A stretch of 64,000 nucleotides of DNA from a virus. The translations under genes and the position numbers were made by a program. Within the stretch, counting starts at the first letter, position 1; each line of letters opens with the position of its first letter. The notes under the pieces are model-generated. The model saw only the letters and a program-made list of their open reading frames with translations, did no database searches and was not told the origin of the DNA. Location of the stretch: IMG/VR virus record IMGVR_UViG_3300027917_000039; one strand, written 5' to 3'. Positions 1-64,000 of this stretch are shown piece after piece.

Positions 1-83
1 CCAGGTTGATGTTGTCCGGCGGATCGGCGAACACCATCCTGTACCTATTGGTAGTATACTGTAGAAACTCGGCGAAGTCAACA

Positions 84-329
84 TTAACCAGTTCGATTCG
101 GCTCATCGGGAAGCACCTTCCTCACTACAAACCAGAACTCCGGAACCCACGTACCTTCCTCGAACTCGTCATCAGCCTCGATGAACGGCATACAGACTTG
201 TCCGACCGTGTTGCCAAACCCTTCAGCCTCTCGTGCCAGGGCTTTGAACACTGACATCAGCCCGTTCGCATCAGGCTGCTCTTCAATCCGGGGTATCGCT
301 GGCTGATGCAGCTTGATGTCGTCTTCCAT
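84..329 (-). CDS. hypothetical small acidic protein (start uncertain, alternative start at 257)
   Basis: Minus-strand ORF with stop at 84 and internal Met starts. Its 5' end overlaps the 3' end of the GNAT gene. Confidence 0.3.
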   Translation of the reverse strand: MEDDIKLHQPAIPRIEEQPDANGLMSVFKALAREAEGFGNTVGQVCMPFIEADDEFEEGTWVPEFWFVVRKVLPDEPNRTG

Positions 330-798
330 GTGACGTGATCCTCTCGAAGATGTACCAATCGTAATTGCGTCCGTACCGCCAACAACCTTCCTGAACACCT
401 ACCGCTTTGAAGTTGTTCTTCCACAGCCAGTGCTCTATGTTCCAGGGGTCTTCCTTGTCTTCGATCGTGTAGCTTGGAGCCAGCAGCCTGACGGCACCGA
501 AGCTATCCGCGTTTGCTTCCATGCAGACCTTGGTGATGATTCTTTTTCCAATCCCTGCCATTCGGAACTTTGGCATCACTCCGATACTGTCGACGGTGAC
601 GAAGTCGTTTCTTTGGTCGAAGGTGCATAGGGCGTACCCAACGAAACGTCCAGAAATTTTCGCAAGGTAGCCCTCTCGTTCTTTCTCCATGACATACGGC
701 TTCACCTCATCAGTCAGCATCGGGTACTCTTGGCAGGCTATCTCACCGTTCACGAGATGCCCTAAGTCTTTGAATAACCCTCGCTCAATCTTGATCAT
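283..798 (-). CDS. GNAT family N-acetyltransferase
   Basis: 171 aa with the acetyl-CoA binding motif RMAGIGKRIITKV (R/Q-x-x-G-x-G/A type). It lies in an operon with the sulfotransferase and nuclease. Confidence 0.6.
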   Translation of the reverse strand: MIKIERGLFKDLGHLVNGEIACQEYPMLTDEVKPYVMEKEREGYLAKISGRFVGYALCTFDQRNDFVTVDSIGVMPKFRMAGIGKRIITKVCMEANADSFGAVRLLAPSYTIEDKEDPWNIEHWLWKNNFKAVGVQEGCWRYGRNYDWYIFERITSHGRRHQAASASDTPD

Positions 799-1793
799 CC
801 TTTGTATTGCCTTTCCTGTAACGAAGCCCAGAAGTCCTCATCTTCGTACACCTCTGTCACTTCCATGTCGAGTACCTCACAACGAGCGTCGCTCGCTTCT
901 CGTGTGAGATCGTCGAAGACGTGCCCAGTTTGAAGCTGCGCCCAGCAATGCTGCAACCGTCCGAGCAGCGTGGTCTGCCACTCTTCACACAGACAGCATC
1001 GGTGCTGAGCGACCCGGATCAACGGGAAGCGTTCGACTTCGGGATTGGGCGAAGGCTTACAAGCCAACTGATCCAGCCCAACCACGACAGGCTCACCCAC
1101 CTCAACACCTGACAACCAGGAATAGATTGTCAACTGATCAGCCCATGATTTGTCAACATCGTGGATGAAGTGCTTGCCGACCTTATGCCCGTGGAAGTCG
1201 ATCTCTTCGTACTTCGGGTGAGGCTTCGGGTCGCCGCCGCCACGAGTGGGTTTCGCGCGATCAACTCCCCAGCAGTCGCGACAGGATTTGTAGAACTTCT
1301 TGGGCGATTGAGGATGCCGGGAACAAAAGCCCATGACCTTCCAGTCGTAGAGAACTTGCACGTTCCGGACATACCAAAGGTCAGGCTTGCCAACAACCGG
1401 GACTCCACAGATATTTCCCTCCAACTCGAACTCGAACTTCGGGGCTTCCTCGGATTGCTGCAACTCGGCGAGCAGTTCGTCGTAGCAGCCCCAGGTACGA
1501 TAGCAGTCGAAGGCATACTTGCCAGCGTCCCACGCCCACTGCCTGATTTCGTGGTTCTGCACTTGGTGCTCGAACAAGGTTTGCAAATCGTAGACGCCGT
1601 CACCATCGTTGCCGAACAGATGCTGATGCAAGTTGCATTTAACGAACGCATCGAACGCACTACCAACAGCCATCGCGTCAGATTGCGGCTCCCACTGCGG
1701 GCGTGCTTCGGACAGGTACTTCCGGTAGAACTCTTCCCGGTCCTTCTCCCAGATATGCAGGCTTGTCGTCGACAGTCTCTTGAGCGTTCTCAT
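795..1793 (-). CDS. PD-(D/E)xK nuclease, RecB/Cas4-like exonuclease with Cys cluster
   Basis: GKPDLWYV...VLYDWKV fits the D...(D/E)xK core. C-terminal cysteines (CRDCW, CCLCEE...C) suggest a Cas4-like Fe-S/Zn site. Start overlaps the GNAT stop (ATGA-type overlap). Confidence 0.5.
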   Translation of the reverse strand: MRTLKRLSTTSLHIWEKDREEFYRKYLSEARPQWEPQSDAMAVGSAFDAFVKCNLHQHLFGNDGDGVYDLQTLFEHQVQNHEIRQWAWDAGKYAFDCYRTWGCYDELLAELQQSEEAPKFEFELEGNICGVPVVGKPDLWYVRNVQVLYDWKVMGFCSRHPQSPKKFYKSCRDCWGVDRAKPTRGGGDPKPHPKYEEIDFHGHKVGKHFIHDVDKSWADQLTIYSWLSGVEVGEPVVVGLDQLACKPSPNPEVERFPLIRVAQHRCCLCEEWQTTLLGRLQHCWAQLQTGHVFDDLTREASDARCEVLDMEVTEVYEDEDFWASLQERQYKG

Positions 1794-2608
1794 TCAATTT
1801 CTCCAAGGATGTAAGAGCGAAAGTCGCGAACAGCCGCCACGTTTCGATGATCAGCTTGACGCTTGACCGTTGTCACAGGGAAAGACTTTCTTAGTGGTTT
1901 GCCAAAGAACCCCATCACTTCATTGTACAGGGGATGTTCAGGATTCTTGAAATCTTCATAAGCAGCCATCGTGTCGATGTACTGTTTCAAGTAGGTGCGA
2001 GCGAAATGATCGAACTTGCAAAGATTATTGATGGCGCTTCCGATGATTGCTCGATTCATGTTGTAGTTGTCGGAATTCTCTTCCTCGGTCGACCGGAAGC
2101 AGTCAGTTGTCACCGCTTTCACCATCGACACTGCTTGGGCGATCTTGTCGCGGCGATACAGGTAGATGATCCTCGCGAAGTCCATCGACTCGATACCCAG
2201 GTGAAAGTCCTGGTTCATGGCTATCAGTTGCCCGACGTGCCATTTTAGCATCCACACTCCAGTGTTTCGGGACGACTTGTTGAACACCCACTCGCAGTAT
2301 TTCTTCAGGTTGAAAAGACTGGCGCCCACCACCTGCTGCCATGCGACAAAGTATTCGTAGTTCAGCCATTCCTCTGCGATGCCAAGGGCGCCGGTCTCGT
2401 TCAGGGCTTCACAGAACAAGGTAGAGCCGCAGCGGGGAGTGCAGAGAATCAATCCAGCGGTCTGCACAGGGCGTTCGGAGTCGGGGCTGGCTGCCAGTCT
2501 CTCGAACAACTCAACGTGGGTGGGCTTGCACCGCGTTTTGATCTCGTACTCGTCATCGCTCACCTTGATGACGTAGTCCATTTCCTTGTCGTTGATGTCG
2601 TTGCTCAT
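1790..2608 (-). CDS. Stf0-like sulfotransferase (PAPS-dependent)
   Basis: LILCTPRCGSTLFCEALN matches the Stf0 5'-PSB motif C(T/A)(Q/P)R(S/C)GSTLLCE, and YLYRRDKIAQAVS matches the Stf0 3'-PB region. Start taken at MSNDIND, whose ATG overlaps the upstream gene stop (ATGA). Confidence 0.55.
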   Translation of the reverse strand: MSNDINDKEMDYVIKVSDDEYEIKTRCKPTHVELFERLAASPDSERPVQTAGLILCTPRCGSTLFCEALNETGALGIAEEWLNYEYFVAWQQVVGASLFNLKKYCEWVFNKSSRNTGVWMLKWHVGQLIAMNQDFHLGIESMDFARIIYLYRRDKIAQAVSMVKAVTTDCFRSTEEENSDNYNMNRAIIGSAINNLCKFDHFARTYLKQYIDTMAAYEDFKNPEHPLYNEVMGFFGKPLRKSFPVTTVKRQADHRNVAAVRDFRSYILGEIE

Positions 2609-2880
2609 ATCAATCCTCCAAGGAACGCCAGCGTGCAAGCCATTACCGCAGCACAGACCACACTGTAGGCGATGTGTAAGTACCGTAGCCACTCGGTGAC
2701 GATCCAGGTGCCGACCACCTTCGCACCCACCAGACTCCATACACCCCACTTCCACAGGATGAACTGAGCGACCGGGTTCAACTCATCGTTCACGGTCAGA
2801 AACTGGCAGCACCAGATGTCGACCGCCGTGGCGAGCCAGATGAAACCGATCAAATGGATGCGAACTATTGAATGTCTCAT
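2605..2880 (-). CDS. small integral membrane protein (2-3 TM)
   Basis: 91 aa, hydrophobic. First gene after the conserved promoter. ATG sits 5 nt downstream of the -10 hexamer. Confidence 0.5.
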   Translation of the reverse strand: MRHSIVRIHLIGFIWLATAVDIWCCQFLTVNDELNPVAQFILWKWGVWSLVGAKVVGTWIVTEWLRYLHIAYSVVCAAVMACTLAFLGGLI

Positions 2881-2885
2881 ACTAA

Positions 2886-2914
2886 AGTCTACCACACAAA
2901 CGAGTTCAGGTCAA
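2886..2914 (-). promoter_or_regulatory. phage early promoter copy 1: TTGACC-N17-TGGTAGACT (extended -10)
   Basis: Minus-strand read TTTCGCTTGACC-TGAACTCGTTTGTGTGG-TAGACT-TTAGT-ATG. One of 5 near-identical copies in the window. Confidence 0.55.
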
Positions 2915-2920
2915 GCGAAA

Positions 2921-3220
2921 TCACAGGCAAAAGTCGGAATTTGCCTCACCTTCATCCAGCCCTTCCTGGTAGCCTTCAGCATAGCCGTCGTCGAAGCCAC
3001 GATCGTAATCGCCGGACAGATCGGACTCGGTTTCCTCCACACCAGCGTCAAAGCCTTCGTCCCACGCGCGGGTACGTTCGGCTTCAGCGTGATCGAGGCA
3101 TAGATCGTACAAGCTGTCGACCAAAGTCGACAATCGCTTCGGTGTACACGGGGTGCTGCCGAACGCCGCCTTGCACAGTCGCGATACCTTGTCTTTCAGG
3201 TCGGGTGTTGAATCGGACAT
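2921..3220 (-). CDS. hypothetical acidic protein (D/E/G-rich C-terminus)
   Basis: ORF with protein-like composition. Overlaps the 3' end of the upstream paralog gene by about 137 nt, so one of the two models may be wrong. Confidence 0.35.
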   Translation of the reverse strand: MSDSTPDLKDKVSRLCKAAFGSTPCTPKRLSTLVDSLYDLCLDHAEAERTRAWDEGFDAGVEETESDLSGDYDRGFDDGYAEGYQEGLDEGEANSDFCL

Positions 3221-3458
3221 TTCGTTTTCCCTTATCAAGTTCTCGTTGGATGATCTCAGTAATCTCGTAACCCAGCCACGCATCGCGCGGAAACTTTGTA
3301 AGCCACTTTTGTGCAGCGTCCATCGTAGCGAATGGCTTTTCTAGCGGTTCGTCGCCGTCCCTGGCTGGCGTATCCTTGAAATACTCCACGGTCGCCAGAA
3401 AGGTTCCATCGCCCTCCAGCGTGATGCGCTTGTCTTTGACAACTTTGTCATGCCGCAT
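3084..3458 (-). CDS. hypothetical protein, DGTFL-motif family (paralog 1)
   Basis: N-terminus KRITLEGDGTFLATVEYFKD resembles the neighbouring ORF (SIHLQEDGTFLLVIRKDD). The C-terminal third looks low-quality. Confidence 0.4.
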   Translation of the reverse strand: MRHDKVVKDKRITLEGDGTFLATVEYFKDTPARDGDEPLEKPFATMDAAQKWLTKFPRDAWLGYEITEIIQRELDKGKRNVRFNTRPERQGIATVQGGVRQHPVYTEAIVDFGRQLVRSMPRSR

Positions 3459-3676
3459 CAGACGCCTTTCGTAGTTGGATTGAACACAGACCGTGGGGTC
3501 TCACCAAAGTATCCATCGTCGTTCGGAAGCATTGCCGCCGTCTCTTGCGCTTCGACAAACGTCTTCATTGGGATGTTCAGCACCTCGTCATCCTTTCGGA
3601 TGACCAGCAAGAAGGTTCCATCTTCTTGCAGGTGGATGCTCTTGTCGAAGGCGACAGGCTTACACTCGGCGGTCAT
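3458..3676 (-). CDS. hypothetical protein, DGTFL-motif family (paralog 2)
   Basis: 81-aa ORF. Stop overlaps the start of paralog 1 (ATGA). Start chosen at MTAECKP to limit overlap with the ligase. Confidence 0.45.
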   Translation of the reverse strand: MTAECKPVAFDKSIHLQEDGTFLLVIRKDDEVLNIPMKTFVEAQETAAMLPNDDGYFGETPRSVFNPTTKGV

Positions 3677-4751
3677 ATCGGGCTTCCTTGGGGATGCCAT
3701 CATCGGACAACTCCCGGTAGCGGAACTCGATCGTGTCCCCTACCTTGAAATACTTGCCCTGGAAATCGCTTGGCATATCCACGCCTGGATTCTCGTAGGC
3801 GTAACTCTGCATCGCGTCCGTTGCGAACAGTCTTTCCTCGTTGGTGAAGCCTGCCAACTCCAGCCGCTTCCCCTTGTACTCGGTGACGACCGCGCCGATC
3901 AACCCACGCAGCTTCGAGCCCTTGTCAGTCTCGCGACCGGAGACGAAGCCGGTGACGACGCTTTGATCGTCGGTGAAGGGCTTCATCTTCAGGAGCGTGC
4001 CGACCCGCTTGGGCGTCCAGATCGAGCCCGGCTTGCGGAGCATGATGCCCTCGCCGCCCTCATTCAGAACCACGTCCATGAACGCGCCAAGCTGATCCTC
4101 TGCCTCGCTGGCATCGTCGGACAGCCTGTGGTGCTGATGCAGGTAGCACAAGTCACCACCGATGAGACTGCCTTGCAGGTAGTTGATCTCTTGCTCGAAG
4201 GTCAACCCACCAGGGACGTGGACGAACTCTTCCAGCACTCCAGAGTCCGCGCGGCTCTGCACGAACTTCATGATCTCCATTTGGTTGACGTTCAGATGGA
4301 AGTTGGTGTTCTTGATCTCGCCCGGAGCGAAGACTTGTGTCGGGGTGGGTGCCCCGAAGCACGCGAACTGCACGTCTCGCCAGCGGTCGTCTTCGGGCAC
4401 GTCCTTGGCCACAATGGAGCGGAGAGTCTGGAAATTCCCGCGACCGGCAAAGAGTTCGCCGTCCAGAAACATGGCGGGCAGTTGGTTCAGCCACCAGTCG
4501 GGAGCGATGATCGGGTTGCCGTAGCGGCTCCACAGACCAGAAGCAACGGGCTTGATCTTCGCCTTGCGGTCGCCGGTCTTCGGGTCGATCAGGTTTGCCC
4601 ACGGCACGGTGTCTGTCGGGAGCCCACGGCTGACGCCGCCGTCCCAGAAGCACCTCGTGCCGTCCAGCTTTTCACTCACCCACATGCCCGCCGGGCTGTC
4701 TTTGCCCGGCTTGAACGTCTTCGCCAGTTGAAGGAACTCACGCCTCGCCAT
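3660..4751 (-). CDS. lig: ATP-dependent DNA ligase
   Basis: Motif I KLDGTR (adenylation lysine), DGELF motif III, EGIMLRKPGS motif IV, LLKMK motif V. Start taken at MARREFLQ. Confidence 0.8.
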   Translation of the reverse strand: MARREFLQLAKTFKPGKDSPAGMWVSEKLDGTRCFWDGGVSRGLPTDTVPWANLIDPKTGDRKAKIKPVASGLWSRYGNPIIAPDWWLNQLPAMFLDGELFAGRGNFQTLRSIVAKDVPEDDRWRDVQFACFGAPTPTQVFAPGEIKNTNFHLNVNQMEIMKFVQSRADSGVLEEFVHVPGGLTFEQEINYLQGSLIGGDLCYLHQHHRLSDDASEAEDQLGAFMDVVLNEGGEGIMLRKPGSIWTPKRVGTLLKMKPFTDDQSVVTGFVSGRETDKGSKLRGLIGAVVTEYKGKRLELAGFTNEERLFATDAMQSYAYENPGVDMPSDFQGKYFKVGDTIEFRYRELSDDGIPKEARYDRRV

Positions 4752-5127
4752 CTTCGGTCTCCGGTTGTACAAGTGCATGGATCAGAATTTGGTGGCGATC
4801 AGGGTTCGTCCGCCTCACGACTCGGATCGTCACAGGGATGCGACCCTTTTCGCACAGGAAGACGAGTTCTCTCTTCGAGAAACGGTCGAGCGGGATCGCC
4901 GCCGTCCGTACGTTTCCCAGTTTGTTGATCTTCTCCGCCAACGCCTTCACCATCGGACGCAGGTAGAGGGTCTCAATCTCTTCCCCGGTCATCTGTGCGA
5001 TGTCGTTAGACGGGAACGACACAGTGACCGACTGGAGGTGGTCGATGTTGGTCGGTCGACCTTCTACCACCTCTACAGTTAAGTGTACATCCAAAAGCCG
5101 CGAAAGGGAAGGAACTTCTCGAAACAT
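4738..5127 (-). CDS. hypothetical protein
   Basis: 129-aa minus ORF between the ligase and the membrane coiled-coil gene. Confidence 0.4.
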   Translation of the reverse strand: MFREVPSLSRLLDVHLTVEVVEGRPTNIDHLQSVTVSFPSNDIAQMTGEEIETLYLRPMVKALAEKINKLGNVRTAAIPLDRFSKRELVFLCEKGRIPVTIRVVRRTNPDRHQILIHALVQPETEDGEA

Positions 5128-5139
5128 TTCTGTCCTTTC

Positions 5140-5667
5140 TTAGAGCAGGAACGGCATAATCGTTGTTATGACTCTTGCCCGATCCTTCAGTTCAATCAGT
5201 TGATCGAGAAAGTTGTCGGTGGCGCTCTTCAGTGCCTCTTTCTTTTGTCCGGTCTCGATCAATTCCAACGCACGTTCCAATGTGTCGACACGCCACGTCA
5301 GAGACTCATTCTCGTCAATCAACTCGTTGATCTGTTCAACCTGCTCTTCCAGCCGGTCAACCGCTTCGTCGAGCGAGTTCTTCAGGGAGCGATTCTCTTC
5401 CTCAATTATGCTGTACGCTTGCACCACCTTCCTCTCTCGCTCCACCAGCAGCCCGTTCTCAACCGCGAGCATCTTGGTAGCTTCCATTGAGATGTAGGAA
5501 TAGTCCAGGGCTTGCAGAACCTGACGATTCAACTCTTGGACGTGCTCTATGGCGTTCACCCGGCGGTTCCACCTTTCGGCGTTCATCTCAGTTTGCCCGA
5601 CGATGCTGATCAACCCAACACAGAGACCGATCAAGAGCAAGCAAATGAAACCCAGCAATCCACGCAT
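5140..5667 (-). CDS. membrane-anchored coiled-coil protein
   Basis: N-terminal TM (LLGFICLLLIGLCVGLISIV) followed by heptad-rich, E/L-rich sequence. Sits immediately downstream of the sigma factor gene. Confidence 0.45.
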   Translation of the reverse strand: MRGLLGFICLLLIGLCVGLISIVGQTEMNAERWNRRVNAIEHVQELNRQVLQALDYSYISMEATKMLAVENGLLVERERKVVQAYSIIEEENRSLKNSLDEAVDRLEEQVEQINELIDENESLTWRVDTLERALELIETGQKKEALKSATDNFLDQLIELKDRARVITTIMPFLL

Positions 5668-5670
5668 CGT

Positions 5671-6351
5671 TCACCTCGTCAAATCTAAATACTGTTGATA
5701 GAGTCTTTGCTTTCTGCGATGCACCGTGGCGACTCCAATACCAAGGTCATCTGCGAGTTCCTGATAGCCTCTTCCCCAGTTGGCGGGGTCCATCAGTGCG
5801 ATGTCGATCTCGTCTTCCGGTTGAATCTTCGAGAACGCATCGAGTATGTCGCGAACAGCTTCATCGCCAACGTCTTCCGGCATCGTCTGTTCACTGTATT
5901 CGTTTGTCTCGGTGGTTTTATACACGGGCTCTTTATCGTCTCTTATCCTCTGCAACTGAATCGTGTGAGAGGGAGCCATCACGCTGCGATTCTTGTTGAG
6001 CATTTTCTCGATGCTCCACTGCGCACGCGACGTTGCCAGCTTCAAGATACCCCGCTCGCGAAACTTTTCATCTGGGATAGCAGCACAGAGAGCAGTTATC
6101 GCGAGCAAGCCTTCCGCCACCATGTCGTCAATGTACGGCTCTAGCCCGCCGAAGTTCCCAAGATAACGCCCGACCAACAAACTCACACAGCCGCGAAGAG
6201 AGCAGATCAAGTCGTCAGGCTTCTCACCAGCAATGACACACACAGCCTTTTCGTTCAGGTCTTCCTCGCTGAAGCTGATCGCCCCATCGAGCAACTCGTG
6301 ATCGAAGCGTGCGGTGTTTGTGTGGTAGTGCTTCAGGTGGATGTAGTTCAT
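5671..6351 (-). CDS. sigma-70 family RNA polymerase sigma factor
   Basis: Region 2-like DDMVAEGLLAITALCAA...ATSRAQWSIEK and a region 4 HTH YQELADDLGIGVATVHRRKQRLYQQY. Confidence 0.6.
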   Translation of the reverse strand: MNYIHLKHYHTNTARFDHELLDGAISFSEEDLNEKAVCVIAGEKPDDLICSLRGCVSLLVGRYLGNFGGLEPYIDDMVAEGLLAITALCAAIPDEKFRERGILKLATSRAQWSIEKMLNKNRSVMAPSHTIQLQRIRDDKEPVYKTTETNEYSEQTMPEDVGDEAVRDILDAFSKIQPEDEIDIALMDPANWGRGYQELADDLGIGVATVHRRKQRLYQQYLDLTR

Positions 6352-6827
6352 TTCGTGCTCACTACCAGCCAGAATCGGCGAGGCTCAAAGTTGAATTTGT
6401 CTGCCACGTTCATTGAATAGCAGTAGCCGCGAGGGTCGTACACGACGTTGCCATCCCATGCAACCATGTGCCCGCGCCCGTTGGTCGTGTTGATCCCTTC
6501 GATCAGTCCGCGACCCCAAGCAAGCTGCCCAAGAAACTTTGCTTGTGGTTCCTTCCACACGCTGACAGGTTTGCAGCTTTCGTGCGGAGAGGCTTTCGGA
6601 TCGAGAGGGAACGGGACGAACGCGGTATGGCAATGCCGAAAGGCTAGGTCGCAAATCTCTTCCATGCTTGGCACTCGCGGTACATCTTTCCATTCTCCCT
6701 CGAACGGTAGGTTTTCCTCAAACTTCCAATGCTTGAAAATCGAATACACCGCAGCAGGTTCGAGGTTCAACACCATCGCGAGCGACGCATACACACAGCC
6801 GTTGGTCTCTTGCAGTTTCAGTTTCAT
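6348..6827 (-). CDS. papain-like cysteine peptidase (C39-like)
   Basis: QETNGCVYASLAMVL gives the catalytic Cys context of C39 peptidases. GHMVAWDGNVVYDP provides the His and Asp/Asn. Confidence 0.5.
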   Translation of the reverse strand: MKLKLQETNGCVYASLAMVLNLEPAAVYSIFKHWKFEENLPFEGEWKDVPRVPSMEEICDLAFRHCHTAFVPFPLDPKASPHESCKPVSVWKEPQAKFLGQLAWGRGLIEGINTTNGRGHMVAWDGNVVYDPRGYCYSMNVADKFNFEPRRFWLVVSTK

Positions 6828-7501
6828 TGTCCTGTCTCCATGTGTCCGTAGTAGCCCTCAGCCTTGCACACGTCGCAGGTGTACGAACTGTCTCGCTCGT
6901 GGCAGGTACAGCGGGGCGTCATCTGCCCTATCAGGGTTGAGACCACGTTGTCGTAAGGATGCCGTGGAAGCTGGCAATGACCCGCCCGGTTCCAGGGGCG
7001 AGGGATCAGGAACGCCTGCCCGCCAGCCTCGCGAAACTCATCCACGTTCTTGTCTCGGTCGTCGATTAGGATCGCGCCCGGACCGGCGAACACACTCTTG
7101 TCCGCACCGATGAAGAACTTCCTGATCATGTGTCGGAAGTTGGATTTGATCCAATCGAACTTTCCAGCCACACACTCGCTACTGAGGGTCGGGCTAGTGG
7201 CGAAGTAGACATCGCCGACCGATTCCAAGACTTGCAGAAACTGAGGGGCGAGTGGGTAGCACCGGAGGCTTCGCCAGAACTCGTACCCCAGACCGTCCCA
7301 GAAGGTGGTAGCCGAGATAGCTTCCAGCCCTCTATTCTGTCGAACCAAGTTGGTAGCACCAAGAACATCCCAGCCGAATCCGATCGGATAGAACTGCTCG
7401 CCTTCGATCTCGGCTTCATGGAACGCCATCGCGGGCATCACGAAGTCGGTAATGACACCGTCAAGGTCAACAAATATCTTCGGCTTCGTCTTCAAACTCA
7501 T
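6824..7501 (-). CDS. HAD-superfamily 5'(3')-deoxyribonucleotidase-like phosphatase
   Basis: IFVDLDGVITDF (DxDxV/T motif I), ATSPT (motif II), K motif and ILIDDRD (motif IV). The C-terminus carries a Cys/His cluster CTCHERDSSYTCDVC. Confidence 0.55.
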   Translation of the reverse strand: MSLKTKPKIFVDLDGVITDFVMPAMAFHEAEIEGEQFYPIGFGWDVLGATNLVRQNRGLEAISATTFWDGLGYEFWRSLRCYPLAPQFLQVLESVGDVYFATSPTLSSECVAGKFDWIKSNFRHMIRKFFIGADKSVFAGPGAILIDDRDKNVDEFREAGGQAFLIPRPWNRAGHCQLPRHPYDNVVSTLIGQMTPRCTCHERDSSYTCDVCKAEGYYGHMETGQ

Positions 7502-7889
7502 CGAATAAGTCCTGTAGGTCTTGTTCTAGTTCGAGTTGCTCTTCGTCGTATCTCGGCTTCCAGTAGTCCCGCCAGTTCGGTGGAGCGAACAACTTGTCAT
7601 AATCGTCGTCCGACCAGCCGGTGATGATCCAGATGCCCGTCCCGGCGGCTTCCCACTTTGGCCACTTTATCCGTTGAGCACGGGTGAACTCGTAGTCCAA
7701 CGGGTTCTTCAAATCCACCCACCGCTGTCCATGCTTCGGGTGCATGATGTAAATGTCAGGGATTCCCTTCTGAAGTTGGTTGCCGATCATCCTTTCGACA
7801 GTCCAACCCCTCTGTATCAAGTACACAATGAACTTCCGCTGGATGATGGCTTCCGGTCCATTCTTCGAGCGGAATTTCTTCGGGTCCAT
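7467..7889 (-). CDS. VRR-NUC domain nuclease
   Basis: EAIIQRKFIVYLIQRGW...GIPDIYIMH...WVDLKNP...TRAQR fits the VRR-NUC PD-(D/E)xK pattern. Confidence 0.6.
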   Translation of the reverse strand: MDPKKFRSKNGPEAIIQRKFIVYLIQRGWTVERMIGNQLQKGIPDIYIMHPKHGQRWVDLKNPLDYEFTRAQRIKWPKWEAAGTGIWIITGWSDDDYDKLFAPPNWRDYWKPRYDEEQLELEQDLQDLFDEFEDEAEDIC

Positions 7890-8311
7890 CAGACGCCCTC
7901 GTCCATCTCGACCTGCGACGGGTCACAACACTGGTCGTGCCCTGCTGGCTCGGCTGGCGTGTGGGGCACACCGAAATCGGATTGATAGTAATCGCCGATG
8001 ACTCCGAGAACTGACAGCGGCTTCTGTGCGTATTCCTTCTGGAAGCACGTCATGTCGCCGTTCTTCAGAATCGCAGTGTCTTCGTACGGTCCGAGCAGAC
8101 GACGCTGAATCTCGTCAGCCGCGTCCCTTAAAACCGCCACGCACCCACTGAGGGAATGATAGCTGTCCTTGTTCAGCGTCTCCAGAACGATCCTGGTGAT
8201 CGTGTAGTTCACGTCGCCCTGCGTCGCGTCGATCTGGCTGAGCCGTTTCACCAGCCCGTCGATGATCGTGTCCAGTGCCATTCGGTTCGCTATCTTGATA
8301 TAAGGCATCGA
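7889..8311 (-). CDS. hypothetical protein
   Basis: Start set at MPYIKIA, preceded by GGAGAA 7 nt upstream. No recognisable motif. Confidence 0.45.
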   Translation of the reverse strand, partial: SMPYIKIANRMALDTIIDGLVKRLSQIDATQGDVNYTITRIVLETLNKDSYHSLSGCVAVLRDAADEIQRRLLGPYEDTAILKNGDMTCFQKEYAQKPLSVLGVIGDYYQSDFGVPHTPAEPAGHDQCCDPSQVEMDEGV

Positions 8312-8355
8312 GTTTTCTCCAAGTGTCATTGTCAGGTGTGGAAACGAACGGGTTC

Positions 8356-8684
8356 TTAATGTACTCTGGCTCGCCTCCACTTACCGTCGGTGCAGAGTAC
8401 ATAGGGTTCCAGTTTGCCGGTGTGCCAGTTGAGCACCCAGCAGATGGTGGGCTGACCCTCAATGCCGGGGAGTGCCATCGCGTGGGGCTGTCGAAGATCG
8501 GGTTGTACGGAGGTTTGTTGATCCCCGTCAGCCCGCTCGACCTGATCGGTCGTGGTGTCACATCCACCGCATAGACTTGCCCGCGATAGTTCCGCAGGAC
8601 ATACGTTCGCGGGTGATCGGCTAAGACGCTTGCACACCCAGCAAACAAGAACAAACAACCAACGAACCACGGTGGAACCCTCAT
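8356..8684 (-). CDS. putative lipoprotein, frame ambiguous (possible frameshift)
   Basis: MRVPPWFVGCLFLFAGC looks like a signal peptide with lipobox. Downstream, protein-like sequence continues in another frame (…PTICWVLNWHTGKLEPYVLCTDGKWRRARVH, stop at 8356) while the original frame turns P/S-rich and junk-like. Confidence 0.3.
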
Positions 8685-8863
8685 GCTTGCTCCGGCTTCA
8701 GGATGCCCTCAACGGGCAGACATGCTTCGACCAAGGCGTCCTTGTCCTTGCTCTTGGCTTCACGGTACGGCAACACATTCTTCTGCGTCGCCAACGAGAT
8801 CAGTTGGGCTCGCGTGAGTTTCTCCAACTGATGTTTCAGGTTCTTGCGTGCCTTGGCGGTCAT
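8681..8863 (-). CDS. hypothetical small protein
   Basis: 60-aa ORF, tightly packed and stop-start coupled with its neighbours. Confidence 0.35.
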   Translation of the reverse strand: MTAKARKNLKHQLEKLTRAQLISLATQKNVLPYREAKSKDKDALVEACLPVEGILKPEQA

Positions 8864-9255
8864 CGCCCGTTCTCCAGTGCTACGAATTTGGCTTGCTGGT
8901 AGGACGTTGGGATGAACAACACGTCACCCAACGGATGCCCCTCACCAGCAGGACGCCATGAAAGTGTAATCTCTTTGTCATCCCACAACCCGCCGATCGA
9001 CAGCCTCACGCCCGCCGATTCGATCTCCAGTCGGTCGCAGTCGAAGTAGCGAATCACCTCGGTCGGACCTTTACGCTCTCCAAGCGACTCGAAGTCAGAC
9101 TCCCAAACCTTGGTTGGCGTCTGGTCGTCTTCCAGTTTCCTCATCACCTTGAGGGCTGTCTCGCGCTCCCGCTCCAGGTCTCGAATGTATTCCTGTGCGT
9201 ACTTCGGGAGTCGCTTGAACTGCTCTTCGGTTATCTGTGTGTTTGGTGTTCCCAT
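8860..9255 (-). CDS. hypothetical protein
   Basis: 131-aa ORF upstream-coupled to the exonuclease gene. Confidence 0.45.
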   Translation of the reverse strand: MGTPNTQITEEQFKRLPKYAQEYIRDLERERETALKVMRKLEDDQTPTKVWESDFESLGERKGPTEVIRYFDCDRLEIESAGVRLSIGGLWDDKEITLSWRPAGEGHPLGDVLFIPTSYQQAKFVALENGR

Positions 9256-9256
9256 T

Positions 9257-9829
9257 TCAAGTTCCCAGGAATGAAGCCCCTTCCAATCCCCACGCCGCGC
9301 GAGCCAGAGCTAGAGTCACACGGGCGTCGTACAACGCATTGTGTGCTCTACCAGGGATGCCGTGAAACCCCGCCAGCTTATCGCATACGTCTCCATACCC
9401 GCTCATCCCATCAGGAGTCGCCAGCAGAGAGTTGACATCCAGCATCCGATGATGAAACCGCTGGATCGGGAAACAGTCGAGCCGCTTCAGGAATTGCATA
9501 TCGAAGCTGCCGACGTTCTTCCCCATCGCGTGCAGCGGACCTGTCGGAGCGTTCTGATCCAACCAGATGATGAATCGCTCACACGGGCTGCCGAAGACCG
9601 GAGTCGACCAGCTATGAGCCTGACTTTCGGCGATCTGTAACAACAAATCGGCGTTCATGTGCAAGGCGTAGGCGTCGCCGACGATTTTCTTGCCAGGGTC
9701 GAGGACACAAGACCAGTAAGGGCAATCCATGATAGACTTGTCTCTCACGTCCATCACGAAAGCCACTTCCAGAATCTGGTGCTTCTCAGGGTCCAAGCCG
9801 GTTGTCTCAATGTCGAGCGAGCAGTACAT
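9257..9829 (-). CDS. DEDDh 3'-5' exonuclease (DnaQ-like)
   Basis: Exo I LDIETTGLD, Exo II GKNVGSFDMQFL, Exo III HNALYDARV. Confidence 0.75.
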   Translation of the reverse strand: MYCSLDIETTGLDPEKHQILEVAFVMDVRDKSIMDCPYWSCVLDPGKKIVGDAYALHMNADLLLQIAESQAHSWSTPVFGSPCERFIIWLDQNAPTGPLHAMGKNVGSFDMQFLKRLDCFPIQRFHHRMLDVNSLLATPDGMSGYGDVCDKLAGFHGIPGRAHNALYDARVTLALARAAWGLEGASFLGT

Positions 9830-9936
9830 TAGGATCTCCAGTGTGCGTGTGTGTTTAGTTATCAGGAGTCAGCGGGTCTGCAAACACCGCCTCGCCGCAT
9901 TGCAGTACGACCGGGCTGACTTGCCCGCTCCCGAAG

Positions 9937-10008
9937 CTGTGGAGGCTGGACTCGAACCAGCAACAGTCCGGTTAACAGCCGGATACTCTACCATTGAGTT
10001 ACTCCACA
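9937..10008 (-). tRNA. tRNA-Asn (anticodon GTT)
   Basis: Hand-folded cloverleaf: acceptor TGTGGAG/CTCCACA, D-arm ACTC-AATGGTA-GAGT, anticodon arm TCCGG-CTGTTAA-CCGGA, T-arm GCTGG-TTCGAGT-CCAGC, discriminator G, U8 A14 G18G19 U33 A37 present. No encoded CCA. Confidence 0.85.
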
Positions 10009-10067
10009 GTAACCGAGGGGGTGGGAAATCAACCCAGCTTTATCTGACCTTGCATCAGCCTCGGTAA

Positions 10068-10135
10068 GCTGCCCGCCCGGAGTCGAACCGGCGTCCCCGC
10101 TAGGGGTAGGATTATTGCCTGTCACCCGCGAGCAG
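10068..10135 (-). other. degenerate tRNA-like element (good T-arm and acceptor, no canonical anticodon arm)
   Basis: GCCGG-TTCGACT-CCGGG T-arm consensus plus a 7-bp acceptor pairing CTGCTCG/CGGGCAG, but only about 38 nt between them. D and anticodon arms cannot both be formed. Confidence 0.25.
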
Positions 10136-10157
10136 CGTGTTGGGTTTTACCAACGCT

Positions 10158-10331
10158 TCATGATGTCACCTCATCTTCTGAGTCCCAGCGTTTCTTGATG
10201 TTGACAAGCCTCGTGACTTGAGACTCAGTTAGGTCGACCACTTTCATGTTGCCGATCAATTCGGTGGCGAGGTTCTCTGCTTCAAAGTCGCCTTCGACAA
10301 CTGCCGCGATCAAGATTTCATTGAGCCTCAT
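10158..10331 (-). CDS. hypothetical small protein
   Basis: Start at MRLNE with GAAAGGG 7 nt upstream. The GTG at 10346 lies inside the promoter -10. Confidence 0.4.
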   Translation of the reverse strand: MRLNEILIAAVVEGDFEAENLATELIGNMKVVDLTESQVTRLVNIKKRWDSEDEVTS

Positions 10332-10351
10332 CGTCAACCCTTTCACTATTA

Positions 10352-10380
10352 AGTCTACCCCACAACCAGGGTCAGGTCAA
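10352..10380 (-). promoter_or_regulatory. phage early promoter copy 2: TTGACC-N17-GGGTAGACT
   Basis: Minus-strand read CCTTGACC-TGACCCTGGTTGTGGGG-TAGACT-TAATAGTGAAAGGGTTGACG-ATG. Confidence 0.5.
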
Positions 10381-10390
10381 GGAAATTCTC

Positions 10391-10780
10391 TCAGATCAGT
10401 CGGATATTCCTCAGAATTTCCCCGATTTCCTCACGCACCCGCCCGACACGCGCTTCATGTGCTGTCAGCATTTCGAGCAGGACTTCCAGCTTCCGCTGGC
10501 TGAACTTCCGGTAGATTTCCGGCTTGCCTTCCTTGGTGTTCAGTAGCTCATCCAATCTGAGCAGGGCGGTGTTGACATCGCTCGCCTGCTTAGTCACGTC
10601 CGCGTGCCCGTCAGACATCAGGTCGATAACGGCTTTCAGGTTCTTTCGGTTCACTGAGTTCGGCACTTTTGGTCCCCTTTCAACATAGTGGTCGTCGCCA
10701 TGACCAGCGAGGCAGTTAAAGTCGTACTGGTAGTTTGCGCAGGTCTCACATGGACCTGAGCACGAACTGAACATCTTCAT
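10391..10780 (-). CDS. hypothetical protein with N-terminal Cys cluster
   Basis: CSGPCETCANYQYDFNC followed by a helical region. Confidence 0.45.
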   Translation of the reverse strand: MKMFSSCSGPCETCANYQYDFNCLAGHGDDHYVERGPKVPNSVNRKNLKAVIDLMSDGHADVTKQASDVNTALLRLDELLNTKEGKPEIYRKFSQRKLEVLLEMLTAHEARVGRVREEIGEILRNIRLI

Positions 10781-11046
10781 TCCAAGTGCTTCCCCAGGCA
10801 GCGGCGGACCAACTCCATCGCCCCGTCGTCCCGCCAGTGTTTCAATTTCACCGTCTTATGCGGCGGCTCCGGTCCGTTCTGGTCGGTCTTGATCCTGCTC
10901 ACGTAATTGCCGACGTTGCCGGTCTCCACCTTCTTCAAGCCGATCTCAATGGTTCCGATGACACGCTTGCAATCTTCCATGCCGTGCGGCACAAGTTCAA
11001 CAGTCACTCGCAACATCAGGCGGCGTCCTTTCCGTAGTTCTCCCAC
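10777..11046 (-). CDS. hypothetical protein
   Basis: 89-aa ORF, stop-start coupled. Confidence 0.4.
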   Translation of the reverse strand: MGELRKGRRLMLRVTVELVPHGMEDCKRVIGTIEIGLKKVETGNVGNYVSRIKTDQNGPEPPHKTVKLKHWRDDGAMELVRRCLGKHLE

Positions 11047-11636
11047 CAGAGGGGCTCCTTCTTGAAGTCTTCAATGTCCACGAAGTCGGTGATCCGGACC
11101 TGTTCCTTGCTGCTGTGCAGCACGTTCTTCCGGTTGCAAATCACGAACTCGCTGCACGTCGCCAGCCCGTTGTAGAAGTCAAACCCCTTCTGCGTGACGT
11201 AGTAGTGCGACTCAGGCTTGCCCTCCGGACGCCCAAGCAGCCCGAAGTGAACGAGGTAGCTGTAGTTCGTGGAGAACCCACGAGCACCCCGCTTGGGCGT
11301 CACCTTTGGGAAGTCGTCAGGGTACTTGAACTCGTGCTTGTGCTTGACCATTGTGAGTTGGCACAGGGAGATCAGAAGGATCACGCTCGCCGTCTCCAGC
11401 GTGTGTCTGTTGGAGCCCTCTGGACGGCGGGTGAGTGGGTCAAAGAACTTGTCGCGGGAACGGAGAACGACGTTTACGAATCGCAACATCTCTTGCACGT
11501 CGTTGCCAAGGTACTCCCACACGGTGTACTGTTTGCCTTCCTCTTTGATGCGGACGAGTTCCTTCGGGATTCCCGCCGTCACAAAGTCCGCGATGCTCAG
11601 CCGTTCCAAGATGTTCATGTTGCTGCCTTTCTGCAA
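11016..11636 (-). CDS. hypothetical protein
   Basis: 206-aa ORF. Upstream intergenic region has TTGACA-N16/17-CATACT and GAAAGG before the ATG. Confidence 0.45.
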   Translation of the reverse strand: MQKGSNMNILERLSIADFVTAGIPKELVRIKEEGKQYTVWEYLGNDVQEMLRFVNVVLRSRDKFFDPLTRRPEGSNRHTLETASVILLISLCQLTMVKHKHEFKYPDDFPKVTPKRGARGFSTNYSYLVHFGLLGRPEGKPESHYYVTQKGFDFYNGLATCSEFVICNRKNVLHSSKEQVRITDFVDIEDFKKEPLWWENYGKDAA

Positions 11637-11681
11637 ATCGAGTTTCGTTCTATCTCAAGTATGACACCAATCTCCACATTG

Positions 11682-11921
11682 TCAAACCATTTTCTCAATT
11701 TCGTGGCATTTCGATGATCCACGTTCAAATTCTCCAAACATTACTTCTACCGGATAACCCTCTTCCCTGGACAATTCCCACCAAACATCCAGACATTCCG
11801 GATGGCACTTGACAGTCATCAGTTCCCCGTCTTCCCAAGTCCCCTTCTCAATCCGTTCACCACACCACCAGCACCTGTGGTCCTTGCGGCATTTCTTGAT
11901 AGTAACGGTGCTCTCTTGCAT
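11682..11921 (-). CDS. small zinc-ribbon protein
   Basis: CRKDHRCWWCGER...VKCHPEC. Start at MQESTV overlaps the polymerase stop (TGATG). Confidence 0.45.
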   Translation of the reverse strand: MQESTVTIKKCRKDHRCWWCGERIEKGTWEDGELMTVKCHPECLDVWWELSREEGYPVEVMFGEFERGSSKCHEIEKMV

Positions 11922-14521
11922 CAGATCAAATCCTCCAGGGAAGACACGTCCGGGCACGGGTCCGGCTCTTCGTCAAGTTCTTCGAGTTCGCTGATGTCGA
12001 TTGGCTCAACGTACGGGGAGTCCTTGTCATCAGCGTTCCAGCCCTCGATGCCGTGCGGGCTGATCTTCACGTCTAGGTCAGAACCGCCGCCCTTCTTGCC
12101 CGCCCAATCCAACATGGACTTGACCCAATCCATTCCAATCAGCGGCACTTTGTCACGAAACGATTCAACTACCTCCACGACCACAGCGGTGACAGCGTCG
12201 ATCATCCACTTGGCGGTGACACTGAGCACTTCGTCGTGGACATTCATCGGGGCGACCAACCACTCGTGGACACCAGCAGGCTGCAAGTCCCATATCTTCC
12301 TCTGCAACTGCTTCGTGATCATTGCTCCAGGGGATTGGATGAGATGGTTGTTGGCAGCCCGGATGGTTGAGGCTTGGATTTGGAAGGCAGCACCGTAAAG
12401 GGCAGAAGAGACCGCTCCGGCGGGAGTCTGCGTTCGATCGCGTCGCACAACCTCAAAGTCGAGACGACGCCAAGGCTTTGGCACGTTGGTAGCCAGATCA
12501 TACAGTGCCTTGGCTATCCGGTTTTCGAGTGTGAAATACCGGCGGAAGCCCAGGAAGGTCTCGACATACTCGGCGGGTTCCTTGTAGGTAATGTGTCCGG
12601 TCCCGACTTCCCCGTGCTGCTTGAGAGCAGAGAAGTCTTCGGCGATCTTCTCGCGGGTTTCCTTGATGCCGGGGTACTCGTTCTGGAAATCGTCGAACGC
12701 CTTCTCAGCGATCTTCTTGGGGATGGACAACTTCTTGTTGATCGTGTTGGCGTCGCCTCCGTACAGCGTGGCAAACACAGCCTGCTTGCCACGAGTGTAC
12801 ATATCAATGTCGCCGCCGTCGGCGAATCCCTTCGACGCCTTGATCTGGTCGCGTGTCTTCTCCGGGTAAATCTTCTCAGCCATCAGGGTGTGGATCGAGA
12901 TGCCCGCCAGCAAGTTCTCGTGCAGCTTCTTGTCACCGAACACCGCGTCGGCGATCGTCACCTCGAACCCGTCGAAGTCCCCGCCGCATAGTTCCATGTC
13001 ACCCCACTTGAGCGGGAACGACCCACGCACTTCCTTGCTGCCTTTGATCCCTTGAGCGTTCAGTCCCTCACCACCCGCCATTCTGCTGGACAGAGTCCCG
13101 ATGACTTTGAACGCCGCGTGGAACCTGCCCGCGATGATGAGTTTCTCATACAGTTCAACTTCCTTTGCAGCAGCCTTGCATTTAAGGATTTCGTCTGCCC
13201 GTCTGGAAGCAAGAGTCGGACCTTCGGGTAGGAATCCTCTTCCTTCGCAACGGGGGCACTGTCCCGTCGTCTCTTCGCCAGTACCCAAGCAACGTATACA
13301 CATCTCGCCGCCAAGGTCGTGATCAAAATCGTCACTCCCGCTGTCCACAACGAATTCTGCACGTATCTTCTCCAGGTTGGCTTTCTTGGTTGACTTGTCG
13401 ATGAGCGTGGCTTCTGACTCATCCATCACTTCACGAATGTATGCCTTCACCTGAGAAGGCTTGTTGATGTTTACTGGGGATGCCTCAAGCACCGACTTGG
13501 ATTCTCGCAGAAGCCCGGTGACTTTCTCAGTATCAACGACAAATCCATGCCAGCGTACGGCTGCCACCATGCAGGAGAGCACCGAGTCGTTATCATCGGC
13601 TTCAGGGAATCCGAAGTATTCGTCGAGCAGTCGTGTATATGTAACGTCGTCTCGTGCGTATCGTCGCGCCTCTTCATTCGTTCTCCAATGCTCAATGTCG
13701 TAGTGAATCAGGGCTGGCCACGCAAAGCCCTTGAGTTTGTGGTTCTTGTCATAGACTTTCCAATCTTGCGCCCTCGTGGCGACGGCGAGAGCGAACGGAG
13801 CAAAGCCCAACTCAGCCAGCTTCATCCCTTCGCGCGTAGGGTACACGTCCTTGAACGAGTGGAACTCAGGGTCCAATCCAAGGCAGTTCTCGGCAAGATA
13901 CTTCAACCCGCGAGCGGGTTTGAACTTCAGAACAACGTCCTTGAAGTTCGGATCGACTTGGTCTTCCTTGCCCTTCTTGATTCGATCGTAGACACCCCAC
14001 TTCGGGGCGTTTGGGTTCTTCCGCCCTGCGAACAGGATGCCGTCGAACTCGATCAGTCCTTCCAGGTGCCGCTGCAATGGTGCTGCCAGAGCGGTCGGAA
14101 CCTTGGTGACGCGGACATCGTGCCGCGACATCAGGGTCTGGAACTGCCCCTTCCGGCTGTGCATCATGAGGCACATCACGCTCTTCGGCTTCACGCAAGG
14201 ACCGTCACGCGCATCCCTCTCGGCTTCTGCCAGTTGACAGGGTGACAGGGTGGACGGGACGACGTTGCCGTGCCGCTCCAGTATGACTCGCCACATCGTG
14301 TAAATCTTGCAGATGTGAAACCAGTCATACGTCGCGTTGAAGAACACGCACGTCCCGGTGCAGAAACGCTCGATCAGGTCGAGCGTCTCTTGCACGGGGA
14401 CATCCCAGAGATTGTGTAGGTGCTCTTCCCCATCTTCGTACGCCCACTGGATCAGGGTAGCCAACCCGTGGTATCCGCACGTCTCGGTGTCGATGTAGAA
14501 AGCGCTCTTACGAAATCTCAA
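11921..14521 (-). CDS. family A DNA polymerase with N-terminal 3'-5' exonuclease and an inserted DnaJ-type zinc finger
   Basis: Exo YIDTETCG. Pol motif A DFDGFEVTI, motif B RGKQAVFATLYGG, motif C VHDEVLSV. Insertion CIRCLGTGEETTGQCPRCEGRG. Confidence 0.85.
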   Translation of the reverse strand: MRFRKSAFYIDTETCGYHGLATLIQWAYEDGEEHLHNLWDVPVQETLDLIERFCTGTCVFFNATYDWFHICKIYTMWRVILERHGNVVPSTLSPCQLAEAERDARDGPCVKPKSVMCLMMHSRKGQFQTLMSRHDVRVTKVPTALAAPLQRHLEGLIEFDGILFAGRKNPNAPKWGVYDRIKKGKEDQVDPNFKDVVLKFKPARGLKYLAENCLGLDPEFHSFKDVYPTREGMKLAELGFAPFALAVATRAQDWKVYDKNHKLKGFAWPALIHYDIEHWRTNEEARRYARDDVTYTRLLDEYFGFPEADDNDSVLSCMVAAVRWHGFVVDTEKVTGLLRESKSVLEASPVNINKPSQVKAYIREVMDESEATLIDKSTKKANLEKIRAEFVVDSGSDDFDHDLGGEMCIRCLGTGEETTGQCPRCEGRGFLPEGPTLASRRADEILKCKAAAKEVELYEKLIIAGRFHAAFKVIGTLSSRMAGGEGLNAQGIKGSKEVRGSFPLKWGDMELCGGDFDGFEVTIADAVFGDKKLHENLLAGISIHTLMAEKIYPEKTRDQIKASKGFADGGDIDMYTRGKQAVFATLYGGDANTINKKLSIPKKIAEKAFDDFQNEYPGIKETREKIAEDFSALKQHGEVGTGHITYKEPAEYVETFLGFRRYFTLENRIAKALYDLATNVPKPWRRLDFEVVRRDRTQTPAGAVSSALYGAAFQIQASTIRAANNHLIQSPGAMITKQLQRKIWDLQPAGVHEWLVAPMNVHDEVLSVTAKWMIDAVTAVVVEVVESFRDKVPLIGMDWVKSMLDWAGKKGGGSDLDVKISPHGIEGWNADDKDSPYVEPIDISELEELDEEPDPCPDVSSLEDLI

Positions 14522-14712
14522 AACGACGCTCCTATCTTTGCTTCTCGGATGACACGTCGGATCATGGCAGCCCGCATACCCACAGGCACCTCTCTACCAG
14601 TGCCAGCGAAGCGTTGCAGCAGGATGGCATCCATCTTCTGCACAACAGCAGTCGCACCACCGTAGATGTAGGCATTGATGAGTGAGTCGAGTTGTCGCGA
14701 TCCAGTGTCCAT
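14518..14712 (-). CDS. hypothetical small protein
   Basis: ORF starting MDTGSRQ, coupled to the polymerase start. Confidence 0.35.
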   Translation of the reverse strand: MDTGSRQLDSLINAYIYGGATAVVQKMDAILLQRFAGTGREVPVGMRAAMIRRVIREAKIGASF

Positions 14713-14716
14713 GTTA

Positions 14717-15280
14717 CTACCAGTCCATCGAGTCGAAGTAGGCGTCTTCGTAGGCGTCAAGTTCTTCGATCGTCTTGAAGTTTTCATTCCACTTCAGGCG
14801 ACCCAACTTGAGACGCCTCTTGTCACGTTTCTTCTGTGCTCGCTTCGCACACTTCTCGCAGGGTTGGGGCGGTTCGGGCTGCGGGGTGGCGTCAATGCCG
14901 CGAACCTCCAGCGTTTGACTTACCGGGCAATACCCGACTTCAGAGACCATAACCTTGAAGGTTCTGACGACGGTCTTCCCTTTCTCTTCCGACCTGATGT
15001 ACGCAGTGTACTCAGCGGAGGGGTAAGGCTGAGCCAGTTCAGGCGGCACAGGGTAAAACGAGAAAGTAAACTCGTCTGGTCCGGTGCGTTGAAAAGCGCT
15101 CAACTCGCCTCTCGCTGTTAGCATCTGGTGAGGCACCTCAATCGTCAGATCGACGTGCTCGACGAAGTAATCAACATACGTCAAGCATCGGACCAAGTCC
15201 ACCTCTACCTTTCCGCTTTTCCACTCGCTGCCGAAAAGCCCGGAAGCAGCCATCTCAAATCGAACAATAGGTTTCGTCAT
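14717..15280 (-). CDS. hypothetical protein
   Basis: 187-aa ORF with GGAGGG before the ATG. Downstream of promoter copy 3. Confidence 0.45.
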   Translation of the reverse strand: MTKPIVRFEMAASGLFGSEWKSGKVEVDLVRCLTYVDYFVEHVDLTIEVPHQMLTARGELSAFQRTGPDEFTFSFYPVPPELAQPYPSAEYTAYIRSEEKGKTVVRTFKVMVSEVGYCPVSQTLEVRGIDATPQPEPPQPCEKCAKRAQKKRDKRRLKLGRLKWNENFKTIEELDAYEDAYFDSMDW

Positions 15281-15295
15281 TGTCCCTCCAGTAAA

Positions 15296-15324
15296 AGTCT
15301 AACTCACAGATCGCTCATAGTCAA
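15296..15324 (-). promoter_or_regulatory. phage early promoter copy 3: TTGACT-N17-TAGACT
   Basis: Minus-strand read GTGTTGACT-ATGAGCGATCTGTGAGT-TAGACT-TTTACTGGAGGGACA-ATG. The -35 lies within the 3' end of the upstream gene. Confidence 0.45.
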
Positions 15325-15972
15325 CACAGTTTCTCCGAGATAGTACACGTATGGCATCACGAAGCGGTAGCGATGCCGCGTGATGATGCGCTCGAACTGA
15401 GGGTCCAACCCTGGCCACTTCACTTCGTTGTCCGTATCAGGGTCGTAGAACAGAACGAAATCGTGACGGGGTTCGAGATGGTAGTCGAACGTGAACTCAT
15501 CGCCGTCGTCCAGCGTCTTGACGAACGGAAACAGCATCCCGTGCATCGGACCGTTGATGATCGGGTAGAAGACGTTGCCGTCCATCGCCATCAGCATGTC
15601 GACAGTTATCCTGGTTCCCTGACGAATTGCGTCGTACTGTGCAGTGAAGCGAGCCGACAGGTTGTCGTAGGTATAAAGTTTCTGAACGGCACCCCACACA
15701 GCATAGATCGGCAGTTCCCGACACTGCATGATCGGAGTCTCGTTCAGTTGCTGTGCCATCGCAATCATCGAGGGCATTAGGTGCATGTCCACAATCTCTT
15801 CCAACGACGGCAATTCAACATTGTCCGCTATCATGCACGAGCAGTAGAAATGGTTGTGGAACGGTTTTCGGGAGTCCCATTGCTCCGGGTCCGCCGGTCG
15901 AATCTCACTTGTCACCTCGTTACATAGCGAGGCGAACCCCTCCAAGAAGGCTAATTTCAAAGTGTCGATCAT
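15304..15972 (-). CDS. hypothetical protein
   Basis: 222-aa ORF with no recognised motif. Confidence 0.45.
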   Translation of the reverse strand: MIDTLKLAFLEGFASLCNEVTSEIRPADPEQWDSRKPFHNHFYCSCMIADNVELPSLEEIVDMHLMPSMIAMAQQLNETPIMQCRELPIYAVWGAVQKLYTYDNLSARFTAQYDAIRQGTRITVDMLMAMDGNVFYPIINGPMHGMLFPFVKTLDDGDEFTFDYHLEPRHDFVLFYDPDTDNEVKWPGLDPQFERIITRHRYRFVMPYVYYLGETVLTMSDL

Positions 15973-16702
15973 TGAAGAATCTCCTGGTTCGAGTGCGTAA
16001 ATGGTAACGACCAGACAGGTCGTACGGCGTGGGAACGATCACGTCGGCTGGCTCTGGTCTCAGCAGCCTTTTGTCCACCGCAATCTTCAGAACAATCGTC
16101 ACAGGTGTGAAGTAAGTGCTCCCTTCTACCGATCCCCATAGTGTACCTGCGTACCACCCACTGGCGTCGAGGATCGGTCCGCCGGAGTCTCCGCTCCGGG
16201 CTTGCGCGCCATCTACTGAGTTCCACTTGTAGCCGCCACTACCCCAACGCTTCGGTGAGAGCGTGCCCCAAGACTGTTTGAAGATTCCGTATCCGTAGCC
16301 GTTCACTGACAACTCGGCTTTTGACTCCCGCTCGAACCCCATGCGACTGAACACGAGAGGCTTGGTTGTGCGTGGGTCGTTCTCCAGCTTAATGAATGCC
16401 AAGTCATGCTCTTTGTCGGTGTGGACGACATCGCCTTTGATCACTTCCCACGACGGGAACAGAATCTCCACAGTGCGGCTCTGGCGATCCTTCACAACAT
16501 GGGCGGCAGTCACGATCAGTTGCTGCCCAAGGTACGCGCCGCTGCCTGCGCTTCGGGCTCCCTCTCCGCCTTTGTCTTTCACATGCACACGCACACACGC
16601 CGCCGGAGGGACCGACAGGTGGGGCTGCTCAATCGGCTCGCTCGCTATCGACGGCAGGCACAACACGAATCCCAGGATTGTGGCGGTCAACAGACTCCGC
16701 AT
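15920..16702 (-). CDS. secreted trypsin-like (S1) serine protease
   Basis: Signal peptide MRSLLTATILGFVLCLPSIASEP. Catalytic triad contexts TAAHVV (His), DLAFIKL (Asp), GDSGGPI (Ser). Confidence 0.65.
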   Translation of the reverse strand: MRSLLTATILGFVLCLPSIASEPIEQPHLSVPPAACVRVHVKDKGGEGARSAGSGAYLGQQLIVTAAHVVKDRQSRTVEILFPSWEVIKGDVVHTDKEHDLAFIKLENDPRTTKPLVFSRMGFERESKAELSVNGYGYGIFKQSWGTLSPKRWGSGGYKWNSVDGAQARSGDSGGPILDASGWYAGTLWGSVEGSTYFTPVTIVLKIAVDKRLLRPEPADVIVPTPYDLSGRYHLRTRTRRFFNDRHFEISLLGGVRLAM

Positions 16703-16704
16703 AA

Positions 16705-17058
16705 TTAGGTCTCCATTAACTTGTTGATGATGGTACGAAGATCACAAAGGTTTTCATCCTTGGCTTGGACGACGGCGTCCAAGTTGAGTTCTTCCTTCGG
16801 CGGGCGATACCCGGCAGCCCACAATGCCTCGAACAGATGTTGCAACGGTTTGCCGTGGCTGCGAACATCGAATCTCATGCACGGCTCGATCCTGACGCTT
16901 GGGTCATGCACCTGCATGATCACAGGCTGAGCAACGGAGACGATGTCCCCGCGACGCTCAATGATTCGCAAGTCAAATGTATCCCACGAGATGTCATAGT
17001 CGATGTGGAACGCGAAACCGTCACGGCGATCGCTGGGGTGCCACGGGCTATACGACAT
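16705..17058 (-). CDS. hypothetical protein
   Basis: Start set at MSYSPW to avoid overlap. Confidence 0.4.
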   Translation of the reverse strand: MSYSPWHPSDRRDGFAFHIDYDISWDTFDLRIIERRGDIVSVAQPVIMQVHDPSVRIEPCMRFDVRSHGKPLQHLFEALWAAGYRPPKEELNLDAVVQAKDENLCDLRTIINKLMET

Positions 17059-17368
17059 ACCGAACCTCAACTTTCGTTGTGTCTGGAGGGGCGGGGCGAG
17101 GGATACCGGGCATCGGGATGAGAGTCTCATCCTTCAATCGGATCGCGTTGTGCCAGTTCTTGTCGGTGTATTTCTTCGGGTGCGTCCGCATTTCCCGCTT
17201 CTGCTCTTTGGTCAGAAAGTCCGGGCGAAAGGTGAACGCGCGGATCGTCTCGTGCGTGTGCCCGGTGAACTCTTCTGCGTGAGCCCACAGCCCAAGCACC
17301 TCAAGGTCGAACCGCTGCTGCTCGCGGAGAGCCTCGATCTTCGTCAGTGTTCTTTGAATTTCGTTCAT
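17048..17368 (-). CDS. hypothetical protein (first gene of operon, leaderless-type start)
   Basis: ATG of MNEIQRTL lies 5 nt after the TAGACT -10. Confidence 0.45.
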   Translation of the reverse strand: MNEIQRTLTKIEALREQQRFDLEVLGLWAHAEEFTGHTHETIRAFTFRPDFLTKEQKREMRTHPKKYTDKNWHNAIRLKDETLIPMPGIPRPAPPDTTKVEVRYVV

Positions 17369-17373
17369 ACTAA

Positions 17374-17402
17374 AGTCTACCACACAGACTGGCTGAAGTC
17401 AA
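17374..17402 (-). promoter_or_regulatory. phage early promoter copy 4: TTGACT-N17-TGGTAGACT
   Basis: Minus-strand read TTTCGACTTGACT-TCAGCCAGTCTGTGTGG-TAGACT-TTAGT-ATG. Confidence 0.55.
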
Positions 17403-17410
17403 GTCGAAAT

Positions 17411-17445
17411 GTGAAAAAGCGGCGGTCCCCATGAGAGACCGCCGC
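17411..17445 (-). terminator. rho-independent terminator (minus strand) directly upstream of promoter copy 4
   Basis: Perfect 9-bp GC stem GCGGCGGTC/GACCGCCGC with a 9-nt loop, followed on the minus strand by TTTTTCACATTT. Confidence 0.55.
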
Positions 17446-17505
17446 CGCACACCAGAGAGGAACTATCGTTACACGCAGCCAACCATACACACCCTCCAAA
17501 GGAAG

Positions 17506-18774
17506 CTAGATAGAAATGTCGTCCATGTCAACGAGCCGATAACGTCTCGGACCCTTCAGTTCGTAGTCACAGCGTAGCTTCACAGGAAGCCGCCATGTGA
17601 TGCCATACTTCTTGTTGACACCGTGAATGAGTTGGGACGGCTCAGTGAACCCGCCCAGCGAATTGTACGAGTACGCATCGCTTGCTGGCCACGCTCCGTT
17701 GATGAGCATTTCACCGTTCATCTCTGTTGTGCTGCCAGGGCGATGGAAGTGACCGCAGCAGTAATACCGCACGGGCACGCCCTGCCTGACATTCTCCAGC
17801 GCCATCATTCGGTGACGCCGCTTCTCCAGTCCGTACCAGGGAATGCCCAGGCTGGACCGAACATCATCGCCGTGGAAGATGTGGAAACCCACGCCGTCGA
17901 TGTCTACGTTGCAAGAGAAGGCGTTGGGGATGCAGAAGTTGATGTTGGGGATGTCTCTGCAATACATCCGAGCCGTCGTGGCAATCAGGTAGTCCCAGTT
18001 GTCGTGGGCACCGTGGTAATCCTTCTTGTTGCTCCGGCGACCGTGGTTGCCCGGCACGCAGACCACATTGATCTGTTCAAAGTACGGGGCAAGATCGCGG
18101 AACATCAGGGCTTGCAACTGCCCGATCGCGTGGCAGTTCTTGAAGCAGTTGCGGAAGTAGGACCGCTGTGCTGCCCCGTGAATCTCACCGCTCGTGTGGT
18201 CGCCGTAGGACAGCACGGTGAGTGAGGGGAACCGGAACTGCGGAGCCAGCGTCTGCTGGGTCCACTTGAGCGTCACGTCGATCAGCCGCTCGGCACGCGC
18301 CATCGCGATGGGGAAGTTGTACATCTCCAACCCACCAGTATCATCGTGCGTGATTACTTGATCGAAGTGACCGTCGGACAGGTGCATGACAAGGTGCTCG
18401 GACATCGTGTCGTCGCCTGGGACGAAGTTCTTGCGAGCGGCTGGCAAAGCTGGAATCGGTTTGATTCGCTCTTCCATCTCATCTTCGATCGCCTTGAACA
18501 AGCCGTGCGTCTTCGCTGCTTGCTGCAACTGACGCTTGGCTAGGTTCCGCTCTTCGCGAAGATGCGCGACTTCGGCTTGCAGCGAGAAGATTTGTCGGTC
18601 TTCATCGCTCACCTCGCACGGGGCTTTCACGTCCCGATGGACCCGCCCACACGCGATGTCGCTGATAACAGAGCGGCTGACTCCAAACTTCTCGCCGATC
18701 TGTTTCTGTGTCAATTCCTTTCGAGCGAGCGCGTCCTTGATGTGCCCGACTTGATCCTTTGCCAGCTTGGTCAT
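17506..18774 (-). CDS. HTH domain fused to calcineurin-like metallophosphoesterase
   Basis: N-terminal HTH LTQKQIGEKFGVSRSVISDIACGR, a coiled-coil linker, then phosphoesterase motifs HLSDGHFD, GDH, GNHGRR, HIFHGDD, GHFH. Confidence 0.6.
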   Translation of the reverse strand: MTKLAKDQVGHIKDALARKELTQKQIGEKFGVSRSVISDIACGRVHRDVKAPCEVSDEDRQIFSLQAEVAHLREERNLAKRQLQQAAKTHGLFKAIEDEMEERIKPIPALPAARKNFVPGDDTMSEHLVMHLSDGHFDQVITHDDTGGLEMYNFPIAMARAERLIDVTLKWTQQTLAPQFRFPSLTVLSYGDHTSGEIHGAAQRSYFRNCFKNCHAIGQLQALMFRDLAPYFEQINVVCVPGNHGRRSNKKDYHGAHDNWDYLIATTARMYCRDIPNINFCIPNAFSCNVDIDGVGFHIFHGDDVRSSLGIPWYGLEKRRHRMMALENVRQGVPVRYYCCGHFHRPGSTTEMNGEMLINGAWPASDAYSYNSLGGFTEPSQLIHGVNKKYGITWRLPVKLRCDYELKGPRRYRLVDMDDISI

Positions 18775-20646
18775 TTAGTCCTCTCCAATGCTCACGGTGT
18801 TGTAGAATGGATGGTTCTCGATGATATAGTCGATAGCATCCTTGAAGTACGTGCCCTCCAGCGTGAAGAGCCTTTCCTTGAGATTGATGTCGGCGAGGTG
18901 TGCTCTCTGCCGTTTCAACTCATCAGGGTTCGTAATCAACTCGACCGACTTGGCAATCAATGCCTGCGGGTCTTCAAAGTTGTTGTACGACATATCAACG
19001 CGGTCGTTGAGGTACATTCCCGCGCGATTGTAGAAGCGATCACCCACCAGCGTCAGGAATGGAATGCCCATCCACAGGGACTCCACTAGGACGTTGTAGC
19101 AACCGAACGGGAATGAGTTGAGAGCAAAGTCATGCTTCTCAGCCTCCCGCATGTAGTCGACATACTCCCACTGCGAATGAACGTACGCATTGGGAAGCAG
19201 GCGGGTCACTTCTCGAATGAACGGAGGCAACGCAGCGTAGCGGTTCAGTCCGGGCGACCCGAAGAGATGAAACTCGTGGGTCGTTTCGGGGTTGACTTGC
19301 AACGCACGCTTGTTGATCTCAGCCAACATGGTGAGCAGCGTGTGGTTGTACTTGTCCGGTCCCCAGACACAGTTGATCCGGACGACGCCGTCGTCAACGT
19401 AGTTGTGCTGTCGCTCGACACTTGGCCACGCAGGCTCTTGTGCCAAGCCGGGGATGAGCACCCGTGTCTCTGAGTAGGCGGCATCGGCATCCTTCTCCAC
19501 CTGTCCGCAGATGAAGTAGTCAATCTCGTTGCCGTCACCCGTCGTGTCTGGGTGCCCGTATCCCACGACTTGTATCGGAGCCATGCGAAAGTTCGACATC
19601 CAGATCGACTCGTCCGACATTCCGATGTCGGGGAAGTAGACCAGTTGGTAGTCGTTCTTCAGCACTTCGTCTGGAATCCGCAACTGCCCTTCACGGGTGA
19701 AGTAGGCGTGGTGAACTTCATCGAAGTAATCTGTCACCATCGTTGACGGCACCAAGTCTGGCGGGTTTGTCCAGATCAGGGTCAACTTGTAGTGCTCGCG
19801 AAGCTGTTCGAGCAACGGACCCTGCGACTTGTACACCGCGTGGTTGCGATGCCACCGCTCGGTGACGATCGCGATCGACTTCGGGTTGGGGTTATTCTCG
19901 AACGGCGGTGCAGTGCCCTTGGATTTGATCCCCTTGTTGATGATGCTCTTTACTCGCCGGACGGCGTTCTGATTGTGGTACGTGCATCCAAAGTACAGAC
20001 CGGACAGGCTCTGATGCGGCGGGACAAACCGCTCGTCCATCAGTTCCAAGTGCCGATAGAAATTCTTCTGGATGTTGAACGTCGGTGACGACAGACCGAG
20101 CATGTAGCTCATGTACCAGAGCGAAGCGAGAGCGGGATCGCAGTCGAACAGTTTCTTCTGGTCGATTTGAATCTCGCAACGCGGGTTGAGCAGTGACATC
20201 ATCTTGCCGACGTTGTTCTCGATGCCAAGCGAGGCGTCGAGTGCGGCATCGGTAGTCCGCATCGAACTGGACGCGAAGATGCTCTGTAAGACGTGCCCCA
20301 ACTGGATCAACTGAATTGCCGATTTTCCAACCGGGTAGAAATCTACGCGCGAGACAGCCATCGAATACGTGAAGCAAAAGTCATTCAGCTTCACGATCGC
20401 AGAGTTGCCGAATCGCATGTAGTGGTGCATCTCGAAGTAATGCAAGAAGTGAACGAAGTCATCCCACAGAGTGACATCGAGGTCCGCGATCTTGCGCATC
20501 GCCTTCCTGACATCGAGGGTCGGGATGTCTTGCTGCGGGTCTTTTGGCCACGCAACACAACACCCGTCGACCTTCTTGGACTTCACTACCTGCCGCTTGC
20601 GGCGGTTACGAGCTAACTCTTTCTCACGCTTCTTCGTTCTTGCCAA
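18775..20646 (-). CDS. GT41-family (OGT-like) glycosyltransferase
   Basis: RMAPIQVVGYGHPDTTGDGNEIDYFICGQVE...YSETRVLIP aligns with the OGT catalytic-region signature RPAPIQ..LGYPGTSG..MDYIITD...YSEKL. Has a basic N-terminal tail. Confidence 0.6.
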   Translation of the reverse strand: MARTKKREKELARNRRKRQVVKSKKVDGCCVAWPKDPQQDIPTLDVRKAMRKIADLDVTLWDDFVHFLHYFEMHHYMRFGNSAIVKLNDFCFTYSMAVSRVDFYPVGKSAIQLIQLGHVLQSIFASSSMRTTDAALDASLGIENNVGKMMSLLNPRCEIQIDQKKLFDCDPALASLWYMSYMLGLSSPTFNIQKNFYRHLELMDERFVPPHQSLSGLYFGCTYHNQNAVRRVKSIINKGIKSKGTAPPFENNPNPKSIAIVTERWHRNHAVYKSQGPLLEQLREHYKLTLIWTNPPDLVPSTMVTDYFDEVHHAYFTREGQLRIPDEVLKNDYQLVYFPDIGMSDESIWMSNFRMAPIQVVGYGHPDTTGDGNEIDYFICGQVEKDADAAYSETRVLIPGLAQEPAWPSVERQHNYVDDGVVRINCVWGPDKYNHTLLTMLAEINKRALQVNPETTHEFHLFGSPGLNRYAALPPFIREVTRLLPNAYVHSQWEYVDYMREAEKHDFALNSFPFGCYNVLVESLWMGIPFLTLVGDRFYNRAGMYLNDRVDMSYNNFEDPQALIAKSVELITNPDELKRQRAHLADINLKERLFTLEGTYFKDAIDYIIENHPFYNTVSIGED

Positions 20647-21808
20647 GAGGCACCTCCACGAGTTTGCCGAACTCGAATTTCAAGAGACCTTTGCATTCAA
20701 TCCCCAGCTTGATGATTTCGTCTCGGATGTCGAGCGATCGCCAGGACGTGGTGCATATGATATAGTCAACGGGGAATTTCTTCAACGCTGTCGGAGAGAC
20801 CATCGGAATCTTCGTGCCGGGCACGCAGAATCCCCATTTCTCTTCGTGGCTGTCAACCACGAGAGTGGTATCCGGCAGCTTGAACTTGTTGATGAACATG
20901 GCGGACTTTCCACCGCCGCCCCACAGCGCGACCCTGTCGGTCGTGTTCACCAACCAGCTACGCACTTCGTCGATCTTGGCTTGAGCCCGCTTGTACTTGA
21001 ACAGGATTTGATCAACCGTCAAACCCTTGGTCCGCTTGGGCTCCAGCTTCGCCATCGCGACGATCACTTCACCACCATACGTGGTGGCTGCGTGAGAGAA
21101 CTCAATCCCGCACGCGCGGAACAGCTTCATCATGCTGAGCACAGTGAAGTGTTGTGGGTGCTCGTACGTCCAGTCTTCGATGCGGCATTTCTTCAATGCC
21201 TCTTGACAGCACGGGACTTCGATGAGCAGGATTGTGTCTTGGGCTCGCTTCTCAGCCATCCGGACAATCGGCTCGATGAACTCGCGCGGATTCTCCATGT
21301 GCTCCAGAAGGTGCCGCATGATGATCACCAACTTACCGCCGTCCAGCGGGATGTGCTGCTTCGGGTCGAAGTGCTCGCGGTAGTATTGGATGCCCAACTC
21401 TTCCGCTCGCTCGACTGCCTCGCACGGGTCGATCGCGATCTTGATCGCGTCGGTGTTGATCCGGTTGAGGAACTCGCAGTCGCCCGCACCGACTTCGATG
21501 ATCAATTCAACGTCTTCGATTTCTTCGACTTGCTTGACCGTTACCTCAACGTGCCTCTGCCAGCCGCTCCCACTATTGTACATGCGACAGCCAGCGGCTG
21601 CGTACGATACGTGGTTCGGATTGAAGTCGATGTTGTGGACGTGCCCGCAGTTTCGGCAGATCGCCAATCGGATTCGGTGGCGTTCCAACGATGCAGACTG
21701 CAACGGGTCGCGCTGCAATGCCACAAGAGACATCGGCTGGCTGCCCATGTCGAACAACACTTCTTGGTCTGTCGATTGACAGGCAGGGCAACATTGGATA
21801 TAACTCAT
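20624..21808 (-). CDS. SAM-dependent C-methyltransferase, TcaB9/TylCIII-like (Zn-ribbon + class I MTase + C-terminal domain)
   Basis: N-terminal CPAC...CRNC zinc ribbon, motif I LIIEVGAGDCEFL, about 390 aa with a three-domain architecture typical of sugar C-methyltransferases. Confidence 0.55.
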   Translation of the reverse strand: MSYIQCCPACQSTDQEVLFDMGSQPMSLVALQRDPLQSASLERHRIRLAICRNCGHVHNIDFNPNHVSYAAAGCRMYNSGSGWQRHVEVTVKQVEEIEDVELIIEVGAGDCEFLNRINTDAIKIAIDPCEAVERAEELGIQYYREHFDPKQHIPLDGGKLVIIMRHLLEHMENPREFIEPIVRMAEKRAQDTILLIEVPCCQEALKKCRIEDWTYEHPQHFTVLSMMKLFRACGIEFSHAATTYGGEVIVAMAKLEPKRTKGLTVDQILFKYKRAQAKIDEVRSWLVNTTDRVALWGGGGKSAMFINKFKLPDTTLVVDSHEEKWGFCVPGTKIPMVSPTALKKFPVDYIICTTSWRSLDIRDEIIKLGIECKGLLKFEFGKLVEVPLGKNEEA

Positions 21809-21969
21809 CGCATCTCCCGGTCTTCAAGTTCAGTGTCAACAATCAGGATCGGTCCCTGACTTGTGTCTTGTACTTCGACGATTGCGTGTTGTACGCCGTC
21901 GATCTCGACGACCACCTCACCGTCATCGCGGCAGAGTTCCAGGTCGTCGAGCAGTTCGCTAAGTAGCAT
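21805..21969 (-). CDS. hypothetical small acidic protein
   Basis: Starts MLLSELLDDL, coupled to the methyltransferase start. Confidence 0.35.
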   Translation of the reverse strand: MLLSELLDDLELCRDDGEVVVEIDGVQHAIVEVQDTSQGPILIVDTELEDREMR

Positions 21970-22342
21970 TTTCCAATTCTCCAAATAATGGGATGACGTA
22001 TACGCCGTAGTCTTCGTGATCACACCACTCTTTGATGTCGATCTCATCTTCCGGACCATGCACCAACAGCTTAGGCAACTTCAAACCATCCAAGGCTGAC
22101 ACCAGCCTGCGAACGTAAAAGAAGCCAAGCGACTTCTCATTCAGCTTGACATCGACAAGTTCACCGGCTTCGGTCGCCAGCACCTGGACTTCGATCGCTT
22201 CGATTCCGTACTCCCGATCCGCCTTCACGGTCAGGTTTTCCAGAATCCACTGAATGCCTTCGTTTGCCGGACACGTCCCGACAGTGTACAAGTCGAGACC
22301 TTCGGGGACCGACAACACACCAACCACTCGCGCGTCACTCAT
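21959..22342 (-). CDS. hypothetical protein
   Basis: Starts MSDARVVGV and overlaps the SNF2 gene stop. Confidence 0.4.
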   Translation of the reverse strand: MSDARVVGVLSVPEGLDLYTVGTCPANEGIQWILENLTVKADREYGIEAIEVQVLATEAGELVDVKLNEKSLGFFYVRRLVSALDGLKLPKLLVHGPEDEIDIKEWCDHEDYGVYVIPLFGELENAT

Positions 22343-24257
22343 CGCACATCTCCTGAAATTCACCAAGCGTCATTTGTTCAAGCCGACGGTTGTCACGCAA
22401 CACGCCGAGAACCTTACGGTCAGTACCAAGATGGAACAGGTCGACAATCGTCGCTCCCTTGTTCTCATCCATTCCCGGTCGGTGGATTCGGTCTTCAGCT
22501 TGCGAGCGAGACTCAGGCATGAAATCGTTCGAGTAGAACACCGCCATGCGAGCCTCAGTCAAGGTCAGTCCCATTCCTCCAGACGCCGGGTGCGCTACAA
22601 ACGCCACCCGCTCTTTCGTCATATCTGCCCAGTAGTCAAGGGGCTTGCACTGCTTCGCAGTGATCTTTGTGCCGTCGGCTGGCATCACTTTCCAGCCGCG
22701 ACCGTCAACCTTCACCACGTCCCAATGCTGCTTGTGGCAGAGGCTGATGATTCTGTCTACCGATCCCTGGAAGCCAGCGAAGATCACGAGACGCCCCTGG
22801 TCTTCGTTCTCTTCCAGCAGATCGCGTATAGCCTGATCCTTCGGCGTGTTGATCTGTTTCGTTTCCCGAACCATGTTCGGAACTTCACCCACACCGTCAC
22901 AATAACTGCACGGTCCGAGCCGCTTCTCGTAATGGTCCAGGTCATCTTGAGCGTCTACGTCGACCTTCTCACCATCGAAGTACCAGTCTTCCTTTTGTCC
23001 TTTTCCCTTGCAGACGGGGCACGAGATGGTGGGTTTCTTCTCGTCCTGCTTCTCGCGATACTGGAACCCGTCGCTCAGTTCACGCAGCCACGTCAATCCT
23101 TGAATCGCGGATATGGCGGATTTGGCCAGCGCTTTAGCCACTCGTTTAAGCGTGGATGTGGGTTCAAGTTCGACGACTCGATAGTTCTTGTCCGGTATGT
23201 CGAGGCAGTCTTTCTTCTTGAGGGTGACGACCAAACCTTCGAGTCGATCGTGAAGGAAGGCGACCTCGTTCTTTGAGGGTACGAAGTCGTGGTTTCCTTC
23301 GCCTCCGCCGAACAGAATAGCGTCTTCATCCATGACATGATTCGCATGATCGGCGTACTCACCGCATATATCACATTTGTTCTCGTCATCTCTCCACGTC
23401 TTTCGTTTCCAGAACTCTCCGGCATCGGTCATCTGCTTCTCGAAGATGGCGAGCCGGAACTCAAATGCCTTGTCGCTTCCTTCCTTGATGAAGCCTGGGT
23501 ATGCGATCTCACACTGTGCCCACCAGTCGACGGGCGATTTGGGCGAGGGCGTGCCGGACATGAGAATCACGTATCCATCCCAGCCATGCTCCCTCCGGAT
23601 CGAATCCGCCAGATGGGCAGCCGCGCGGGTCCGCTTGGCGTTCCACGTCTTGAGCCGGGACGACTCGTCGAAGATCACACCAACGGGCGCAGGTCGTCCC
23701 TTCTCCCACTTCTCGATCTCGATCCTCAGACGGTCGTACGTCATGAGGTTGGGCATTACCTTCAAGCCCCATTTGACAAACTCCCGTTCAACTGCGGCGA
23801 GACCTGACTTGGGGGCAACCCACCACCAGTCAGTGACGCCAGACTTTTCCATGAGTTCGATGGCTGCCAGGGTCTTACCGACGCCCATTTCAGCAGCCCA
23901 GATTTGGTAGTGGTAGGTGAGCCCTTGGTCGGCGAGCATCTTCTGGTGGTCGAACAGCGGGCGGGTGTAGCCGAAGTTTCTCAGCGGCTGCTCCCAATTC
24001 TCGTAGGGGTTGCCGCCCTGCATGTAGTCAAGCTGGAAGTTGTTCCGGCAGCAGTCTTCGACCGACCATATCTTTCGGTTGTCATCAGGTATGAAGCCGT
24101 GCCAGCGGGAGCCTCGCATCGCCTTGATCTCACCCTTCAACGCGAACGGTGACTTCAGGAAGTAGATGCGACTGCCGTCACGCTCTATCGTGGCGGGAAC
24201 CTTGAGCAAGGTTCCTTTCTTTGTCTCTGTGATCAGTTTGATTTCTTCAATCGTCAT
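22335..24257 (-). CDS. SNF2/Rad54-family ATPase (helicase-like) with an inserted DnaJ-type zinc finger
   Basis: Walker A AAEMGVGKT, DExx IFDESSRL, SGTP, helicase C GGMGLTLTEARMAVF...QAEDRIHRPGM. Insertions CDICGE...H..H and CPVCKGKG...CSYCDGVG. Confidence 0.8.
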   Translation of the reverse strand: MTIEEIKLITETKKGTLLKVPATIERDGSRIYFLKSPFALKGEIKAMRGSRWHGFIPDDNRKIWSVEDCCRNNFQLDYMQGGNPYENWEQPLRNFGYTRPLFDHQKMLADQGLTYHYQIWAAEMGVGKTLAAIELMEKSGVTDWWWVAPKSGLAAVEREFVKWGLKVMPNLMTYDRLRIEIEKWEKGRPAPVGVIFDESSRLKTWNAKRTRAAAHLADSIRREHGWDGYVILMSGTPSPKSPVDWWAQCEIAYPGFIKEGSDKAFEFRLAIFEKQMTDAGEFWKRKTWRDDENKCDICGEYADHANHVMDEDAILFGGGEGNHDFVPSKNEVAFLHDRLEGLVVTLKKKDCLDIPDKNYRVVELEPTSTLKRVAKALAKSAISAIQGLTWLRELSDGFQYREKQDEKKPTISCPVCKGKGQKEDWYFDGEKVDVDAQDDLDHYEKRLGPCSYCDGVGEVPNMVRETKQINTPKDQAIRDLLEENEDQGRLVIFAGFQGSVDRIISLCHKQHWDVVKVDGRGWKVMPADGTKITAKQCKPLDYWADMTKERVAFVAHPASGGMGLTLTEARMAVFYSNDFMPESRSQAEDRIHRPGMDENKGATIVDLFHLGTDRKVLGVLRDNRRLEQMTLGEFQEMCDE

Positions 24258-24263
24258 ATCTAA

Positions 24264-24292
24264 AGTCTACCACATTATGCTGTGCAAGTCAA
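24264..24292 (-). promoter_or_regulatory. phage early promoter copy 5: TTGACT-N17-TGGTAGACT
   Basis: Minus-strand read GCATTTGACT-TGCACAGCATAATGTGG-TAGACT-TTAGAT-ATG (SNF2 start). Confidence 0.55.
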
Positions 24293-24296
24293 ATGC

Positions 24297-24809
24297 TTAC
24301 GGATGATATTCCAGAAGAAATGTGTGGTCGCGGTTGTGAGGTTTGGATTTGAAATCGAAAGCCGACGCCAATCCGATGTTCTTGAACTCGGTAAAGATCA
24401 GGTTGTACGTGTGCCGAACCTCCCGGCTGACTTCCTTCTGGCACCCACGCAGAATCGCGGCGTGCCACTGTAGGAGTGTGCCAGCAATGAACCCGACGAA
24501 GATGCCCCGCTCGATGGACTCCACCATGACGGTTGGCATCCCTGCCACCTCCAGAATCTCAGCCCAGTCCCGCTCGTCAGCGGCGATGATGAAGCCCGCA
24601 TGGAATAGCCCAAGGATGGGCTTGATGTCGTTCGCCGACTTTGCGTTCGGGTTCTTCATCGCCGCGATACACAGCATGTGATGCAACGGAGGTTCGTGAC
24701 CGGCAGAGTCAGCCGCATCAGCGAGATTTCGATCAAGCGACTGCCGACCAAGAGGCAGGAACTTCCGCGTATCGAGACTGGAAAACTGGACGAGAGCAAC
24801 TCCGCTCAT
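24297..24809 (-). CDS. hypothetical protein
   Basis: 170-aa ORF whose stop lies 4 nt before the promoter -35. Confidence 0.45.
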   Translation of the reverse strand: MSGVALVQFSSLDTRKFLPLGRQSLDRNLADAADSAGHEPPLHHMLCIAAMKNPNAKSANDIKPILGLFHAGFIIAADERDWAEILEVAGMPTVMVESIERGIFVGFIAGTLLQWHAAILRGCQKEVSREVRHTYNLIFTEFKNIGLASAFDFKSKPHNRDHTFLLEYHP

Positions 24810-25108
24810 TACTCACCTTTGATCCCTAGCCACTGGTTGCTGAAATCCATTAGAGCCGCGTTCGGACAAGCACCACGACCCACCAGCTTCGAGCCGTCAT
24901 GGAACTCAGCCACGGCGACCCATTCGAGCCCGTCATGGGACATCCGGGGGATATAGTGGCGGTGCGGGAGTGTCTGCATTTGGTAGATAGCCCTGCGGGC
25001 TTCCGCTTCCTCCAACTCCACCTTGGCTGTCTGCGCCTTCAGGCTCTCCGCTTCCTCTCTGAACCGGAGGATAGTGTCCGAATCTTTCATGGAACTGGGA
25101 GCCATGCT
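24809..25108 (-). CDS. hypothetical protein, C-terminal half of a possible frameshifted gene
   Basis: Good coding quality begins at MAPSSMKDSDTILRF. Its upstream part in this frame is junk-like. Confidence 0.35.
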   Translation of the reverse strand, partial: SMAPSSMKDSDTILRFREEAESLKAQTAKVELEEAEARRAIYQMQTLPHRHYIPRMSHDGLEWVAVAEFHDGSKLVGRGACPNAALMDFSNQWLGIKGE

Positions 25109-25307
25109 TGACAGCAAAGAGAGCAGCCCAGACAGCGTTTCCCACTGCTGCGGCGTCAAATGGTGGGTTGATAACGTAGTTGGACATGATGTTGTCCCGC
25201 CGCGCGACCAGGGAGAGGACGCCACTTTCATCAGCGATTTCAAAAGTCGTACCATTTTGCGCACACCACCTTAACGTCTTTTCCAGGTCGTAGTCGAGTT
25301 CACTCAT
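24933..25307 (-). CDS. hypothetical protein, N-terminal half of a possible frameshifted gene
   Basis: Good coding quality from MSELDYD to ...FHERFGHYPP, then a P/G-rich junk-like tail reading through the other ORF. Confidence 0.35.
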   Translation of the reverse strand: MSELDYDLEKTLRWCAQNGTTFEIADESGVLSLVARRDNIMSNYVINPPFDAAAVGNAVWAALFAVKHGSQFHERFGHYPPVQRGSGEPEGADSQGGVGGSGSPQGYLPNADTPAPPLYPPDVP

Positions 25308-25379
25308 TTGGGTCTCACAAAGGAACCTCCCGGCGGGCGACCGAGGAAATGCGCCCACCGGGAGGGAAGAGGCTGACGG

Positions 25380-26069
25380 TTAGCGAGCACGCTTGCTGCG
25401 TGTCTCGGTGGCTTCCTCGTCTACCTTCTCGGCACCCTTCTCAGGGTTGCGGAACTTCTCAACCTCTTGGTTGATCTGCTCCACCGTTACCTTCATCGCG
25501 TCTTCCGCGAAAGGCTCCGAGCACTTGGTGATGACGGGGACATGCCAGCCGTAGTCGGGCATCTTCTTGTATCGGATGCCGAGCGACGCGGGCTCACGGT
25601 TGTAGAGGAACGGACGCAGCTTGGCAGCTTCGTTCCGCCCGCTCTTGTTGCCGAAGAACAACTCGAACAACTTGCCAGTCGTCCGTTCAAGCACGAGGAA
25701 CGACGGTCCCCACATGCAGCCGGTGTTCTTCGGGGCGGTCTTGATCCGCTGGAACTCTGGATCGTTAGTATCATAACTCGCGATGATCGCGTCCTTGTCG
25801 GACACGTCCAGAGCCTTTGGGCGGTAGTCCAGAACGATCACGTCGATCTTGTCGCCAAGGTCTTCAATGTCATCGCCGCCGGGCTGAGGCACGCCCCATC
25901 GACCAGGGCTGATCTTGCCCTCATCGACGTACTTGCCTTTGGTGATAAGTTGGATACGAGGCAGGAAGTCCGTACCCTTTGCGACTTCGTCGAGGGTCTC
26001 GACAACGTCTTCGCGGACGGCGGGAAGCATGTTCAGTTTGTTGGCGAAAGGAACCAGTTCGTTCGACAT
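25380..26069 (-). CDS. hypothetical protein (second gene of the first early operon)
   Basis: 229-aa ORF immediately downstream of the ParB-like gene. Confidence 0.45.
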   Translation of the reverse strand: MSNELVPFANKLNMLPAVREDVVETLDEVAKGTDFLPRIQLITKGKYVDEGKISPGRWGVPQPGGDDIEDLGDKIDVIVLDYRPKALDVSDKDAIIASYDTNDPEFQRIKTAPKNTGCMWGPSFLVLERTTGKLFELFFGNKSGRNEAAKLRPFLYNREPASLGIRYKKMPDYGWHVPVITKCSEPFAEDAMKVTVEQINQEVEKFRNPEKGAEKVDEEATETRSKRAR

Positions 26070-26071
26070 AG

Positions 26072-27004
26072 TTAGTCTCCAGTTTTGGAATGGTCAAATA
26101 CAAATTTCTTAATCAGGTCACGATTGAGTTTCATCCACTCGTCTCTTGTTGCTCTTACTTCACTGTCTTTCTCTTTCTCCTGTCTTCCGGCACGTTTCGC
26201 TTCAAGGGTAATGGGATCGAGACGCAACAACCACTGCAAGCACGCCACCCAGCCGTCTCGTGGCGTCTTTGCTCCGAGAGCTTCACACACACCCTTCCAC
26301 TTCGTAGGCTTTAGAGCCTCACGCTTCAGGACATTGATCGCTCTCGGTTTGGGGTTGGTATCGACCCCGAACTTTCGGTCTTCCTGTTGCAGCCGCATCA
26401 GGTACGCTTTGTAATCCCGATTGGCTAACTTAGCTCGTTCGATGAACTCGCTGGCGCCCATACCGATGGCGTCGTCAACGAACTTCTCCTGCAAGTCGGC
26501 GGGCAAGTTTGCTAACGCAAGTGCCGCCTTCATACTTATCTCGCCTCGCTCGAAAGCCGGGATGGCACTCTCGCAAAGGCGGTTCAACTGCAACTGGTCT
26601 TTGACCCACTGCGGGGTCTTGTCAATCAACACGCACAACTCTAAAAGAGATCGCCCACTCTCCATGAGCATCTTCAATCGTCGTGCGTATTCAAATGTGT
26701 GAGTCTTCGGTCGGATCGCATTGCACTTCAACTGGAAGATCAAGACTTCATCGTCTGTCATCTCCCTGATGAGACAAGGAATAGCCACCAACCCGGCTTC
26801 CTTCGCCGCCTCAAACCGATGCCAACCTTCAACGATCTCGTATCGCCCATCCTTGGGACGAACCAAGATGGGTTGCAACAACCCGTCCTTGGCGATCGAC
26901 TCGACCAACTCGGTGTACTCTGGCGATCTGCGCCGCACTGGTCTGAGACTAATGCGTGGGCGGTCGATCTCGGAAAGTGGTAGGAATCGTTGTTCGTGCG
27001 TCAT
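26072..27004 (-). CDS. ParB/Srx-like nuclease-domain DNA-binding protein
   Basis: LRPVRRRSPEYTELVESIAKDGLLQPILVRPKDGRYEIVEGWHRFEAAKEAG matches the ParB N-terminal domain. Start at MTHEQ. Adjacent to the iteron region. Confidence 0.6.
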   Translation of the reverse strand: MTHEQRFLPLSEIDRPRISLRPVRRRSPEYTELVESIAKDGLLQPILVRPKDGRYEIVEGWHRFEAAKEAGLVAIPCLIREMTDDEVLIFQLKCNAIRPKTHTFEYARRLKMLMESGRSLLELCVLIDKTPQWVKDQLQLNRLCESAIPAFERGEISMKAALALANLPADLQEKFVDDAIGMGASEFIERAKLANRDYKAYLMRLQQEDRKFGVDTNPKPRAINVLKREALKPTKWKGVCEALGAKTPRDGWVACLQWLLRLDPITLEAKRAGRQEKEKDSEVRATRDEWMKLNRDLIKKFVFDHSKTGD

Positions 27005-27016
27005 TGCTCTACATCT

Positions 27017-27025
27017 ATTGTAGCA
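27017..27025 (-). promoter_or_regulatory. extended -10 promoter TGCTACAAT (leftward) within the inverted repeat AAAGTTGCTACAATAG
   Basis: Minus-strand read AAAGTTGCTACAATAGATGTAGAGCA-ATG (ParB-like start). Leader only about 6 nt. Confidence 0.4.
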
Positions 27026-27075
27026 ACTTTGATCCGTATTTTCCGCGCGTTCTCGGTTTTCTCGGCACTTTCTCG

Positions 27076-27404
27076 GCGGCGGAGTTTTGGCGGAGGCGGA
27101 GTTCGGAAAACACTCCCTATGCAAAACTTGTCATGGTTGCACGATTTTCCTTGGGACTTGTTTTTGAACTCCGCCTCTCCGCCTTTCGATGACGGCTTTC
27201 TCTAAGTCCTTTGAAGCTAGTGGGTTATGAGTTACCTACCACCCCGGAGAGGGGGCGGAGTTTTTAGGCGATTTCGACGAAACTCCGTCCCCTCTATCGG
27301 GTGGTGTGGTGATTTGGCAACACCCTGTAGAGGGGTTTCCACCCGTTAGAGGGGGCGGAGTTTTCGTCGCCGACGGCGAAACTCCGCCAATTCTCCGCCC
27401 CCGC
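27076..27404. repeat. iteron array: GGCGGAGTT(T) direct and inverted copies, two near-palindromes
   Basis: Direct copies at 27078, 27095, 27254 and 27354. Inverted copies AACTCCGCC at 27167 and 27380, with a variant at 27281. A 17-nt unit AGAGGGGGCGGAGTTTT occurs twice. Palindrome GGCGGAGTTTTCGTCGCCGACGGCGAAACTCCGCC at 27354-27388. Confidence 0.6.
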
Positions 27405-27470
27405 TGCCGGGTGGTTTGATGAGCAATCACGGCACCCATCTGGGAATGCGCGGAAAATTCCCAGCAAAGT

Positions 27471-27479
27471 TGCTACAAT
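27471..27479 (+). promoter_or_regulatory. extended -10 promoter TGCTACAAT (rightward) within the mirrored copy of the inverted repeat
   Basis: AAAGTTGCTACAATAGGGGTAGACG...GGAGGAAGAC-ATG (primase start). Confidence 0.4.
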
Positions 27480-27513
27480 AGGGGTAGACGATTTTGAGAT
27501 TTCGGAGGAAGAC

Positions 27514-30264
27514 ATGCAACGCAACCCTTCTGTTACGTCTGCGTTCCAGACGTACTTTGAGAACGTCCTCAAACAGAACCACAACAATCCGGCGCTTATA
27601 TCCAGGTGGGGCGCCGAACCCGCCCGCTTCGAGACACAGATCATGTGCAAGAAGATGGGCACGCCGATCCCAGATTCACAGAAGTGGACCTGCGATGGCG
27701 AGACGTTCGGACCACAACGCTGGCCATACGACTCTGACACTGAGCCCAACTACAGCGACCCACCCATCCAGTACAACATCGGTGAGAGACTCCTGGCGAT
27801 CGGAACAAGCTGGTGGGATTGGAAGAACAAGCGATCCATCGGGCTAGGCTTCGACTTCGACTCGCTCATCGACCACGATGAGGGCGTCGGTGTCGATCAG
27901 TCTACCATCGCCAAGTTGGACAGACTGGACTTGCCGTGGGTGGAGGTGATCCGCTCGACGCGGGGCAACGGACGACACATCTATATCTGGTTCGATCCAG
28001 ACAACGCCCCGATCGCAAACAACCATCTTGAGCACGCCGCGATCGCTCGCTCATTCCTCCCGCTGCTGGCGACCCACTCAGGACTTGACATCGACACGAG
28101 CGTCGACTGCAAGGGTCTGATCATGTGGATTCACCATGTGAACGCGACGAAGGAAAACCGTGGCTACGAACTCGTCAAACCAGCAACGCAAATTCTGACT
28201 GCCGATCATGTTCCTCCGAACTGGAAGGATCATCTCGAAGTCGTCTCCGGCAGCAGAACCAAAGTGCGCGTCCAAGGATGGACGCCCAATGGTACAACAT
28301 CGGGTGATGAACTCGATGAAATGACCCAGGCGTACTCTCGTACCGAACTGGACGAAGTTCACCTGAAGATTCTGGAAGAACTGGAAGGTACGGGGCACAC
28401 GTCGGTGTGGGTCCACGACCACCATCTGTGGCAAGGTCATACCGGAGCATTGAAGCAGGTGTATGACGATTTCGCCGAACGCGGCACGCCGCTGCGCGGG
28501 CTGTTCGACACGAACTCATCAGATACTGACCCTGGCAAGCCCAACTGCTTCGCGCGACCCAAGCCCGGAGGTGCTTGGGACGTGTATCGTTTCGGTGAAG
28601 GCACGGCAGAGCACCCTCTGTGGGATCAGCAAGGCAAGTGGACCCACATCGGATTCAACACCCAACCCACACTGAAACAGGTATGCTTGGCGAGCGGAGG
28701 CTATGAAGGACCGGACCAACGAAAAGGATTCCTGTTCGACTCAAAGGATGACTTCCTGGCTGCCTTGGAGTTGTTGGGCTCGAAGGTGAAGCTGCCCAAG
28801 AAGGCAGACGGCAGGGAGTTGTCGCTGAGAATGATCGACGGGAGGATCGTGGCGACGGTCGAGAAGAAACGCGGGGATGAGAAAGAAGACTTCCCGCGAT
28901 GGGTGAAGGGCTCCGGCGTCTGGGAGCGACTCATCGACGACGCTGATGAGACTGCTGATACGGAAATGGAGGAAGAGACTCTCTGGTCCGAACTGGACGG
29001 GAAGTTCCGAGCCCTGCGGGTTGCGGGTGTGTGCGGTGGGCAATTCCACTCGTGGGTCATCTACGACAACACTGAGTCGTGGACCACCCACCCTCGCGAG
29101 AATATCAAATCGTATCTCGCCTCCATTGGCTACAAGCAGGCAGATGGGCTGCTTGGAGGCGCCATCTACAAATGCTGGACCCTCGTGAATGAACCGTTTG
29201 GACCTGAGTACCCTGGAGGACGTATGTGGAATCGTGATGCCCCGCAGTTTGTTTACCCACCCGTCGATTTGAAGGAAGGCGAAGAACCGAAACACCCGAC
29301 ATGGAACAGATTGCTTGAGCACTGCGGTGTCGAACTGAACGAATACATCCCAGAGTTGAAATGGTGCAAAGACTGGGGCATCACCACTGGCGGCGATTAC
29401 CTGCTCGCGTGGATTGCCTGCATGTTTCAGAACCCTTGGTGCAAGCTGCCGTACCTCTTCATGTACGGTCCGCAGAACAGCGGGAAGTCATCGTTCCATG
29501 AGGCTATCGGCTTCTTGCTGACAAAGGGAGTGGAGAAAGCCGACCGGGCGTTGACATCGAAGCAAGGCTACAACGGCGAACTGGAGGGAGCGATCCTGGC
29601 AGTTGTCGATGAAGTTGACATCACGAAGGCAGGGTCGGAAGTCTACAACAAGCTGAAGGAATGGGTGACGGCGGGGACGATCTCGATACACGCCAAGTAC
29701 AAGCAAGTTGTGGACATGCCCTCTACTCTGCACTTCGTACAGATGTCCAACGACCGCCGCAGCTTGCCAGTGTTCCCAGGCGACACGCGGATCACGGCGA
29801 TGAACGTGCCGTTCCTTGAAGCCGAGATTCCCCGTGATGAGTTCCATCGCAGGCTCAAGGAAGAGGCGTCTCACTTCATGCGGTCGGTAGTGGACTACCA
29901 TATGCCGCCGCCGATCGGACGCCTCGCGTTACCGATCATCGAGACGCAGGGCAAGATCGACGCCGCTGACGCGAACACTGACGATCTGGAATTGTTCCTT
30001 GAAGAGAAGTGCTTCCCGGTTCCGGGGGCGTTTATCAAGATCACCGACTTCATGGAGAAGCTGCACGCCTACTTGCCAGAGCATCTTATCTCAGATTACC
30101 CCAGGCGGGTGGTGGAGCCAAGACTGAAGGAACGCTACGTTGTTGGAATGGGATCAGGAAAGAACAACCAAGTATTGATCGGAAACCTATCATTTAACCC
30201 TAACGCGAAGCCCAGCACACCGTACACAAGAGAGGGTGCGAAGGTACGAAAGGAAGAACTATGA
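27514..30264 (+). CDS. bifunctional AEP primase-polymerase / D5-like SF3 helicase
   Basis: AEP motifs GLGFDFDS (DxD) and TRGNGRHIYIWF (sGxGxH). SF3 Walker A YLFMYGPQNSGKSSF and Walker B LAVVDEVD. Confidence 0.8.
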   Translation: MQRNPSVTSAFQTYFENVLKQNHNNPALISRWGAEPARFETQIMCKKMGTPIPDSQKWTCDGETFGPQRWPYDSDTEPNYSDPPIQYNIGERLLAIGTSWWDWKNKRSIGLGFDFDSLIDHDEGVGVDQSTIAKLDRLDLPWVEVIRSTRGNGRHIYIWFDPDNAPIANNHLEHAAIARSFLPLLATHSGLDIDTSVDCKGLIMWIHHVNATKENRGYELVKPATQILTADHVPPNWKDHLEVVSGSRTKVRVQGWTPNGTTSGDELDEMTQAYSRTELDEVHLKILEELEGTGHTSVWVHDHHLWQGHTGALKQVYDDFAERGTPLRGLFDTNSSDTDPGKPNCFARPKPGGAWDVYRFGEGTAEHPLWDQQGKWTHIGFNTQPTLKQVCLASGGYEGPDQRKGFLFDSKDDFLAALELLGSKVKLPKKADGRELSLRMIDGRIVATVEKKRGDEKEDFPRWVKGSGVWERLIDDADETADTEMEEETLWSELDGKFRALRVAGVCGGQFHSWVIYDNTESWTTHPRENIKSYLASIGYKQADGLLGGAIYKCWTLVNEPFGPEYPGGRMWNRDAPQFVYPPVDLKEGEEPKHPTWNRLLEHCGVELNEYIPELKWCKDWGITTGGDYLLAWIACMFQNPWCKLPYLFMYGPQNSGKSSFHEAIGFLLTKGVEKADRALTSKQGYNGELEGAILAVVDEVDITKAGSEVYNKLKEWVTAGTISIHAKYKQVVDMPSTLHFVQMSNDRRSLPVFPGDTRITAMNVPFLEAEIPRDEFHRRLKEEASHFMRSVVDYHMPPPIGRLALPIIETQGKIDAADANTDDLELFLEEKCFPVPGAFIKITDFMEKLHAYLPEHLISDYPRRVVEPRLKERYVVGMGSGKNNQVLIGNLSFNPNAKPSTPYTREGAKVRKEEL

Positions 30265-30899
30265 ACGACATGAAACCAACGAATCCGAAAGACGCGATAG
30301 GCTCGACGAAAGTCCCGTACGATCTCGTCCCTGAGAGTGCGATCGCCGAACTGGCGACGGGCTTCTTGGAAGGGGCATTGAAGTACGGAAGGTACAACTG
30401 GCGTGCGAAAGGCGTGAGGGCGTCGATCTATTACTCGGCGATGCGACGCCACATGGCGAAGTGGTACAACGGAGAGGATGCCGATGAGAAAACGCGGGTC
30501 AAACATCTCGCCTCTGTCATGGCGTGCTGTGCGATCATCCTAGACGCGGATTTGTGTGGAAAGCTGAATGATGATCGCCCACCAAAGGCTCCGGTCAGCA
30601 AGAGGATCGACGAACTGTTTGAGGTGATTGCCCATCTGAAAGGACTGTTCAAGGACGAGCACCCACACCAGTACACGATCGCCGACAGCGAAGAGTTCGG
30701 TCCCGACTGCCCTGGAGGGTGCGGGGCGACCGGGCTCGACAGATGTGACGACTGTGGGTTCACGCCAGAGGTGCCTATTGTCTTCGAGATCAAGGACGCC
30801 GAACGCTCGAAAGAGTTCGATGAGTTGGTCGCCAAGCTAATGAACGACCATCGCGAGGCTCTTGGCATTCACCCGCGAGCAGTCAAGGGGGAAGCATGA
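30261..30899 (+). CDS. dATP/dGTP pyrophosphohydrolase-like (MazG-related N-domain family)
   Basis: KVPYDLVPESAIAELATGFLEGALKYGRYNWRAKG...RRHMAKWYNGEDADEKTRVKHLASVMACCAIIL matches the conserved K.PYDLiP...A.KYG..NW..G...RH...GED.D..HLA pattern. Confidence 0.45.
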   Translation: MNDMKPTNPKDAIGSTKVPYDLVPESAIAELATGFLEGALKYGRYNWRAKGVRASIYYSAMRRHMAKWYNGEDADEKTRVKHLASVMACCAIILDADLCGKLNDDRPPKAPVSKRIDELFEVIAHLKGLFKDEHPHQYTIADSEEFGPDCPGGCGATGLDRCDDCGFTPEVPIVFEIKDAERSKEFDELVAKLMNDHREALGIHPRAVKGEA

Positions 30900-31498
30900 G
30901 CCTGCAATCACTGAACGGGCACCTGCTCTGCGCGGTCGACGTGGAGACAACCGGAGTGCTGGCGGGATACCACGAGATCATTCAGATCGCGGCAGTACCC
31001 CTAGACCAGCACTTCGAGCCCCACAAAGAACATCGACCCTTTTACATGAACGTGTGCCCGGACCACTTCGACCGGATCAGCCAGGAAGCCACAAAGAAGC
31101 ACGGCATCTCAACAGAGTCTCTGCGGGAGTGCCCTTCTCAGGACCAAGCTGTGGAGATGTTCGCCGAGTGGTTCCGCAAACTCGATCTGCCCTTTGGAAA
31201 GCGACTGGTTCCGCTCGCTCACAACTGGGGCTTCGAGCGCGGCTTCCTGACCTACTGGTACGGAGTGGATGGGATGTACAACTTCTGGCAGTCCCACCCA
31301 CGCGACACAATGGCTCTGGCTGGCATGGTCAACGACCTGTATGCTTGGCACGGTCGCAACCCACCGTTCAAGTACCTAAGCCTCACTTCGATGTGCAGTA
31401 TGTTCGACATTGAACTCGACAACGCTCACGATGCTCTGGCTGATTGTCTTGCCACCGCTAAGCTGTACGCCGCCTTCATGCGGTTCATGGGTGGCTGA
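30896..31498 (+). CDS. DEDDh 3'-5' exonuclease (DnaQ-like)
   Basis: Exo I VDVETTG, Exo II HNWGFERGFL, Exo III AHDALADC. Confidence 0.75.
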   Translation: MSLQSLNGHLLCAVDVETTGVLAGYHEIIQIAAVPLDQHFEPHKEHRPFYMNVCPDHFDRISQEATKKHGISTESLRECPSQDQAVEMFAEWFRKLDLPFGKRLVPLAHNWGFERGFLTYWYGVDGMYNFWQSHPRDTMALAGMVNDLYAWHGRNPPFKYLSLTSMCSMFDIELDNAHDALADCLATAKLYAAFMRFMGG

Positions 31499-31505
31499 TG
31501 GAACT

Positions 31506-31566
31506 GGGGAGGGGGTGCTGTTGGTTCCTTCAGCACCCACCCTCCCCATACGTTCCTTCTTTTGTC
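31506..31566 (+). terminator. rho-independent terminator of the rightward operon
   Basis: GGGGAGGGGGTGCTG-(10 nt loop)-CAGCACCCACCCTCCCC followed by ATACGTTCCTTCTTTTGTC. Confidence 0.55.
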
Positions 31567-31667
31567 GCCGCTGCTCGTCCCGTTTCGCCTTGCGGAGTGA
31601 CCCGCGAGGCGGACGCTTTGGGCTGAAGTCCTTGTTGGCTTTCTTCTCGCGGCACTTGCGGCATTTC

Positions 31668-32225
31668 TTAGCCATGAGTGTTGTTCACTTCTATGTTGAT
31701 GCCTGAGTGGTTGATTGCTCGTACCGTTGAGAAGTCAGTCAGGGCGGCACGATTCACATAGATGCCATACTGACGCAGTTGCTTCCTGCATTTGGCGGTC
31801 AGTTCTTCCTCCACCTCGCCGCTGATGTTCTCTAGCAATCCTTGCAAAGTCCACTTGGAAACCACCTCCACGATAGCGGCTTGCGCGATGTCGCCAGCCG
31901 TATCTTCTGGCGACCAGTTCTGCTTCCCGATCGCCTGAACAATGTCATTGATCTTGTAGACCACCACCCCACCCGCAACAACCTCTTTGCCATCTCTGGT
32001 CATCAGGGATTGTGTGCGTGTATTGATCGTTTGACGCGCCACCACGGCAATCTCCATGTCGCTTATGAGTGGCCAGAAGAATCTGATCCCAGGTCTCAGT
32101 TCCTTGGGCTCAAACCACAAGGTCCACACCACTGCGCTTTCGGTCGCCCGAATGATGACGCGACGGGGGATGAACTCCAACAACGCCTCGAAGATTTGAC
32201 CGAGCCAAGCGAAGGCGGTCTCCAT
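31668..32225 (-). CDS. SPFH/band-7 domain protein
   Basis: RVIIRATESAVVWTLWFEPKELRPGIRFFWPLISDMEIAVVARQTINTRTQSLMTRDGKEVVAGGVVVYKINDIVQAI follows the SPFH consensus (rfG...pGlhf.iP...v...TkD...v.vd.vv.yrv.d). Start at METAFAWLG. Confidence 0.5.
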   Translation of the reverse strand: METAFAWLGQIFEALLEFIPRRVIIRATESAVVWTLWFEPKELRPGIRFFWPLISDMEIAVVARQTINTRTQSLMTRDGKEVVAGGVVVYKINDIVQAIGKQNWSPEDTAGDIAQAAIVEVVSKWTLQGLLENISGEVEEELTAKCRKQLRQYGIYVNRAALTDFSTVRAINHSGINIEVNNTHG

Positions 32226-32842
32226 TAGAACTTTTCCTTTGGGCAATGTTCTGTCGCCATCTTCAGCTTGTTGAAGACAGCGATAGCACCAACCGTAACA
32301 CGGCAGCCACACCCCTTGCAGCGTTTCTGCTCAGGGTCATACCACTCACACGGCGGTAGGTGGTTGTCGGGATCACCCGCACAAATCTTGTGCAACCTTT
32401 CTACTTCGTCCTCGGAGCGAGTGGGTCTTCCTGCTTTGCTCCAGCGAATGAGGGCTTCCTTGTAAGTCCACGCCTGAACAGAGAGAGGCGGGTACTTGGG
32501 CGGCAGTGTGTTGGCGGCGATAGGCTCAGCCATCTGAACTTCGGCTGGGTCGATGCCCGCTGCCTTGATCATCTCGTAGAACTCTTCGTCAGTCACGTCG
32601 ACCATTTCTTTCGTCGTGACATGATCTTGAATAGCCGCAGACTGATCTTCATTACGGACTTGCTTCACATAGTCCTTGCAGGGTCGCTGGTGAATCAACT
32701 CTCGAACCGGACATCGCGAACAGATGTCTTCGTCTACCTCTTGAGAGTAAACGCCACTTTGTTTGTTCAAGCAGCGATAGCGGGTGAGGCTCCCGCTGTT
32801 ATCGCGCTTGACAACTTTCTGTCGTTGAGTACATTCATCCAT
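32225..32842 (-). CDS. Cys-rich hypothetical protein
   Basis: 205 aa with about 14 Cys including CKGCGCRV and CSRCPVRE. Confidence 0.45.
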   Translation of the reverse strand: MDECTQRQKVVKRDNSGSLTRYRCLNKQSGVYSQEVDEDICSRCPVRELIHQRPCKDYVKQVRNEDQSAAIQDHVTTKEMVDVTDEEFYEMIKAAGIDPAEVQMAEPIAANTLPPKYPPLSVQAWTYKEALIRWSKAGRPTRSEDEVERLHKICAGDPDNHLPPCEWYDPEQKRCKGCGCRVTVGAIAVFNKLKMATEHCPKEKF

Positions 32843-35800
32843 TATGCAAGCCCTTCGTCCTCCAATACTTGTTGATAATCAGCCTCGTGCTGTTCACGTT
32901 CTTCCTCAGTCGGCTCGTTGCCAGTCGTGCCGGTCGCTGTTCCGTTTTCGCCTCCAGCTTGTCCGGCTGGAGCCTGCCCGTCTGAATCAGCGATGTCTTC
33001 GCACTGCTCAGGTTGTGGACCTGAGTGCGTACCATTCTGAGCCCCTGCGCTTAACACGCGAGTCTCTCGACATTGCCACCAACCGTTCGATCGTTTGCCG
33101 TACACATTGTTCATGTAGTCTGCAAAAGATTTGGCAGCCCACGCGGCACCAAACGTGTGGCACACAGTCCAGATAGGACCGTAGCAAGACGGGCAGCCGC
33201 CAGAGCAACCGCAAGGTCCGCCGCAAGGTCCGCCCGGTTTCGAGCCACCAAGCACGTTGGCTTTTCCTTGAGCGTGAGAAGTATGCCACTGCACATTGAC
33301 TTTGTAGTTGCAGCCACCGGGTGCTTTTCCACACTCGTCAATGGAATCCTTTTCACTCTTACTGCCCCCTGCGTTTCCTCCGCCTGACATTCCATTCTCC
33401 ATGCTCTGTCGAGCAGCCGACTGAGCGATCTGCTTCGCTAGAATCTCAGGCTCGATTTCATCGAAGTTCAGGTAATCTGAGAGTTCGCAAGAGATCGTCG
33501 GAGCGATGTCACACAAGTCACTTGGTTTACGGTCTCCGGAAGTGATTACCCGCTGGTCATCCCGATGAGCACCTCCAAGCAGAATGTGCCCGAACGGCGG
33601 GGTGACAGAGAAACCGTAGCCTCCGCCGCCGTTGGTGTCACCAGCTAATGGCCACACGGCAGCACACGCCTTCTGACTTGGCCACGCCCAGTAGAACTCG
33701 CTGGTTTCGCCGGTTCGGATCGGGGACCACACCACCACGTCGATAGTGTAGTCGTCCGGATTGAACTGCATGGATTCGATGACACATTTGACTGGATCGG
33801 CAAACTGCTCGAAATCCAGAGTGATGGCGTCGCCTACATCCAGGTCCAAATGTTTGAACGGTAGTTTGAAGCTGGCTTTCTTCCACGAGTTCGCTTTCCG
33901 AATCAGCCAGAAGGTGCTTGTCTTCAGAACGAGGGAGTAGTGATTCAGGCAGTAGTAACTCCAATCGGCTTCCACTGTCCCATACTTCTTGACATTGTAC
34001 TTCAGCACAACTTCACGTTCGTTATCAAGATCACCTCGCACCGCTGCGCCACCCTTCTGCCACGTTATGTTGTGGGTGGTGTACACATCCTCGGTCTCCG
34101 AAAGAAACTCAGTGAACGAGTCAGATAAGATGTCGCTTTCGGTTATCGTTCGCACACTGGTTGGTTCGTACGGAAGATATTTGATGTAGACCTTGTCGTT
34201 GCGAATGTAGATAGCACATCTCGACTGGTATGCGATGTCTTTAATGACTTCATACACATCCGGACGTGAGGTGAGATAGAAGTTGGTTGGGTAGTTGACC
34301 AGCAAACTGTGAGCAACAGCAAACGACGTGGAGTCTATCGTCAAGTCAGTGTACTTGTTGACAAGCCACTCGATGATGTCGCACGGGTTAGGTCCGACCG
34401 ACGAAGTGAACGACACGTAGATTTGGTCTTCCCATTGGTCGTTGTACAGCTTCAGGTCTTTGTTCATACCGACTTCTACAACCTGATACCCATCGTAGTC
34501 GGTCTCGTAGACGGTGTAGTACGAAGCTGGAACAGCCGTCAAGTAACGGAAGCCGTTCGGAGCGACTCGGTACGCAGCAACCCCATCCACCGTGCCCGGC
34601 AGAAGCGAGACGATGTACAGAATTTCCGATTCCGATTCCATGTATACTTCGGACCCGGCGGGAGCCCAGAAGAACGAGGATTCCTCCATTTCATCGTAGT
34701 ACGCCCATGAGTCCTTCGGACCGCCGATCATACCGGGCGTCGAGACAAGGGCTTCGTCGCACGACTGGAACGCTTGCTCCTGACTCTGGTTCGGATAGAA
34801 CGAAGTAGAGTTGTCGGCTGGAATCCACGTCGCGGATTGCAACCCTGAGCCTGGATGCTGTCCCTGGCTGATCGCCCAGTGACCACCAGCAGAAGTGCAG
34901 CCGGTTCCGCCAATCTGAGCAGAAAACTCTTTCCAGCCATAAGTCGTGGTGGTCGGAACAGACCGACATGCCTGATGGTTGAAGGTTGCCCACTCCGGGT
35001 GCTGTCGGGAGATAACTGTAAATGTGTTCCCGTTAAACGTACCGTCGAAGGTGGCGTTGTCAATGAAGATAGTGATCCGCTGGTTCTGCGGGAAGGCAGT
35101 CCCATTGTAGACTTGAAACGAATCGTATTCGTACGCCAACTGCTGCTGAAGCAGGTCTCGGAGTCGACAGATTTCGCCGAACCTCCGGTTTACACATTCA
35201 AGGTCTGGACCAATCGTGTCCTGCGAACAAGCTGTCCAAGAGTTGTTTGCACCTTGGGTGTAACCAGTCTGGACGCCAGTTGATTGGCTTGGACATTGAA
35301 TCTGCAACGCTTGGCAGATGCGAGGCTCCAGAGTGAAGTCGTGGATGCCCACACCTCCTAGCAAATAACCTCGGCGTGGCGCCCGCACTTTGACGGCGGG
35401 CAGGTGGCAAACCTGCCCAAATGCGAGCGGCCACGCCTTCCCCAGCGCCTCATCTGGGATGTTCGGAAAGTCACCTTCCTCCATAGAGAACCCGACTTGC
35501 ACCGAGTCCAGCTTGGAGAGGATGTTGAATGACGCTGACCGCTGTCTCTCGTTCCATTCGATCGGGGTGACTATCTCTCCCTTGAAGACGAGAATCTTGT
35601 CTGTGAGGGAGAGAGACTTCTCGACCATGTAGACGCGAGCCGGTCTCTTGTGAACGTCCATTGTATTGTAGATAGTCTTCAACGACCCGTCGGTGTCGTC
35701 GAGAACGATGCTCAATTCCTGAGAATCGCCAGATCCTTCCAACTGCATGGATGTATCGAAGCCAGCCATATCGAGAATCTTGGCTTGGCATCTGTTGAAT

Positions 35801-35919
35801 GTTTGGTCAGTGTAGTAGACGCTCCCGCCGTCAGCCCACTCGACTTCGAGCACGACAAGCCATTCAGTCCCAGTGTTCTGAGACAGCTTTGCGGAGGCGT
35901 TGGCTGTTAGTGTTCTCAT
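32842..35919 (-). CDS. large tail fibre / host-specificity structural protein with Cys/Gly-rich C-terminus
   Basis: 1025 aa. C-terminal region GGPCGGPCGCSGGCPSCYGP. Position at the distal end of the tail module. Confidence 0.55.
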   Translation of the reverse strand: MRTLTANASAKLSQNTGTEWLVVLEVEWADGGSVYYTDQTFNRCQAKILDMAGFDTSMQLEGSGDSQELSIVLDDTDGSLKTIYNTMDVHKRPARVYMVEKSLSLTDKILVFKGEIVTPIEWNERQRSASFNILSKLDSVQVGFSMEEGDFPNIPDEALGKAWPLAFGQVCHLPAVKVRAPRRGYLLGGVGIHDFTLEPRICQALQIQCPSQSTGVQTGYTQGANNSWTACSQDTIGPDLECVNRRFGEICRLRDLLQQQLAYEYDSFQVYNGTAFPQNQRITIFIDNATFDGTFNGNTFTVISRQHPEWATFNHQACRSVPTTTTYGWKEFSAQIGGTGCTSAGGHWAISQGQHPGSGLQSATWIPADNSTSFYPNQSQEQAFQSCDEALVSTPGMIGGPKDSWAYYDEMEESSFFWAPAGSEVYMESESEILYIVSLLPGTVDGVAAYRVAPNGFRYLTAVPASYYTVYETDYDGYQVVEVGMNKDLKLYNDQWEDQIYVSFTSSVGPNPCDIIEWLVNKYTDLTIDSTSFAVAHSLLVNYPTNFYLTSRPDVYEVIKDIAYQSRCAIYIRNDKVYIKYLPYEPTSVRTITESDILSDSFTEFLSETEDVYTTHNITWQKGGAAVRGDLDNEREVVLKYNVKKYGTVEADWSYYCLNHYSLVLKTSTFWLIRKANSWKKASFKLPFKHLDLDVGDAITLDFEQFADPVKCVIESMQFNPDDYTIDVVVWSPIRTGETSEFYWAWPSQKACAAVWPLAGDTNGGGGYGFSVTPPFGHILLGGAHRDDQRVITSGDRKPSDLCDIAPTISCELSDYLNFDEIEPEILAKQIAQSAARQSMENGMSGGGNAGGSKSEKDSIDECGKAPGGCNYKVNVQWHTSHAQGKANVLGGSKPGGPCGGPCGCSGGCPSCYGPIWTVCHTFGAAWAAKSFADYMNNVYGKRSNGWWQCRETRVLSAGAQNGTHSGPQPEQCEDIADSDGQAPAGQAGGENGTATGTTGNEPTEEEREQHEADYQQVLEDEGLA

Positions 35920-36302
35920 CGTTCTTCAAACTCCAGCATGACTTGCATTGTTTCGTTCCCTGGCCAATTCGGACCCGCCCGCCCGGCTCCAGTGAACTCG
36001 AATGGATTGTTCCGCAGGTAGCCGATCCACACATCGCCGTCGTGGTCAATGACTTGTACCAAGGCACCACGATAAGCATTGATGAATGCCCGCAACTCCA
36101 AAGCCTTGTGACGGGCTATCTCGAACTCCCATTGGAACTTCTTTCTGCCGTTGCGTGCCTTGACGTAGGTGTATAGGGTGCCGTCAACAGCCCGCATCGT
36201 CTGCACCGTTGCCGCCAAAGACTTTGAGTCTCCCCACTTCGGGGCGGGGAGCAAAGTTGTTGTCGCCACTCCGGGGTACGGAGCCTTCAGTATGAAACTC
36301 AT
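35916..36302 (-). CDS. hypothetical structural protein
   Basis: 128 aa, coupled between two large structural genes. Confidence 0.45.
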   Translation of the reverse strand: MSFILKAPYPGVATTTLLPAPKWGDSKSLAATVQTMRAVDGTLYTYVKARNGRKKFQWEFEIARHKALELRAFINAYRGALVQVIDHDGDVWIGYLRNNPFEFTGAGRAGPNWPGNETMQVMLEFEER

Positions 36303-38494
36303 ACGATCACCGCCGTCACTGATTGTGAAAGGTTCATCGGTTGACCGCTGCCATTGTTGTACTCAGGCTGCTCGACATCGAGCATCTCGCCCTCGAACTC
36401 GAACGTAACGGTCCATCTGCTTTTGCCGTCCTGCGTCGCTGCTTCATTCGGATTGGTGATAACACCTTTCCAGAGGCGCCCTTCCCAGTCAGTCAATCCA
36501 ATCTCTTGACCGAGAGTGTCTTCCATGAAGTCGTGGAACTCATCTACTTGTGCTTCGGTGAGCCCGACGATTGTCACAGCGAGCGTGCGGACGTGTGGCC
36601 ACTTCGGGTCTGAATAGACGATCAGCTTGCCGCCACGAGTTTCGCTGTTGACTCTCGTGTAAGCGTTACGATCCCGGTTGTCCAGTTCCGGTTTCCGCAG
36701 TGTCACTTTGTTCGTTGCCAGTCCCAGGTATGGAGTGTACAACGAGAAGTTCCCTGTGTCACCTTGTGGGTCTTGCAGGGTTGTACGAGGCGGCGTGTAG
36801 GACGTGGAAGCCGCCGGGATCGTGTTCTCACCTTGGAACGGTGTGTAATTCTTCCGGTCACACGGCGAGTCTTCATACCACGTCAGAGAGTGACCAAGGA
36901 AGTTGTTGTGAGTGACCGACCGAACCCACAAGCCTTCGACATCCACTGAGTCAGTGATGCCAAGGTTGTTGCTTGCCGTCAGAGAGAACGCGAAGGTGAC
37001 GGTCTGAGTAAAGTTGAGCGTGCTCAACGTCCTACCGATGGGTGAGTCTTGCACAAAGTTGAGCGTGCTGGTTACATGCTGAGTCGGCAGAACCAAGTTG
37101 ATTTTCTGTCTGAGCGTAATGTCATCTTCAACCCACAACCTCCAGGGAGTGCTGGTGCGTGACACAAGATTCAGGGGATGTGTAATCGACTCACGGTGTG
37201 GGTACTGCACTGAAACTGAGTGGGTCAACCCCAGATCATGGGTCACATCCCGACCGCCGACATACTCGACAAGCTGCGAGAAGTTCAACGTGTTGCCAAC
37301 TGGCTGCCGATCAGCGACGTAGTTGAATTCGTTCTGCGTGCTGGTGATGCCAAGATTTTGGCTGACTTCCAGCGTCAGGGTCCGCCCGCCGAGAGACACG
37401 AACGAGATCGTGTGGCTCAGACTGAACGGTCTATCCCTCACCGCAGACGCCGAGCCAGTTAGGTTCAGAGTGTGCTCGATCTCTTGCCGGTCGAACGCAC
37501 CGTTCGCCGTTCCCTGCAAGTTCATCGTGTTGCTGGCAGACACGTTGAAAGCACGAATCAATCCAACAGACTGGTTTAGCGTCATCACACTGTTGACGCT
37601 CTCATTGAACGTGGAGGTTTCTGAGGTTCCTGAAATCAGGACTTCAGCCCACATACGCCGGACTTCCAGGTTTCCGGTCTGAGCAGGTTGCTTGACGACT
37701 TGCCCATACAACTGAGCAATCTTCAAACCTTGAGTGGCGGCGGTTCCAGCCACCTCTGTGTCGAGAGGCAGATACAGTCGCGAGTTCACTTGTTGCAACT
37801 GAGGACCGTCGTACACTGTGGTGGCGACGTTTGTGCTAGTGACGCTGTGCTGAGCTATCCACTCTTCGTCTGCCCGATCGCCGAGCATCGGGATGTTCCA
37901 CTCACAGTCTGGGAACCTGAACGCTCTACCACCGTGAACAAACCCGTGGAAGGTGTTGATGTCCATGAAGGTGCCGGGCAGGTACGCAAACTCGGCGAGA
38001 TCACCAACGAATCGAGTGGCATTGTTACCAGACTGCTCTGCCCCGATGTAGAATCCTTGGGCAATGTTTATCGACCCACAGTTATGAGCCGCGCCGTTGC
38101 TGTAGTAGTTTCCATTGGCTCTATCAAGAACGCGCAGCACCGTGTAGTTGTTGGCACTGTTGTGAGAAAGCGTCCAGGCGATCCACTCATCGTAGTGAGA
38201 AGAGACATCGAAGGACGGGCTGTACAGAACCCCTGAGTCGTTCGCGCTGCTGTCGAGGACTCTTGCGCTGACGTGGTCGTTGTTTGACGCCCCCAAGCCG
38301 GTGCCGGGAAGGAAGACTTGGACGTGTGGGGTGCCTCCCATCGTGCCCCAGCCGATGATCCGCTTGTAATTCGAGTCGCTATTGTCAGACACACGAAACC
38401 AGCCAGTGAATGACCAGTCGTCGTTTGGTATGTCTAGGTGCGAACCATCAGCAATGAGGGTCTGCGACCCGGTTCCGTTAAATGTCCAAGCCAT
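36299..38494 (-). CDS. tail fibre-like protein with N-terminal lectin/LamG-like domain and internal repeats
   Basis: 731 aa. N-terminal region resembles concanavalin-like laminin G domains. The middle has repeated T/S/N-rich units (LNLTGS, LNFSQ, LNFVQ, LNFTQ). Confidence 0.5.
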   Translation of the reverse strand: MAWTFNGTGSQTLIADGSHLDIPNDDWSFTGWFRVSDNSDSNYKRIIGWGTMGGTPHVQVFLPGTGLGASNNDHVSARVLDSSANDSGVLYSPSFDVSSHYDEWIAWTLSHNSANNYTVLRVLDRANGNYYSNGAAHNCGSINIAQGFYIGAEQSGNNATRFVGDLAEFAYLPGTFMDINTFHGFVHGGRAFRFPDCEWNIPMLGDRADEEWIAQHSVTSTNVATTVYDGPQLQQVNSRLYLPLDTEVAGTAATQGLKIAQLYGQVVKQPAQTGNLEVRRMWAEVLISGTSETSTFNESVNSVMTLNQSVGLIRAFNVSASNTMNLQGTANGAFDRQEIEHTLNLTGSASAVRDRPFSLSHTISFVSLGGRTLTLEVSQNLGITSTQNEFNYVADRQPVGNTLNFSQLVEYVGGRDVTHDLGLTHSVSVQYPHRESITHPLNLVSRTSTPWRLWVEDDITLRQKINLVLPTQHVTSTLNFVQDSPIGRTLSTLNFTQTVTFAFSLTASNNLGITDSVDVEGLWVRSVTHNNFLGHSLTWYEDSPCDRKNYTPFQGENTIPAASTSYTPPRTTLQDPQGDTGNFSLYTPYLGLATNKVTLRKPELDNRDRNAYTRVNSETRGGKLIVYSDPKWPHVRTLAVTIVGLTEAQVDEFHDFMEDTLGQEIGLTDWEGRLWKGVITNPNEAATQDGKSRWTVTFEFEGEMLDVEQPEYNNGSGQPMNLSQSVTAVIV

Positions 38495-38515
38495 TGAACT
38501 TCCCCGTCAAGAAAG

Positions 38516-39004
38516 TTATTCCCAAAGGATAGAAGCGATCCAGACAGATCGCTGATTGAGAGTCCAGTTTGCTGACACAAGAGCAAGTCGCAGCATCACG
38601 AACTCATCTGCCGTAAGAGTGTCGGCATCGAGATTGATTGTCGAGAGTTTCCATTCGTGGGCGTCGGCTCCGTATGTCCAAGACAGCGTGGACTCGCCTT
38701 CAGCGTTAAGGCTTCCGACAGCCAAGTCCATGTCTTCACCGTAGTCGATAGACTTCCACTTTGGATTGAATGCCGCGTCGCCCCCAGCGTTATAAGAGAG
38801 ACCGCGAAGTTCAAACTTCCCTGTACCTGTGGGCAGGCTCTTCGGCACCTGGAATAGATAGTGAATTTCGGCATCGCCGTCAAGCGACGCCATCACACCC
38901 ATACCGTCAATCCAGAACGCATTGTTGCTTGTCCGGAAGCAGTCCGGGTACACCTTACCAGCGGTAGCCGGGAAGACAGAGATCGGGGCTATTCGCAAAG
39001 CCAT
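38516..39004 (-). CDS. hypothetical structural protein
   Basis: 162-aa ORF in the tail region. Confidence 0.45.
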   Translation of the reverse strand: MALRIAPISVFPATAGKVYPDCFRTSNNAFWIDGMGVMASLDGDAEIHYLFQVPKSLPTGTGKFELRGLSYNAGGDAAFNPKWKSIDYGEDMDLAVGSLNAEGESTLSWTYGADAHEWKLSTINLDADTLTADEFVMLRLALVSANWTLNQRSVWIASILWE

Positions 39005-39014
39005 GAGAAGTCTC

Positions 39015-40082
39015 CTATGGTACTTGAACCCCGATGGACATGGAGTTCACTGTTGATTGATTCCACGAGTTGCTTGTGCCGGGGACAGTTTCAAACGCAT
39101 ACCCGTTGAGCAAGACGGCGGTTGTGGTGGCGATGTTGCCTGAGTCTGCTGTGTTTGCCCCGACTTTGCATAGCAGCTTGGCACCAGTGTTCAACGTATC
39201 GTACCACATGGCTGCCCACACAAACACCCCATGTACTGTGCCTGTGCCGTCGCTGATATTGTCTGTCGTGAATAGGTCTTTCTTGCCGCTTGTGTCTTCC
39301 ATGATGTAATCGGTAGACCCGTCGCGCTGCTCGCGGTAGACTTGTTGATAGTGATTCGAGTAGTTGGCGTTCCCGGTGGCGGTCCACTCTTTCACAGCGT
39401 CGCTCGCTGGCCACAACGTCACTACATCGACTTCTCCCAGGAAGTCGTTGTTCGTGTTGCCTGAACCATCACACACGTAGAAGCTGTCGACTCGGCAGAA
39501 ATCCATAGGGTACGCTTGACCAAGGTCGCCGAGACCACAACGAGAAATGTCCCCTGTGCCTGGAGCCGTGTTGACAGTTCCACTGAACACTGTCGCTCCA
39601 TTTATTCGCACTTCGACGTTCGCCGTTGTCCCTGACTCGGCTTTCATTTCGATGTAGTTCCAAACCTGATCTCGCAACGCTGTGCGTATCCCTGCAACGT
39701 AATTACCAGAGGCATCGAACAAATGGAAGCATCCTTGAGCGCAGATCAATTCGACGCAAACAACGGCAGATGAGTTCTTGAAGACAATGATTGGCCAGGA
39801 GAAGTTTGAGGCGTAGTCTGACCAGTCTTGCTGATACAGAGATACCCCGGCGATACCAACCCCATCAGAGATCACATCCTTGGTAGTCAACACCATGTTG
39901 TAGATGGCGTTTGATAACCGCAAAAACCAGCCTGCACCGGAGGGTGTATCGGTATTGCGTATCAAGAATCTGGATTCATCGTTGACGTACAGATACTTGT
40001 CCGCAAGCACTCCAGTTGGAGCCGGAGCAGCGGAATCAGTATCACCGTATCCTTCAAAGCCATCACACCATACAAGAGCCAT
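39015..40082 (-). CDS. tail fibre/structural protein, paralog A (MALVWCDGFEGYG)
   Basis: N-terminus shared with the next gene (MALLWTEGFEKWG). Confidence 0.5.
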   Translation of the reverse strand: MALVWCDGFEGYGDTDSAAPAPTGVLADKYLYVNDESRFLIRNTDTPSGAGWFLRLSNAIYNMVLTTKDVISDGVGIAGVSLYQQDWSDYASNFSWPIIVFKNSSAVVCVELICAQGCFHLFDASGNYVAGIRTALRDQVWNYIEMKAESGTTANVEVRINGATVFSGTVNTAPGTGDISRCGLGDLGQAYPMDFCRVDSFYVCDGSGNTNNDFLGEVDVVTLWPASDAVKEWTATGNANYSNHYQQVYREQRDGSTDYIMEDTSGKKDLFTTDNISDGTGTVHGVFVWAAMWYDTLNTGAKLLCKVGANTADSGNIATTTAVLLNGYAFETVPGTSNSWNQSTVNSMSIGVQVP

Positions 40083-41161
40083 TATTTCACCTCGATGCCC
40101 AACCGGAAGGTGTTGACAGTATTAGCCGTCCAGGCGTTGCCGTCAGGGTCAGTTTCCATAACCTCTGTCATGCAGTGCGGGGTGGCGGTCGCTCTGCCCA
40201 TCACAATGTCGACGCCATCTTGAATGGTTCCTCCGGAGCCATTCTGCGTGACAAACTTCGGCACTTTGGCATACCTGTTTCTGCTGTACCCTTCGCAATG
40301 AATCATCACGCCTCTTATCGTCCCTGTGGCTCCATTGGCGGTCAGATTGTCCATCTCGAACAACGCCCTGTTACCTGATGTCGTCTCTGTAATGAAAGTG
40401 TCGTTGTTCGCGGTGTCCTCGTTCACCATTGCGTACATATCTACCCCGGTGTTTGGGGTCCAGTTTCCAGAAGCGTCAGAAGCTGGATTGAGAGTCTCGA
40501 TTCTCCAGTTGTCAAGAATCGGGGCGTTGTTTGTGTTGCCGGTGTCGTCCATGACGTAGACATCATCATAGATGTGGGCTGGAATCACATGCGTCCGAAG
40601 CATGACTTTAGAGTATCGGTCGGTTCCGTTCCCCGATCGGTGCTTCGTATCACCTGAGAAGTTGGCGACAGGAGACCCGTCGACCCACAAGTTTGCCGTG
40701 CCCAAGGTGTCATGACAATACACCTTCATCTCCACAGCATACCATGTGTTAATGCTCATGTTGACATTGGCTGAAACCAGTGCAGTCCCTCCACGATCCA
40801 TCCGGAGGTAGTAGGTATTGGCGTCAACATATATGGCGCGGAGAGTGAACTGGTTGTAACCGATCGTCTCACCATCGTTGTATGGATGTCTCAAATCCCA
40901 CACCCATGCTCCGTTGGTTATGTTTGTGATCTTGAAGTTCGCCCCAACGATTAGCGTGCGGCTTTGTGGGTTCAGATCAGGAGTCAACAAAACTGACGAC
41001 GTACTGCTTAAACGCATGGCGTAGCCGTGATACCTTCCCTCCACGACGGTCATGACGTTGTCGAACTCAGACATAAACTTCGACTTGGTCACGTTGGCGG
41101 GGCTAGGCGCAGCAGACGACGGTCCCCACTTTTCAAAACCCTCTGTCCAAAGCAGTGCCAT
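40082..41161 (-). CDS. tail fibre/structural protein, paralog B
   Basis: Start set at MALLWTEGFEKWG. Tandem duplicate of the previous gene. Confidence 0.5.
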   Translation of the reverse strand: MALLWTEGFEKWGPSSAAPSPANVTKSKFMSEFDNVMTVVEGRYHGYAMRLSSTSSVLLTPDLNPQSRTLIVGANFKITNITNGAWVWDLRHPYNDGETIGYNQFTLRAIYVDANTYYLRMDRGGTALVSANVNMSINTWYAVEMKVYCHDTLGTANLWVDGSPVANFSGDTKHRSGNGTDRYSKVMLRTHVIPAHIYDDVYVMDDTGNTNNAPILDNWRIETLNPASDASGNWTPNTGVDMYAMVNEDTANNDTFITETTSGNRALFEMDNLTANGATGTIRGVMIHCEGYSRNRYAKVPKFVTQNGSGGTIQDGVDIVMGRATATPHCMTEVMETDPDGNAWTANTVNTFRLGIEVK

Positions 41162-41218
41162 GTTGAGTCTCCCAAATCCGGGGAGGCAGCCCAGCGGCTG
41201 CCTCCCCACTGATCAAAC

Positions 41219-41716
41219 CTAGCCGCTGACCGTGTAGGTCACTTTCAGCGTGTCGCCGTTCGCCGTGGCGACCACCGACGAAAAGGCAGCCGTGCTCCAC
41301 AGCGTTCCCGTGTTGCCCGTGGACTTCACGTTGTTGCTGGACACGAAGATGCCCTTGAGGTTTCCGCTCGCGTTGATCGAGAAGTCAGCAGTCGTGCTGT
41401 TGCTGACGGCTCGCGACGATGCGGCATCGGATGACCAAGTCACACGGTTGGCTTCGGTGTAACTGGTGAACTCGCTCCACCCCGCGTGACTTGACAGTGT
41501 GTCTGCGTCAGCGAACGCCGAGAAGCCAGAGTTGTTGACCAGTCCGATATACCAAGTCGTGACTTGGGAACCGGAATTGAACTCGGTATCGAGGATGTGG
41601 TTCAAACCGACATCCACGATCCCGTTCGGGAAATCGTACATCGCTTTGAGATTGTCGTCGCAGTCCCGGTGCTCTACGACGTAGCGACCAGACAGTCTGG
41701 CTTTGTGCTCGAACAT
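41219..41716 (-). CDS. hypothetical structural protein (S/T/N-rich)
   Basis: 165-aa ORF downstream of the tape-measure-like gene. Confidence 0.45.
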   Translation of the reverse strand: MFEHKARLSGRYVVEHRDCDDNLKAMYDFPNGIVDVGLNHILDTEFNSGSQVTTWYIGLVNNSGFSAFADADTLSSHAGWSEFTSYTEANRVTWSSDAASSRAVSNSTTADFSINASGNLKGIFVSSNNVKSTGNTGTLWSTAAFSSVVATANGDTLKVTYTVSG

Positions 41717-41742
41717 GCTAGATGCTCCTTGGGTGAGAAAGG

Positions 41743-44700
41743 CTAACGAAGTTTAATGTTCCCACGCTGTACTTCACGGCGAAGGGCGTGGGCGATCTCG
41801 CGCACCGTCTGCTGCGAGGAATCTCCACCGTTTACCGAGACGTTGATGTCACCTACGTTGGTGACGGGACCACCCTGCTCTCGGTAAACAGGTTGGTTCC
41901 CTTGGTTCATGGCATTCAGTTCTGAGAAGAACCGACGCGAGTTCTTGGAGTTGATGACGGTCTCACCAGCGGACAAAGCTGTGAAAATCTTGTCCTGCCC
42001 GCGAGTCAACTGTCCAAGGTTTCCGCCAGCAGCAAAGTATCGACGCATCGGACCGCCGTGGTAAGCCACCGCACCGCCGCCGACCGACACTTGCTGTGAC
42101 GCGACGGCGGCTCGCTCCAACTGAGCAGCCAACTGGCTGGCAGCCGACGCAGCCGCGACAAGGTTCGGTAACGTCTGACCAGATGCTTGAGCGGTAGCTT
42201 CAGCACCTTGCCCTGCGTTCTGCAAACCTTGTCCAACTTGCTGTGCTGGCGTAACCGTAGCAGAAGTCTTCTGCTGAGTCTCGCCAGCTTTGGTGGCGGC
42301 TTCTTCCTCTGCTTTCACCTTGCGATCCAAAGCATCGTTCAAGCGTTGGGCAGCGTTGACTTCCTCTTGTGGAGTTTCAGCTTTGAGCTTGTTGATCGTC
42401 CGTTGACGTTCTTGAATTTGAGTCAACAGATCAAGTTGCTTCTGTGCGTTGCCCTTTTGGGTCTCGTCAAGCTGCCCTTGCTTTACAGCCTCATCGAATA
42501 ATTGCTGAGCCTTCGTCAGTTCGTCCTGGCTGATGTACTCATTTCGACTGGCTTGCTCTTTCAGATTTCCAAGCTGCTCCATGAGAGCAATCTCTGCTCC
42601 CATTCGCTGCTCGACAAGACGCTCAGCTTGCTCAGTTTGCTCAGCCTGCGTCGTTCGGCTTAACCCAAGCGTGACCAAAGCCCGGAAACCCGAAGTCATC
42701 GTTTGGACGCCTTGGATTCCGCGAAGCACAGTCTCGCCTTGCTGATTCAGAATGTTGTTGCCTTCAGTGTAGGCAGCATTCAACTGCTGTACAGCACCTT
42801 GTCGAAGAATGTCCTCGCTGCGAAGTTGTCGAACTGTTTCGATGTTGTCCTTGAGGATGTCTTGGGCTTTACCAAGAGCCCTCTCGCCAAACGATGAAGC
42901 AGACTCACCAGGAAGCTGCCCGCCAGTGACAGTGTCAGCGTCGGCTGCTGTTTGACCTTCTAATCCGACCTGCGCCTTGAGTTGGAACGTCTTTGATGCA
43001 AGTTCTGCTTCAAGTCGCTCAACCTCTACTGCCCAGTTAAAATGGGCTGCGTCCATCGCGCGCTGGAAACCTTGCGAGGCTTCAGCAAAGTCCTTGTCAA
43101 TGCCGGTAGTAGCCGCTTTAGCAGCGTCAGACGCCAGCTTCGATCGAATCTCTTCAACAACGTCGATCAGTTGCTTGTCGATGTCAGCAATGGCTGCTGG
43201 GTCTGTAGTCTTGGCACGCTCTTTCAGCAAGTCCTGCTCGCGCTTAAACAGGTCTTCCAGTGCTGCCTTTTCTTCCTCGCGAGTTTGCAGTTCGTCCTTG
43301 ACCTTGCTTACGCTCTCTTGGACCTTTTGATTGTACTGCTCGACTACGCCAATCTTTCCTTTGATTAGCTTTTGAATCTCGTCTTCGTAACGAGACGCCA
43401 TGAAGTTTTGCTTATTCGACTCAGCCAGTTGCTTATTCTGCTCGGCATAAGCGATAGCACGATCGTAAGCATTTAAGGCTGCTTCCTTGGAACCTTCATC
43501 TGTTGGATCGAGAGCCTTTGCTGCTTGTTCGGCGGCTCTCGTGGCTTTCTGAGTTGCGTCTTCAAGAATCCTTGACTGCTGTGCGTAGTTTCCTTCCCAT
43601 CGGTCAAGCTGCTGTTGCAACTGGCGATCTTGAATCTCAGATTGTAGATCGGCGACTTCCTCAGCGGAATCTTTTGCAAGATTTTTGGCGTCGTCTAAGA
43701 ATTTCTTCAGCTTGGTGATGCTGTCACTGTAGTAGCCAACAATACCGTCGGCGGCAACCTTGAGTCGTTTGTTGGCGGCTTTGACACTTTCCTCAAACGA
43801 CTTGCGTACTTGCCCTTCCTTCTTTCGCACGTCCGACACCCAGTCAGCATAGGCTTTCTTTGTGTCGTCAAACGCTTGTGGCATGTCCTTGCCATACGCC
43901 GCAGCGACCCGCTTCGCCGTCTCTTCGAGAGCAGCTTGGGCTTTCGCAGTATCATCAGTTATTCCAAGCAACTTTGAGAGACCAGGGTAAATCTTGTCAA
44001 GTTCTACCTTGAAATCAGTCATACCAAACGTGACAAGATTCAAGGTGCCTTGGAGCAACTCCAATGCACCCTTGAAGCCGTAGGCAGCCCCTGTCGCGAT
44101 CGGCAGAAGGGTCATGCCGATCTCGGTCCAGGCATTCTTCATGTCTTCGACGGCTTGCCTGTTGCGGAAGGCGTCGGTGTTCTCGAACTCTTCGATGGCT
44201 TGCTTGGCGGCGCCTCCTGCGTCTCCAATTTCTCTTAGGGCTTCGGCGTAAGTCTTACCGCCGTCGGTAGCAGCCGCCATATAGCCAGTGATCGAACGAA
44301 CTCGTTGGAACAGTTCGCCGATGGCTTTCGCGTCGTTGCCGGTTTCTTTGGCGATCGCTTTGAAGACGCCTTCCAAGCCGCCAAACTTCTGGATCGCTTG
44401 AGGTGCGGTCTCGACATTCCATTTCTCAAACAGAGCCTGCATCTCTTCACCAGGACGCAACAGCTTCTGCAACACTGATCGCATTTGCGTGACGGCTGTG
44501 GAGACATTGACGCCCTGACGAGTCATAACTGCGAGAGCGGCAGCCACTTCATTCCAGCTTACGCCCATCTGAGCGGCAAGCGGAGTCACACGACCGATAG
44601 CGTTCGCCATGTCTCCCATTCTGATACGACCGATTTCGATCGTCTTGAACAGGGAGTCCATGACGGCGTCAGTGTCTTCAAACGCCAAGTTGTATGAGTT

Positions 44701-45252
44701 CATGACCGACGACAGAGCGTTTACGGTGTCGGCTGACTCGGCGTTGGTGACGTTGGCAAGACGTGCAGCCTTTTCGTAGAACTCCATTGCGTGCGTGGCA
44801 TCGACGACTTGGTTCGACAACGTCTGATAGACACCTTCTGCTACTTCCTGGCTGGCTTGACCGAGAGCAGAAGATAAAGCGAGAACTTCGTTGGTCAGAT
44901 CGCCAACGGGAAGAGTACCGCTGATCGTCTTGATTTCGGCGATCGCGGTGCCAAGGTCACGCGCTGATTGAATGGCTTGAGAGACCTGACTCACAAAGCC
45001 AGCGAACAGGCGGACAGTGATTTGGGTTGAGACAATACGGGCGAGCGTCTGCCAGGAGACCGTCAGCCTGCCGACAGCCCCTTGGGCTTTCTTGGCGCCG
45101 CCGACTATGCTGTTTAAGCCTTTGGCGTTGTTCGCCGCGTTGTTCAAGTTGTTCAACGCATTGGTGGCGTTGTTGAATCCCTTCGTGATGTTGGTAAGGG
45201 ACCGCGAAACGCCGGAGGCGTCGAAGCTGAACTTCTGGCTTATGTTGGGCAT
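41743..45252 (-). CDS. tape measure-like protein (A/Q/E-rich coiled coil, 1169 aa)
   Basis: Very long alpha-helical, low-complexity protein located after the tube and chaperone-like genes. Alternatively an internal/ejection protein. Confidence 0.5.
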   Translation of the reverse strand: MPNISQKFSFDASGVSRSLTNITKGFNNATNALNNLNNAANNAKGLNSIVGGAKKAQGAVGRLTVSWQTLARIVSTQITVRLFAGFVSQVSQAIQSARDLGTAIAEIKTISGTLPVGDLTNEVLALSSALGQASQEVAEGVYQTLSNQVVDATHAMEFYEKAARLANVTNAESADTVNALSSVMNSYNLAFEDTDAVMDSLFKTIEIGRIRMGDMANAIGRVTPLAAQMGVSWNEVAAALAVMTRQGVNVSTAVTQMRSVLQKLLRPGEEMQALFEKWNVETAPQAIQKFGGLEGVFKAIAKETGNDAKAIGELFQRVRSITGYMAAATDGGKTYAEALREIGDAGGAAKQAIEEFENTDAFRNRQAVEDMKNAWTEIGMTLLPIATGAAYGFKGALELLQGTLNLVTFGMTDFKVELDKIYPGLSKLLGITDDTAKAQAALEETAKRVAAAYGKDMPQAFDDTKKAYADWVSDVRKKEGQVRKSFEESVKAANKRLKVAADGIVGYYSDSITKLKKFLDDAKNLAKDSAEEVADLQSEIQDRQLQQQLDRWEGNYAQQSRILEDATQKATRAAEQAAKALDPTDEGSKEAALNAYDRAIAYAEQNKQLAESNKQNFMASRYEDEIQKLIKGKIGVVEQYNQKVQESVSKVKDELQTREEEKAALEDLFKREQDLLKERAKTTDPAAIADIDKQLIDVVEEIRSKLASDAAKAATTGIDKDFAEASQGFQRAMDAAHFNWAVEVERLEAELASKTFQLKAQVGLEGQTAADADTVTGGQLPGESASSFGERALGKAQDILKDNIETVRQLRSEDILRQGAVQQLNAAYTEGNNILNQQGETVLRGIQGVQTMTSGFRALVTLGLSRTTQAEQTEQAERLVEQRMGAEIALMEQLGNLKEQASRNEYISQDELTKAQQLFDEAVKQGQLDETQKGNAQKQLDLLTQIQERQRTINKLKAETPQEEVNAAQRLNDALDRKVKAEEEAATKAGETQQKTSATVTPAQQVGQGLQNAGQGAEATAQASGQTLPNLVAAASAASQLAAQLERAAVASQQVSVGGGAVAYHGGPMRRYFAAGGNLGQLTRGQDKIFTALSAGETVINSKNSRRFFSELNAMNQGNQPVYREQGGPVTNVGDINVSVNGGDSSQQTVREIAHALRREVQRGNIKLR

Positions 45253-45770
45253 TACAGCTTCCTCGTTCTGATGTAGTTGGTCGGATCAGGGAGTTTGGCT
45301 CTTGATGCCTCGAACTCCCACGCCGCCTGAGCCCTACCCTGGAAATTGTAGGGAGTAAACCTCACATTGTTGCTGTACGGTTGTGGAGGCGGTCCCGCCA
45401 CAGCAGCATTGTATTCATTGTAAGCCAGATACTGCAACGTGGTCTCATAGATGAAACCGACGATCAGATTCTTTCGGTCTTCAAATTTCCCGCTCGCGCC
45501 AGCGTTCGCTCTGCCGAGAGCGATGCGATTCTTCTTTGCCCTGATTGGACCGATTGGCACAGCAGTCCCAAGGTCACTGGCAAGTTTCTGAAAGGTTGAC
45601 CGGGACGCCCCCGACCAAGTCGGAATGGGCGTCTCGTCAACCGCTGCTTTTAGCCATGCACGCCCAGCGACTTCGTTTATGTGTCGGAGTGCATTCAACA
45701 GAGCCTCTTCGTAAGAGCCTCTGTCAAACCACATCCCGACGAAGTCGCATTTGAAAGGCGAGCCGACCAT
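45252..45770 (-). CDS. hypothetical protein (tail assembly region)
   Basis: 172-aa ORF coupled to the tape-measure start. Confidence 0.45.
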   Translation of the reverse strand: MVGSPFKCDFVGMWFDRGSYEEALLNALRHINEVAGRAWLKAAVDETPIPTWSGASRSTFQKLASDLGTAVPIGPIRAKKNRIALGRANAGASGKFEDRKNLIVGFIYETTLQYLAYNEYNAAVAGPPPQPYSNNVRFTPYNFQGRAQAAWEFEASRAKLPDPTNYIRTRKL

Positions 45771-45984
45771 TACTTAATCCCTGCGCTTAGTTTGAGTTTC
45801 TCAAACTCATCGTGCCCGGAGGTTTGACTGAATCCGATCAGCATAGCCCGTTCAGGCGTTTCAAGAGAATCCCAGCAAACGTAGTTGGGATGTTCGATGC
45901 CTGGAGGCATGATTCCGAATCGCTCACAGGCTTGCCAGATCGTGTATTCAGTCGTACGATGACTTGGCCAGAGTATCTTCCGAG

Positions 45985-46521
45985 CTACTCCACCTGACCA
46001 AGTAGAAAAGCCCGTCGTGCCGCTTCAATCTTCTCTTCATCGAGAGCGTTTGCAGCCATGACCGCGTTGACGATCCGGTTGCACTCGACTTCGGAAAGAC
46101 CGGCAGCCATCAGTTCATCCTGCCACTTGATCCATGTTCCGGGCTTCTCAGGGTGAACTTCTTGCCACTCGATGTTGCTCGGCTCCAGCGAGCGGATCAC
46201 CATGTAGGCGAACCGCTGCTCACCACGACGTTCGAGGGCGATCTTGTAATCCTTGTCGTTCAGGTCGGGGAACTTCCCGCCTTTCTTCTGGATCATTGGA
46301 GGCACCGGCATCGGCACCATCTTGTCAAACTCTTTGTTGATTGCGACGGCTTTCGCCTTGATGGGTATGTCCTGACCGTCGGGTCGTGGAAGCACCAAGG
46401 TCTCTTCGCAAGGGGTAACGTCTACGCCACCGATTCTCATGTTGTTTCTCCATTTGAGGCTAGGAATGAGGTCTGCACAGGGGGACAGAAACTGTCCCCC
46501 TATGCAGAAAGGGTTTAGCAC
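45985..46521 (-). CDS. possible tail assembly chaperone
   Basis: Position between the putative tube and tape measure. A 214-nt gap downstream may hold a frameshift extension. GTG start, or alternative start MRIGG at 46440. Confidence 0.3.
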   Translation of the reverse strand: MLNPFCIGGQFLSPCADLIPSLKWRNNMRIGGVDVTPCEETLVLPRPDGQDIPIKAKAVAINKEFDKMVPMPVPPMIQKKGGKFPDLNDKDYKIALERRGEQRFAYMVIRSLEPSNIEWQEVHPEKPGTWIKWQDELMAAGLSEVECNRIVNAVMAANALDEEKIEAARRAFLLGQVE

Positions 46522-47267
46522 TCGGCGTCGTCAGACCGAGTGACAGTAGGTTCGCTCACATTGCAGCGTCCGCTGACGGCGATCGTGGCTTCGCCCATGT
46601 CGAAGTCCAGCGACTCGTAACGGAAGTCCACAAACAGAACGTCTTCGTCCTGGTCGGTGCCGCAAGGCACGCAGTGCTTCGCCAGGATGTCAACCGCGTA
46701 AGGCTCGCACAAGTCCGTCGAACTCGACACCCACTCGGCTGCCTCGCCAGCGTTCTTGAGAGCGTCGACCGGGGTGATCGTCTGACCGGATTCGGTCTTG
46801 ACGTACTCGTAGACGAACTCAAGGCTCATCTCGACCGGCTGCTCGTCACCTTCCTTGACCGTGTCCAAGTCACCACGCTCGCGAAGGTACTCATATTCCT
46901 TCGCCTCGGTCCAGGTCAAGTTGCCTTCGCCAATCGCCACCTCGATTCGCTGAGACTGGAAGGTCACAGCGTTGTTGCTGTTCGCACTGTTGTACGTGCC
47001 AGCACCGAGAGCCGGGGTGAACGTGATGTTCTGAGTGTTGCCACTCGTGGGTCCGCGAGCCGTCACGGTATGCACCGTGGTGGCGGTCTCGCCAGCGACC
47101 GTAAACCGGGCGCCAACGGGAACTTGAGCGGGCACAGTCGTGTTAAGAACAACCGTGCCAACATTGAACGTGGTGTCGTTCTGAGAGGCGTTGTTCGTCA
47201 TGAGACCCGTGCCGCTGAGACCATCCTGAATGTAGATGGTCACGTCACGCATTTCGATTCGTGCCAT
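46515..47267 (-). CDS. putative major tail (tube) protein
   Basis: 250 aa, T/G/N-rich, located upstream of the chaperone and tape measure. Confidence 0.4.
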   Translation of the reverse strand: MARIEMRDVTIYIQDGLSGTGLMTNNASQNDTTFNVGTVVLNTTVPAQVPVGARFTVAGETATTVHTVTARGPTSGNTQNITFTPALGAGTYNSANSNNAVTFQSQRIEVAIGEGNLTWTEAKEYEYLRERGDLDTVKEGDEQPVEMSLEFVYEYVKTESGQTITPVDALKNAGEAAEWVSSSTDLCEPYAVDILAKHCVPCGTDQDEDVLFVDFRYESLDFDMGEATIAVSGRCNVSEPTVTRSDDAEC

Positions 47268-47280
47268 TATGGTATCTCCC

Positions 47281-47766
47281 TTATGGGTTTGAGTAGTCTA
47301 GTCCGTACACAGCATCTACTTCGGACTGCCGGACACGGGTGTCCTTATCAAGCTGCCCGAAATGCCATATCCTTACAGCCTCGTTCCTCCCTCGGTGAAC
47401 TCGGAGACACCCTATTAGTGACCCGTCGTCCTCTGCACCTGTGCCCTTCTTGTAAATCGGAATGGGCTCTTGCATCGCGTTGGCGAATACTCCCGTCCAC
47501 TGAATCAGGTCGAAAACGTCCGCGCTCGCTTCGTCCATGTTCTTTGTGAACAGGAAGTTGATTCCCAATTTGAGTTCATAGTACCCATTGCTGACTTCTT
47601 TGGACTCTGGTCCAGTCACACGAAGTTCAACGTGGCTAACCCGCATCGTGTCATCGGATCGTTCGTCGATCCCTTCCACGAAATACGGTAGAGAAATCCC
47701 ATTGGCGGTAGCTTTGAAATGCTTCGCTACGGACTGGAAAATCCACCGCGATAGATTACTGTCCAT
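47281..47766 (-). CDS. hypothetical protein (head-tail joining region)
   Basis: 161-aa ORF. Confidence 0.45.
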   Translation of the reverse strand: MDSNLSRWIFQSVAKHFKATANGISLPYFVEGIDERSDDTMRVSHVELRVTGPESKEVSNGYYELKLGINFLFTKNMDEASADVFDLIQWTGVFANAMQEPIPIYKKGTGAEDDGSLIGCLRVHRGRNEAVRIWHFGQLDKDTRVRQSEVDAVYGLDYSNP

Positions 47767-47779
47767 TGCGTGCCTCCGG

Positions 47780-48289
47780 TCAAGTAATTACTGCTGTCGC
47801 AGAATGTGTCAGGGTGAGAAGATAGTCGTTCGTCTTCTCATGATGGTGCTGGTAGACTGGGTTGCCTTCGACCAGCTTTGCTTGGATGTACCAAGCTGTT
47901 TTGTACTCGTACTCTTCGACGTACTTCACATCGTAACGCTTGTTGTCGTAGACAATCCAGTCGTCTTTCTTAATCGTCCAGGCTGGGGTAACATCGGTGC
48001 GGTCGATGATGAAATCTCGAAGCCCAGGATCGAATGTGCCGCCTTGCACCATCTTCTTGTTGGCGGAGATGACCGAGATAGTCTGAATGATGTCACGAGT
48101 CAACTTGACCGGCAGAACCACCGCTCGCCGAATGTACACAGAGTTGGCTGTGGTGGCTCGCACCCCTGTGTCATAGTTGGTGGTCGTCGTACCCAACTGG
48201 TAGACGGTGATCTCGTTTCCATACTCTTTCTTCATTTGTCGGATGCACCGACGAATGAAGCGAATCAGGTTGTAGTTCGGTCTAGCCAT
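47780..48289 (-). CDS. hypothetical protein (head-tail joining region)
   Basis: 169-aa ORF. Confidence 0.45.
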   Translation of the reverse strand: MARPNYNLIRFIRRCIRQMKKEYGNEITVYQLGTTTTNYDTGVRATTANSVYIRRAVVLPVKLTRDIIQTISVISANKKMVQGGTFDPGLRDFIIDRTDVTPAWTIKKDDWIVYDNKRYDVKYVEEYEYKTAWYIQAKLVEGNPVYQHHHEKTNDYLLTLTHSATAVIT

Positions 48290-48554
48290 CTTGCTGCTGC
48301 CTCACTTTGCAGTACATCGCGTTCTCATTCAGTTGGTGAATCTGCTCGGTGTTTGCCTTGATGACTTCAGTGTTGGTGGCTATGACCGCAGCCTGCTCTT
48401 TCACCATGTTCGATAGAACTTCGGTGTTGAAGTCTTCCAACTTTTGGACTCTCTCCACTAGGTTCTCTTCGCGCTTCCAGTCGCGCCAAATGAAGAACAA
48501 CACCACTCCTACAAGCGGTCCGAAATCTTTCAAGAGCGATGTTAATTCCATCAT
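48282..48554 (-). CDS. small single-TM coiled-coil protein
   Basis: TM segment GPLVGVVLFFIW followed by a coiled coil. Confidence 0.4.
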   Translation of the reverse strand: MMELTSLLKDFGPLVGVVLFFIWRDWKREENLVERVQKLEDFNTEVLSNMVKEQAAVIATNTEVIKANTEQIHQLNENAMYCKVRQQQDG

Positions 48555-49756
48555 AGCCCTGCGGCTCCTATCGCAAAGTTGTTGTTGAGTTTGGCGTCTA
48601 CCGACGCGGCTCCGCCAGTGGAAGTTAGCCCCATCGCGTCACGCACTTGCTGAGCGGTGAGCGGGGCGGCGGAAATAGTCAATTTGTGCAAGTCAGTTGT
48701 CACGACGTTACACGATCCAGTTGAGTCATCAGTTAGTCCGGAGATCCCCCTAGCATAAATCAATCCGTTGTTGCAAGTAGAATCAATGTAAATGTGTCCA
48801 GACAAAGAGTCTATTTGAACAACGGAGTCTGCTTGAGTCAAATTTGTAATTTTGATGCTACCCGACCAACCTCTGACAACTAGCGTGGCGTTTGCCGTGC
48901 CCGCCATATTGAACGTGGGAGAAGACTCTTCTGAATTAAGGTCGGTGCAAAAGTCAAGCACATGATGTGCGCCATCATTACTGGTTATTCGTATTTCTCC
49001 AGAGATGCCACAACTCTTCAAGTACCCTTCAAAATCTACCAACCCTGTGCAAATGGCGGAGTCGGCACACAATGCTCCGTTGCCTGTCCCGTTGAAGACC
49101 AGTTTTTCCAGCGTCGTCCCTTCTGTGATACACCCTGCATTGAGAGTCAAAACAGTGTGACAAGACGCACCAATTACAGTGTAAGAGGTCAAATCGTCGG
49201 AGGCATCGACGTACGTGTCGTCAATGATGACTATCTTCTTTGGCATTTTTCTTGCTGCAACTATAGCGGTAGCGTTTGCAATGCTACTTGTTGGTCTGGT
49301 GTTTGTTCCGACTGGATATTGAGAGCTGTCTTCTCCGTTGGCGGTGTCTACCCACACACTGGAATTGGCAAACGATAGATTTTCCATTTGAGTTGAATAA
49401 GTCAACCCAGCAGAGTTTGAGGCTCGCACTGAAACTTGATTCACGTTAGTATTGTCAGCGATGTTGCTGTTTGCACCTACTAGATTCACAGCATACTGAC
49501 CGTCCTCAAATGTCACCGTGTAGCCATTGATGAGTTCCACAACACGCGCTAGTGTGACGCCTCCCACCGTGATCGGAGCCACATGGGAATGGGTAGTTAG
49601 GAAAGGCATCCCTTCCTCGTCATCTTCTAGGTCTTTCAAAGTCAATCGAAAGGTGTCCAAGTTCAACTCGTATATCTCAGGAGATACAGAGACGACAGCC
49701 ATGTCCGCCTTGTTGACTGTGATGACCTTTGTTGACCAGTCGATGGAAATTGCCAT
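48551..49756 (-). CDS. beta-helix (pectate-lyase-like) virion protein
   Basis: Repetitive G/N/T/S-rich strands with many Cys, typical of right-handed beta-helix tailspike-like proteins. Confidence 0.5.
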   Translation of the reverse strand: MAISIDWSTKVITVNKADMAVVSVSPEIYELNLDTFRLTLKDLEDDEEGMPFLTTHSHVAPITVGGVTLARVVELINGYTVTFEDGQYAVNLVGANSNIADNTNVNQVSVRASNSAGLTYSTQMENLSFANSSVWVDTANGEDSSQYPVGTNTRPTSSIANATAIVAARKMPKKIVIIDDTYVDASDDLTSYTVIGASCHTVLTLNAGCITEGTTLEKLVFNGTGNGALCADSAICTGLVDFEGYLKSCGISGEIRITSNDGAHHVLDFCTDLNSEESSPTFNMAGTANATLVVRGWSGSIKITNLTQADSVVQIDSLSGHIYIDSTCNNGLIYARGISGLTDDSTGSCNVVTTDLHKLTISAAPLTAQQVRDAMGLTSTGGAASVDAKLNNNFAIGAAGL

Positions 49757-49765
49757 CCTTCACCT

Positions 49766-49972
49766 CTATTCAGGCTGAGTTGACCCGTGCCCGTATCGCT
49801 GTTGCAAAGCGGTGACGATGAGCCCACGATTTTCTTGAGTCGCAGCCTGAAGCGTGTTTAGGCGCATTTCCAAGGCGTTGAGTTTGTCAAACAACTCTTT
49901 CATCACTGCCCCGTGATGAACGAGTGTCTCAGCAATCGCTATTGCGTTTTGTTCATTGATTTCTGCCGTCAT
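49766..49972 (-). CDS. hypothetical small protein
   Basis: 68-aa helical ORF. Confidence 0.35.
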   Translation of the reverse strand: MTAEINEQNAIAIAETLVHHGAVMKELFDKLNALEMRLNTLQAATQENRGLIVTALQQRYGHGSTQPE

Positions 49973-49974
49973 GT

Positions 49975-51834
49975 TTATTCATCCGGAACTAAGAGGGCTG
50001 TCAACTCCAACCCGGAACTACTACTGATAGACCCGGTGAGAGGCGACGTTTTGTAATATGGAGACGAAGACGATTTTCTCACTCTGCCTGTTACTGGCTG
50101 GCTGGCTGAGAACGATCGAGTATCGCTTACGTTTCCAGAGGCGTTTGTCAAACTGTTGAAGATTACTCCAGTTGAGACAGGAGACCCGGTCGCTGGAGAC
50201 GATCCAATAGTTTCAGTTGTTGTGTACGTGTAGTTGCTTGCACCAGTGACGGTGATTTGGTATGCTCCGTTGTAGACTTCCTCTGTCGCACCGGAGATGT
50301 AAACCCAGTCGCCGGTAGTCAACCCATGAGAGGAATGGGTGACATTTGCCGTTGTCCCAGACCCTGTGATGCTGACAGCCACTTCGTAGTGCAAATCGCC
50401 AGTGGCATCCGATGCTCTAAGAAACACTCTGGCGTTCTCAATGACATTCAACGTGTTCACATCTCGCACAACGACTTTTGTTGTGACCGGGTTCTGGATG
50501 AAATCCACAGTGTTTCCAGTGTAGCTGTTGGCGTACCCTGTCGCATTGTTGACAAGATAAATGGTCGCTGTTCCAGATGATGTGTTGTTTACATCGTAGT
50601 TGCCAACTTCGTTGTCAAACACGAAGTTGTTAAATGTGGTAGTCGTCGCGTCACTTGTTGAAGCGTACTCCACTCCAATGTCACAGTTGATGAATGTGAG
50701 GTCTGAGATGTTGGCGTCGTTCGACGGGTGAAGAAGAGCCCCTGATGTCCCTGTATAATTTCGGAACGTACAGGTGTTGAATGACCCTGTACTCGGATCG
50801 ACTTGCTGACAGTCAGTGAAACTTGTTCCGACGACGGTTGAGTTTGCCGAGAAGTTTACAGTGCTCGCACGAATCAAAGTGCAGCCGTCAAAATTCACCG
50901 TGGCGTTCGCATCAGAAGAGTCAATATCAAAACGAGTGGTATTAGTTGTGCCTGCCGCTTTGACGACCAGCCTGTCGACATTAGCAGTCAAACCAGAGCC
51001 ATTAAACGTCATGTTGTAAAAAGCACTGGCGACAATACCAGAACCGTTTGCATCGCGATCCTTGAAAACAACCGTCTCGTCAGCAGACTCAAAAGATGTG
51101 GTCGTGGCTCCGTTGCCAATGTTCAACTGACCTTGACAAAACAGAACACCATCTTTGACTTCGAGAATACCATAGCGATTTGCTGTGGCTTCATCGTGAG
51201 CGGCGGCATCAGCTAAATCCCAAGAGGTTCCAGTAAGAGTCAACCCTGTTCCGAAACGGACGGCGTCGTTCCACTGGTTGTCAATGATACGAATGTTGCC
51301 AGAGTTGCTGATGTCGACAAACCAAGTGATTACTTTCACATCTGTCAAATCAAGAGTGCCACTGGTGGCGTAGATGTCGCGAGTCGAGTTCACATCGAGA
51401 ACAAAACATCTCCACTCCCCGCCCCATGTATCGGAACCGGCTATGTGCCACTCAACATAGTTTCCAGTGCTATCAGTCAGGCGGACCATATAACCACTTG
51501 TGTTGACTGCCCCAGTGGTTTTGGCTTCCATGAAAGACGCAACAGAGTTTTGTGCCCACCAGTAAAGATGAGTGTTGGTGGCGCTCATATCCTGAGCCGT
51601 CGTCAACGTGAAATTCGCAGACGATCGGGAGTTCTTCGCTGCTTGCCATGTGTACGAAGCAGTACCTTGAATGAAAACTTCTGTGTCTGTTCCACCAGAA
51701 GGTCCATTCCAGGTGCCGTTGTCGTTCGTACCATTGCTGGTGAGCGTCAGATTGGCGGTAGTAGTTAGAGCCATGTAAGTCTCGCTTGAGGCGAAGGCTG
51801 GCAGCGTGAAGCTGCCAGCCCAACCGAGAATCAA
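49975..51834 (-). CDS. S/T/N-rich beta-helix-like virion protein
   Basis: 619 aa with extreme T/S/N content and repetitive strands. Confidence 0.5.
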   Translation of the reverse strand: MILGWAGSFTLPAFASSETYMALTTTANLTLTSNGTNDNGTWNGPSGGTDTEVFIQGTASYTWQAAKNSRSSANFTLTTAQDMSATNTHLYWWAQNSVASFMEAKTTGAVNTSGYMVRLTDSTGNYVEWHIAGSDTWGGEWRCFVLDVNSTRDIYATSGTLDLTDVKVITWFVDISNSGNIRIIDNQWNDAVRFGTGLTLTGTSWDLADAAAHDEATANRYGILEVKDGVLFCQGQLNIGNGATTTSFESADETVVFKDRDANGSGIVASAFYNMTFNGSGLTANVDRLVVKAAGTTNTTRFDIDSSDANATVNFDGCTLIRASTVNFSANSTVVGTSFTDCQQVDPSTGSFNTCTFRNYTGTSGALLHPSNDANISDLTFINCDIGVEYASTSDATTTTFNNFVFDNEVGNYDVNNTSSGTATIYLVNNATGYANSYTGNTVDFIQNPVTTKVVVRDVNTLNVIENARVFLRASDATGDLHYEVAVSITGSGTTANVTHSSHGLTTGDWVYISGATEEVYNGAYQITVTGASNYTYTTTETIGSSPATGSPVSTGVIFNSLTNASGNVSDTRSFSASQPVTGRVRKSSSSPYYKTSPLTGSISSSSGLELTALLVPDE

Positions 51835-53544
51835 CTATTCATCAGACGTTCGGATCGCTGTGGATGACCCTCCGCTGCTTCCCAATGTGCCAGTGGTCTC
51901 GAACGTCTTTATTGGAGTGCCTCCACCGTCGCGAACACGAATGAACAGAGTTCTGTCCGCATCGTACACCGTAGTGAATTGAGACGTGTTAGACGTGGCA
52001 GCCTCGTCAATGTAGCTGATGAACACGTTGTTCGTGGCAGCAGCCACGTTTACCCCGCTGAAATCCTGAGACGAATTGAACGTGAAGTGCGAAGTATTGT
52101 ACGAATCGTACGCGACCCGCAGATAACGTCCAGCATCTGTTTCGATTCGGATTGTGCCAGAACTAGGAGTGTCTGCTGGAATGTTGCCAGTGCCGACGTT
52201 TGCAGTTGTTTCGGCAGCACCATTCAAAGCTGCTTGCAACGTCATCTGGTCATAGTCGATCCCACTGGACTGATCATTTGTCACCAGTACCCTGTCTCCA
52301 GAAACCAACCCAAGCACTTGGAATGTGACGTTGTTTGGAGGTGTGATCACATTGGCGGTCAGATCGGTCAGTTTGTCGCTTGACGTAAGCTGAGAGGCTA
52401 TGATACCGAGACCATATGCACCGATGATAGCTGATCCAGTCGAAGCTCCACAGAAGGGAGTATCCACTGGCTCGCGCGACGTTACTGTACCAGAATCGGC
52501 TGTAGAAGAGCTGGAACCTCCCGTAATCACTGTGCCGCTGGTCGGAGCAGTGCCAGTGAGAATTTGAATCCACATCTTCGTTGGCGCAGATGTGCTGTCG
52601 ATAGCAAGCATCTGTCCGGACCCTGTGTTCCATGTTACGGACTCTGGCTCAGTCCACGAGTTCACTGTGTTAGGTGTCACAGCGATCTCATGAGTAATAC
52701 CTCGGAACAACTCTCCACTAAGACCATAGATGGTCTCTGCTGAGCCATCCTGTGACAGATACTTCATCCTTTCGTAGAAGTCATTTATGTCATGGTTTGC
52801 TGTGTCGATGTCCCATTCGGAGTAGTAGTGCTCATCGGAGCCGTCGGCGTCAACGTCAAGAGCTGTGTAGCCCTCGTTGTTGTTGGTGATTGTTGTCCAT
52901 GCTGACACGGTCGCGTTTGCCGTGATATTGTTCAAGTCGTCAGCTTGTGTCAAAGCCAAGACATTGTTACCACGGGATGTGCCGTTGATCTTGAACTCTG
53001 AAAAGGTTTTGCCATACGTTCGGCTAATACCAATCAATCGACGACCGTCAACGTCAGCACCAGCCGTTCGGGTTTTCACCATAAAACGATGGCTGATACC
53101 GTTGTTTGTGTCTGCATTAACGCCACCGCCGCCAGAAAGATTCCACCAGTCGTCAGTGATCACAGTACCATTCTGAATGAGCTGGATAAGCACGGTGGAG
53201 TCACCGAAGTTCACGATTCCATCATAATACTCTTCGGTTCCACCTGACCCTTGGATGATTGAGCCGTCGTACAGATGCTCAGCATCGTTGGCAGTGATAT
53301 TGAAGCCGTTCTTCAGAGTGATGATGTTGTCCGTAGACCGTTCTGAAGGGGTTAGGTCAGTGATGTCTAGCTCGTCGTCACCAGAACTCACTTCCTGATC
53401 TGCAAAATCTTGAAGCCAACGGTGAAATTCGATGACGGTGGCGTAACTTGGAGTTGTTCCGCCGAACCGTACATGGTCGTCACCTATGTAGCGAATGTCA
53501 CCTGTTGCTCGGTCGATGGTCCAGTCGCCGTCTACCATAGCCAT
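51835..53544 (-). CDS. S/T/N-rich structural protein
   Basis: 569-aa ORF with GGAGGAAC before the ATG. Confidence 0.5.
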   Translation of the reverse strand: MAMVDGDWTIDRATGDIRYIGDDHVRFGGTTPSYATVIEFHRWLQDFADQEVSSGDDELDITDLTPSERSTDNIITLKNGFNITANDAEHLYDGSIIQGSGGTEEYYDGIVNFGDSTVLIQLIQNGTVITDDWWNLSGGGGVNADTNNGISHRFMVKTRTAGADVDGRRLIGISRTYGKTFSEFKINGTSRGNNVLALTQADDLNNITANATVSAWTTITNNNEGYTALDVDADGSDEHYYSEWDIDTANHDINDFYERMKYLSQDGSAETIYGLSGELFRGITHEIAVTPNTVNSWTEPESVTWNTGSGQMLAIDSTSAPTKMWIQILTGTAPTSGTVITGGSSSSTADSGTVTSREPVDTPFCGASTGSAIIGAYGLGIIASQLTSSDKLTDLTANVITPPNNVTFQVLGLVSGDRVLVTNDQSSGIDYDQMTLQAALNGAAETTANVGTGNIPADTPSSGTIRIETDAGRYLRVAYDSYNTSHFTFNSSQDFSGVNVAAATNNVFISYIDEAATSNTSQFTTVYDADRTLFIRVRDGGGTPIKTFETTGTLGSSGGSSTAIRTSDE

Positions 53545-53559
53545 GCGAAGTTCCTCCAG

Positions 53560-53817
53560 TTAGGAAATAGTGATGGCGCTGAGCGAGTCTCCATTGTAGG
53601 TAAACGTCGCTGTTTTGCCGGTCTTGGTGTCATAAACAGTGGCGAGTTTTCCGCCATTGTACGTTAGTGTGATCGTCCCTGTCGGAGTGCTGACCTGAGT
53701 CAGCTCGCTTCCATTGTAAGTGAATGACTGATCTTCAGGATTCTTTAACGTGTCACCAGACGGCAGGTTAGCCACTACGCCGATTGAAGTGAGCACTAGA
53801 GGCTGCTGTATCGTCAT
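53560..53817 (-). CDS. hypothetical small protein
   Basis: 85 aa, T/G-rich. Confidence 0.4.
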   Translation of the reverse strand: MTIQQPLVLTSIGVVANLPSGDTLKNPEDQSFTYNGSELTQVSTPTGTITLTYNGGKLATVYDTKTGKTATFTYNGDSLSAITIS

Positions 53818-54557
53818 AGCACAACACCCTCACCAATCTCAATGTCCAGCTTCTTTGTGGTCAGTGCTCTTCCAAGTCTGATAACTACGTGCCCGTCAGT
53901 CGTCGGTGCAATGTGAGTGATTTTTCCTTCAGTGGAAGCAAGGAAGTAAAATAACCCCACTTGCAAGTTTGTCGTGCCTGTGATTCCAGTCCAATCTGCA
54001 AGTTCAACGTGTCCTTCAGTAAGAATCTCTATGTCTTGGTTGCTGCCTCCGGTTGAGGAATTGGCAAATCCAACAGGATAGCATTGAAGATAAAGCGGAA
54101 CCGGGGCACCAGGATCAGCGTTCGCTGAATCCACTGTGTTGCTGGACAGGACATAAACTGGAGACCCCTTCAAGATCGCACCAGATGATTTCATCGTGTG
54201 CTTATTTAGATCGACATCCCCGCTGCCAGTTCCAGGTGGATGGTAGCCGTCCAACGCGACGTGGGCGAAATCGTTCAAGGTCATCGCGCTCTCAAGGCTG
54301 CGGACTCTGTCCATGTTGAATCCGACAGAGTGAGCGATGGCTAGATTGTCTGAAGCGGGGTCGTTCGCGTTGTTTCGATGGTAGGCTAGGTAGTCTTCGA
54401 GCGTCAGTTCATTGTCCGCTCCGCGTTCCCAGACGCTGCCAACAACAGAAGCACTGTGATCCAGGTCGAGGGACGAGACTGCAAGCAGCCTTTTCTCTAG
54501 GAGTCCGACCGTGCCGTCGGACACCCACATCGGATGTCGCCCTGGAAAATTGATCAT
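53814..54557 (-). CDS. structural protein sharing a C-terminal domain with ORF 62676-63134
   Basis: C-terminus FYFLASTEGKITHIAPTTDGHVVIRLGRALTTKKLDIEIGEGVVL resembles the other ORF (YYLDPNTAGRITTTAPTIDGDFVVPVGTALSATEFEIEIGAPIKL). Confidence 0.45.
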   Translation of the reverse strand: MINFPGRHPMWVSDGTVGLLEKRLLAVSSLDLDHSASVVGSVWERGADNELTLEDYLAYHRNNANDPASDNLAIAHSVGFNMDRVRSLESAMTLNDFAHVALDGYHPPGTGSGDVDLNKHTMKSSGAILKGSPVYVLSSNTVDSANADPGAPVPLYLQCYPVGFANSSTGGSNQDIEILTEGHVELADWTGITGTTNLQVGLFYFLASTEGKITHIAPTTDGHVVIRLGRALTTKKLDIEIGEGVVL

Positions 54558-54844
54558 TACTTGTACGCCAGAATGTTGATTTCGGAACCGGCGGCTTCCC
54601 CAATCATACGCAAAGCCTTCATGTCTCCGATGTACCAAATTGACTGCCCGGCGTGAAGACGATAACCTACGGTGGTGGTGGGGTCGGTGCCGTCGTCACG
54701 AATCCGCACGTTTTGATTCAAGGCTTGAATGAGAGCCACGCGGGCGTTGCCGATGCTTACTCCCACGACAGTGTCGCCAGAGAGTTGTCGATACCCGGCA
54801 GGCTCAATGGCGGCGTCCGCCACGAAGCGATCAGCAAATGCCAT
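54557..54844 (-). CDS. hypothetical protein (head completion region)
   Basis: 95-aa ORF, ATG 18 nt after the coat-gene terminator. Confidence 0.45.
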   Translation of the reverse strand: MAFADRFVADAAIEPAGYRQLSGDTVVGVSIGNARVALIQALNQNVRIRDDGTDPTTTVGYRLHAGQSIWYIGDMKALRMIGEAAGSEINILAYK

Positions 54845-54861
54845 TAGCGTGTCTCCAGAGA

Positions 54862-54903
54862 GTGGAAAGAAACCCGGCGGGGCAGAGAGCCCGCCCCGCC
54901 GGG
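54862..54903 (-). terminator. rho-independent terminator/attenuator downstream of the coat gene
   Basis: 11-bp perfect GC stem CCCGGCGGGGC/GCCCCGCCGGG with a 9-nt loop, followed on the minus strand by TTTCTTTCC. Confidence 0.55.
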
Positions 54904-54935
54904 GCTATCAAGAAACCGGCTGAGCCGGTGGTTGC

Positions 54936-56324
54936 TTATGCGTACAAGCAGCAACCCAGGTTGGTGTCCAGAGTGGCGACGCCCGCCAGCATGTCGAGGG
55001 TCACGATCGTGCCCTGGCTGGAGATGTCGTACTGCATGGCGACTCGCATGGCGAGATCGTTGTAGCTGCCAACCGCAGCCTGAACACCGAGAGCGGCGTT
55101 CGGCAGAGCCAGCGGACGGTTGACGAGTGCCAGCGCGTCCTTGTGGAACGCGAAGCAGATCGAGCCGTGCGGACCGGGAAACGCCAAGTCATCGTCAGCC
55201 AGAGCCGTTTCCAACGGCTTGTCCAACCAGACCTTGACGCTCGTGGTGTTGACCGAGTCCACCTCGATGATGGCGTACTCGTGGCGATCGCCACCATTGC
55301 TGGTGCCGAAGCCGATCAACTGACCCACGACGGGCAGCTTGTTGGCGGTGATGCCGTCAAGCGTGATCGCCTTGTCGTAGCCGACCGCATAGGCGCCGTC
55401 CACGTCACACGGCTGGAAGGCATAGCCCACCGCGTTGGCGGAAACCGCATTGACGTAGGCGTCCACGAGGGTGATGCCCGTGGTCGTGCCGGTGAGGGCT
55501 TTGACCTCGTGCAACTGACCTTCGCCAGCGAACCAGACGAACGAGCCCACCGATACTGCCGAAGCAGCGGTCACGGCTTTGTTGCCCGTGTCGCCAGCAG
55601 CCGCGCCAGCGGTGTGGTTCAGGGTCAGGGTATCCGCGTCGGTCAGCGACCGATACAGCACGTTCTGATCCATGTAGGTGTCGAAGCCCAGGATGCGACC
55701 CAGACGAGCCTCTTCCAGAGCCGTGCCACCGTCGCCACGCTCGTTGGCTTTGATGAAGAGTTCGGTCTTCAACAGTTCGGTCTCAGCCTGCGGGCTGACA
55801 ACCAAGTTGCGACCGTTCGGGTACGCCTTGTTGACGTTCATCTTCTCACGAGCGTCCAGCACCCAATCCTTGGCGTTCGAGGAAGTCATCTCAGCCAAGC
55901 GACCAGCGTTGTTCGTCTGGAAGCGGAAAGCCTGCGAACAGAGGATTCGGTCGATCGACCGAGCCATCTGCATGGCGGCGGGCTCCATGTAGTAGCTGAT
56001 CAGTTCCTTGAAGGACAGGGACGCTTCCTCGTCCTTGATCGTGAACGTCACGTAGATGTGCTGGTTCAGGGGAACCTGCACGTTCGTGGACTGAGCATTC
56101 TGGCTCACGACGCTGTCGCTTTGAGCCTTACGCTTGGTGCTAAACTCGCTCGGTCGACGGGTGTTGACAAAGTCACCGTAGCTCGCGACCAACGGCGAAA
56201 AGTCACGGTGGACCAGATTGGCCATTACCATATTCTCTTCGAGGATTGCGAGAGACTCGTTCGCCCACAGTTCGGGAATCAGGGCGTCGTTGTCGTTGGC
56301 GTAGCAAAGAGGGAACAAGTTCAT
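54936..56324 (-). CDS. major capsid (coat) protein, P22-coat-like
   Basis: 462 aa downstream of portal and scaffold. C-terminal region DISSQGTIVTLDMLAGV resembles the P22 gp5 C-terminus (DISTLSGLCRIALWYGV). Strong SD AAGGAG and a TATAAAAT element upstream. Confidence 0.6.
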   Translation of the reverse strand: MNLFPLCYANDNDALIPELWANESLAILEENMVMANLVHRDFSPLVASYGDFVNTRRPSEFSTKRKAQSDSVVSQNAQSTNVQVPLNQHIYVTFTIKDEEASLSFKELISYYMEPAAMQMARSIDRILCSQAFRFQTNNAGRLAEMTSSNAKDWVLDAREKMNVNKAYPNGRNLVVSPQAETELLKTELFIKANERGDGGTALEEARLGRILGFDTYMDQNVLYRSLTDADTLTLNHTAGAAAGDTGNKAVTAASAVSVGSFVWFAGEGQLHEVKALTGTTTGITLVDAYVNAVSANAVGYAFQPCDVDGAYAVGYDKAITLDGITANKLPVVGQLIGFGTSNGGDRHEYAIIEVDSVNTTSVKVWLDKPLETALADDDLAFPGPHGSICFAFHKDALALVNRPLALPNAALGVQAAVGSYNDLAMRVAMQYDISSQGTIVTLDMLAGVATLDTNLGCCLYA

Positions 56325-56480
56325 TATGAACTCCTTGTTGGTTCGAGTAGGTTTACGAAACTTACTCCCAGGATTTTATACAGCCGTGTGTCCCTGGTCT
56401 ACGTCACGGCAAAGAAACCCGATCTTCTCGGTAGGTCCGGTGCTCCGGGGTCGCGGTCCCGAAGTGGACGGCTGAATCGC

Positions 56481-57251
56481 CTAGCGGGCGAGTCGCTGCT
56501 TGATCGCTGCGCGATGCTTGCGGTACTCTTCCGCCGTCAAGGTGCTGTAGTCCATGTTGTCGTCGCTGACGCTTGCTTGTCCAGCCCCAACACCACTGAC
56601 CACATTACTCTTGAAGAGATTTCCGTACACCTTCGGCAGTTCACGCATACGCTTGACAGCTTCTGCTGGAGTCCGGAGGGTGCGAATCTCTTCGCCTGTC
56701 TTCTCGTCAACGTCGGGGAAGTCGACCATTGGAGTCAACCGCCCCTCAACGTCCTTCAACTCGGTGAAGGGTTTCAACAGACCGACAATCTGATTCGAGT
56801 TGAACGCATCAGCAGCACCGGCAGCATCCTGCAACGATCGAACGACCGTCTCTTGCTTGTAGAGGCTTTCCCAATGAGTGGCGCGCTCTTCGGCGGTCTT
56901 CAACTGGTTCAGGTACTTCTCTTCCGACTGCTTCCGTTCGTACTCGGCTTGCTGTTCCTTCGTTCTGAGGCTCTTCTGAACGTCCTCCAACCGTGCTTCG
57001 AGTTTCTTTCGTTGCTCTTCGCTGATGCCTTGATTCGAGAGCAACTCCTGGTAGCTCGATTCAAGCTGGGAGTACCGTTCCTGATGTTTTCGCTTGTCTT
57101 CCGCCAGAATCTTGTTCAGGTCGGCTTGCGTAAACGTCCGTTCACCGCCGCTGTCACCTTCGCCGCCTTTGGCTGCGGGTTCGCCCGCGTTGCCGCTGTC
57201 GTCGTCGCCGTCGTAACACAAGATGGTAACAGGGTAATTGAACTTCAACAT
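56481..57251 (-). CDS. scaffolding protein
   Basis: 256-aa, highly charged coiled-coil protein between portal and coat. Confidence 0.55.
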   Translation of the reverse strand: MLKFNYPVTILCYDGDDDSGNAGEPAAKGGEGDSGGERTFTQADLNKILAEDKRKHQERYSQLESSYQELLSNQGISEEQRKKLEARLEDVQKSLRTKEQQAEYERKQSEEKYLNQLKTAEERATHWESLYKQETVVRSLQDAAGAADAFNSNQIVGLLKPFTELKDVEGRLTPMVDFPDVDEKTGEEIRTLRTPAEAVKRMRELPKVYGNLFKSNVVSGVGAGQASVSDDNMDYSTLTAEEYRKHRAAIKQRLAR

Positions 57252-57265
57252 ATCCTAACCTTTCG

Positions 57266-57820
57266 TTAGTCAGCCCTACTCATTCTGATCACACGATCGT
57301 CTGTGAGAAATGGCTTGAGCCATCGCCACACACGAGCCGTGGGAATACCATACACAAGGTACTCCATTGCATCACTGCTGTTGTCGTAGGTAGTCCGAAC
57401 AGCAGCATATGATTGCCGGACGACGTTCAGTCTGTCGACTGCGTCTTCCGGGTCAAAGCCTTCAAGCAATGCCAGAGCAATCTCATAGCACGCCCATTCG
57501 ATTTCGGTCGGGACAGATTCATCTTGTCCGCGAGGGAACTCCAACTCTTGATCGGCGTCAGCCGCGATTATCGCATCGCGACTTGGCATGTCGTCGAATA
57601 CGATGATCTTCGAGTAGTTGCCAGTCTTCGCTGGGTCAGCCTCGTACATGACGAGCCAGACGGTGTGCTTCACACCTTTGTAATTCAGCGAGTCGATGAT
57701 GCGAGTGGCTTCGGTCAACGCCTTCGGACGATCAGCCGCAGCACTGTCACTCCAGCCTTCAGAATGAAGCCGGTTGCTGAAGTACGTGTTCGCATCTGAA
57801 AGCGTGCCGTAGTAAGCCAT
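57266..57820 (-). CDS. hypothetical head-morphogenesis protein
   Basis: 184-aa ORF with SD GAGGTG before the ATG. Confidence 0.45.
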   Translation of the reverse strand: MAYYGTLSDANTYFSNRLHSEGWSDSAAADRPKALTEATRIIDSLNYKGVKHTVWLVMYEADPAKTGNYSKIIVFDDMPSRDAIIAADADQELEFPRGQDESVPTEIEWACYEIALALLEGFDPEDAVDRLNVVRQSYAAVRTTYDNSSDAMEYLVYGIPTARVWRWLKPFLTDDRVIRMSRAD

Positions 57821-57833
57821 GTGTCACCTCAAC

Positions 57834-57995
57834 TTAGACGCCAGCGTGAGCCGACTTGCCCGATGCGTTGCCGATTTGCTTTTGCTTGCTGTATCGGCTC
57901 TCGATCTTTTGTGCCTTTTGGCTTGCGGGTTTGCCTGCGGGCTTCGACCCGCCGCCCTTGGGCTGTCCGCCCTTACCGTTAAACTTCGCGACCAT
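57834..57995 (-). CDS. small basic Gly/Lys-rich protein (53 aa)
   Basis: MVAKFNGKGGQPKGGGSKPAGKPASQKAQKIESRYSKQKQIGNASGKSAHAGV. The ATG overlaps the portal stop (TAATG). Not in the ORF track because it is under 60 aa. Confidence 0.3.
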   Translation of the reverse strand: MVAKFNGKGGQPKGGGSKPAGKPASQKAQKIESRYSKQKQIGNASGKSAHAGV

Positions 57996-59896
57996 TATGG
58001 ATTCCTCGCTTTGTCTTTCGACTTGATGTTCTTGCCATCGCCTCTGGTTCCATCCGTACGGTCGTCCTTCATATCCTTCTGCTGTTCTTCCTCGCGTTCC
58101 TTCTCACCCGACTTCTTGTCGTCATCCAAGTCATCTACGCCGCGAGCAGCCATGTCTTCATTCTCGTCTTCCTTCGGCTCCGGTCTGGCGGCTGCTTGTG
58201 CTTCAGCGATGTCCTTCGCGCGTCGGACATGATCCTCACGGGCTTTGAGGTGCTCACCAGGGTTGAATCCGATAGCCAGGGAGCCTGTCTCTTCGCCGCA
58301 CAGCCCAGCTTCGACCGCCCGGATGATGATGTCCGGATCAGACGTAGCGTAACCTGCTTCGTCGATCTGTGAGAAAATCTTGTCGATCGTTGCTCTGTTG
58401 ACCTTTCCGGACAGAAGAACTGTGACGATGTTCTTCGCCAGTTCTTTCTTGACTTCCTTGCCGGGCACGGTGTACATCAGTTCCGCCAGTTCCTTGGCTT
58501 CCTTGATGCGGTCTTCGTCGTTCTTCAGCGAATATCGGTCCGGGTACTTGATGGTCGCGATCTTGCGTTGCGATGGGTCTTTGTTTTCATACGAAGCCCA
58601 TGACGTGGCGATCGCTCTTTCTGCACTCTCAAGCACCAAACCGATGTAGGAGAGCCCCGCTTCTAAACCCTGGTCCGACAGCTTCATGGCTTCTGCTGAC
58701 ATTGCTCGTTGTCCGATCTTGTTCTGGACAGCGAGGTTAACCAGCTTGCGAATGTCGTCCTCCAACTTCTCTTGAAGTTTGATGGACGCCATGAGCGGTT
58801 CTGAACTGGGGTGAATGAAAGCGGGTTGATTCGCCTTCATGTCATACGTGCGTCCATGCGTGACACCGGGTCGTGCTTCCTCACCGACCTTGCTGTTGTC
58901 CGACGTGACTGACGTGCCATCGTCGTCGGTTATTTTCTTCAAGTGCGAGCCAACTGCTCGCAAGTCGCGTTGCTCCACGTAGAACGGGAAGTTCGCTTTG
59001 ATCGCGTACGCCACATCAGACGAGCCCAGATTCAACAGAGCAACCTGATGCTTGTAAACATCCTTCAACAGACTGCCGCCGATGTTCAGCATGTGGAAAG
59101 GGATGCGATCCAATTCCAGATTGATGACGCCTTCGTCGCTGGTCAAAATGCCTTGGGAATCACTGTTGGTGAGTGGGTCGGACAGCGGAGCCCCAGTAAT
59201 GTCAACCAGTCGATCTTCCTCGTCGAACATTCGCATCTTCACTCGTTTCGTGACCGGGTCGATCCAGATGAAACGATACCGAGTGTAACTGCCCTGCGGC
59301 AAGTGAATGCCGCTGGCAAGGAAGCCTTGATTGTAGTCGACTGCTCGATCACGAAGTAGGACCGCGCGAAAGGCACCCGGCTCTTCAGGCTTGTTCATCT
59401 GCCAGGACAGGATGTCTTCAACTCGGTAGAAATAGCAGTACGGACGAGCGCTGCCTTCATCAGCTAACGTAATTGGTCCAGCCAGTTGCGGCATGTCAAC
59501 GTAAACGCCGACGCGACCCATTACGAGCAGTTCGGTGAGCACGTCGATACCAAGGAACGACTGCATCGAGTTTCCATTGTTGTCGACGCCACCGATCTCA
59601 CCGTCGCACGCCCGCATGTAGTTCTCGCTACCGTTGCGGCGAGTCACATCGCGGAGTCGCTGGAAAATCGAGTTGCGAACGTCTTGAATGGCTGACTTGG
59701 CGTAGCTGGCGATTGGGGTGAAGAACTTGCGAAGGGCAAAGTCTTCCGAAGTCTCACGGGTGCTGAACCGCTTGAGGTTTCTGCGCACGAATCGGGGTCC
59801 GCCGTTATAGCAGTCACGCCAGTCGTACCAGTAGAGTTCATCTTCAAGGTACTCTGGGTGCCTTATCGCCGTCAGAAACTTTGCTTCTCGTGACAT
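57995..59896 (-). CDS. portal protein
   Basis: 633 aa directly downstream of the large terminase. Acidic/charged C-terminal tail. Confidence 0.55.
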   Translation of the reverse strand: MSREAKFLTAIRHPEYLEDELYWYDWRDCYNGGPRFVRRNLKRFSTRETSEDFALRKFFTPIASYAKSAIQDVRNSIFQRLRDVTRRNGSENYMRACDGEIGGVDNNGNSMQSFLGIDVLTELLVMGRVGVYVDMPQLAGPITLADEGSARPYCYFYRVEDILSWQMNKPEEPGAFRAVLLRDRAVDYNQGFLASGIHLPQGSYTRYRFIWIDPVTKRVKMRMFDEEDRLVDITGAPLSDPLTNSDSQGILTSDEGVINLELDRIPFHMLNIGGSLLKDVYKHQVALLNLGSSDVAYAIKANFPFYVEQRDLRAVGSHLKKITDDDGTSVTSDNSKVGEEARPGVTHGRTYDMKANQPAFIHPSSEPLMASIKLQEKLEDDIRKLVNLAVQNKIGQRAMSAEAMKLSDQGLEAGLSYIGLVLESAERAIATSWASYENKDPSQRKIATIKYPDRYSLKNDEDRIKEAKELAELMYTVPGKEVKKELAKNIVTVLLSGKVNRATIDKIFSQIDEAGYATSDPDIIIRAVEAGLCGEETGSLAIGFNPGEHLKAREDHVRRAKDIAEAQAAARPEPKEDENEDMAARGVDDLDDDKKSGEKEREEEQQKDMKDDRTDGTRGDGKNIKSKDKARNP

Positions 59897-61555
59897 TTAC
59901 AGCACCTTATCTTCGACATCGCCGCCCGACACGATACCAGCCGCCAATGGCAGTGCGATCTCAGCGTAGTTGAAAGCGTGCCCGAAGTGGTCTGGACCAG
60001 TATTCAGATACACGGCTTTTGGGTTCCCTTGGTCGTCCTTCTCGTACGTCCTGACGAGTGCTTTGATGTGGTCTTTGAACTCAAGAGAGCAGTCCGCAGG
60101 AAGATGTACTCGTTCAGAGTGGAAGCGACCCATCGAAGCGTCCAACCAGTTTGTCCGGTCGACTGTTACGATTGGTGAACTACTTTCTTCCTCGCTCACT
60201 TGCAGTTCTTTCCCGGTGACGCCGCGTCGATAACGGCACAAGTAGACGTAACCGGGGAATCGTCTGGCAAATCGTCGCGCGTCATTCACTTGAGGGTCCG
60301 CGTCAATGACGCACGCTTTGATCTGCCACTCCCGCATCAGCGGGTCAAGTAACTCGAAGTCGTCTCCGGGCAATTTGAACTCAGCCAAGACCTTCGCGTG
60401 TGACATCGCGTTCACGTCACCTCTGCCGGTGAGTTGGTATTCCACCACAACGCAATGGTTCATCTTTCCTTGGTCAACGCCGAGAACTATGCAGCGTTCG
60501 TCTCCAATATCAGGACGCTGATCAGCCTTGAAGTAACGCCTGATCGCTGCTTCGATCTCACTGTCAGTGACTTGCCCACCGTCCGGAATGTAAGGCAAGC
60601 CCTGCTTTGAATTGAAGAACTCAACCATCGCGGCTTCGTCGCCGACACCTCGGAAGTAGGCGGCTGCCAATTCCCAAGGCTTGACCGTGTAGCTGTACAA
60701 CTGATTGATGTAGAAGCTGCGGTGGTCGTCGTCTACCTTGGTGGTCGGTTCCCAAAACGCACGCTGGAGAAATTCTGGCTTCTCTTCGTGCTCAATTCGT
60801 TTCTTGCATTCCTTGCACTTCAAGTGCGATCGCCTGATGTCCTTGTCAGTGATCGTCTCTCCGCAAATCTCCAAGCAGTCAGGGAAGATTAACTCAGTTC
60901 GCCTTGAACACCGTGGACACTTGAAGTAAAAGTGCTCCTGCGTACCTTGCAGAAACAGCTTGTGGATTCCGTAGTTCGGGATCGTCGGCGTGCTCAAGCT
61001 GAACACGAACTTGTGCAACTGACCTGACAGCCGTTCGAGTGCGAGCCAGATAGCTCGCTGGTCCATCTCGTCTGCTTCGTCAAGAATCAGAACAGAGACG
61101 GGAATCGACTTCAGGTTCGAGTCGCCTCGTGACCCACGAATGTACAGGTTCGTGCCGCCCGCTTGCTTCAGTCCTACTGTGTTCGTGTCGGTGAACAGTT
61201 CCTTGAGGTAGTCACTGTACAGCAGAGCAGTATTGAACCTGGACTTGCTGAAGTCTGACGCATTGAGTGCTGTGGGTAGCACGTACAACACGTCGCGCTT
61301 CAGTATGTCGACCGTGTAGAACGCGACATTGATCGCGACCTCGGTCAACCCCAACTGTGCTGCCTTCATTACTGTGTTGAAGCCAGCTTTTGAATCGTGG
61401 ACTTCCCTACACCACGGGTGAAACTTGAATGAATACGGACCGGCTAGTGGTTCGCCCATGACTCGGCGGTGAGTTACCCAGCGAGAGCAAGTGCTCAGTG
61501 TGCGCGAGACTAGCCCCTGATTGAGTACCTCACCGAAGTCAGTAAGCAATCCCAT
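59897..61555 (-). CDS. terL: terminase large subunit (GpA-like ATPase-nuclease)
   Basis: Walker B-like VLILDEADEMD, C4 zinc ribbon CPRCSRR...CKECKK, about 550 aa, at the head of the packaging-head gene order. Confidence 0.7.
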   Translation of the reverse strand: MGLLTDFGEVLNQGLVSRTLSTCSRWVTHRRVMGEPLAGPYSFKFHPWCREVHDSKAGFNTVMKAAQLGLTEVAINVAFYTVDILKRDVLYVLPTALNASDFSKSRFNTALLYSDYLKELFTDTNTVGLKQAGGTNLYIRGSRGDSNLKSIPVSVLILDEADEMDQRAIWLALERLSGQLHKFVFSLSTPTIPNYGIHKLFLQGTQEHFYFKCPRCSRRTELIFPDCLEICGETITDKDIRRSHLKCKECKKRIEHEEKPEFLQRAFWEPTTKVDDDHRSFYINQLYSYTVKPWELAAAYFRGVGDEAAMVEFFNSKQGLPYIPDGGQVTDSEIEAAIRRYFKADQRPDIGDERCIVLGVDQGKMNHCVVVEYQLTGRGDVNAMSHAKVLAEFKLPGDDFELLDPLMREWQIKACVIDADPQVNDARRFARRFPGYVYLCRYRRGVTGKELQVSEEESSSPIVTVDRTNWLDASMGRFHSERVHLPADCSLEFKDHIKALVRTYEKDDQGNPKAVYLNTGPDHFGHAFNYAEIALPLAAGIVSGGDVEDKVL

Positions 61556-61562
61556 GCGGTTC

Positions 61563-61967
61563 TCACAGTTTCAGTGTATCTCCCAACGAGAGAGGCTCGC
61601 TGATCTCTTGACTCACGACGCGGGGCGCCTCATTGTCAACCTTTGGCTCCTGCTTTGTCAACTTTGGCTCACGCTTTGTCAACTTTGCCTTCCGTTTGGC
61701 GAGATCGGCTTCCTCTTTCTCGATGTTCATCTTCTTGAGGTGGTCGCCGATGTCCAACATGCCCCATTTCTTCGACCAGATTCGACCCTCGCCTACCGGC
61801 TCGACTTCGCCGCGCACCTTTCCGTATTTCACTGGCTCAACGAGAACTTCTTCCCCGTCAGATACTTCCAAATACTGACCGCGAGAGGACATGACGCAAA
61901 CAACGTCGCCGGGTTTGACCGTCGCGCGCTTCAAGGCGTGGTACGGAAAAGGATCAGGAATCTTCAC
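61563..61967 (-). CDS. possible terminase small subunit with internal tandem repeats
   Basis: 134 aa immediately upstream of terL. Contains 3 tandem 21-bp DNA repeats encoding KLTKREPKLTKQEPK. Confidence 0.35.
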   Translation of the reverse strand: MKIPDPFPYHALKRATVKPGDVVCVMSSRGQYLEVSDGEEVLVEPVKYGKVRGEVEPVGEGRIWSKKWGMLDIGDHLKKMNIEKEEADLAKRKAKLTKREPKLTKQEPKVDNEAPRVVSQEISEPLSLGDTLKL

Positions 61968-62268
61968 GTTTTGGCTCCAATAACAGTAGTGGGGCGATCG
62001 TCATGATGATCTTGAGAATCTCTGGCCAATTCTCAACGAACCAATCCCAGAGATTTGCCCAGATGCTACTCCAGTCCAGCCCGATCAAGCCGTCGGCACG
62101 GTTCCACGGGTTCACGTCATTCTCGACACGCTCGTTGAGTTCGCTCAACGCCTTCTCATCGTCGCAAACGGCGAGGACGGCGGTGTACTGCTCGGAAGTC
62201 AACCTGCCAGCCGACCGCTCACGTTGGGCTTGGCGAAGCGTTTTGCGTCGTAGTTTTGCGAGTCTCAT
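61954..62268 (-). CDS. hypothetical protein with hydrophobic C-terminus
   Basis: Start at MRLAKL overlaps the stop of the upstream small ORF (ATGA). Confidence 0.35.
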   Translation of the reverse strand: MRLAKLRRKTLRQAQRERSAGRLTSEQYTAVLAVCDDEKALSELNERVENDVNPWNRADGLIGLDWSSIWANLWDWFVENWPEILKIIMTIAPLLLLEPKREDS

Positions 62269-62414
62269 AGGTGAGGCTTTCTGCCCTGTTGACGGGCGAT
62301 TGCGAGTCCTTGTTTGATGGCTTTCTTCTTGGCTTCCTTCCCGACGTAGCACTTGCCAGACTCTCCGTACTTGTAGCCGGACTTGCCTTTACTCTGGCAC
62401 TTCTGGATCGGCAT
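62265..62414 (-). CDS. small basic protein (49 aa)
   Basis: MPIQKCQSKGKSGYKYGESGKCYVGKEAKKKAIKQGLAIARQQGRKPHL. Translationally coupled. Confidence 0.3.
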   Translation of the reverse strand: MPIQKCQSKGKSGYKYGESGKCYVGKEAKKKAIKQGLAIARQQGRKPHL

Positions 62415-62679
62415 CTTTGTAAGTCCTATCAAGTGCTTCGTATGTGTGCAAGATGATTAGCATCCACACGTTTGAGAAGCCGACGACTGAGAAATAGAAC
62501 AAAGGACCGCGTATGAGGGCTGGGGCAGCGATCCAAAACCCCAAACAGATCGGGCAAAACAACACTGACCAACCCAGCCAGTCTCGTACCGGAGCCATGA
62601 TCTTGCTCTCGCTGATGAGGCAGGCTATGACACCTACCGCTGCGGAACAATAGATCGCTGACAACAGTACGTCGCTCAT
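62389..62679 (-). CDS. holin-like 3-TM membrane protein
   Basis: Three hydrophobic segments and a charged C-terminus (YKDADPEVPE). Sits beside the putative peptidase/thioredoxin genes. Confidence 0.4.
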   Translation of the reverse strand: MSDVLLSAIYCSAAVGVIACLISESKIMAPVRDWLGWSVLFCPICLGFWIAAPALIRGPLFYFSVVGFSNVWMLIILHTYEALDRTYKDADPEVPE

Positions 62680-63134
62680 AACTTGATGGGTGCTCCGATC
62701 TCAATTTCAAACTCGGTCGCGGACAACGCCGTTCCCACCGGGACAACAAAATCGCCGTCGATGGTGGGTGCGGTGGTTGTTATACGCCCGGCGGTGTTTG
62801 GATCAAGGTAATAGGCTGCACCTTCAATGAGCCCGCCTGTTCCGCCTGTCACTGCATCCCATTCGGCGGTTGTCGCTACGAACAACCCGTCTGTTTGAAC
62901 CTCTACTGGGTCAGTGTCAGCAACAGTCTCAACAACAAGTCCGGCAACACGCACGGTTGGCTGTGAATCGGCTTGTGCTGGTGTGGCGTTCCCGCCGTTG
63001 ACGTAGACCGGAGTCGCTTTCACGAGGGCTCCGTTCGCCGTCTTGGTTACGCTTCGAGACAAGTCAAGTCGGTCGCCCGGCTGCAACTGCTCAACAATAC
63101 CTGCCGTAATGACAAGTGGTTTCTTCAGCGCCAT
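62676..63134 (-). CDS. structural/fibre-like protein (shares C-terminal domain with ORF 53814-54557)
   Basis: See the paralogy evidence above. T/G/A-rich beta-type sequence. Confidence 0.45.
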   Translation of the reverse strand: MALKKPLVITAGIVEQLQPGDRLDLSRSVTKTANGALVKATPVYVNGGNATPAQADSQPTVRVAGLVVETVADTDPVEVQTDGLFVATTAEWDAVTGGTGGLIEGAAYYLDPNTAGRITTTAPTIDGDFVVPVGTALSATEFEIEIGAPIKL

Positions 63135-63143
63135 ATTTCTGCT

Positions 63144-63617
63144 CTACTTCTTGAGTTTCAACAAACTTTCGACATACTTGTCAAGGTCTTTCGCCTTCCA
63201 GTACACTTCCGTTTTCAACACCTTCGATCCAAAAACGAGTTGGACCGTCGGCAGCATCTTCACTTCCGGCGGGGGATTGTCAGTTTGGTAGTCAAGCACC
63301 TTGACCGTGTAGCCGAATTTCAGTAAAGCCGGTACTTCTTTGGCTTTGTAGGTTCGGCAGGCAGAGCACCAGGAACTTGTCCAGACTTTGATTTCGTACT
63401 TGGACTTGACTGATCGAGCGGTCGTCGAGTCAGAGAAATCCAGTCGTGAATTATCCCATACAGCTTGTCCAAGTGTTCCCACCGTGGGCGGGTTGTCAGC
63501 ACGCTGCGTAAGAGTCGTTTCAGGCGGAGCCAGAGCGACATGAGCCGTAATGAGGGCAAACGCGACATACAGGGCTCCCATCAGGTTGAACAGTTTTCGA
63601 TTCATTGGTTTCCTCAA
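63144..63617 (-). CDS. secreted thioredoxin-like protein (CxxC)
   Basis: Signal anchor LFNLMGALYVAFALITAHVALA, active-site WCSAC, downstream cis-Pro LPTVQLVFG. Confidence 0.55.
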   Translation of the reverse strand: MRKPMNRKLFNLMGALYVAFALITAHVALAPPETTLTQRADNPPTVGTLGQAVWDNSRLDFSDSTTARSVKSKYEIKVWTSSWCSACRTYKAKEVPALLKFGYTVKVLDYQTDNPPPEVKMLPTVQLVFGSKVLKTEVYWKAKDLDKYVESLLKLKK

Positions 63618-64000
63618 TAGAGTATGTACGGCGGGATGTCTACTCGTGGGAAACCTTGGTACGCGCTGAACGCAAACGAGTCGCCCTGACGCAGCATAAC
63701 GTCAACAGTGTTAGCGTCAATCCAAAACGTGCCTGCCGGTTGCGGTCCACGGGTTGGTCCGACCACCCAATTCGGTCCCCAACTGTTGAAGCACAGGGCT
63801 CCAGGGCGGCGGTATTCATCATCATACGCCGGGAACAGCATGGCATGATACCACGGTGCTCGACGACGAGTAAGAAATCCCTCTGAATCCCTTTGGCGAG
63901 TCCCGTTGCCGAACCCGACGTTCGAGCAAACCATTACAGGGCTGCCATTGTAAATGCAGTCGCAAAGGTCGGCGTAGGATCGACAGATTGCCGTCTTCTT
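63614..64000 (-). CDS. papain-like (C1-type) cysteine peptidase, C-terminal part (gene truncated by window edge)
   Basis: YHAMLFPAY...ALCFNSWGPNWVVG...GTFWI matches the papain His region and the NSWG.WG..G.I motif. The N-terminus lies beyond 64000. Confidence 0.5.
   Translation of the reverse strand, partial: KKTAICRSYADLCDCIYNGSPVMVCSNVGFGNGTRQRDSEGFLTRRRAPWYHAMLFPAYDDEYRRPGALCFNSWGPNWVVGPTRGPQPAGTFWIDANTVDVMLRQGDSFAFSAYQGFPRVDIPPYILY

Follow-up and report, generated by a model that had tools for sequence, protein, structure and literature searches.

A methyltransferase and a GT41-family glycosyltransferase form an accessory cassette in an uncultured tailed-phage lineage, with a possible role in protein glycosylation

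Why would a tailed phage keep a glycosyltransferase and a sugar-type methyltransferase side by side among its replication genes? The question is raised by a 64,000-nucleotide stretch of viral DNA (IMG/VR record IMGVR_UViG_3300027917_000039; hereafter the window), in which we found the terminase, portal, major head protein, tape measure, PolA, SNF2, ligase and primase genes of a tailed phage. The genome amounts to roughly 75 kb, and the phage lineage carrying the two genes is uncultured. Both reading frames exist as previously listed on the minus strand: a methyltransferase (MT) of 394 aa at 20624–21808 and a glycosyltransferase (GT) of 623 aa at 18775–20646. The flanking genes are also present, outside the pair itself. 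Upstream lies an SNF2-family helicase (22335–24257, minus strand; Pfam Helicase_C and SNF2-rel_dom; PHROG 62 DNA helicase, 1e-54), kept at 46–77% identity across the lineage. Downstream lies an HTH plus metallophosphoesterase “exonuclease” (17506–18774, minus strand; HTH_3 and Metallophos_2; PHROG 284 exonuclease, 6.8e-40), whose start abuts the GT stop. We used the exonuclease as the lineage marker for sampling relatives, which gave 185 relatives among viral contigs. Two small ORFs of 135 and 84 aa (21805–22366, minus strand) separate SNF2 from MT; they had no match in the Pfam search and are partially conserved, in close relatives only.

A promoter-like site, TTGACT-N17-TAGACT with TGTGG before the -10 hexamer, is located immediately upstream of SNF2 (24264–24292, minus strand) and is the predicted start of the unit. 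Allowing at most one mismatch, the motif has six matches between 53 and 24292, all on the minus strand, where 0.17 would be expected by chance. The next copy (17374–17402, minus strand) lies at the start of the following transcription unit, and no minus-strand terminator-like site was detected between 24260 and 17500. Because the repeated motif brackets exactly the SNF2/MT/GT/exonuclease block, MT and GT are very probably co-transcribed with SNF2, the first gene of the unit, and the HTH-metallophosphoesterase, the last, in agreement with the preliminary description.

The MT was identified as TcaB9/MtmC/KijD1-like by Pfam, PDB profile and AF2/Foldseek searches. The profile of its family, which comprises at least 116 sequences under purifying selection, matched MtmC (1.1e-24), TcaB9 (2.5e-15) and KijD1 (7e-15) over the full length, and these were its only full-length PDB relatives. 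Of the two Pfam profiles suggested beforehand, Methyltransf_14 recognized the protein above its cut-off (29.3 vs 23.5 bits) whereas Methyltransf_13 remained below (27.1 vs 31.3 bits); Methyltransf_23 scored 32 bits. The AF2 model had a pLDDT of 92, and the top 18 Foldseek matches were all sugar C-3 methyltransferases. With TcaB9, MtmC and KijD1, enzymes of antibiotic deoxysugar pathways, the MT shares three domains: a Zn ribbon with the Cys4 site (Cys7, Cys10, Cys51, Cys54), a class I SAM domain (E105-x-G107-x-G109) and an NDP-binding C-terminal domain with the conserved nucleotide-binding motifs WGGGGKS and DSxxxKxGxxxPGT. Its H170, E216 and H217 align with TcaB9 H181, E224 and H225. All three domains of the NDP-sugar C-3 methyltransferases are thus present in the MT, which bears out the earlier proposal. 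Identity to these enzymes is, however, only about 20%. TcaB9 Tyr76 and Tyr222 have no conserved counterparts, which leaves it uncertain whether the MT would C-methylate a 4-keto sugar; it may instead O-methylate, or act after transfer. The phage MT also differs in having no dehydratase, aminotransferase or reductase neighbourhood and in being partnered by a protein-type GT41 instead of a natural-product GT1. We found neither a 4,6-dehydratase nor any other gene that would supply a 4-keto sugar nucleotide in the roughly 75-kb genome.

The GT had been described as an OGT-like GT41 enzyme. The quoted motif FRMAPIQVVGYGHPDTTGDGNEIDYFICGQVEKDADAAYSETRVLIPG is present in its translation, and family membership holds, based on the NCBIfam NGT model, PDB sequence and profile searches, fold search and profile-profile comparison, not on Pfam, since the suggested Glyco_transf_41 search left the window protein unmatched at E<=0.1. 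The NCBIfam model NF049992 NGTferase matched residues 117–597 at 9e-26, with 90 bits against the model's own cut-off of 1000 bits. ApNGT in the PDB was matched at 4.7e-21 by the single sequence and at 2e-40 by the profile of the family (at least 194 sequences, under purifying selection), the latter covering the all-alpha domain too. The AF2 model (pLDDT 88.6, pTM 0.87) aligned by Foldseek with AaNGT and ApNGT at TM 0.72–0.77, whereas OGT and SPINDLY matched over about 90 C-lobe residues only (TM 0.45–0.54). The 623-aa protein is thus a GT41-family glycosyltransferase of the HMW1C/NGT type. The OGT-like assignment was rejected, as a TPR domain is absent and the full-length sequence and fold match goes to the HMW1C/NGT branch. 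This type of GT occurs in no GenBank phage record and in no catalogued viral structure.

On the minus strand the GT consists of a basic N-terminal tail (residues 2–25, about 20572–20643), an all-alpha domain (about residues 42–245, nt 19912–20523) and GT-B catalytic lobes (about residues 246–623, nt 18778–19911). HMW1C-like NGTs (ApNGT, AaNGT and H. influenzae HMW1C; CAZy GT41) likewise combine an all-alpha N-domain with GT-B lobes, without TPR, in about 620 aa, although the phage GT is only about 20% identical to them. Their donor site (Lys441, His277, Asn521, Asp525 and the G-H-P loop) has equivalents invariant in the GT clade (K432, H269, N518, E522, G364-H365-P366), with Glu replacing Asp525; the deep-branching phage GTs carry Thr at the His277 equivalent. 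Donor-discriminating Thr438 is an invariant Gly in the phage GT, and Gln469 is Ser. In contrast, Arg177, His214 and Asp215, with which NGTs read the N-X-S/T sequon, are absent from the whole clade, and the Arg177 and Asp215 positions are G/A/T/S and G/S/C/P in every member. The all-alpha domain has its own family-specific invariants instead (H118, N145, N154, N195 and H199, with D204 and R206 nearly invariant). Since the Arg177/His214/Asp215 reader is gone, the GT probably does not recognize N-X-S/T. Further differences from HMW1C-like NGTs are the lack of an adhesin partner, the obligate pairing with an MT and, in most GTs of the window's sub-clade, a poly-basic N-terminal tail that the deep-branching GTs lack. 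The GT body is acidic (pI 5.3–6.9), as in NGTs.

The junction between the two genes (20644–20657, minus strand) contains a GGAGG Shine-Dalgarno sequence (20657–20653), a 6-nt spacer and the GT TTG start (20646–20644); this start is supported by the GGAGG and by conserved N-termini across homologues. The junction lies inside the 3′ end of MT, whose TGA stop is at 20626–20624, and the genes overlap by 23 nt. Equivalent overlaps were found at loci L001, L016, L017, L030 and L031. MT and GT are adjacent in all of the roughly 40 phage contigs carrying them, and a GT41 gene directly follows MT in 31/31 loci found via GT, 29/29 via MT and 34/34 via the exonuclease. Of the 78 informative loci sampled across the wider lineage, both genes are present in 34 and both are missing from 44; no locus carries just one. 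MT and GT behave as a single insertion, an accessory cassette with translational coupling that was gained whole.

The closest cellular relatives of the MT are single polypeptides of the order TPR-GT41-MT, which score 290–345 bits against the phage MT profile (MtmC, 90 bits). TPR-GT41 enzymes are protein O-glycosyltransferases. These bacterial fusions, exemplified by P0250 and about 19 homologues of full length, with P0232 as a fragment of one, contain the same MT subfamily, with Zn ribbon, Methyltransf_23 and Methyltransf_14, and a GT41 catalytic domain with homology to the lobes of the phage GT (hhalign 98.3%); as with the phage pair, no sugar-nucleotide pathway is adjacent. They differ in being one polypeptide with a substrate-binding TPR arm of the OGT type; in the phage, MT and GT are separate genes, and the GT has an all-alpha domain of the NGT type. 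Flagellin glycosylation islands of enterobacteria also encode GT41 enzymes fused to MT domains (PMC4875605). All characterized enzymes with the fold of the GT modify proteins (PMC10507012, PMC11329713).

With modest confidence, a little above even, we propose that the cassette is a cytoplasmic two-enzyme system that glycosylates a protein with a methylated sugar. The MT would methylate the sugar while it is still nucleotide-activated. As the phage has no sugar-nucleotide pathway of its own, the host pool would have to supply the substrate. The GT, with its donor site intact, would then transfer the sugar to a macromolecule, most likely a protein or several proteins of the infected cell, through an acceptor site that has been remodelled with invariant polar residues of its own family. 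A phage promoter would drive the cassette along with the replication genes. We infer the order of the two reactions, the methylated sugar-nucleotide donor and the protein acceptor; protein binding by the GT is suggested by its fold and the cellular fusions, although the residues with which NGTs hold the peptide are missing.

A narrower form of protein glycosylation, which we regard as possible but tentative, is host takeover or counter-defence, in which the GT would modify host proteins or a non-structural phage protein in early to mid infection. ADP-ribosylation by T4 Alt/Mod would be an analogue. Consistent with this are the co-transcription with replication genes under an early-region promoter motif (timing being read from gene position) and the gain of the accessory cassette as a unit. 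GT and MT also evolve faster than the neighbouring replication proteins, as a host-interaction gene would: where PolA, exonuclease and SNF2 keep 50–60% identity, GT and MT drop to about 31%. The bacterial TPR-GT41-MT fusions lie in housekeeping contexts beside a STAS-domain regulator, not an adhesin. Moreover, Yersinia pestis HmwC, an HMW1C-like enzyme, O-GlcNAcylates Ser of several soluble cytoplasmic proteins with UDP-GlcNAc as donor (PMC11329713), so this fold can switch donor and acceptor and take a regulatory rather than an adhesin role, the behaviour proposed here for the phage GT. HmwC is, however, 41% identical to ApHMW1C, keeps the Asp215 equivalent for substrate binding, which the phage family does not, and has no MT partner. 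Against this reading, the literature searched describes no protein glycosyltransferase of phage origin that targets proteins of the host.

The preliminary description had named the phage's own S/T/N-rich virion proteins among the candidate targets of a glycosylate/methylate/sulfate toolkit. The GT would then be a true N-glycosyltransferase acting on sequons of the beta-helix tail proteins (48551–53544), the glycan would be methylated and sulfated, and the virions would be glycosylated like those of some mycobacteriophages; we consider this unlikely. The NGT fold agrees with it, as NGTs hyperglycosylate beta-helical adhesins; the phage encodes its own tRNA-Asn; and a 619-aa protein has the highest sequon density of the window (22 vs 13.8 expected, z 2.5). 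This excess is mild, however, and AaNGT Arg177 and Asp215, replaced throughout the clade, are essential to read Ser/Thr at +2. Sequon Asn are conserved no better than other Asn in orthologues (10/22 vs 16/31; 5/10 vs 14/27), which have half as many sequons, and three viral contigs without a detected GT or MT carry relatives of the 619-aa protein. In one phage the tail-protein block shows 54–69% identity but the GT only 38%, and we therefore see no co-evolution. The cassette also lies in the replication unit, not in the structural operon; in mycobacteriophages, the genes credited with virion glycosylation are part of the structural operon. The Stf0-like sulfotransferase itself was confirmed (1790–2608; PF09037, 3.9e-14) and would fit virion decoration, but it lies 16 kb downstream of the cassette, beyond several promoter-like sites, and the viral contig collection holds no close relative of it. 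The three-enzyme toolkit is unsupported because the sulfotransferase stands apart in these ways, in contrast to the obligate pairing of MT and GT.

Equally improbable, in our judgement, is modification of nucleic acid, with a methylated sugar placed on phage DNA against restriction or on RNA such as tRNA. DNA-glycosylating phage GTs are well known, and T4 alpha/beta-GT and the 5hmC/5hoC glycosyl/arabinosyl transferases are likewise phage-encoded and sit among replication and nucleotide genes; our cassette lies between helicase and nuclease. The phage manipulates nucleotide pools (NT5C nucleotidase, MazZ-like domain, MazG, dCMP deaminase), the basic GT tail could suit such an acceptor, and in deep-branching relatives MT-GT sits between a metallophosphoesterase and an RNA ligase. 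In relatives without the pair, N6/N4 and C5 DNA methyltransferases often occupy the slot between SNF2 and the exonuclease; within the fetched regions, a DNA methyltransferase is present at 15/35 pair-less loci and at 0/35 loci with the pair. This apparent mutual exclusion fails genome-wide, however, as the phage has its own N6/N4 DNA methylase just beyond the window edge. Known phage DNA GTs have a hydroxymethylase, hydroxylase or MT-TET partner, whereas no thymidylate-synthase-like hydroxymethylase/hydroxylase, TET/JBP dioxygenase or other acceptor-base maker was found in the window and about 12 kb beyond. These GTs and the mycobacteriophage virion GTs belong to other families, none GT41; a survey of DNA glycosyltransferases mentions neither GT41 nor OGT, and action on nucleic acid is not known for any GT41 enzyme. 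Finally, the GT body is acidic and its basic tail is missing from deep branches, while the MT keeps a nucleotide-sugar-binding architecture and has cellular relatives fused to protein-binding TPR domains.

Least probable is that the pair diverts or alters host nucleotide sugars, or a glycan or lipid acceptor, with no protein target and thereby changes the cell surface, for example in superinfection exclusion: the MT looks made for nucleotide sugars, the phage must tap host pools, a basic amphipathic N-terminus can make a GT-B enzyme a peripheral membrane protein and a Stf0-type carbohydrate sulfotransferase is encoded, but the large all-alpha acceptor domain, typical of NGTs that modify proteins, is kept in the GT, membrane segments and flippase/Gtr-type partners are absent, and surface-conversion cassettes are typical of temperate phages, beside integrases, of which none was seen in this phage. 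As to the favoured reading, protein glycosylation with a methylated sugar, a second GT41 follows the first in some relatives, which fits glycan extension.

The window carries the large terminase, portal, major head protein and tape measure genes of a tailed phage, and its replication half encodes PolA, an SNF2 helicase, a DNA ligase, ParB and a DUF5906 primase. Translation of the minus strand confirmed, at exactly the coordinates proposed in the preliminary description, an ORF of 394 aa at 20624-21808 (hereafter MT) and one of 623 aa at 18775-20646 (hereafter GT), the latter containing the motif quoted there. MT ends with a stop codon at 20626-20624, and the two genes thus overlap by 23 nt. 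GT starts with a TTG codon on the minus strand. We consider this start to be real, because GGAGG lies 6 nt upstream (20657-20653) within the last MT codons and the resulting N-terminus is common to the homologues, which often use non-ATG starts.

A promoter-like motif, TTGAC(T/C)-N17-TA(G/T)ACT, was detected at 53-81, 2886-2914, 10352-10380, 15296-15324, 17374-17402 and 24264-24292, always on the minus strand. These six copies, against 0.17 expected by chance, are confined to the coding strand of the window's replication half. Most of them lie directly upstream of gene starts, and TGTGG usually precedes the -10 hexamer. The motif is probably a phage early/middle promoter that splits the region into transcription units. 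The copies at 24292-24264 and 17402-17374 enclose exactly the SNF2 helicase (22335-24257, minus strand), two small ORFs, MT, GT and an exonuclease with HTH and metallophosphoesterase domains (17506-18774, minus strand), and no terminator-like site was found on the coding strand between them. Therefore, the proposed co-transcription of MT and GT with the helicase and the nuclease is predicted to be likely.

In MT (METHYLTRANSFERASE), Pfam domains were found in the expected order. Methyltransf_23 scored 32 bits and the C-terminal Methyltransf_14 29.3 bits (cut-off 23.5); only the Zn-binding Methyltransf_13, with 27.1 bits, stayed slightly below its cut-off of 31.3. The full-length relatives of MT in the PDB are sugar C-3 methyltransferases only, with MtmC matched at 2.3e-13 by the single sequence. 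The MT family profile (A2) matched MtmC at 1.1e-24, TcaB9 at 2.5e-15 and KijD1 at 7e-15. For the AF2 model (pLDDT 92.2), the top 18 Foldseek matches were all MtmC, TcaB9 or KijD1 (1e-23 to 4e-18), and generic methyltransferases followed from 1e-8. The TM score to the sugar C-3 methyltransferases is only ~0.5, probably owing to how the domains are oriented, because each of the three MT domains aligns. Pfam, the PDB profile and Foldseek thus bear out the C-methyltransferase architecture assigned earlier.

The functional residues of MT were compared with those of TcaB9. The zinc site comprises C7 and C10 (family consensus CPAC) and the invariant C51 and C54, and both the SAM motif E105-x-G107-x-G109 and the C-terminal nucleotide-binding motifs are conserved. 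TcaB9 His181, which together with the Glu224-His225 dyad makes up the active-site residues mutated in PDB entries 4e2w, 4e2y and 4e2z, corresponds to the invariant H170, and the dyad corresponds to E216 (at least 90% conserved) and H217 (invariant). TcaB9 Tyr76 and Tyr222 are not conserved by position and align with C74 and T214, a pairing that is alignment-dependent, as tyrosines stand 1-3 positions off (Y77, Y215). Based on the conserved zinc, SAM, His/Glu-His and nucleotide-binding motifs and on the profile and fold matches to C-3 methyltransferases, MT is predicted to be built for methylating a nucleotide-linked sugar, at carbon or oxygen.

GT had been described as an OGT-like GT41 enzyme, and of this assignment GT41 membership stood, through homology of the GT-B lobes, and OGT-likeness did not. 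The Pfam model Glyco_transf_41 (PF13844) gave no match to GT at E<=0.1; precomputed matches to it exist for ~30 of 120 listed GT family members. GT matched NCBIfam NF049992 (UDP-glucose:protein N-beta-glucosyltransferase) over residues 117-597 at 9e-26, and its score of 90.6 bits falls far short of the equivalog cut-off of 1000 bits, which indicates a distant NGT relative without equivalog status. In a PDB search with the single sequence, the HMW1C-like N-glycosyltransferases ApNGT and AaNGT aligned across nearly the whole chain (~1e-21), whereas XcOGT and SPINDLY aligned over ~100 C-terminal residues only. A profile from 26 GT family members (A1) matched ApNGT at 2e-40, spanning ApNGT residues 95-612 with the all-alpha domain included, and AaNGT over residues 72-598. 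In the C-lobe it also matched SPINDLY (5e-14) and OGTs (1e-8 to 1e-10), and sequence resemblance to OGT and SPY is limited to ~90 residues of this lobe.

The AlphaFold model of GT from the A1 alignment (pLDDT 88.6, pTM 0.87) had AaNGT and ApNGT as its top Foldseek matches, with TM 0.72-0.77 over ~620-640 aligned columns. OGT, SPY and XcOGT were matched with a Foldseek probability of 1.00 but a TM of 0.45-0.54. The N-domain of the predicted model superposes on the NGT all-alpha domain and TPR repeats gave no Pfam match in GT, which has the NGT architecture of an all-alpha N-domain and GT-B lobes without TPR. An OGT-like identity was ruled out, since the TPR domain is missing and the full-length match is to NGTs. 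As these are the best matches of both profile and fold, with OGT and SPY behind, sequence and model together place GT in the HMW1C/NGT structural branch of GT41 and not in the TPR-bearing OGT branch.

The residues of the donor site, read from printed alignments in native ApNGT numbering (3q3e index minus 11), are retained: Lys441, His277 and Asn521 of ApNGT correspond to K432, H269 and N518, Asp525 to E522 (a change of Asp to Glu), and G-H-P to G364-H365-P366. The GT equivalents are invariant across the 26-member alignment; in deep-branching phage GTs the His277 equivalent is Thr. Two positions tied to donor choice differ. Thr438 of ApHMW1C, which is Ser in the UDP-GlcNAc-using HmwC of Y. pestis (PMC11329713), is an invariant Gly in the phage GT family, and the Gln469 position is Ser464. 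Therefore, the donor sugar of GT may be neither Glc nor GlcNAc.

The acceptor positions were read from a HMMER profile alignment and from an independent MAFFT alignment of 37 clade members with AaNGT and ApNGT, and the two agree. In AaNGT, Arg177, Asp215 and His214 contact the Ser/Thr at +2/+3 of the sequon, and the R177A and D215A mutants are inactive (PMC10507012). The phage GTs carry G/A/T/S in place of Arg177, S/T/A/Q in place of His214 and G/S/C/P/N/A/V/L in place of Asp215. No clade member, three bacterial cousins included, has the NGT residue at any of these positions. Instead, the all-alpha domain of the family contains polar residues of its own, the invariant H118, N145, N154, N195 and H199 and the nearly invariant D204 and R206. 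Membership of GT among the true sequon-acting NGTs was rejected, as GT lacks Arg177, His214 and Asp215 and the sequons show neither strong enrichment nor preferential conservation.

To see how MT and GT are associated in relatives, loci were sampled in three independent ways. Sampling via GT placed MT directly upstream in 31/31 phage loci, down to 31% GT identity, and sampling via MT placed a GT41 gene directly downstream in 29/29 viral loci. The exonuclease marks a much larger lineage; among the best 80 of its 185 viral loci, both genes were present in 34 and neither in 44 informative loci, with 2 uninformative and none having one gene only. In pair-less loci the SNF2-exonuclease distance is typically 50-1,700 bp (median 1.47 kb), with no room for the pair. 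Both-or-neither counts and the lack of room therefore identify the pair as an accessory cassette whose two genes are acquired, or lost, together at a single site, and not as part of the core replication functions. The cassette has diverged faster than the genes around it: in the most distant loci GT and MT are ~31% identical, compared to 50-60% for PolA, exonuclease and SNF2.

The phage GT clade spans at least 37 viral contigs. A second GT41 gene follows the first on several contigs, in the loci L029, L031, L057, L072 and L103/L104 (Pfam 41 bits). Genes inserted beside the pair in divergent loci encode a metallophosphoesterase, an RNA ligase, a C92 amidase, a second GT41 or a SPASM protein. 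In the deep branches (L025, L029, L031, L034, L157-L159) the order is small metallophosphoesterase, MT, GT41, an optional second GT41 or SPASM-domain protein, RNA ligase with OB domain and exonuclease. In the pair-less locus L092 (4833-8306), a metallophosphoesterase adjoins an RNA ligase, with a Ro60/TROVE protein.

A search of 1.84 billion representative proteins with the MT-family profile yielded long proteins among the best 150 matches, and six of the eight examined combine TPR, Glyco_transf_41 and Methyltransf_23/14 in a single chain. These fusions score 290-345 bits against the phage MT profile, compared to 90 bits for MtmC, and their GT41 domain shares homology with the lobes of the phage GT (hhalign with the GT41 domain of the fusion P0250, 98.3% over 344 columns). 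Bacterial contigs as long as 250 kb carry approximately 19 full-length homologues, and a further protein, P0232, is a 5'-truncated copy of such a fusion. One source titles the fusion 'O-linked N-acetylglucosamine transferase (SPINDLY family)/SAM-dependent methyltransferase'. Its gene context is conserved (aminotransferase, STAS protein, fusion, Asd, later GreA); the fusions, of ~1300 aa, lie directly downstream of the STAS-domain protein, as in L160 (6177-10055, contig JBAIGT010000058.1) and L008. TPR arms are protein-binding modules, and the fusions are probable protein-modifying enzymes; the literature searched contains no characterisation of this family. An independent survey of flagellin glycosylation islands in enterobacteria reported a SAM methyltransferase domain in nearly all of the GT41 enzymes encoded there (PMC4875605). 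Stand-alone bacterial cousins of GT, ~30% identical, were found in one Gallionella MAG and two cyanobacterial MAGs (L037 9854-11626, L038 4447-6228, L039 3238-5076). Genes of secreted proteins with signal peptides adjoin two of these three, and the secreted proteins may be substrates of the cousins.

Homology indicates that the cassette encodes a SAM-dependent methyltransferase with nucleotide-sugar-binding architecture and a GT41 enzyme with an intact donor site, both produced jointly from overlapping genes. In the mechanism that we propose, MT would methylate a nucleotide sugar supplied by the host, and GT would use the product to glycosylate one or more cytoplasmic proteins through an acceptor site different from the NGT sequon reader. 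In some relatives, the second GT41 might extend the glycan. Enzymes for NDP-4-keto-6-deoxy sugars (4,6-dehydratase etc.) were not detected in the window or ~12 kb beyond, and no sugar-nucleotide enzymes were found beside divergent phage MT-GT loci or the bacterial fusions. A protein acceptor is favoured mainly because the bacterial relatives of MT are fused to protein-binding TPR arms, and we rate this model as a whole slightly above an even chance. Within it, a non-virion target, either a host protein or a phage regulatory or replication protein, is somewhat more likely than virion proteins. This preference follows from the transcription unit in which the cassette lies, from its status as a fast-evolving accessory element and from the housekeeping neighbourhood of the fusions in bacteria.

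The position of the cassette suggests instead a nucleic-acid acceptor, which we judge unlikely. Slightly less probable again is its specific form, in which the cassette would put a methylated sugar on phage DNA or on tRNA for counter-defence, the two versions being rated jointly. All known DNA O-glycosylation requires a hydroxymethylase, hydroxylase or TET-like enzyme, and none was found in the ~75 kb sampled. Makers of an acceptor base or of a 4-keto sugar (ThyA-like, TET/JBP, dehydratase) were likewise absent by Pfam from 30 early ORFs and from the precomputed Pfam calls of the flanking 12 kb. Because no hydroxylated base is made, the sugar of the DNA version might be N-linked, at an exocyclic amine, much as NGTs act on an amide nitrogen. 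In the tRNA version, the modification would take place within the RNA-repair-like gene set of deep-branching relatives; that the cassette sits in this set is a lead towards RNA by neighbourhood alone.

A nucleic-acid acceptor would also fit the content of the slot in pair-less relatives, which often holds orphan DNA methyltransferases between SNF2 and exonuclease: N6/N4 (118-124 bits), C5 (103 bits) and D12-like (L123/L124 6112-8923; L127/L136 8119-8961; L149 5418-6846; L092 8300-8977). This position appears to be a hotspot where accessory genes for modification collect. Within the fetched regions, a DNA methyltransferase occurs in 15/35 pair-less loci and in 0/35 pair loci. As an argument, this mutual exclusion is undermined by an N6/N4 DNA methylase of the phage itself, which runs from ~106 off the left window edge; the exclusion is true only at the slot and is a clade-level contrast. 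The 5' end of this gene lies at the window edge (window 1-106, continuing off the left edge; L153 10693-11463; minus strand), and past it Zn_ribbon_8 and DUF2061 proteins, a class II ribonucleotide reductase, a dCMP deaminase and MazG are encoded.

GT itself offers charge features on both sides. Residues 2-25 (window ~20572-20643) form a poly-basic N-terminal tail (MARTKKREKELARNRRKRQVVKSKK), and 23 of the 26 members of the window's sub-clade have 7-15 K/R in this tail, with composition kept and sequence not. Such a tail would suit a nucleic-acid acceptor, but the GT body is acidic (pI 5.3-6.9), as in NGTs, and the tail is absent from deep-branching phage GTs, bacterial cousins and NGT-aligned regions. 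The tail accompanies the most acidic enzyme bodies (net -9 to -25) and might serve charge compensation, packaging or tethering to nucleic acid or membranes.

Sequon-directed N-glycosylation of the tail proteins is as improbable as a nucleic-acid acceptor in general. The preliminary description had named the S/T/N-rich beta-helix virion proteins (48551-53544) as candidate targets. Sequons (N-x-S/T, x not P) were counted against the expectation from composition. The 619-aa protein at 49975-51834 has the densest, with 22 against 13.8 expected (z 2.5), and other tail proteins reach z 1.7-1.8; composition accounts for most of the signal. In the orthologous block of the related phage locus L040 (68% identity), sequon Asn are conserved in 10/22 cases compared to 16/31 for other Asn, and in 5/10 compared to 14/27, and the orthologues have half the sequon count of the window proteins. 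Identities of tail block and GT are discordant, as the L040 tail block is 54-69% identical to the window's and its GT only 38%. Relatives of the 619-aa protein also occur on three further viral contigs that GT and MT searches did not recover. None of these results lends support to these proteins as targets. A glycan, lipid or small molecule as the recipient of the sugar is the least probable alternative.

The three S/T/N-rich genes, all on the minus strand, form a low-GC block (0.49-0.50 compared to ~0.55 elsewhere), which L040 (4295-8388) holds in the same order. As the block is 54-69% identical in a phage whose PolA is 53% and GT 38% identical, it indicates a host-recognition module that is exchanged horizontally.

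A sulfotransferase had been proposed as the third part of a glycosylate/methylate/sulfate toolkit. The Stf0 gene is real, but this role is unsupported: it lies 16 kb from the cassette, and no close relative was found in IMG/VR, a weak negative given that the search reaches close relatives only. Consecutive minus-strand genes encode a GNAT acetyltransferase (283-798), a 332-aa protein without Pfam match (795-1793) and the Stf0-type sulfotransferase (1790-2755; 272 aa with the start at 2608 that gene callers choose). The trio may form a separate small modification module.

We also compared the cassette with catalogued phages. GT41 enzymes are soluble cellular protein glycosyltransferases, among them OGT, SPINDLY and the bacterial NGTs used in glyco-engineering. 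Among 50,697 GenBank phage genomes, none encodes a detectable relative of GT or of the lineage's PolA, and the window region had no match in a DNA-level search of GenBank phages. MT had one weak partial match there, in a 735-kb uncultured phage sequence under two accessions. In the viral structure library, the best match to GT was a generic GT-B (TM 0.36), and no catalogued viral structure has its architecture. The literature searched describes no phage GT41/NGT enzyme. Thus, GT41 protein glycosyltransferases, sugar methyltransferases and GT41-MT fusions are already known kinds; new are the NGT-shaped GT, its remodelled acceptor site, the obligate pairing with MT and the mobile cassette in a large lineage of uncultured phages. 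This defines a phage clade of NGT-shaped enzymes in which the donor site is kept, the acceptor site is different and the MT partner is obligate. The link to the cassette gives a first functional handle on the widespread bacterial TPR-GT41-MT fusions. If the target is protein, these phages would have tools for cytoplasmic protein glycosylation, for host takeover or virion maturation, and would supply soluble glycosyltransferases whose acceptor and donor specificities are new. If it is nucleic acid, the cassette would represent a new genome-protection chemistry and the first GT41 known to act on nucleic acid.

Several other features of the phage were observed. The host phylum is possibly Planctomycetota, as weakly hinted by two MAG labels and by relatives of the bacterial fusions. 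The sole tRNA in the window is tRNA-Asn (GTT; 9936-10008, minus strand), a member of the queuosine-modified tRNA group, and several tail proteins contain 6.5-9.1% Asn. Nucleotide-pool enzymes comprise a MazZ-type dATP/dGTP diphosphohydrolase N-terminal domain (PF18909, 7e-26; 30261-30899, plus strand) and an NT5C-type deoxynucleotidase (6824-7501, minus strand). MazZ-type enzymes go with 2-aminoadenine (Z) genomes; no PurZ-like gene was detected. Finally, a trypsin-like serine protease with an N-terminal signal-like hydrophobic segment (15920-16702, minus strand) is kept in the replication region across the phage lineage (L004, L109, L124, L127, L149), often near the SNF2-to-exonuclease slot.

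Follow-up and report, generated by a model that had tools for sequence, protein, structure and literature searches.

A predicted DnaJ CR-type zinc module in the inter-lobe hinge of a phage SNF2-family ATPase

Introduction

SNF2 motors are specialised mainly through parts inserted into, or attached to, a conserved core, for example the RING in Rad5 and HLTF. The phage locus described here, on the minus strand of a stretch of 64,000 nt (the window), raises the question of what a pair of chaperone-type CxxCxGxG zinc knuckles does within such a motor, and of how it relates to a similar motif pair in the family-A DNA polymerase (PolA) of the same phage. In DnaJ, the CR domain helps to handle clients together with DnaK.

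Materials and methods

Conservation was assessed in two sets of proteins, namely orthologs of the window SNF2 protein with at least 55% identity (n=103) and more distant cluster representatives with 40-62% identity (n=119). The locus survey comprised 82 related loci and the window, in which ORFs with at least two CxxCxGx[GKRQ] motifs were collected.

Results

The carrier protein

The SNF2 gene (Table 1) sits in a replication module, adjoining the PolA gene and genes for a primase-helicase-like protein (916 aa) and an exonuclease-like protein, in a siphovirus-like phage that encodes a tape measure. Its product is built of two RecA-like lobes, which bear SF2 motifs I-VI, among them a Walker A motif GVGKT (K128), motif II DESS (D197 E198), motif III SGTP and the SNF2-type motif VI QAEDRIHRPG. 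PF00176 scores 21.2 bits on the window protein, below the gathering threshold of 24.9, and a precomputed PF00176 match is present in many of its orthologs; judged by its sequence, the protein is a divergent SNF2 member, and we refuse the reading as a non-member. The family is large, with about 5,400 homologs and with 529 representatives of 50%-identity clusters matching the query at E<=1e-30. In the BFVD viral structure library, generic phage SNF2 helicases were the only matches, at 12-18% identity and none covering the full length.

The N-terminal domain gave no Pfam match at E<=10, HARP included, and a profile of aa 1-98 yielded a single, weak match in the PDB, the HARP domain of SMARCAL1 (4o66, E=0.032). 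A HARP-like N-terminal domain on an SNF2 ATPase points to a SMARCAL1-like architecture, and with this combination the carrier looks like a SMARCAL1-like protein, whose task in the replication module is probably that of a dsDNA translocase, an annealing helicase or a fork remodeller. SMARCAL1 joins HARP to an SNF2 motor; the phage protein would have a single HARP-like domain, whereas SMARCAL1 has no zinc insertions between its lobes and is recruited via an RPA-binding motif.

Table 1. Features of the SNF2 and PolA genes in the window
Feature	Positions	Strand	Residues	Basis or remark
SNF2-family ATPase gene	22335..24257	minus	640 aa + stop	
N-terminal beta-rich domain, HARP-like	23973..24257	minus	1-95	AF2 secondary structure
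RecA-like lobe 1	23478..23960	minus	about 100-260	Pfam, alignment, AF2
First putative zinc site, C295-x2-C298-x8-H307-x15-H323	23289..23375	minus		conservation
DnaJ-CR-type zinc module with carrier beta-hairpin	22854..23066	minus	398-468	
Knuckle 1, CPVCKGKG (C413, C416)	22998..23021	minus	413-420	
Variable acidic linker	22911..22997	minus	421-449	
Knuckle 2, CSYCDGVG (C450, C453)	22887..22910	minus	450-457	
RecA-like lobe 2, motifs IV-VI	22428..22844	minus	about 472-610	Pfam Helicase_C
PolA insertion, CIRCLGTG-x6-CPRCEGRG	13235..13300	minus	408-429	gene 11921..14521

A zinc-knuckle pair between the lobes

The translation of the SNF2 ORF around the motif pair reads KKPTISCPVCKGKGQKEDWYFDGEKVDVDAQDDLDHYEKRLGPCSYCDGVGEVPNMV. 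A sequence-only reading of the window had placed two DnaJ-type knuckles at 22887-23021, joined by an acidic linker of about 30 aa, between the RecA-like lobes. The limits of that interval are the exact outer ends of the two knuckles, the linker counts 29 aa, of which 10 are Asp/Glu and 4 are Lys/Arg, and the placement is borne out by Pfam, by an alignment to ISW1 and by the AF2 secondary structure. With the SNF2-related domain match covering aa 171-368 and the Helicase_C match aa 473-595, the motif pair therefore lies between the two lobes. The module is inserted after a helix ending in 'WLRELSDGFQY' (aa 395) and before the start of lobe 2, 'PKDQAIRDLL' (P472), where 'PKd..LL' aligns to 'aaKlqvldkLL' of ISW1; the block with the loop has a lower pLDDT in the AF2 model, about 63. 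When the residues of the SNF2 protein were shuffled (200,000 shuffles), one CxxCxGxG motif arose with P=0.00125 and two motifs arose 0 times. Six-frame translation of the whole window gave five matches in all, two of them being the SNF2 knuckles.

The assignment of the pair to the DnaJ CXXCXGXG type, with zinc binding predicted, is supported at three levels, by Pfam, by profile matches in the PDB and by fold. Scanned as an isolated segment, the module had DnaJ_CXXCXGXG (PF00684) as its top Pfam match (E=0.0013, 19.4 bits, below the cutoff of 32.7). A profile of the module family found its best PDB matches in DnaJ 1exk, the CR domain of E. coli DnaJ (E=9e-5), DnaJ 6jzb and DNAJA3 2ctt, and fold matches were to CR-type domains only. 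The CR signal is visible only from the segment scanned alone or from the family profile; the Pfam scan of the full protein gave no DnaJ_CXXCXGXG match at E<=1, Anti-TRAP being the only one, at 0.69. Among the relatives, the four-knuckle protein P0240 scores above the gathering score of DnaJ_CXXCXGXG (33.5 vs 32.7 bits), and P0255 reaches 31.5 bits against Anti-TRAP (cutoff 32).

In common with the DnaJ CR domain and its one-zinc derivatives, such as Anti-TRAP and BSD2, the module has repeated CxxCxGxG knuckles followed by a hydrophobic residue. It also shares with the DnaJ CR domain a beta-hairpin topology with adjacent N- and C-termini, and can therefore sit within a hairpin, just as C-terminal domain I of DnaJ accommodates the CR domain. 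Whereas the DnaJ CR domain has four knuckles and two zinc ions (1+4 and 2+3), the window module has two knuckles and one predicted zinc, with a long acidic loop in place of the inner zinc centre; the four-knuckle SNF2 relatives resemble DnaJ in having the nested 1+4 / 2+3 arrangement and in passing PF00684. Unlike Hsp40, the carrier has neither a J domain nor Hsp40 client-binding domains: a J domain was found neither in the window SNF2 protein nor in 269 family proteins, in which HPD tripeptides are coincidental. We consider it highly likely that the SNF2 hinge holds a zinc module of the CR type; homology to DnaJ is unproven, because short Cys/Gly-rich motifs can converge.

Conservation and loss

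Absence of the cysteine pairs from orthologs had been named as the observation that would speak against the sequence-only reading. Upon inspection, C413, C416, C450 and C453 proved invariant in 103/103 orthologs, and all four are retained in 114 of the 119 representatives, with module retention at about 96% in this large phage SNF2 clade. The remaining five representatives lack the entire module and have a turn of 10-15 aa instead (DGFQY...RVP; AYDNGERKTQ in P0134); their closest relatives carry the module without exception, a pattern that suggests it was lost more than once. In the module-less genomes L081 and L082, no small ORF beside the gene was found to hold the module as a split-off part.

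The knuckle glycines are conserved to varying degrees in the orthologs, with G418 in 70/103 and G420 in 86/103 for knuckle 1, and G455 in 100/103 and G457 in 57/103 for knuckle 2; depending on knuckle and set, the glycine at +2 is kept in 68-97% and that at +4 in about 55-85%. Knuckle 1 has lost its GxG in many orthologs (e.g. CPVCEDGT). Outside the four cysteines and two glycines, length and sequence of the module differ greatly between proteins: most orthologs have two CxxC knuckles, a few relatives (P0233, P0240, P0243, P0255, P0256) have three or four, and the linker of family members can be as short as 4 or as long as 75 aa. Its net charge is negative in 210 of the 215 members, with 26% Asp/Glu vs 14.7% in the whole protein.

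A tblastn search of 50,697 phage records with the module region gave no match. The full SNF2 protein matched the phage collection at no more than 26% identity throughout, most of the genes being shorter, with about 310-425 codons matched; judging by these matches, cultured phages seem to lack the module.

A second putative zinc site

A 'CDICGE...HANH' site had also been pointed out in the SNF2 protein. The site exists, with C295 and C298 (23364..23375) present in the window protein and H307 conserved; H304, by contrast, is variable, and the candidate for the fourth ligand is H323. C295, C298 and H307 are invariant in the orthologs, H323 is found in 102/103, and most representatives keep the site, including P0134, which has no module. 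According to the AF2 secondary structure it is separated from the CR module by about 90 residues, with helices between.

The insertion in PolA

The PolA motif pair is located upstream of the match to DNA_pol_A in Pfam and accounts for two of the five CxxCxGxG matches of the window. The parallel that had been drawn between this insertion and the SNF2 module holds at the motif level: across the 82 loci and the window, ORFs with at least two motifs were SNF2 (19) or PolA (18) and no others. The two modules occur together in 23 of the 25 loci that span both sites. L021 has the SNF2 module and no PolA module, and L081 has no SNF2 module and keeps a compact Cys4 site in PolA; the two can be lost separately. 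Their linkers differ in geometry, with 6 aa in PolA vs 29 acidic aa in SNF2. The two were also compared as possible duplicates: an HMM built from the SNF2 module gave E=0.92 on PolA, i.e. noise, and the comparison yields no evidence of direct homology. A J domain sits between the knuckles of the PolA insertion in L066 and L074, in frame within DNA_pol_A; Pfam DnaJ recognises it at E=1e-12 to 1e-10, with scores that exceed the gathering cutoff. In about 215 SNF2 linkers, by contrast, no J domain was found.

An insertion with two CXXCXGXG motifs has been published for polymerases of HMO-2011-type phages (PMC9038755, PMC6918029), as a 'partial DnaJ central domain' between the exonuclease and polymerase domains, and the window PolA is arranged alike. 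That case concerns family-A polymerases of marine podoviruses, whereas here the carrier is an SNF2 protein and the phage siphovirus-like. When the window PolA was compared with the phage collection, HMO-2011-type phages were absent among the matches listed and from the organism summary.

Discussion

We propose that a one-zinc CR-type hairpin is inserted in the short linker between lobe 1, with its helical protrusion, and lobe 2, at a site that we take to be equivalent to the 'major insertion region' of SNF2 enzymes. The four cysteines are the conserved core, with one predicted Zn2+ clamping the base of a beta-rich excursion, and the tip of the excursion would be the loop of variable length. 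As this loop is variable and nearly always acidic, the module would be an accessory outside the motor. Most likely it would serve as a rigid platform that offers the acidic loop for protein contact, either with a replisome or host partner or, in a gating role within the protein itself, with the basic cleft that binds DNA at the hinge. For the whole reading, in which a one-zinc CR-type accessory hairpin carries an acidic loop that serves in docking or regulation and is dispensable for the motor, we see even chances; the docking or regulatory function of the module is put forward tentatively, at somewhat worse than even. The exposed acidic loop could reflect solvent exposure alone. The repeated loss shows that the motor works without the module, and a purely structural role fits this too.

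In Rad5-type enzymes a RING is embedded in the Snf2 domain (PMC7804152). Rad5, HLTF, SHPRH and Rad16 resemble the phage protein in carrying an autonomous zinc-binding domain, predicted as such in the phage, in an SNF2 motor, theirs being a protein-interaction RING in a replication-stress or fork-remodelling enzyme. In fold the two differ: a RING is of the cross-braced C3HC4 kind and holds two zinc ions, the phage module is a CR-type hairpin with one predicted zinc, and the two putative zinc sites of the phage protein are separate. RING models matched only the module of the relative P0240, at E>0.2, and gave no match to the window segment. Presumably, the RING of HLTF and Rad5 occupies the same stretch, from the 'LRLRQ..H..L' helix to the start of lobe 2 at 'SSK...L'. 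We know of no E2 or ubiquitin system in bacteria or phages. A literature search found no phage SNF2 protein with a DnaJ-type or zinc insertion, and a CR-type hairpin in the SNF2 family seems undescribed. The window protein belongs to a very large phage SNF2 family, apparently uncharacterised, whose inter-lobe hinge carries a predicted zinc hairpin of the chaperone type. Should the hairpin act in docking or gating, it would reveal a means of recruiting or controlling a phage fork remodeller; it is small and deletable, and a natural deletion exists already.

Among the alternatives, the one that survives best is that the zinc site merely staples a lineage-specific, enlarged inter-lobe beta-hairpin and has no ligand of its own, which would make the case an ordinary note on domain architecture. 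The confinement of conservation to four cysteines and two glycines fits such a staple, as do the several losses of the module from genes that were themselves retained. The independent C295/C298/H307/H323 site close by in the inter-lobe region suggests a general habit of zinc-stapling insertions. A neutral staple should have decayed more frequently, however, than about 96% retention in a clade as large and old as this one (529 representatives) would indicate; it also sits poorly with the acidity that the loop keeps at all lengths from 4 to 75 aa and with the extension to three or four knuckles in some lineages. We rate the staple as somewhat unlikely.

The common partner that the sequence-only reading had suggested can be extended to a shared handle, by which the modules of PolA and SNF2 would bind one factor, e.g. 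host DnaK/Hsp70 or a phage replisome protein, and this factor would couple the assembly or remodelling of the two enzymes. The restriction of double-motif ORFs to SNF2 and PolA and the joint presence of the two modules in most loci are what such a handle would predict, and the genuine J domain in the PolA insertion of L066 and L074 suggests that Hsp70 is recruited, by PolA at any rate; by analogy, the known role of the CR domain with DnaK in client handling may be added. Common ancestry alone would give the co-occurrence, however, and the independent losses in L021 and L081, the failure of the SNF2-module profile to find the PolA insertion, the dissimilar linkers and the lack of J domains on the SNF2 side all count against one shared factor, which we regard as unlikely.

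A bolder version, distinctly doubtful in our view, would have uncultivated tailed phages, a large clade of them, building DnaJ-derived co-chaperone parts into its replication enzymes and recruiting host DnaK in cis. The parts would be the CR-type hairpins of the HARP-SNF2 protein and of PolA, joined in some lineages by a whole J domain within PolA. The recruited Hsp70 would assemble, remodel or recycle the phage replisome, with the SNF2 module as a surface for handling DnaK or clients. Replication of phage lambda depends on DnaJ and DnaK, and the arrangement would be a hard-wired version of this. It is the PolA insertions with a J domain that raise the idea of host Hsp70 being wired into the phage replisome; if true, it would bear on phage-host biology and on DnaJ-like zinc fingers outside chaperones.

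Very improbable, to our judgement, is a pin or wedge by which the hinge module would touch branched DNA and aid annealing or fork regression, in the manner of the zinc modules of UvrA and primases. The module adjoins lobe 2 at the inter-lobe hinge, Lys/Arg residues lie inside and directly after knuckle 1 (CPVCKGKGQK), and the module profile also matches UvrA zinc modules weakly (E=0.02-0.1), but the acidity of the loop is strong and consistent, every fold match is to a protein-binding domain of the CR type and none to a DNA-binding zinc ribbon, and several lineages dispense with the module. A thiol switch analogous to Hsp33, in which an oxidised Cys4 site would release its zinc and alter the mobility of the hinge, is barely credible: the chemistry of a Cys4 zinc site would allow it, and some plant CR-like proteins are reported to have disulfide isomerase activity, but no thioredoxin-like gene is associated with the locus and there is no sign of redox regulation.

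As a side observation on the motif itself, an isolated CxxCxGxG match lies at 2639..2662 of the window.

A DnaJ-type zinc-knuckle pair in the SNF2 hinge

The SNF2 hinge carries a discrete, conserved Cys4 module of the DnaJ cysteine-rich (CR) type, with an acidic, variable loop, which is dispensable in some lineages. The sequence-only reading had described a DnaJ-type CPVCKGKG/CSYCDGVG pair between the two RecA-like lobes, joined by an acidic linker of about 30 residues, and these elements were found as described. The translated ORF reads ...TISCPVCKGKGQKEDWYFDGEKVDVDAQDDLDHYEKRLGPCSYCDGVGEVPNMV... in this stretch, the linker comprises 29 residues (10 acidic, 4 basic), and both the AF2 model and the alignment to ISW1 place the module between lobe 1 and lobe 2. 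On shuffling the residues of the protein (n = 200,000), one CxxCxGxG motif was obtained with P = 0.00125 and two never, so the pair is not due to chance. Six-frame translation of the window gave five such matches, namely the SNF2 pair, the polymerase pair (13235..13300) and a lone CGLCCGNG (2639..2662, minus strand), a single motif without partner knuckle.

Features of the SNF2 ATPase, the family-A polymerase (PolA) and their surroundings (window positions unless a related viral locus, L066 or L074, is named)
Feature	Residues	Position (nt)	Strand	Remark
SNF2 ATPase gene		22335..24257	minus	640-codon ORF enclosing 22887..23021
Knuckle 1, CPVCKGKG	413-420	22998..23021	minus	translation
Knuckle 2, CSYCDGVG	450-457	22887..22910	minus	translation
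Putative zinc site, C295-x2-C298-x8-H307-x15-H323	295-323	23289..23375	minus	conservation
SNF2 N-terminal beta-rich domain	1-95	23973..24257	minus	HARP-like by one weak PDB profile match
SNF2-related domain	171-368		minus	Pfam, sub-threshold
Helicase_C	473-595		minus	Pfam, above threshold
Family-A polymerase		11921..14521		replication module
PolA pair, CIRCLGTG-x6-CPRCEGRG	408-429	13235..13300	minus	upstream of polymerase-domain match
PolA with J domain		L066:17704-20436	plus	Pfam DnaJ
PolA with J domain		L074:19631-21433	plus	Pfam DnaJ
ParB-like gene		26072..27124		replication module
DUF5906 primase-helicase-like protein, 916 aa		27514..30264		replication module
MazG-like gene and exonuclease-like gene				replication module
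Tape-measure gene		41743..45252		within window

A homologue search with the SNF2 protein returned 2008 proteins at E ≤ 1e-5; the ortholog set comprised 103 full-length sequences (55-100% identity). The proposal had been made dependent on conservation of the Cys pairs in orthologs, and C413, C416, C450 and C453 are invariant in 103/103, with the knuckle glycines retained to varying degrees (G455 in 100, G420 in 86, G418 in 70 and G457 in 57). An exhaustive search over 50%-identity cluster representatives yielded 5407 relatives, of which 529 reach E ≤ 1e-30. The four Cys are all kept in 114 of 119 full-length representatives (40-62% identity); the remaining five (P0134, P0190, P0236, P0247, P0265) lack the whole module and all read DGFQY, 10-15 residues, RVP. 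Since every module-less protein has module-bearing nearest relatives, these look like several independent losses. Across the family, the inter-knuckle linker varies from 4 to 75 residues but nonetheless bears a net negative charge in 210 of 215 sequences (Asp/Glu 26% versus 14.7% protein-wide); a few members carry three or four CxxC knuckles.

Scanned alone, the 75-residue module segment matched PF00684 (DnaJ_CXXCXGXG) best in Pfam (E = 0.0013), its 19.4 bits lying under the 32.7-bit threshold, whereas the four-knuckle relative P0240 exceeded it with 33.5 bits; the family protein P0255 scored 31.5 bits against Anti-TRAP in Pfam. A profile built from 64 module sequences ranked the E. coli DnaJ CR domain 1exk first among PDB sequences (E = 9e-5), followed by DnaJ 6jzb and the DNAJA3 CR domain 2ctt and, more weakly, by UvrA zinc modules, Nanos and Anti-TRAP. 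By its motif and its fold the module is of the DnaJ type, and we hold its identity as a CR-type zinc module in an SNF2 hinge with high confidence. Zinc-binding insertions in SNF2 motors are already known, as are CR-type zinc fingers outside DnaJ, phage polymerases included; a literature search turned up no CR-type example for an SNF2 hinge. The family with the module is very large in metagenomes, despite the apparent absence of the module from cultured phages (no match of the module region in the collection of phage records).

In the model, the helix of residues 384-395 terminates in WLRELSDGFQY and is followed by a beta-hairpin (strands 398-404 and 462-468) with knuckles and loop at its tip; lobe 2 starts at P472, its first helix aligning to 'aaKlqvldkLL' of ISW1. 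Because the hairpin is flanked by this helix and lobe 2, and closes directly in module-less relatives, the module is an insertion into the short lobe 1-lobe 2 linker, i.e. the hinge. Judging from HLTF and Rad5 sequences, the RING finger of Rad5/16-like SNF2 proteins presumably occupies the same stretch. The Rad5 RING is embedded in the Snf2 domain, makes few contacts with it, and is probably mobile and functionally autonomous (PMC7804152).

The second putative zinc site, flanked by lobe 1 and the helical region, is as conserved as the module and is kept even in relatives without it. Of the 'CDICGE...HANH' site proposed earlier, C295, C298 and H307 stand as invariant, but H304 is variable; the fourth ligand is likely H323, present in 102/103 orthologs.

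The SNF2 host protein

Beyond its Pfam matches, the 640-residue protein matches PHROG 62 'DNA helicase' (1e-54), and a 76-ortholog profile finds ISW1, SNF2h, INO80, SWR1 and Sso-Rad54 in the PDB (best E = 2e-18). Together with the motif residues that are without variation in the ortholog alignment (K128, D197/E198, G235, Q586, R590, R593), these matches identify it as an SNF2 ATPase. The sole PDB match of the N-terminal domain's family profile is the SMARCAL1 HARP domain 4o66, a weak one (E = 0.032), and a Pfam scan of this domain gave nothing, for which reason the architecture is labelled HARP-like plus SNF2 with reservations; the match suggests a HARP-SNF2 annealing-helicase architecture in a phage.

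Inteins lengthen 45 of 269 family proteins to 750-1350 residues (P0018, P0030, P0034, P0039, P0044, P0126, P0132, P0176 and others), with precomputed Pfam Intein_splicing and/or HNH_3 present in many of them. The three recurrent sites are the Walker A loop (GVG|KT, commonest), C249 and C351, corresponding to residues ~125-128, ~249 and ~351 of the window protein, where the latter two coincide with conserved Cys249 and Cys351. Some family proteins have two inteins; none lies within the zinc module.

Possible roles and the polymerase parallel

We consider this a clean, testable accessory module, the function of which we infer. A single Zn2+ would clamp the hairpin base, and the module may serve as an accessory platform offering its acidic loop to a protein partner; alternatively, the loop could address the enzyme's own basic DNA-binding cleft and act as a gate. 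Such a docking or regulatory function is proposed tentatively. Add-on modules couple fork remodellers to the replisome, namely the RING of Rad5/HLTF, the NZF and PIP of ZRANB3 and the RPA-binding motif of SMARCAL1, and the phage module might act analogously. That it is a purely structural staple appears less probable.

The parallel with the polymerase insertion, also raised by the sequence-only reading, holds for the motif. HMO-2011-type phages carry a 'partial DnaJ central domain with two CXXCXGXG motifs' between exonuclease and polymerase domains (PMC9038755, PMC6918029), and the PolA insertion is of the same kind, in two-motif form; a match of PolA to these phages was not detectable in the phage collection. 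In eighty related viral loci, taken with 10-kb flanks, PolA is syntenic and its insertion variable, with two knuckles in most and four to six in L012, L036 and L080. Two further loci bring the set to 82. Only SNF2 (19) and PolA (18) ORFs in the 82 loci and the window have at least two CxxCxGx[GKRQ] motifs; the parallel is therefore specific. Both modules occur in 23 of 25 loci spanning both sites, which is the expectation under common descent.

The common partner or regulation suggested on this basis found no support. That the SNF2 module binds a partner shared with PolA, possibly the host DnaK, is possible but unsupported, and we rate it as improbable, because L021 has the SNF2 module and no PolA knuckles, L081 lacks the SNF2 module and retains a compact CxC...CxxC site in PolA, the PolA insertion goes undetected by the SNF2-module profile (E = 0.92), and no J domain was found in SNF2 linkers. 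A DNA wedge is very improbable and a redox switch hardly credible.

A more surprising lead than the SNF2 module is provided by L066 and L074. PolA there holds a complete J domain between its two zinc knuckles, continuous in frame with the surrounding DNA_pol_A; the Pfam DnaJ match (E = 1e-12 to 1e-10) exceeds the gathering score, and the domain has an HPD motif, e.g. 'AYRHLAKQYHPDKGGSAEDFKQLQEAY'. A DNA polymerase with a built-in, predicted Hsp70-recruiting domain seems unusual.

Genomic context

The SNF2 gene is part of a replication module, and the tape-measure gene indicates that the window derives from a tailed, siphovirus-like phage. No close cultured relative was found, the best SNF2 matches being at ≤26% identity. 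Directly downstream, the SNF2 region is followed by two genes (20624..21808 and 18775..20646, both minus). One encodes a 394-residue protein whose domains resemble those of sugar C-methyltransferases (Methyltransf_23, Methyltransf_14 and Methyltransf_13, the last being N-terminal and zinc-binding), the other a 623-residue protein without family match; they are odd beside a replication module and could have a part in modifying DNA or nucleotides. The ParB-like gene is separated from SNF2 by three small genes (170, 151 and 229 aa; 24297..26069, minus), none with a family match, which may encode as yet unrecognised partners of the SNF2 protein in replication or recombination; the layout of L082 is alike, with two genes of 228 and 148 aa between a ParB-like gene and SNF2.

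Follow-up and report, generated by a model that had tools for sequence, protein, structure and literature searches.

What does the intergenic region of about 500 bases (27005-27513) between a leftward ParB gene and a rightward primase-helicase gene do for the virus that carries it? The preliminary description of the 64,000-nt stretch of viral DNA analyzed here (the window) read it as a replication origin and/or a parS centromere bound by the adjacent ParB-like protein, with divergent promoters on either side, and saw in it a possible sign of an episomal life. Our computational analysis indicates that the region is probably a replication origin of the SaPI/PICI/P4 type, at which a helicase-initiator loads itself.

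Repeat layers of the intergenic region

Three layers can be told apart in the region: a pair of promoter-like arms that face outward and lie directly against the two start codons, Module 1 (27078-27183) and, separated from it by 55 nt, Module 2 (27238-27414). These features and the two flanking genes are as follows.

26072-27004, minus strand: ParB/Spo0J-family gene, 310 aa, first gene of the leftward operon
27008-27052, minus strand: left arm of the inverted repeat, promoter-like, facing ParB, with TGCTACAAT at 27017-27025, GCGGAAAAT at 27038-27046 and GTAGA at 27008-27012
27050-27076, plus strand: three TTCTCGG direct repeats, 9 and 11 nt apart, among phased T-tracts, running from the left arm to the iterons
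27078-27103, plus strand: left iteron set of Module 1, three GCGGAG cores (within GGCGGAGTT at 27078, GCGGAG at 27090 and within GGCGGAGTT at 27095)
27104-27166, no strand: spacer of Module 1, 63 nt, partly palindromic
27167-27183, minus strand: right iteron set of Module 1, two inverted GCGGAG cores (within AACTCCGCC at 27167 and CTCCGC at 27177)
27203-27256, plus strand: conserved junction element, AAGTCCTT at 27204-27211 followed by GAGTTACCTACCACCC-N3-GGAG
27238-27305, no strand: palindrome A of Module 2, an inverted repeat of 26 nt (85%) with iteron cores 22 nt apart
27321-27335, plus strand: partial unit CACCCTGTAGAGGGG, without an iteron, a direct-repeat match
27339-27414, no strand: palindrome B of Module 2, with units at 27339-27363 (plus) and 27379-27414 (minus), including the 35-mer at 27354-27388
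27444-27488, plus strand: right arm of the inverted repeat, promoter-like, facing the primase-helicase, with GCGGAAAAT at 27450-27458, TGCTACAAT at 27471-27479 and GTAGA at 27484-27488
27514-30264, plus strand: primase-helicase gene, 916 aa, Pfam DUF5906, with an SF3 helicase at approximately aa 630-800
29947-30264, plus strand: C-terminal winged helix of the primase-helicase, aa 812-916, candidate iteron reader

The short repeats are tightly clustered. All six exact copies of GGCGGAGTT in the window fall inside 27078-27398, and the GCGGAG core occurs nine times in 27079-27398 out of 38 occurrences window-wide (binomial P of ∼3e-13). Four of the exact copies lie on the plus strand (27078, 27095, 27254 and 27354) and are the direct copies claimed in the preliminary description. 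Of the three inverted copies that it had counted, two are exact (27167 and 27380, minus strand), and the third (AACTCCGTC, 27281-27289) carries one mismatch. A 17-nt unit said to be present twice was found as AGAGGGGGCGGAGTTTT at 27248-27264 and 27348-27364, and the reported 35-bp near-perfect palindrome at 27354-27388 has perfect 10-nt arms (GGCGGAGTTT/AAACTCCGCC) and an imperfect center.

In Module 1, two iteron sets face each other across the spacer, the left-set GCGGAG cores spanning 27079-27101 on the plus strand and the right-set cores spanning 27169-27182 on the minus strand. We searched for such arrangements with a strict detector (two exact 6-mers, a gap of 50 to 100 nt and two reverse-complement copies). 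It returned one module in the 64-kb window, at 27078-27183, and two modules altogether in 20 shuffled windows; downstream of the primase-helicase gene (30264-31700), it found no comparable iteron module. The AT-richness of the spacer is modest, at 43% G+C versus 53% for the intergenic region.

Module 2 consists of two ∼70-bp palindromes made from 25-nt composite units. In palindrome A, the units (CCACCC-N3-AGAGGGG-rCGGAGTTT) lie at 27239-27263 (plus strand) and 27280-27304 (minus strand), and the minus-strand unit of palindrome B carries an additional CTCCGC at 27393-27398. Palindromes A and B also form two direct repeats of ∼100 nt (27239-27312 and 27339-27422), and both of these repeats hold a pair of convergent iterons.

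The inverted repeat that was described as bracketing the array, AAAGTTGCTACAATAG, is real, with one copy at 27015-27030 (minus strand) and the other at 27466-27481 (plus strand), one base to the left of the position first given, and no third match in the window at three or fewer mismatches. It is longer than the 16 bp claimed, extending over the 45 nt of each arm with 84% complementarity, and the outward TGCTACAAT is present in both arms as claimed. A GGAGG Shine-Dalgarno sequence follows the right arm at 27504-27508; on the other side, the ParB ATG lacks a Shine-Dalgarno sequence and follows the −10-like hexamer by only 12 nt. The proposal of divergent promoters within the repeat is plausible, and the arms are conserved: in 18 or more of 25 relatives, an equivalent arm begins no further than 13 nt from the start codon of ParB. 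However, a two-hexamer sigma-70 scan found no promoter, and the extended −10 is peculiar to this genome. The 45-nt arms may be twin outward promoters, one for the ParB operon and one for the primase operon, and could couple the expression of replication genes to origin occupancy. Two other candidates for the arms were rejected. They resemble TATAG-type promoters of phage RNA polymerases, but the large open reading frames (ORFs) include no single-subunit RNA polymerase, and the window has only two occurrences of the motif. In nearly all relatives, the arms lie against both start codons and carry the ribosome-binding region, which contradicts a miniature inverted-repeat element (MITE) or mobile cassette.

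Layout and iterons in uncultivated relatives

About 25 uncultivated relatives, on contigs of 34 to 124 kb from environmental metagenomes, keep this layout, and the short repeat differs from lineage to lineage. In 21 related loci, 1 to 3 iterons are followed by a spacer of 60 to 80 nt (mostly 62 to 68 nt; G+C, 0.27 to 0.47) and 1 to 3 inverted iterons, with a strictly convergent orientation in 21/21 loci and none reversed. At least six iteron sequences are distributed by lineage (CGGAG-type, GCAGGAG, GACGGCAA, GGGGAG, GAGTGGAT and TTGGAT). The preliminary description had held that its reading would fail if the repeats were not conserved in relatives; what is kept is the geometry, whereas the iteron sequence varies. 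In the closest relative (L030), whose primase is 71% identical, GACGGCAA replaces GCGGAGTT at the same positions, and such a swap in unchanged positions resembles the co-evolution of a site with its binding protein. An automatic dyad-symmetry finder was dropped because it picked different palindromes in different loci; manual anchoring and the strict detector were used instead, and the iteron cores behind the enrichment statistics in relatives were picked after viewing the sequences.

Other elements of the region recur as well. Where the phased T-tracts lie here, relatives also have T-tract-rich sequence. A profile made from 22 junction units and run with nhmmer matched only within these intergenic regions (233 kb searched), and its sole match in the window with an E value below 0.01 is 27225-27256 (E = 0.0013). 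The motif AAGTCYTT/AARGACTT, a pattern chosen post hoc, is 6-fold enriched in the intergenic regions.

Convergent iteron sets are also found upstream of each helicase gene in four integrative elements that lack ParB and encode homologous helicases (L059, L060, L062 and L063). In L013/L006 and L058, both genes are kept and the iteron modules are absent at this position, their place being taken by a shorter AT-rich palindrome; L061 carries 25-nt repeats of another kind. These exceptions weigh against an origin reading and suggest that the origin may shift its position or exist in another form. ARAGORN did not confirm a tRNA-like stretch in the intergenic region of L058. A DNA similarity search against 50,697 phage records gave no match, protein searches in phage records gave only distant helicase-domain or ParB-domain matches, and an exact 17-mer scan of IMG/VR gave only two chance matches, both within unrelated coding sequence.

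The palindromes raise the question of whether Module 2 is a structured noncoding RNA, a primer or regulator as in RNA-based origins, with the palindromes as RNA helices. The predicted fold of 27060-27430 is very stable (z-score of −8.0, as single-stranded DNA), a conserved ∼35-nt element starts Module 2, and palindrome A has four mismatches between its arms, of which two, as read from the sequence, would be G-T pairs on the plus strand. However, the stems are built from the lineage-specific iteron, which is also present as unpaired tandem copies in Module 1, and its occurrence in both tandem and palindromic form points to protein recognition rather than RNA pairing. The units are conserved as sequence in both orientations and not by compensatory changes (L016 versus L022), and both known promoter-like elements face away from the region. 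An Rfam scan of the window matched only a tRNA at 9937-10008; no family reached its threshold in the intergenic region, where the best scores were 17 to 23 bits against 55 to 150, at the level of hairpin noise. An RNA role for Module 2 is therefore highly improbable.

The primase-helicase and its candidate origin

To characterize the rightward neighbor, we compared its AlphaFold model (pLDDT, 94.9) with known structures using Foldseek, which returned NrS-1 (6k9c; E = 3e-12), PriRep1 (7pds; E = 7e-9) and SaPI5 (7ola; E = 5e-7). An NrS-1 profile also matched the protein (E = 3.7e-7), and the N-terminal part carries primase-polymerase-like motifs (DFD at 114-116, STRGNGRH at 148-155 and VD at 197-198). 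Sequence identity to SaPI/PICI helicases is only 14 to 16%, the likeness being limited to the helicase fold. The C-terminal domain has the fold of an RFX/P4-alpha-type winged helix, matching the origin-binding domain of phage P4, and is the fastest-evolving and most variable part of the protein. Covariation between winged-helix sequence and iteron class is no more than phylogeny predicts; as the iteron classes coincide with clades, a correlation with winged-helix or ParB sequence is not an independent test. The C-terminal third of ParB is slightly better correlated with iteron class, a result rejected as unreliable since the ParB of the closest relative is shorter (276 versus ∼310 aa).

In SaPI Reps, a C-terminal winged helix binds iterons of 5 to 6 nt, and an AT-rich region in the origin is flanked on either side by two or more iterons, in opposed orientation (PMC9371898); PICI origins are described likewise (PMC6092414). 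Module 1 has this composition, with at least two short iterons on each side of an AT-richer spacer and opposed orientations. The likeness extends to the initiator, which, like that of SaPI5, joins a primase to an SF3 helicase and ends in a winged helix (Foldseek matches 7pds and 7ola). Unlike in SaPIs, where the origin is immediately downstream of rep, the candidate origin is upstream of the gene and between divergent promoters. It also differs from SaPI/PICI origins in its second module of 25-nt composite palindromic units, in its divergent neighbor, a ParB-family gene, and in belonging to a large siphovirus-like phage with DNA polymerase A rather than to a satellite.

On this basis, the adjacent primase-helicase would use an origin that lies between the two promoters of the replication genes. 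If it works like SaPI Rep/PriRep and P4 alpha, its winged helix would read the hexamer iterons, and two hexamers would assemble head to head, one per iteron set. The hexamers would melt the spacer, which is presumably both the melting and the helicase-loading region, and load themselves, while the N-terminal primase domain would make the first primers. By a looser analogy, Module 2, in which each palindrome has one convergent pair of iterons about two helical turns from each other, is probably an auxiliary high-affinity initiator-binding element like P4 crr. The origin claimed by the preliminary description is well supported by the geometry kept in 21 loci, by the adjacent SF3 helicase with its P4-like winged helix and by the same geometry in elements that lack ParB. 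GC skew, a check that the same description had named, showed no inflection at the locus beyond the local change of coding strand, and it was rejected as an origin marker because it is dominated by the coding strand. A pac or cos site was also rejected, since the terminase genes are 32 kb away and have no such repeats in their vicinity.

Alternatively, the region could serve transcriptional control only, with the repeats as operators for a phage regulator that times the two divergent replication operons and with replication starting elsewhere. The two promoter-like arms have no further counterpart in the window, are conserved and co-evolve in each genome; relatives L013 and L058 do without the iteron modules, and the lack of a skew signal at the locus fits this reading. 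Yet, ParB aside, no repressor-like gene adjoins the region, and the repeats lie between the promoters rather than over them, leaving ∼50 nt between either −10 element and the nearest iteron. With its ten binding sites, fixed AT-richer gap of 60 to 80 nt and strict convergence, the array is atypical of operators and matches SF3-helicase origins. We regard a purely transcriptional role as quite improbable.

As an origin, the region can be compared with three further systems. Phage P4 has a second cis element, crr, in which two direct repeats of ∼100 to 120 bp carry iterons and which is ∼4.5 kb from ori. P4 alpha and ori-crr share with the present locus octamer or hexamer iterons in both orientations, and the two ∼100-nt iteron-carrying direct repeats of Module 2 may correspond to crr. 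The modules here, in contrast, are 55 nt apart, the P4 primase domain is of the DnaG type whereas the motifs here are primase-polymerase-like, and the primase-helicase is not a member by sequence of the P4 primase family TIGR01613 (18.8 bits versus a cutoff of 108.7).

In pRN1, no iterons were identifiable (PMC2777425). The primase-helicase nevertheless has the domain order of pRN1 ORF904 and NrS-1 (primase-polymerase-like N terminus, SF3 helicase and C-terminal winged helix), and NrS-1 is its best structural match; it differs from both in its 600-aa N-terminal part, which has no detectable sequence relatives in cultured phages. The iterons of RSF1010 are 20 bp long, in direct orientation and bound by RepC. 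Its oriV resembles the present region in placing an iteron block beside a pair of long hairpin-forming inverted repeats, although no homology between the two was detected. In RSF1010, these inverted repeats (ssiA/ssiB) are primase entry sites (PMC8567376). The RSF1010 hairpins differ in being 40 nt long and read by a separate primase, RepB′.

The ParB-family protein and the lifestyle of the phage

The leftward gene product is a genuine member of the ParB/Spo0J/Noc family with a helix-turn-helix (HTH) domain. It matches Pfam ParB_N (E = 9e-17) and TIGR00180 (86.9 bits versus a cutoff of 58.45), a PDB profile search found Spo0J (1vz0; E = 7e-28) and KorB (8qa8; E = 5.6e-9), and its N terminus aligns with six homologues. 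The repeats could then be a centromere-like or KorB-like platform, on which ParB would nucleate at the Module 2 palindromes or at the conserved CCACCC-N3-AGAGGGG and junction motifs, leading to partition of an episomal genome or to repression of both flanking promoters. Besides family membership, this reading is favored by the ParB-to-primase synteny in ∼25 loci, by the presence of the ParB-family repressor KorB among the structural relatives and by conservation across lineages of the iteron-independent half of the composite units, the junction element and the ParB recognition helix. The setting is also that of ParABS and KorB systems, a ParB-family protein (N-terminal domain plus HTH) beside a palindrome array at divergent promoters.

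Several features of the locus nevertheless depart from a ParABS system. ParA had no match next to ParB (three downstream genes) or among ∼55 ORFs scanned against Pfam, a set covering part of the short ORFs, and the canonical 16-bp parS (TGTTNCACGTGAAACA type) has no match at three or fewer mismatches in 64 kb. The arginine box is GWHR instead of GERR, and the half-site spacing of the palindromes ranges from ∼12 to ∼22 nt among relatives, unlike a fixed dimer site. The recognition helix, DK(S/T)PxW(I/V)(K/R)DQLQLNRL, is common to genomes with GCGGAGTT, GACGGCAA, GCAGGAGTT or CCGGAG iterons and to one with none. As the helix is near-constant while the iterons change or are absent (L013), ParB is unlikely to read the iterons, and convergent iterons also lie beside homologous helicases in the elements without ParB. 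The idea of a parS bound by the adjacent ParB is thus neither established nor refuted: the protein family agrees with it, and ParA, the parS consensus and the constant helix do not. We consider a partition or KorB-like platform unlikely.

The two proteins may also divide the region between them, although this is unlikely. In such a two-protein origin, the winged helix of the helicase would read the hexamer iterons, which evolve fast, and the conserved CCACCC-N3-AGAGGGG halves of the composite units together with the junction AAGGACTTA...TACCACCC would be loading sites for a ParA-less ParB. If this is true, a ParB-type clamp would have been recruited as a dedicated organizer or regulator of a lytic phage origin and its twin promoters, and not for partition.

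An episomal phage-plasmid lifestyle, as first suggested, is not borne out. Within the window are the phage's own replisome and structural genes (DNA polymerase A, an SNF2 helicase, exonucleases, tape measure, portal and terminase), and neither relatives of the primase-helicase nor prophage or plasmid copies were found in 185,579 species genomes, in which the host may be poorly sampled. The absence of an integrase from the 64 kb is a weak argument for an episome, as the genome is probably larger than the window.

The region provides a concrete candidate origin for a clade of uncultivated phages, with related contigs of up to 124 kb and no cultured relative or host known. The known SaPI/P4 model accounts neither for the invariable pairing with a ParA-less ParB nor for the co-evolution of the promoter arms. 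In ∼25 relatives, the geometry is kept while the iteron is swapped, with at least six specificities and one switch between primases that are 71% identical, a natural series for studying how SF3-helicase winged helices read DNA and how origin specificity drifts. The signature of convergent short repeats around a ∼65-nt gap, adjoining a DUF5906 helicase, also led to candidate origins in four integrative elements that are unrelated, and could be of general use for finding origins in metagenomic mobile elements.

Repeat layout of the intergenic region

The intergenic region (27005-27513) is organized as three nested layers, namely, the outer arms, module 1, and module 2, with a junction element between the two modules. 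The layers and the flanking genes are as follows:

26072-27004 (-), ParB-family gene, left neighbor of the intergenic region
27008-27052 and 27444-27488, outer arms, both outward-facing
27078-27183, module 1: three GCGGAG cores (+), a 63-nt spacer, and two cores (-)
27203-27256, junction element between the modules, AAGTCCTT ... GAGTTACCTACCACCC
27238-27414, module 2: two ~100-nt direct repeats, each a ~70-bp palindrome
27354-27388, 35-mer
27514-30264 (+), primase-helicase gene (916 aa), right neighbor

All elements that the preliminary description had listed here were found again; the 16-nt inverted repeat is present at 27015-27030 and 27466-27481, the right-hand coordinates having been reported one base off. 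This repeat has no further match in the window at ≤3 mismatches, and the flanking inverted repeat reaches 45 nt with 84% complementarity. The six exact copies of GGCGGAGTT in the 64-kb window all lie in the intergenic region, the 17-mer AGAGGGGGCGGAGTTTT occurs twice, and 9 of the 38 window copies of the GCGGAG iteron core fall in 27079-27398 (binomial P ~3e-13). The module 1 spacer has a G+C content of 43%, compared to 53% for the whole intergenic region. A strict detector for the module 1 layout gave a single match in 64 kb, module 1 itself, while 20 shuffled windows gave two altogether. Each module 2 palindrome consists of two inverted 25-nt units (CCACCC-N3-AGAGGGG-rCGGAGTTT) and thus contains a convergent iteron pair ~22 nt apart.

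At the -35 position, both arms have GCGGAAAAT, and TGCTACAAT and GTAGA are likewise present in each; within the window, GCGGAAAAT and TGCTACAAT occur only there. The ParB ATG lies 3 nt from the end of the left arm, and only 12 nt separate the -10-like hexamer from this start codon (TACAAT AGATGTAGAGCA ATG; 27002-27025, -). A Shine-Dalgarno sequence is absent from the ParB start region in the window, and the ParB mRNA probably has no leader or almost none. The sequence GTAGAGCA-ATG is kept in relatives, its position being shared with L015, L016, L042, and L043. The primase-helicase ATG, downstream of the right arm, has GGAGG five nt before it. The palindromes could also be read as a structured RNA, which we consider extremely unlikely: an Rfam match is absent, the promoter-like arms face away, and the stems consist of an iteron that also occurs unpaired in module 1.

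Conserved and variable parts among relatives

No DNA-level relatives were found among cultured phages, where protein-level matches were confined to distant domain matches. In IMG/VR and JGI metagenomes we found ~27 distinct loci (primase-helicase 41 to 71% identical), nearly all of which have the ParB/intergenic region/primase synteny in common. The layout of module 1 recurs in 21 loci as one to three iterons, a 60- to 80-nt spacer (mostly 62 to 68 nt; G+C, 0.27 to 0.47), and one to three inverted iterons, with no wrongly oriented iteron in any of them. A pure operator array, serving transcriptional control only, leaves both the fixed AT-richer gap and the strict convergent orientation unexplained, and we regard it as quite improbable.

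The iteron itself differs by lineage (CGGAG-type, GCAGGAG, GACGGCAA, GGGGAG or GGGAAG, GAGTGGAT, and TTGGAT); in the closest relative, L030, GACGGCAA replaces the GCGGAGTT of the window. With cores picked post hoc, every lineage's iteron is heavily concentrated in its own intergenic region. Module 2 of the relatives contains palindromes that pair the lineage iteron with a better-conserved C-rich/G-rich half, and matches to a junction-element profile were confined to these intergenic regions (233 kb searched). The exceptions are L013/L006 and L058, in which a short AT-rich palindrome is all that separates the arms, and L061, with other 25-nt repeats.

The arms are 22 to 73 nt long and, in at least 18 of the 25 loci, begin ≤13 nt from the start codon of ParB. 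The two arms of any one genome are near-identical (up to 68/71 nt); across genomes, arms diverge except for a TA-rich -10-like core and a GTAGAC/G motif. Gene conversion between the two arms, or a genome-specific regulator binding both, would be possible explanations for their identity over tens of bases.

In several loci, additional ORFs separate a promoter-like arm from its gene. Those of L026 (intergenic offset 560-1269), L050, and L051 are situated between the right arm and the primase gene and, judging from their sequences, resemble homing endonuclease genes of the HNH/AP2 type, the copy in L050 being decayed and containing a (CA)n run. The insertion in L015 and L049 is a small leftward ORF accompanied by a duplicated left arm. 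In L041, an 11-nt unit (GAGATTCCGGC) is present as five tandem copies ~60 to 130 nt upstream of the right arm, and near the right arm of L029, CCGGCCGATTT occurs two to three times; these are putative additional iteron-like arrays of some lineages.

The adjoining proteins and the reader of the iterons

In the N-terminal third of the primase-helicase, the DFD, STRGNGRH, and VD motifs are invariant; we take these to be primase-polymerase motifs I to III of the archaeo-eukaryotic primase superfamily. The core is a DUF5906/SF3 helicase. An AlphaFold model of aa 597 to 916 (pLDDT, 94.9) has structural matches to the NrS-1 C-terminal region, PriRep1 bound to dsDNA, the SaPI5 primase-helicase, poxvirus D5/E5, and ASFV PrimPol. 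The C-terminal winged helix (aa 812 to 916) is the most variable part, with 22 to 45% identity to relatives versus 54 to 76% for the helicase core. The proteins of L033 and L055 are longer (1,245 and 1,236 aa versus 916) owing to an insertion of ~320 aa that could be an intein or homing element. In L058 (2749-5347) and L061 (2554-5254), the primase and helicase/winged-helix parts are separate neighboring genes (398 plus 448 aa and 487 plus 417 aa), paralleling the separate pri and rep of most SaPIs, while SaPI5 has a fused gene.

The ParB-like protein genuinely belongs to the ParB/Spo0J/Noc family and possesses the N-terminal domain as well as the HTH domain. Its arginine box (residues 59 to 63) reads EGWHR, not GERR, in the window and closer relatives and GNWR or GEHR in more distant ones. 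The recognition helix is near-constant across genomes with differing or no iterons.

In a covariation test of iteron versus protein sequence, iteron classes coincided with clades, leaving the two candidate readers inseparable. Helicase and winged-helix homologues were also found in integrative elements without ParB: L059 (with an integrase), L062 and L063 (with resolvases), and L060 (in the Anatilimnocola floriformis chromosome). All four elements for which DNA was available have their own convergent iteron sets upstream of the helicase operon:

L059: CTGTCAA twice, 69 nt (42% G+C), TCGACAG twice
L060: TGACGAT twice, ~84 nt (32% G+C), GCGTCAC and ATCGTCAC
L062: TAGTGTCA three times, ~40-nt spacer, TGACACTA twice
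L063: GTGACG twice, 99 nt, CGTCAC twice

It is thus the helicase family, and not ParB, that this layout accompanies. A parS site for ParB, as the preliminary description had also proposed, or a KorB-like platform for it is possible for the conserved non-iteron parts. As a reading of the iterons it is opposed by the constant recognition helix, the occurrence of this layout in ParB-free elements, the lack of a ParA among the ORFs scanned, and the lack of a parS consensus in the window, and on the whole we find it unlikely. The octamer TAAGTCCT(T), found at the module 1/module 2 junction of the phage group (27203-27211 in the window), also occurs in L062, an unrelated integrative element, within its candidate origin (3690-3700 and 3780-3790); it might be a priming site or host-factor site common to both.

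Genomic setting and the candidate origin

The suggestion of a phage-plasmid lifestyle was not supported, as the window encodes a complete set of virulent-type replication and structural genes and zero relatives were found across 185,579 species genomes. The phage genome probably continues past the window. The gene after the primase-helicase (30261-30899, +; also L061 5254-5658) encodes a dATP/dGTP diphosphohydrolase N-terminal domain (PF18909; E, 7e-26), a domain of the MazZ type found in phages whose genomes contain 2-aminoadenine, and is followed by an RNase_T exonuclease gene. A PurZ-like gene was not encountered among the scanned ORFs, and the domain is therefore only a hint of a modified-base genome. 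At 57266-57820 (-), between the portal and coat genes, a 184-aa protein matches a DnaT-like ssDNA-binding family (PF20557; E, 8e-9), an unexpected location for a replication-restart-type domain. The G+C content is lowered at 48000-54000 (0.49 to 0.50 versus ~0.54 to 0.56 elsewhere in the window), where large function-unassigned ORFs (401, 619, and 569 aa) lie between tail and head genes. A tRNA-Asn (GTT) gene (9936-10008, -) is the sole RNA gene detected in the window.

In SaPIs, the C-terminal winged helix of Rep/PriRep binds iterons of five or six nucleotides. These flank an AT-rich region, with two or more on either side and the two sets in opposing orientations; each side is believed to be occupied by one hexamer, and a separate loader is not required (PMC9371898). 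PICI origins likewise have at least two iterons per side of an AT-rich region, in opposing directions (PMC6092414). By analogy, the winged helix of the phage protein would bind the GCGGAG sets, two hexamers would assemble across 27104-27166 and melt it, and the N-terminal domain would prime. Module 2 would most simply be an auxiliary initiator-binding element, like crr of P4, and the arms would be twin promoters of the two replication operons. Two findings that are directly established, conservation of the layout and the fold of the adjoining helicase, support the replication origin proposed in the preliminary description; the remainder of the mechanism is extrapolated from the SaPI Rep/PriRep model.

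We thus consider it probable that the intergenic region functions as an origin of replication of the SaPI/PICI/P4 kind, placed in a new setting. Four features set it apart from known origins of that kind: a position upstream rather than downstream of the initiator gene; framing by co-evolving, putative promoter arms; an additional module built from composite palindromes; and, in nearly all related loci, pairing with a ParA-less ParB.
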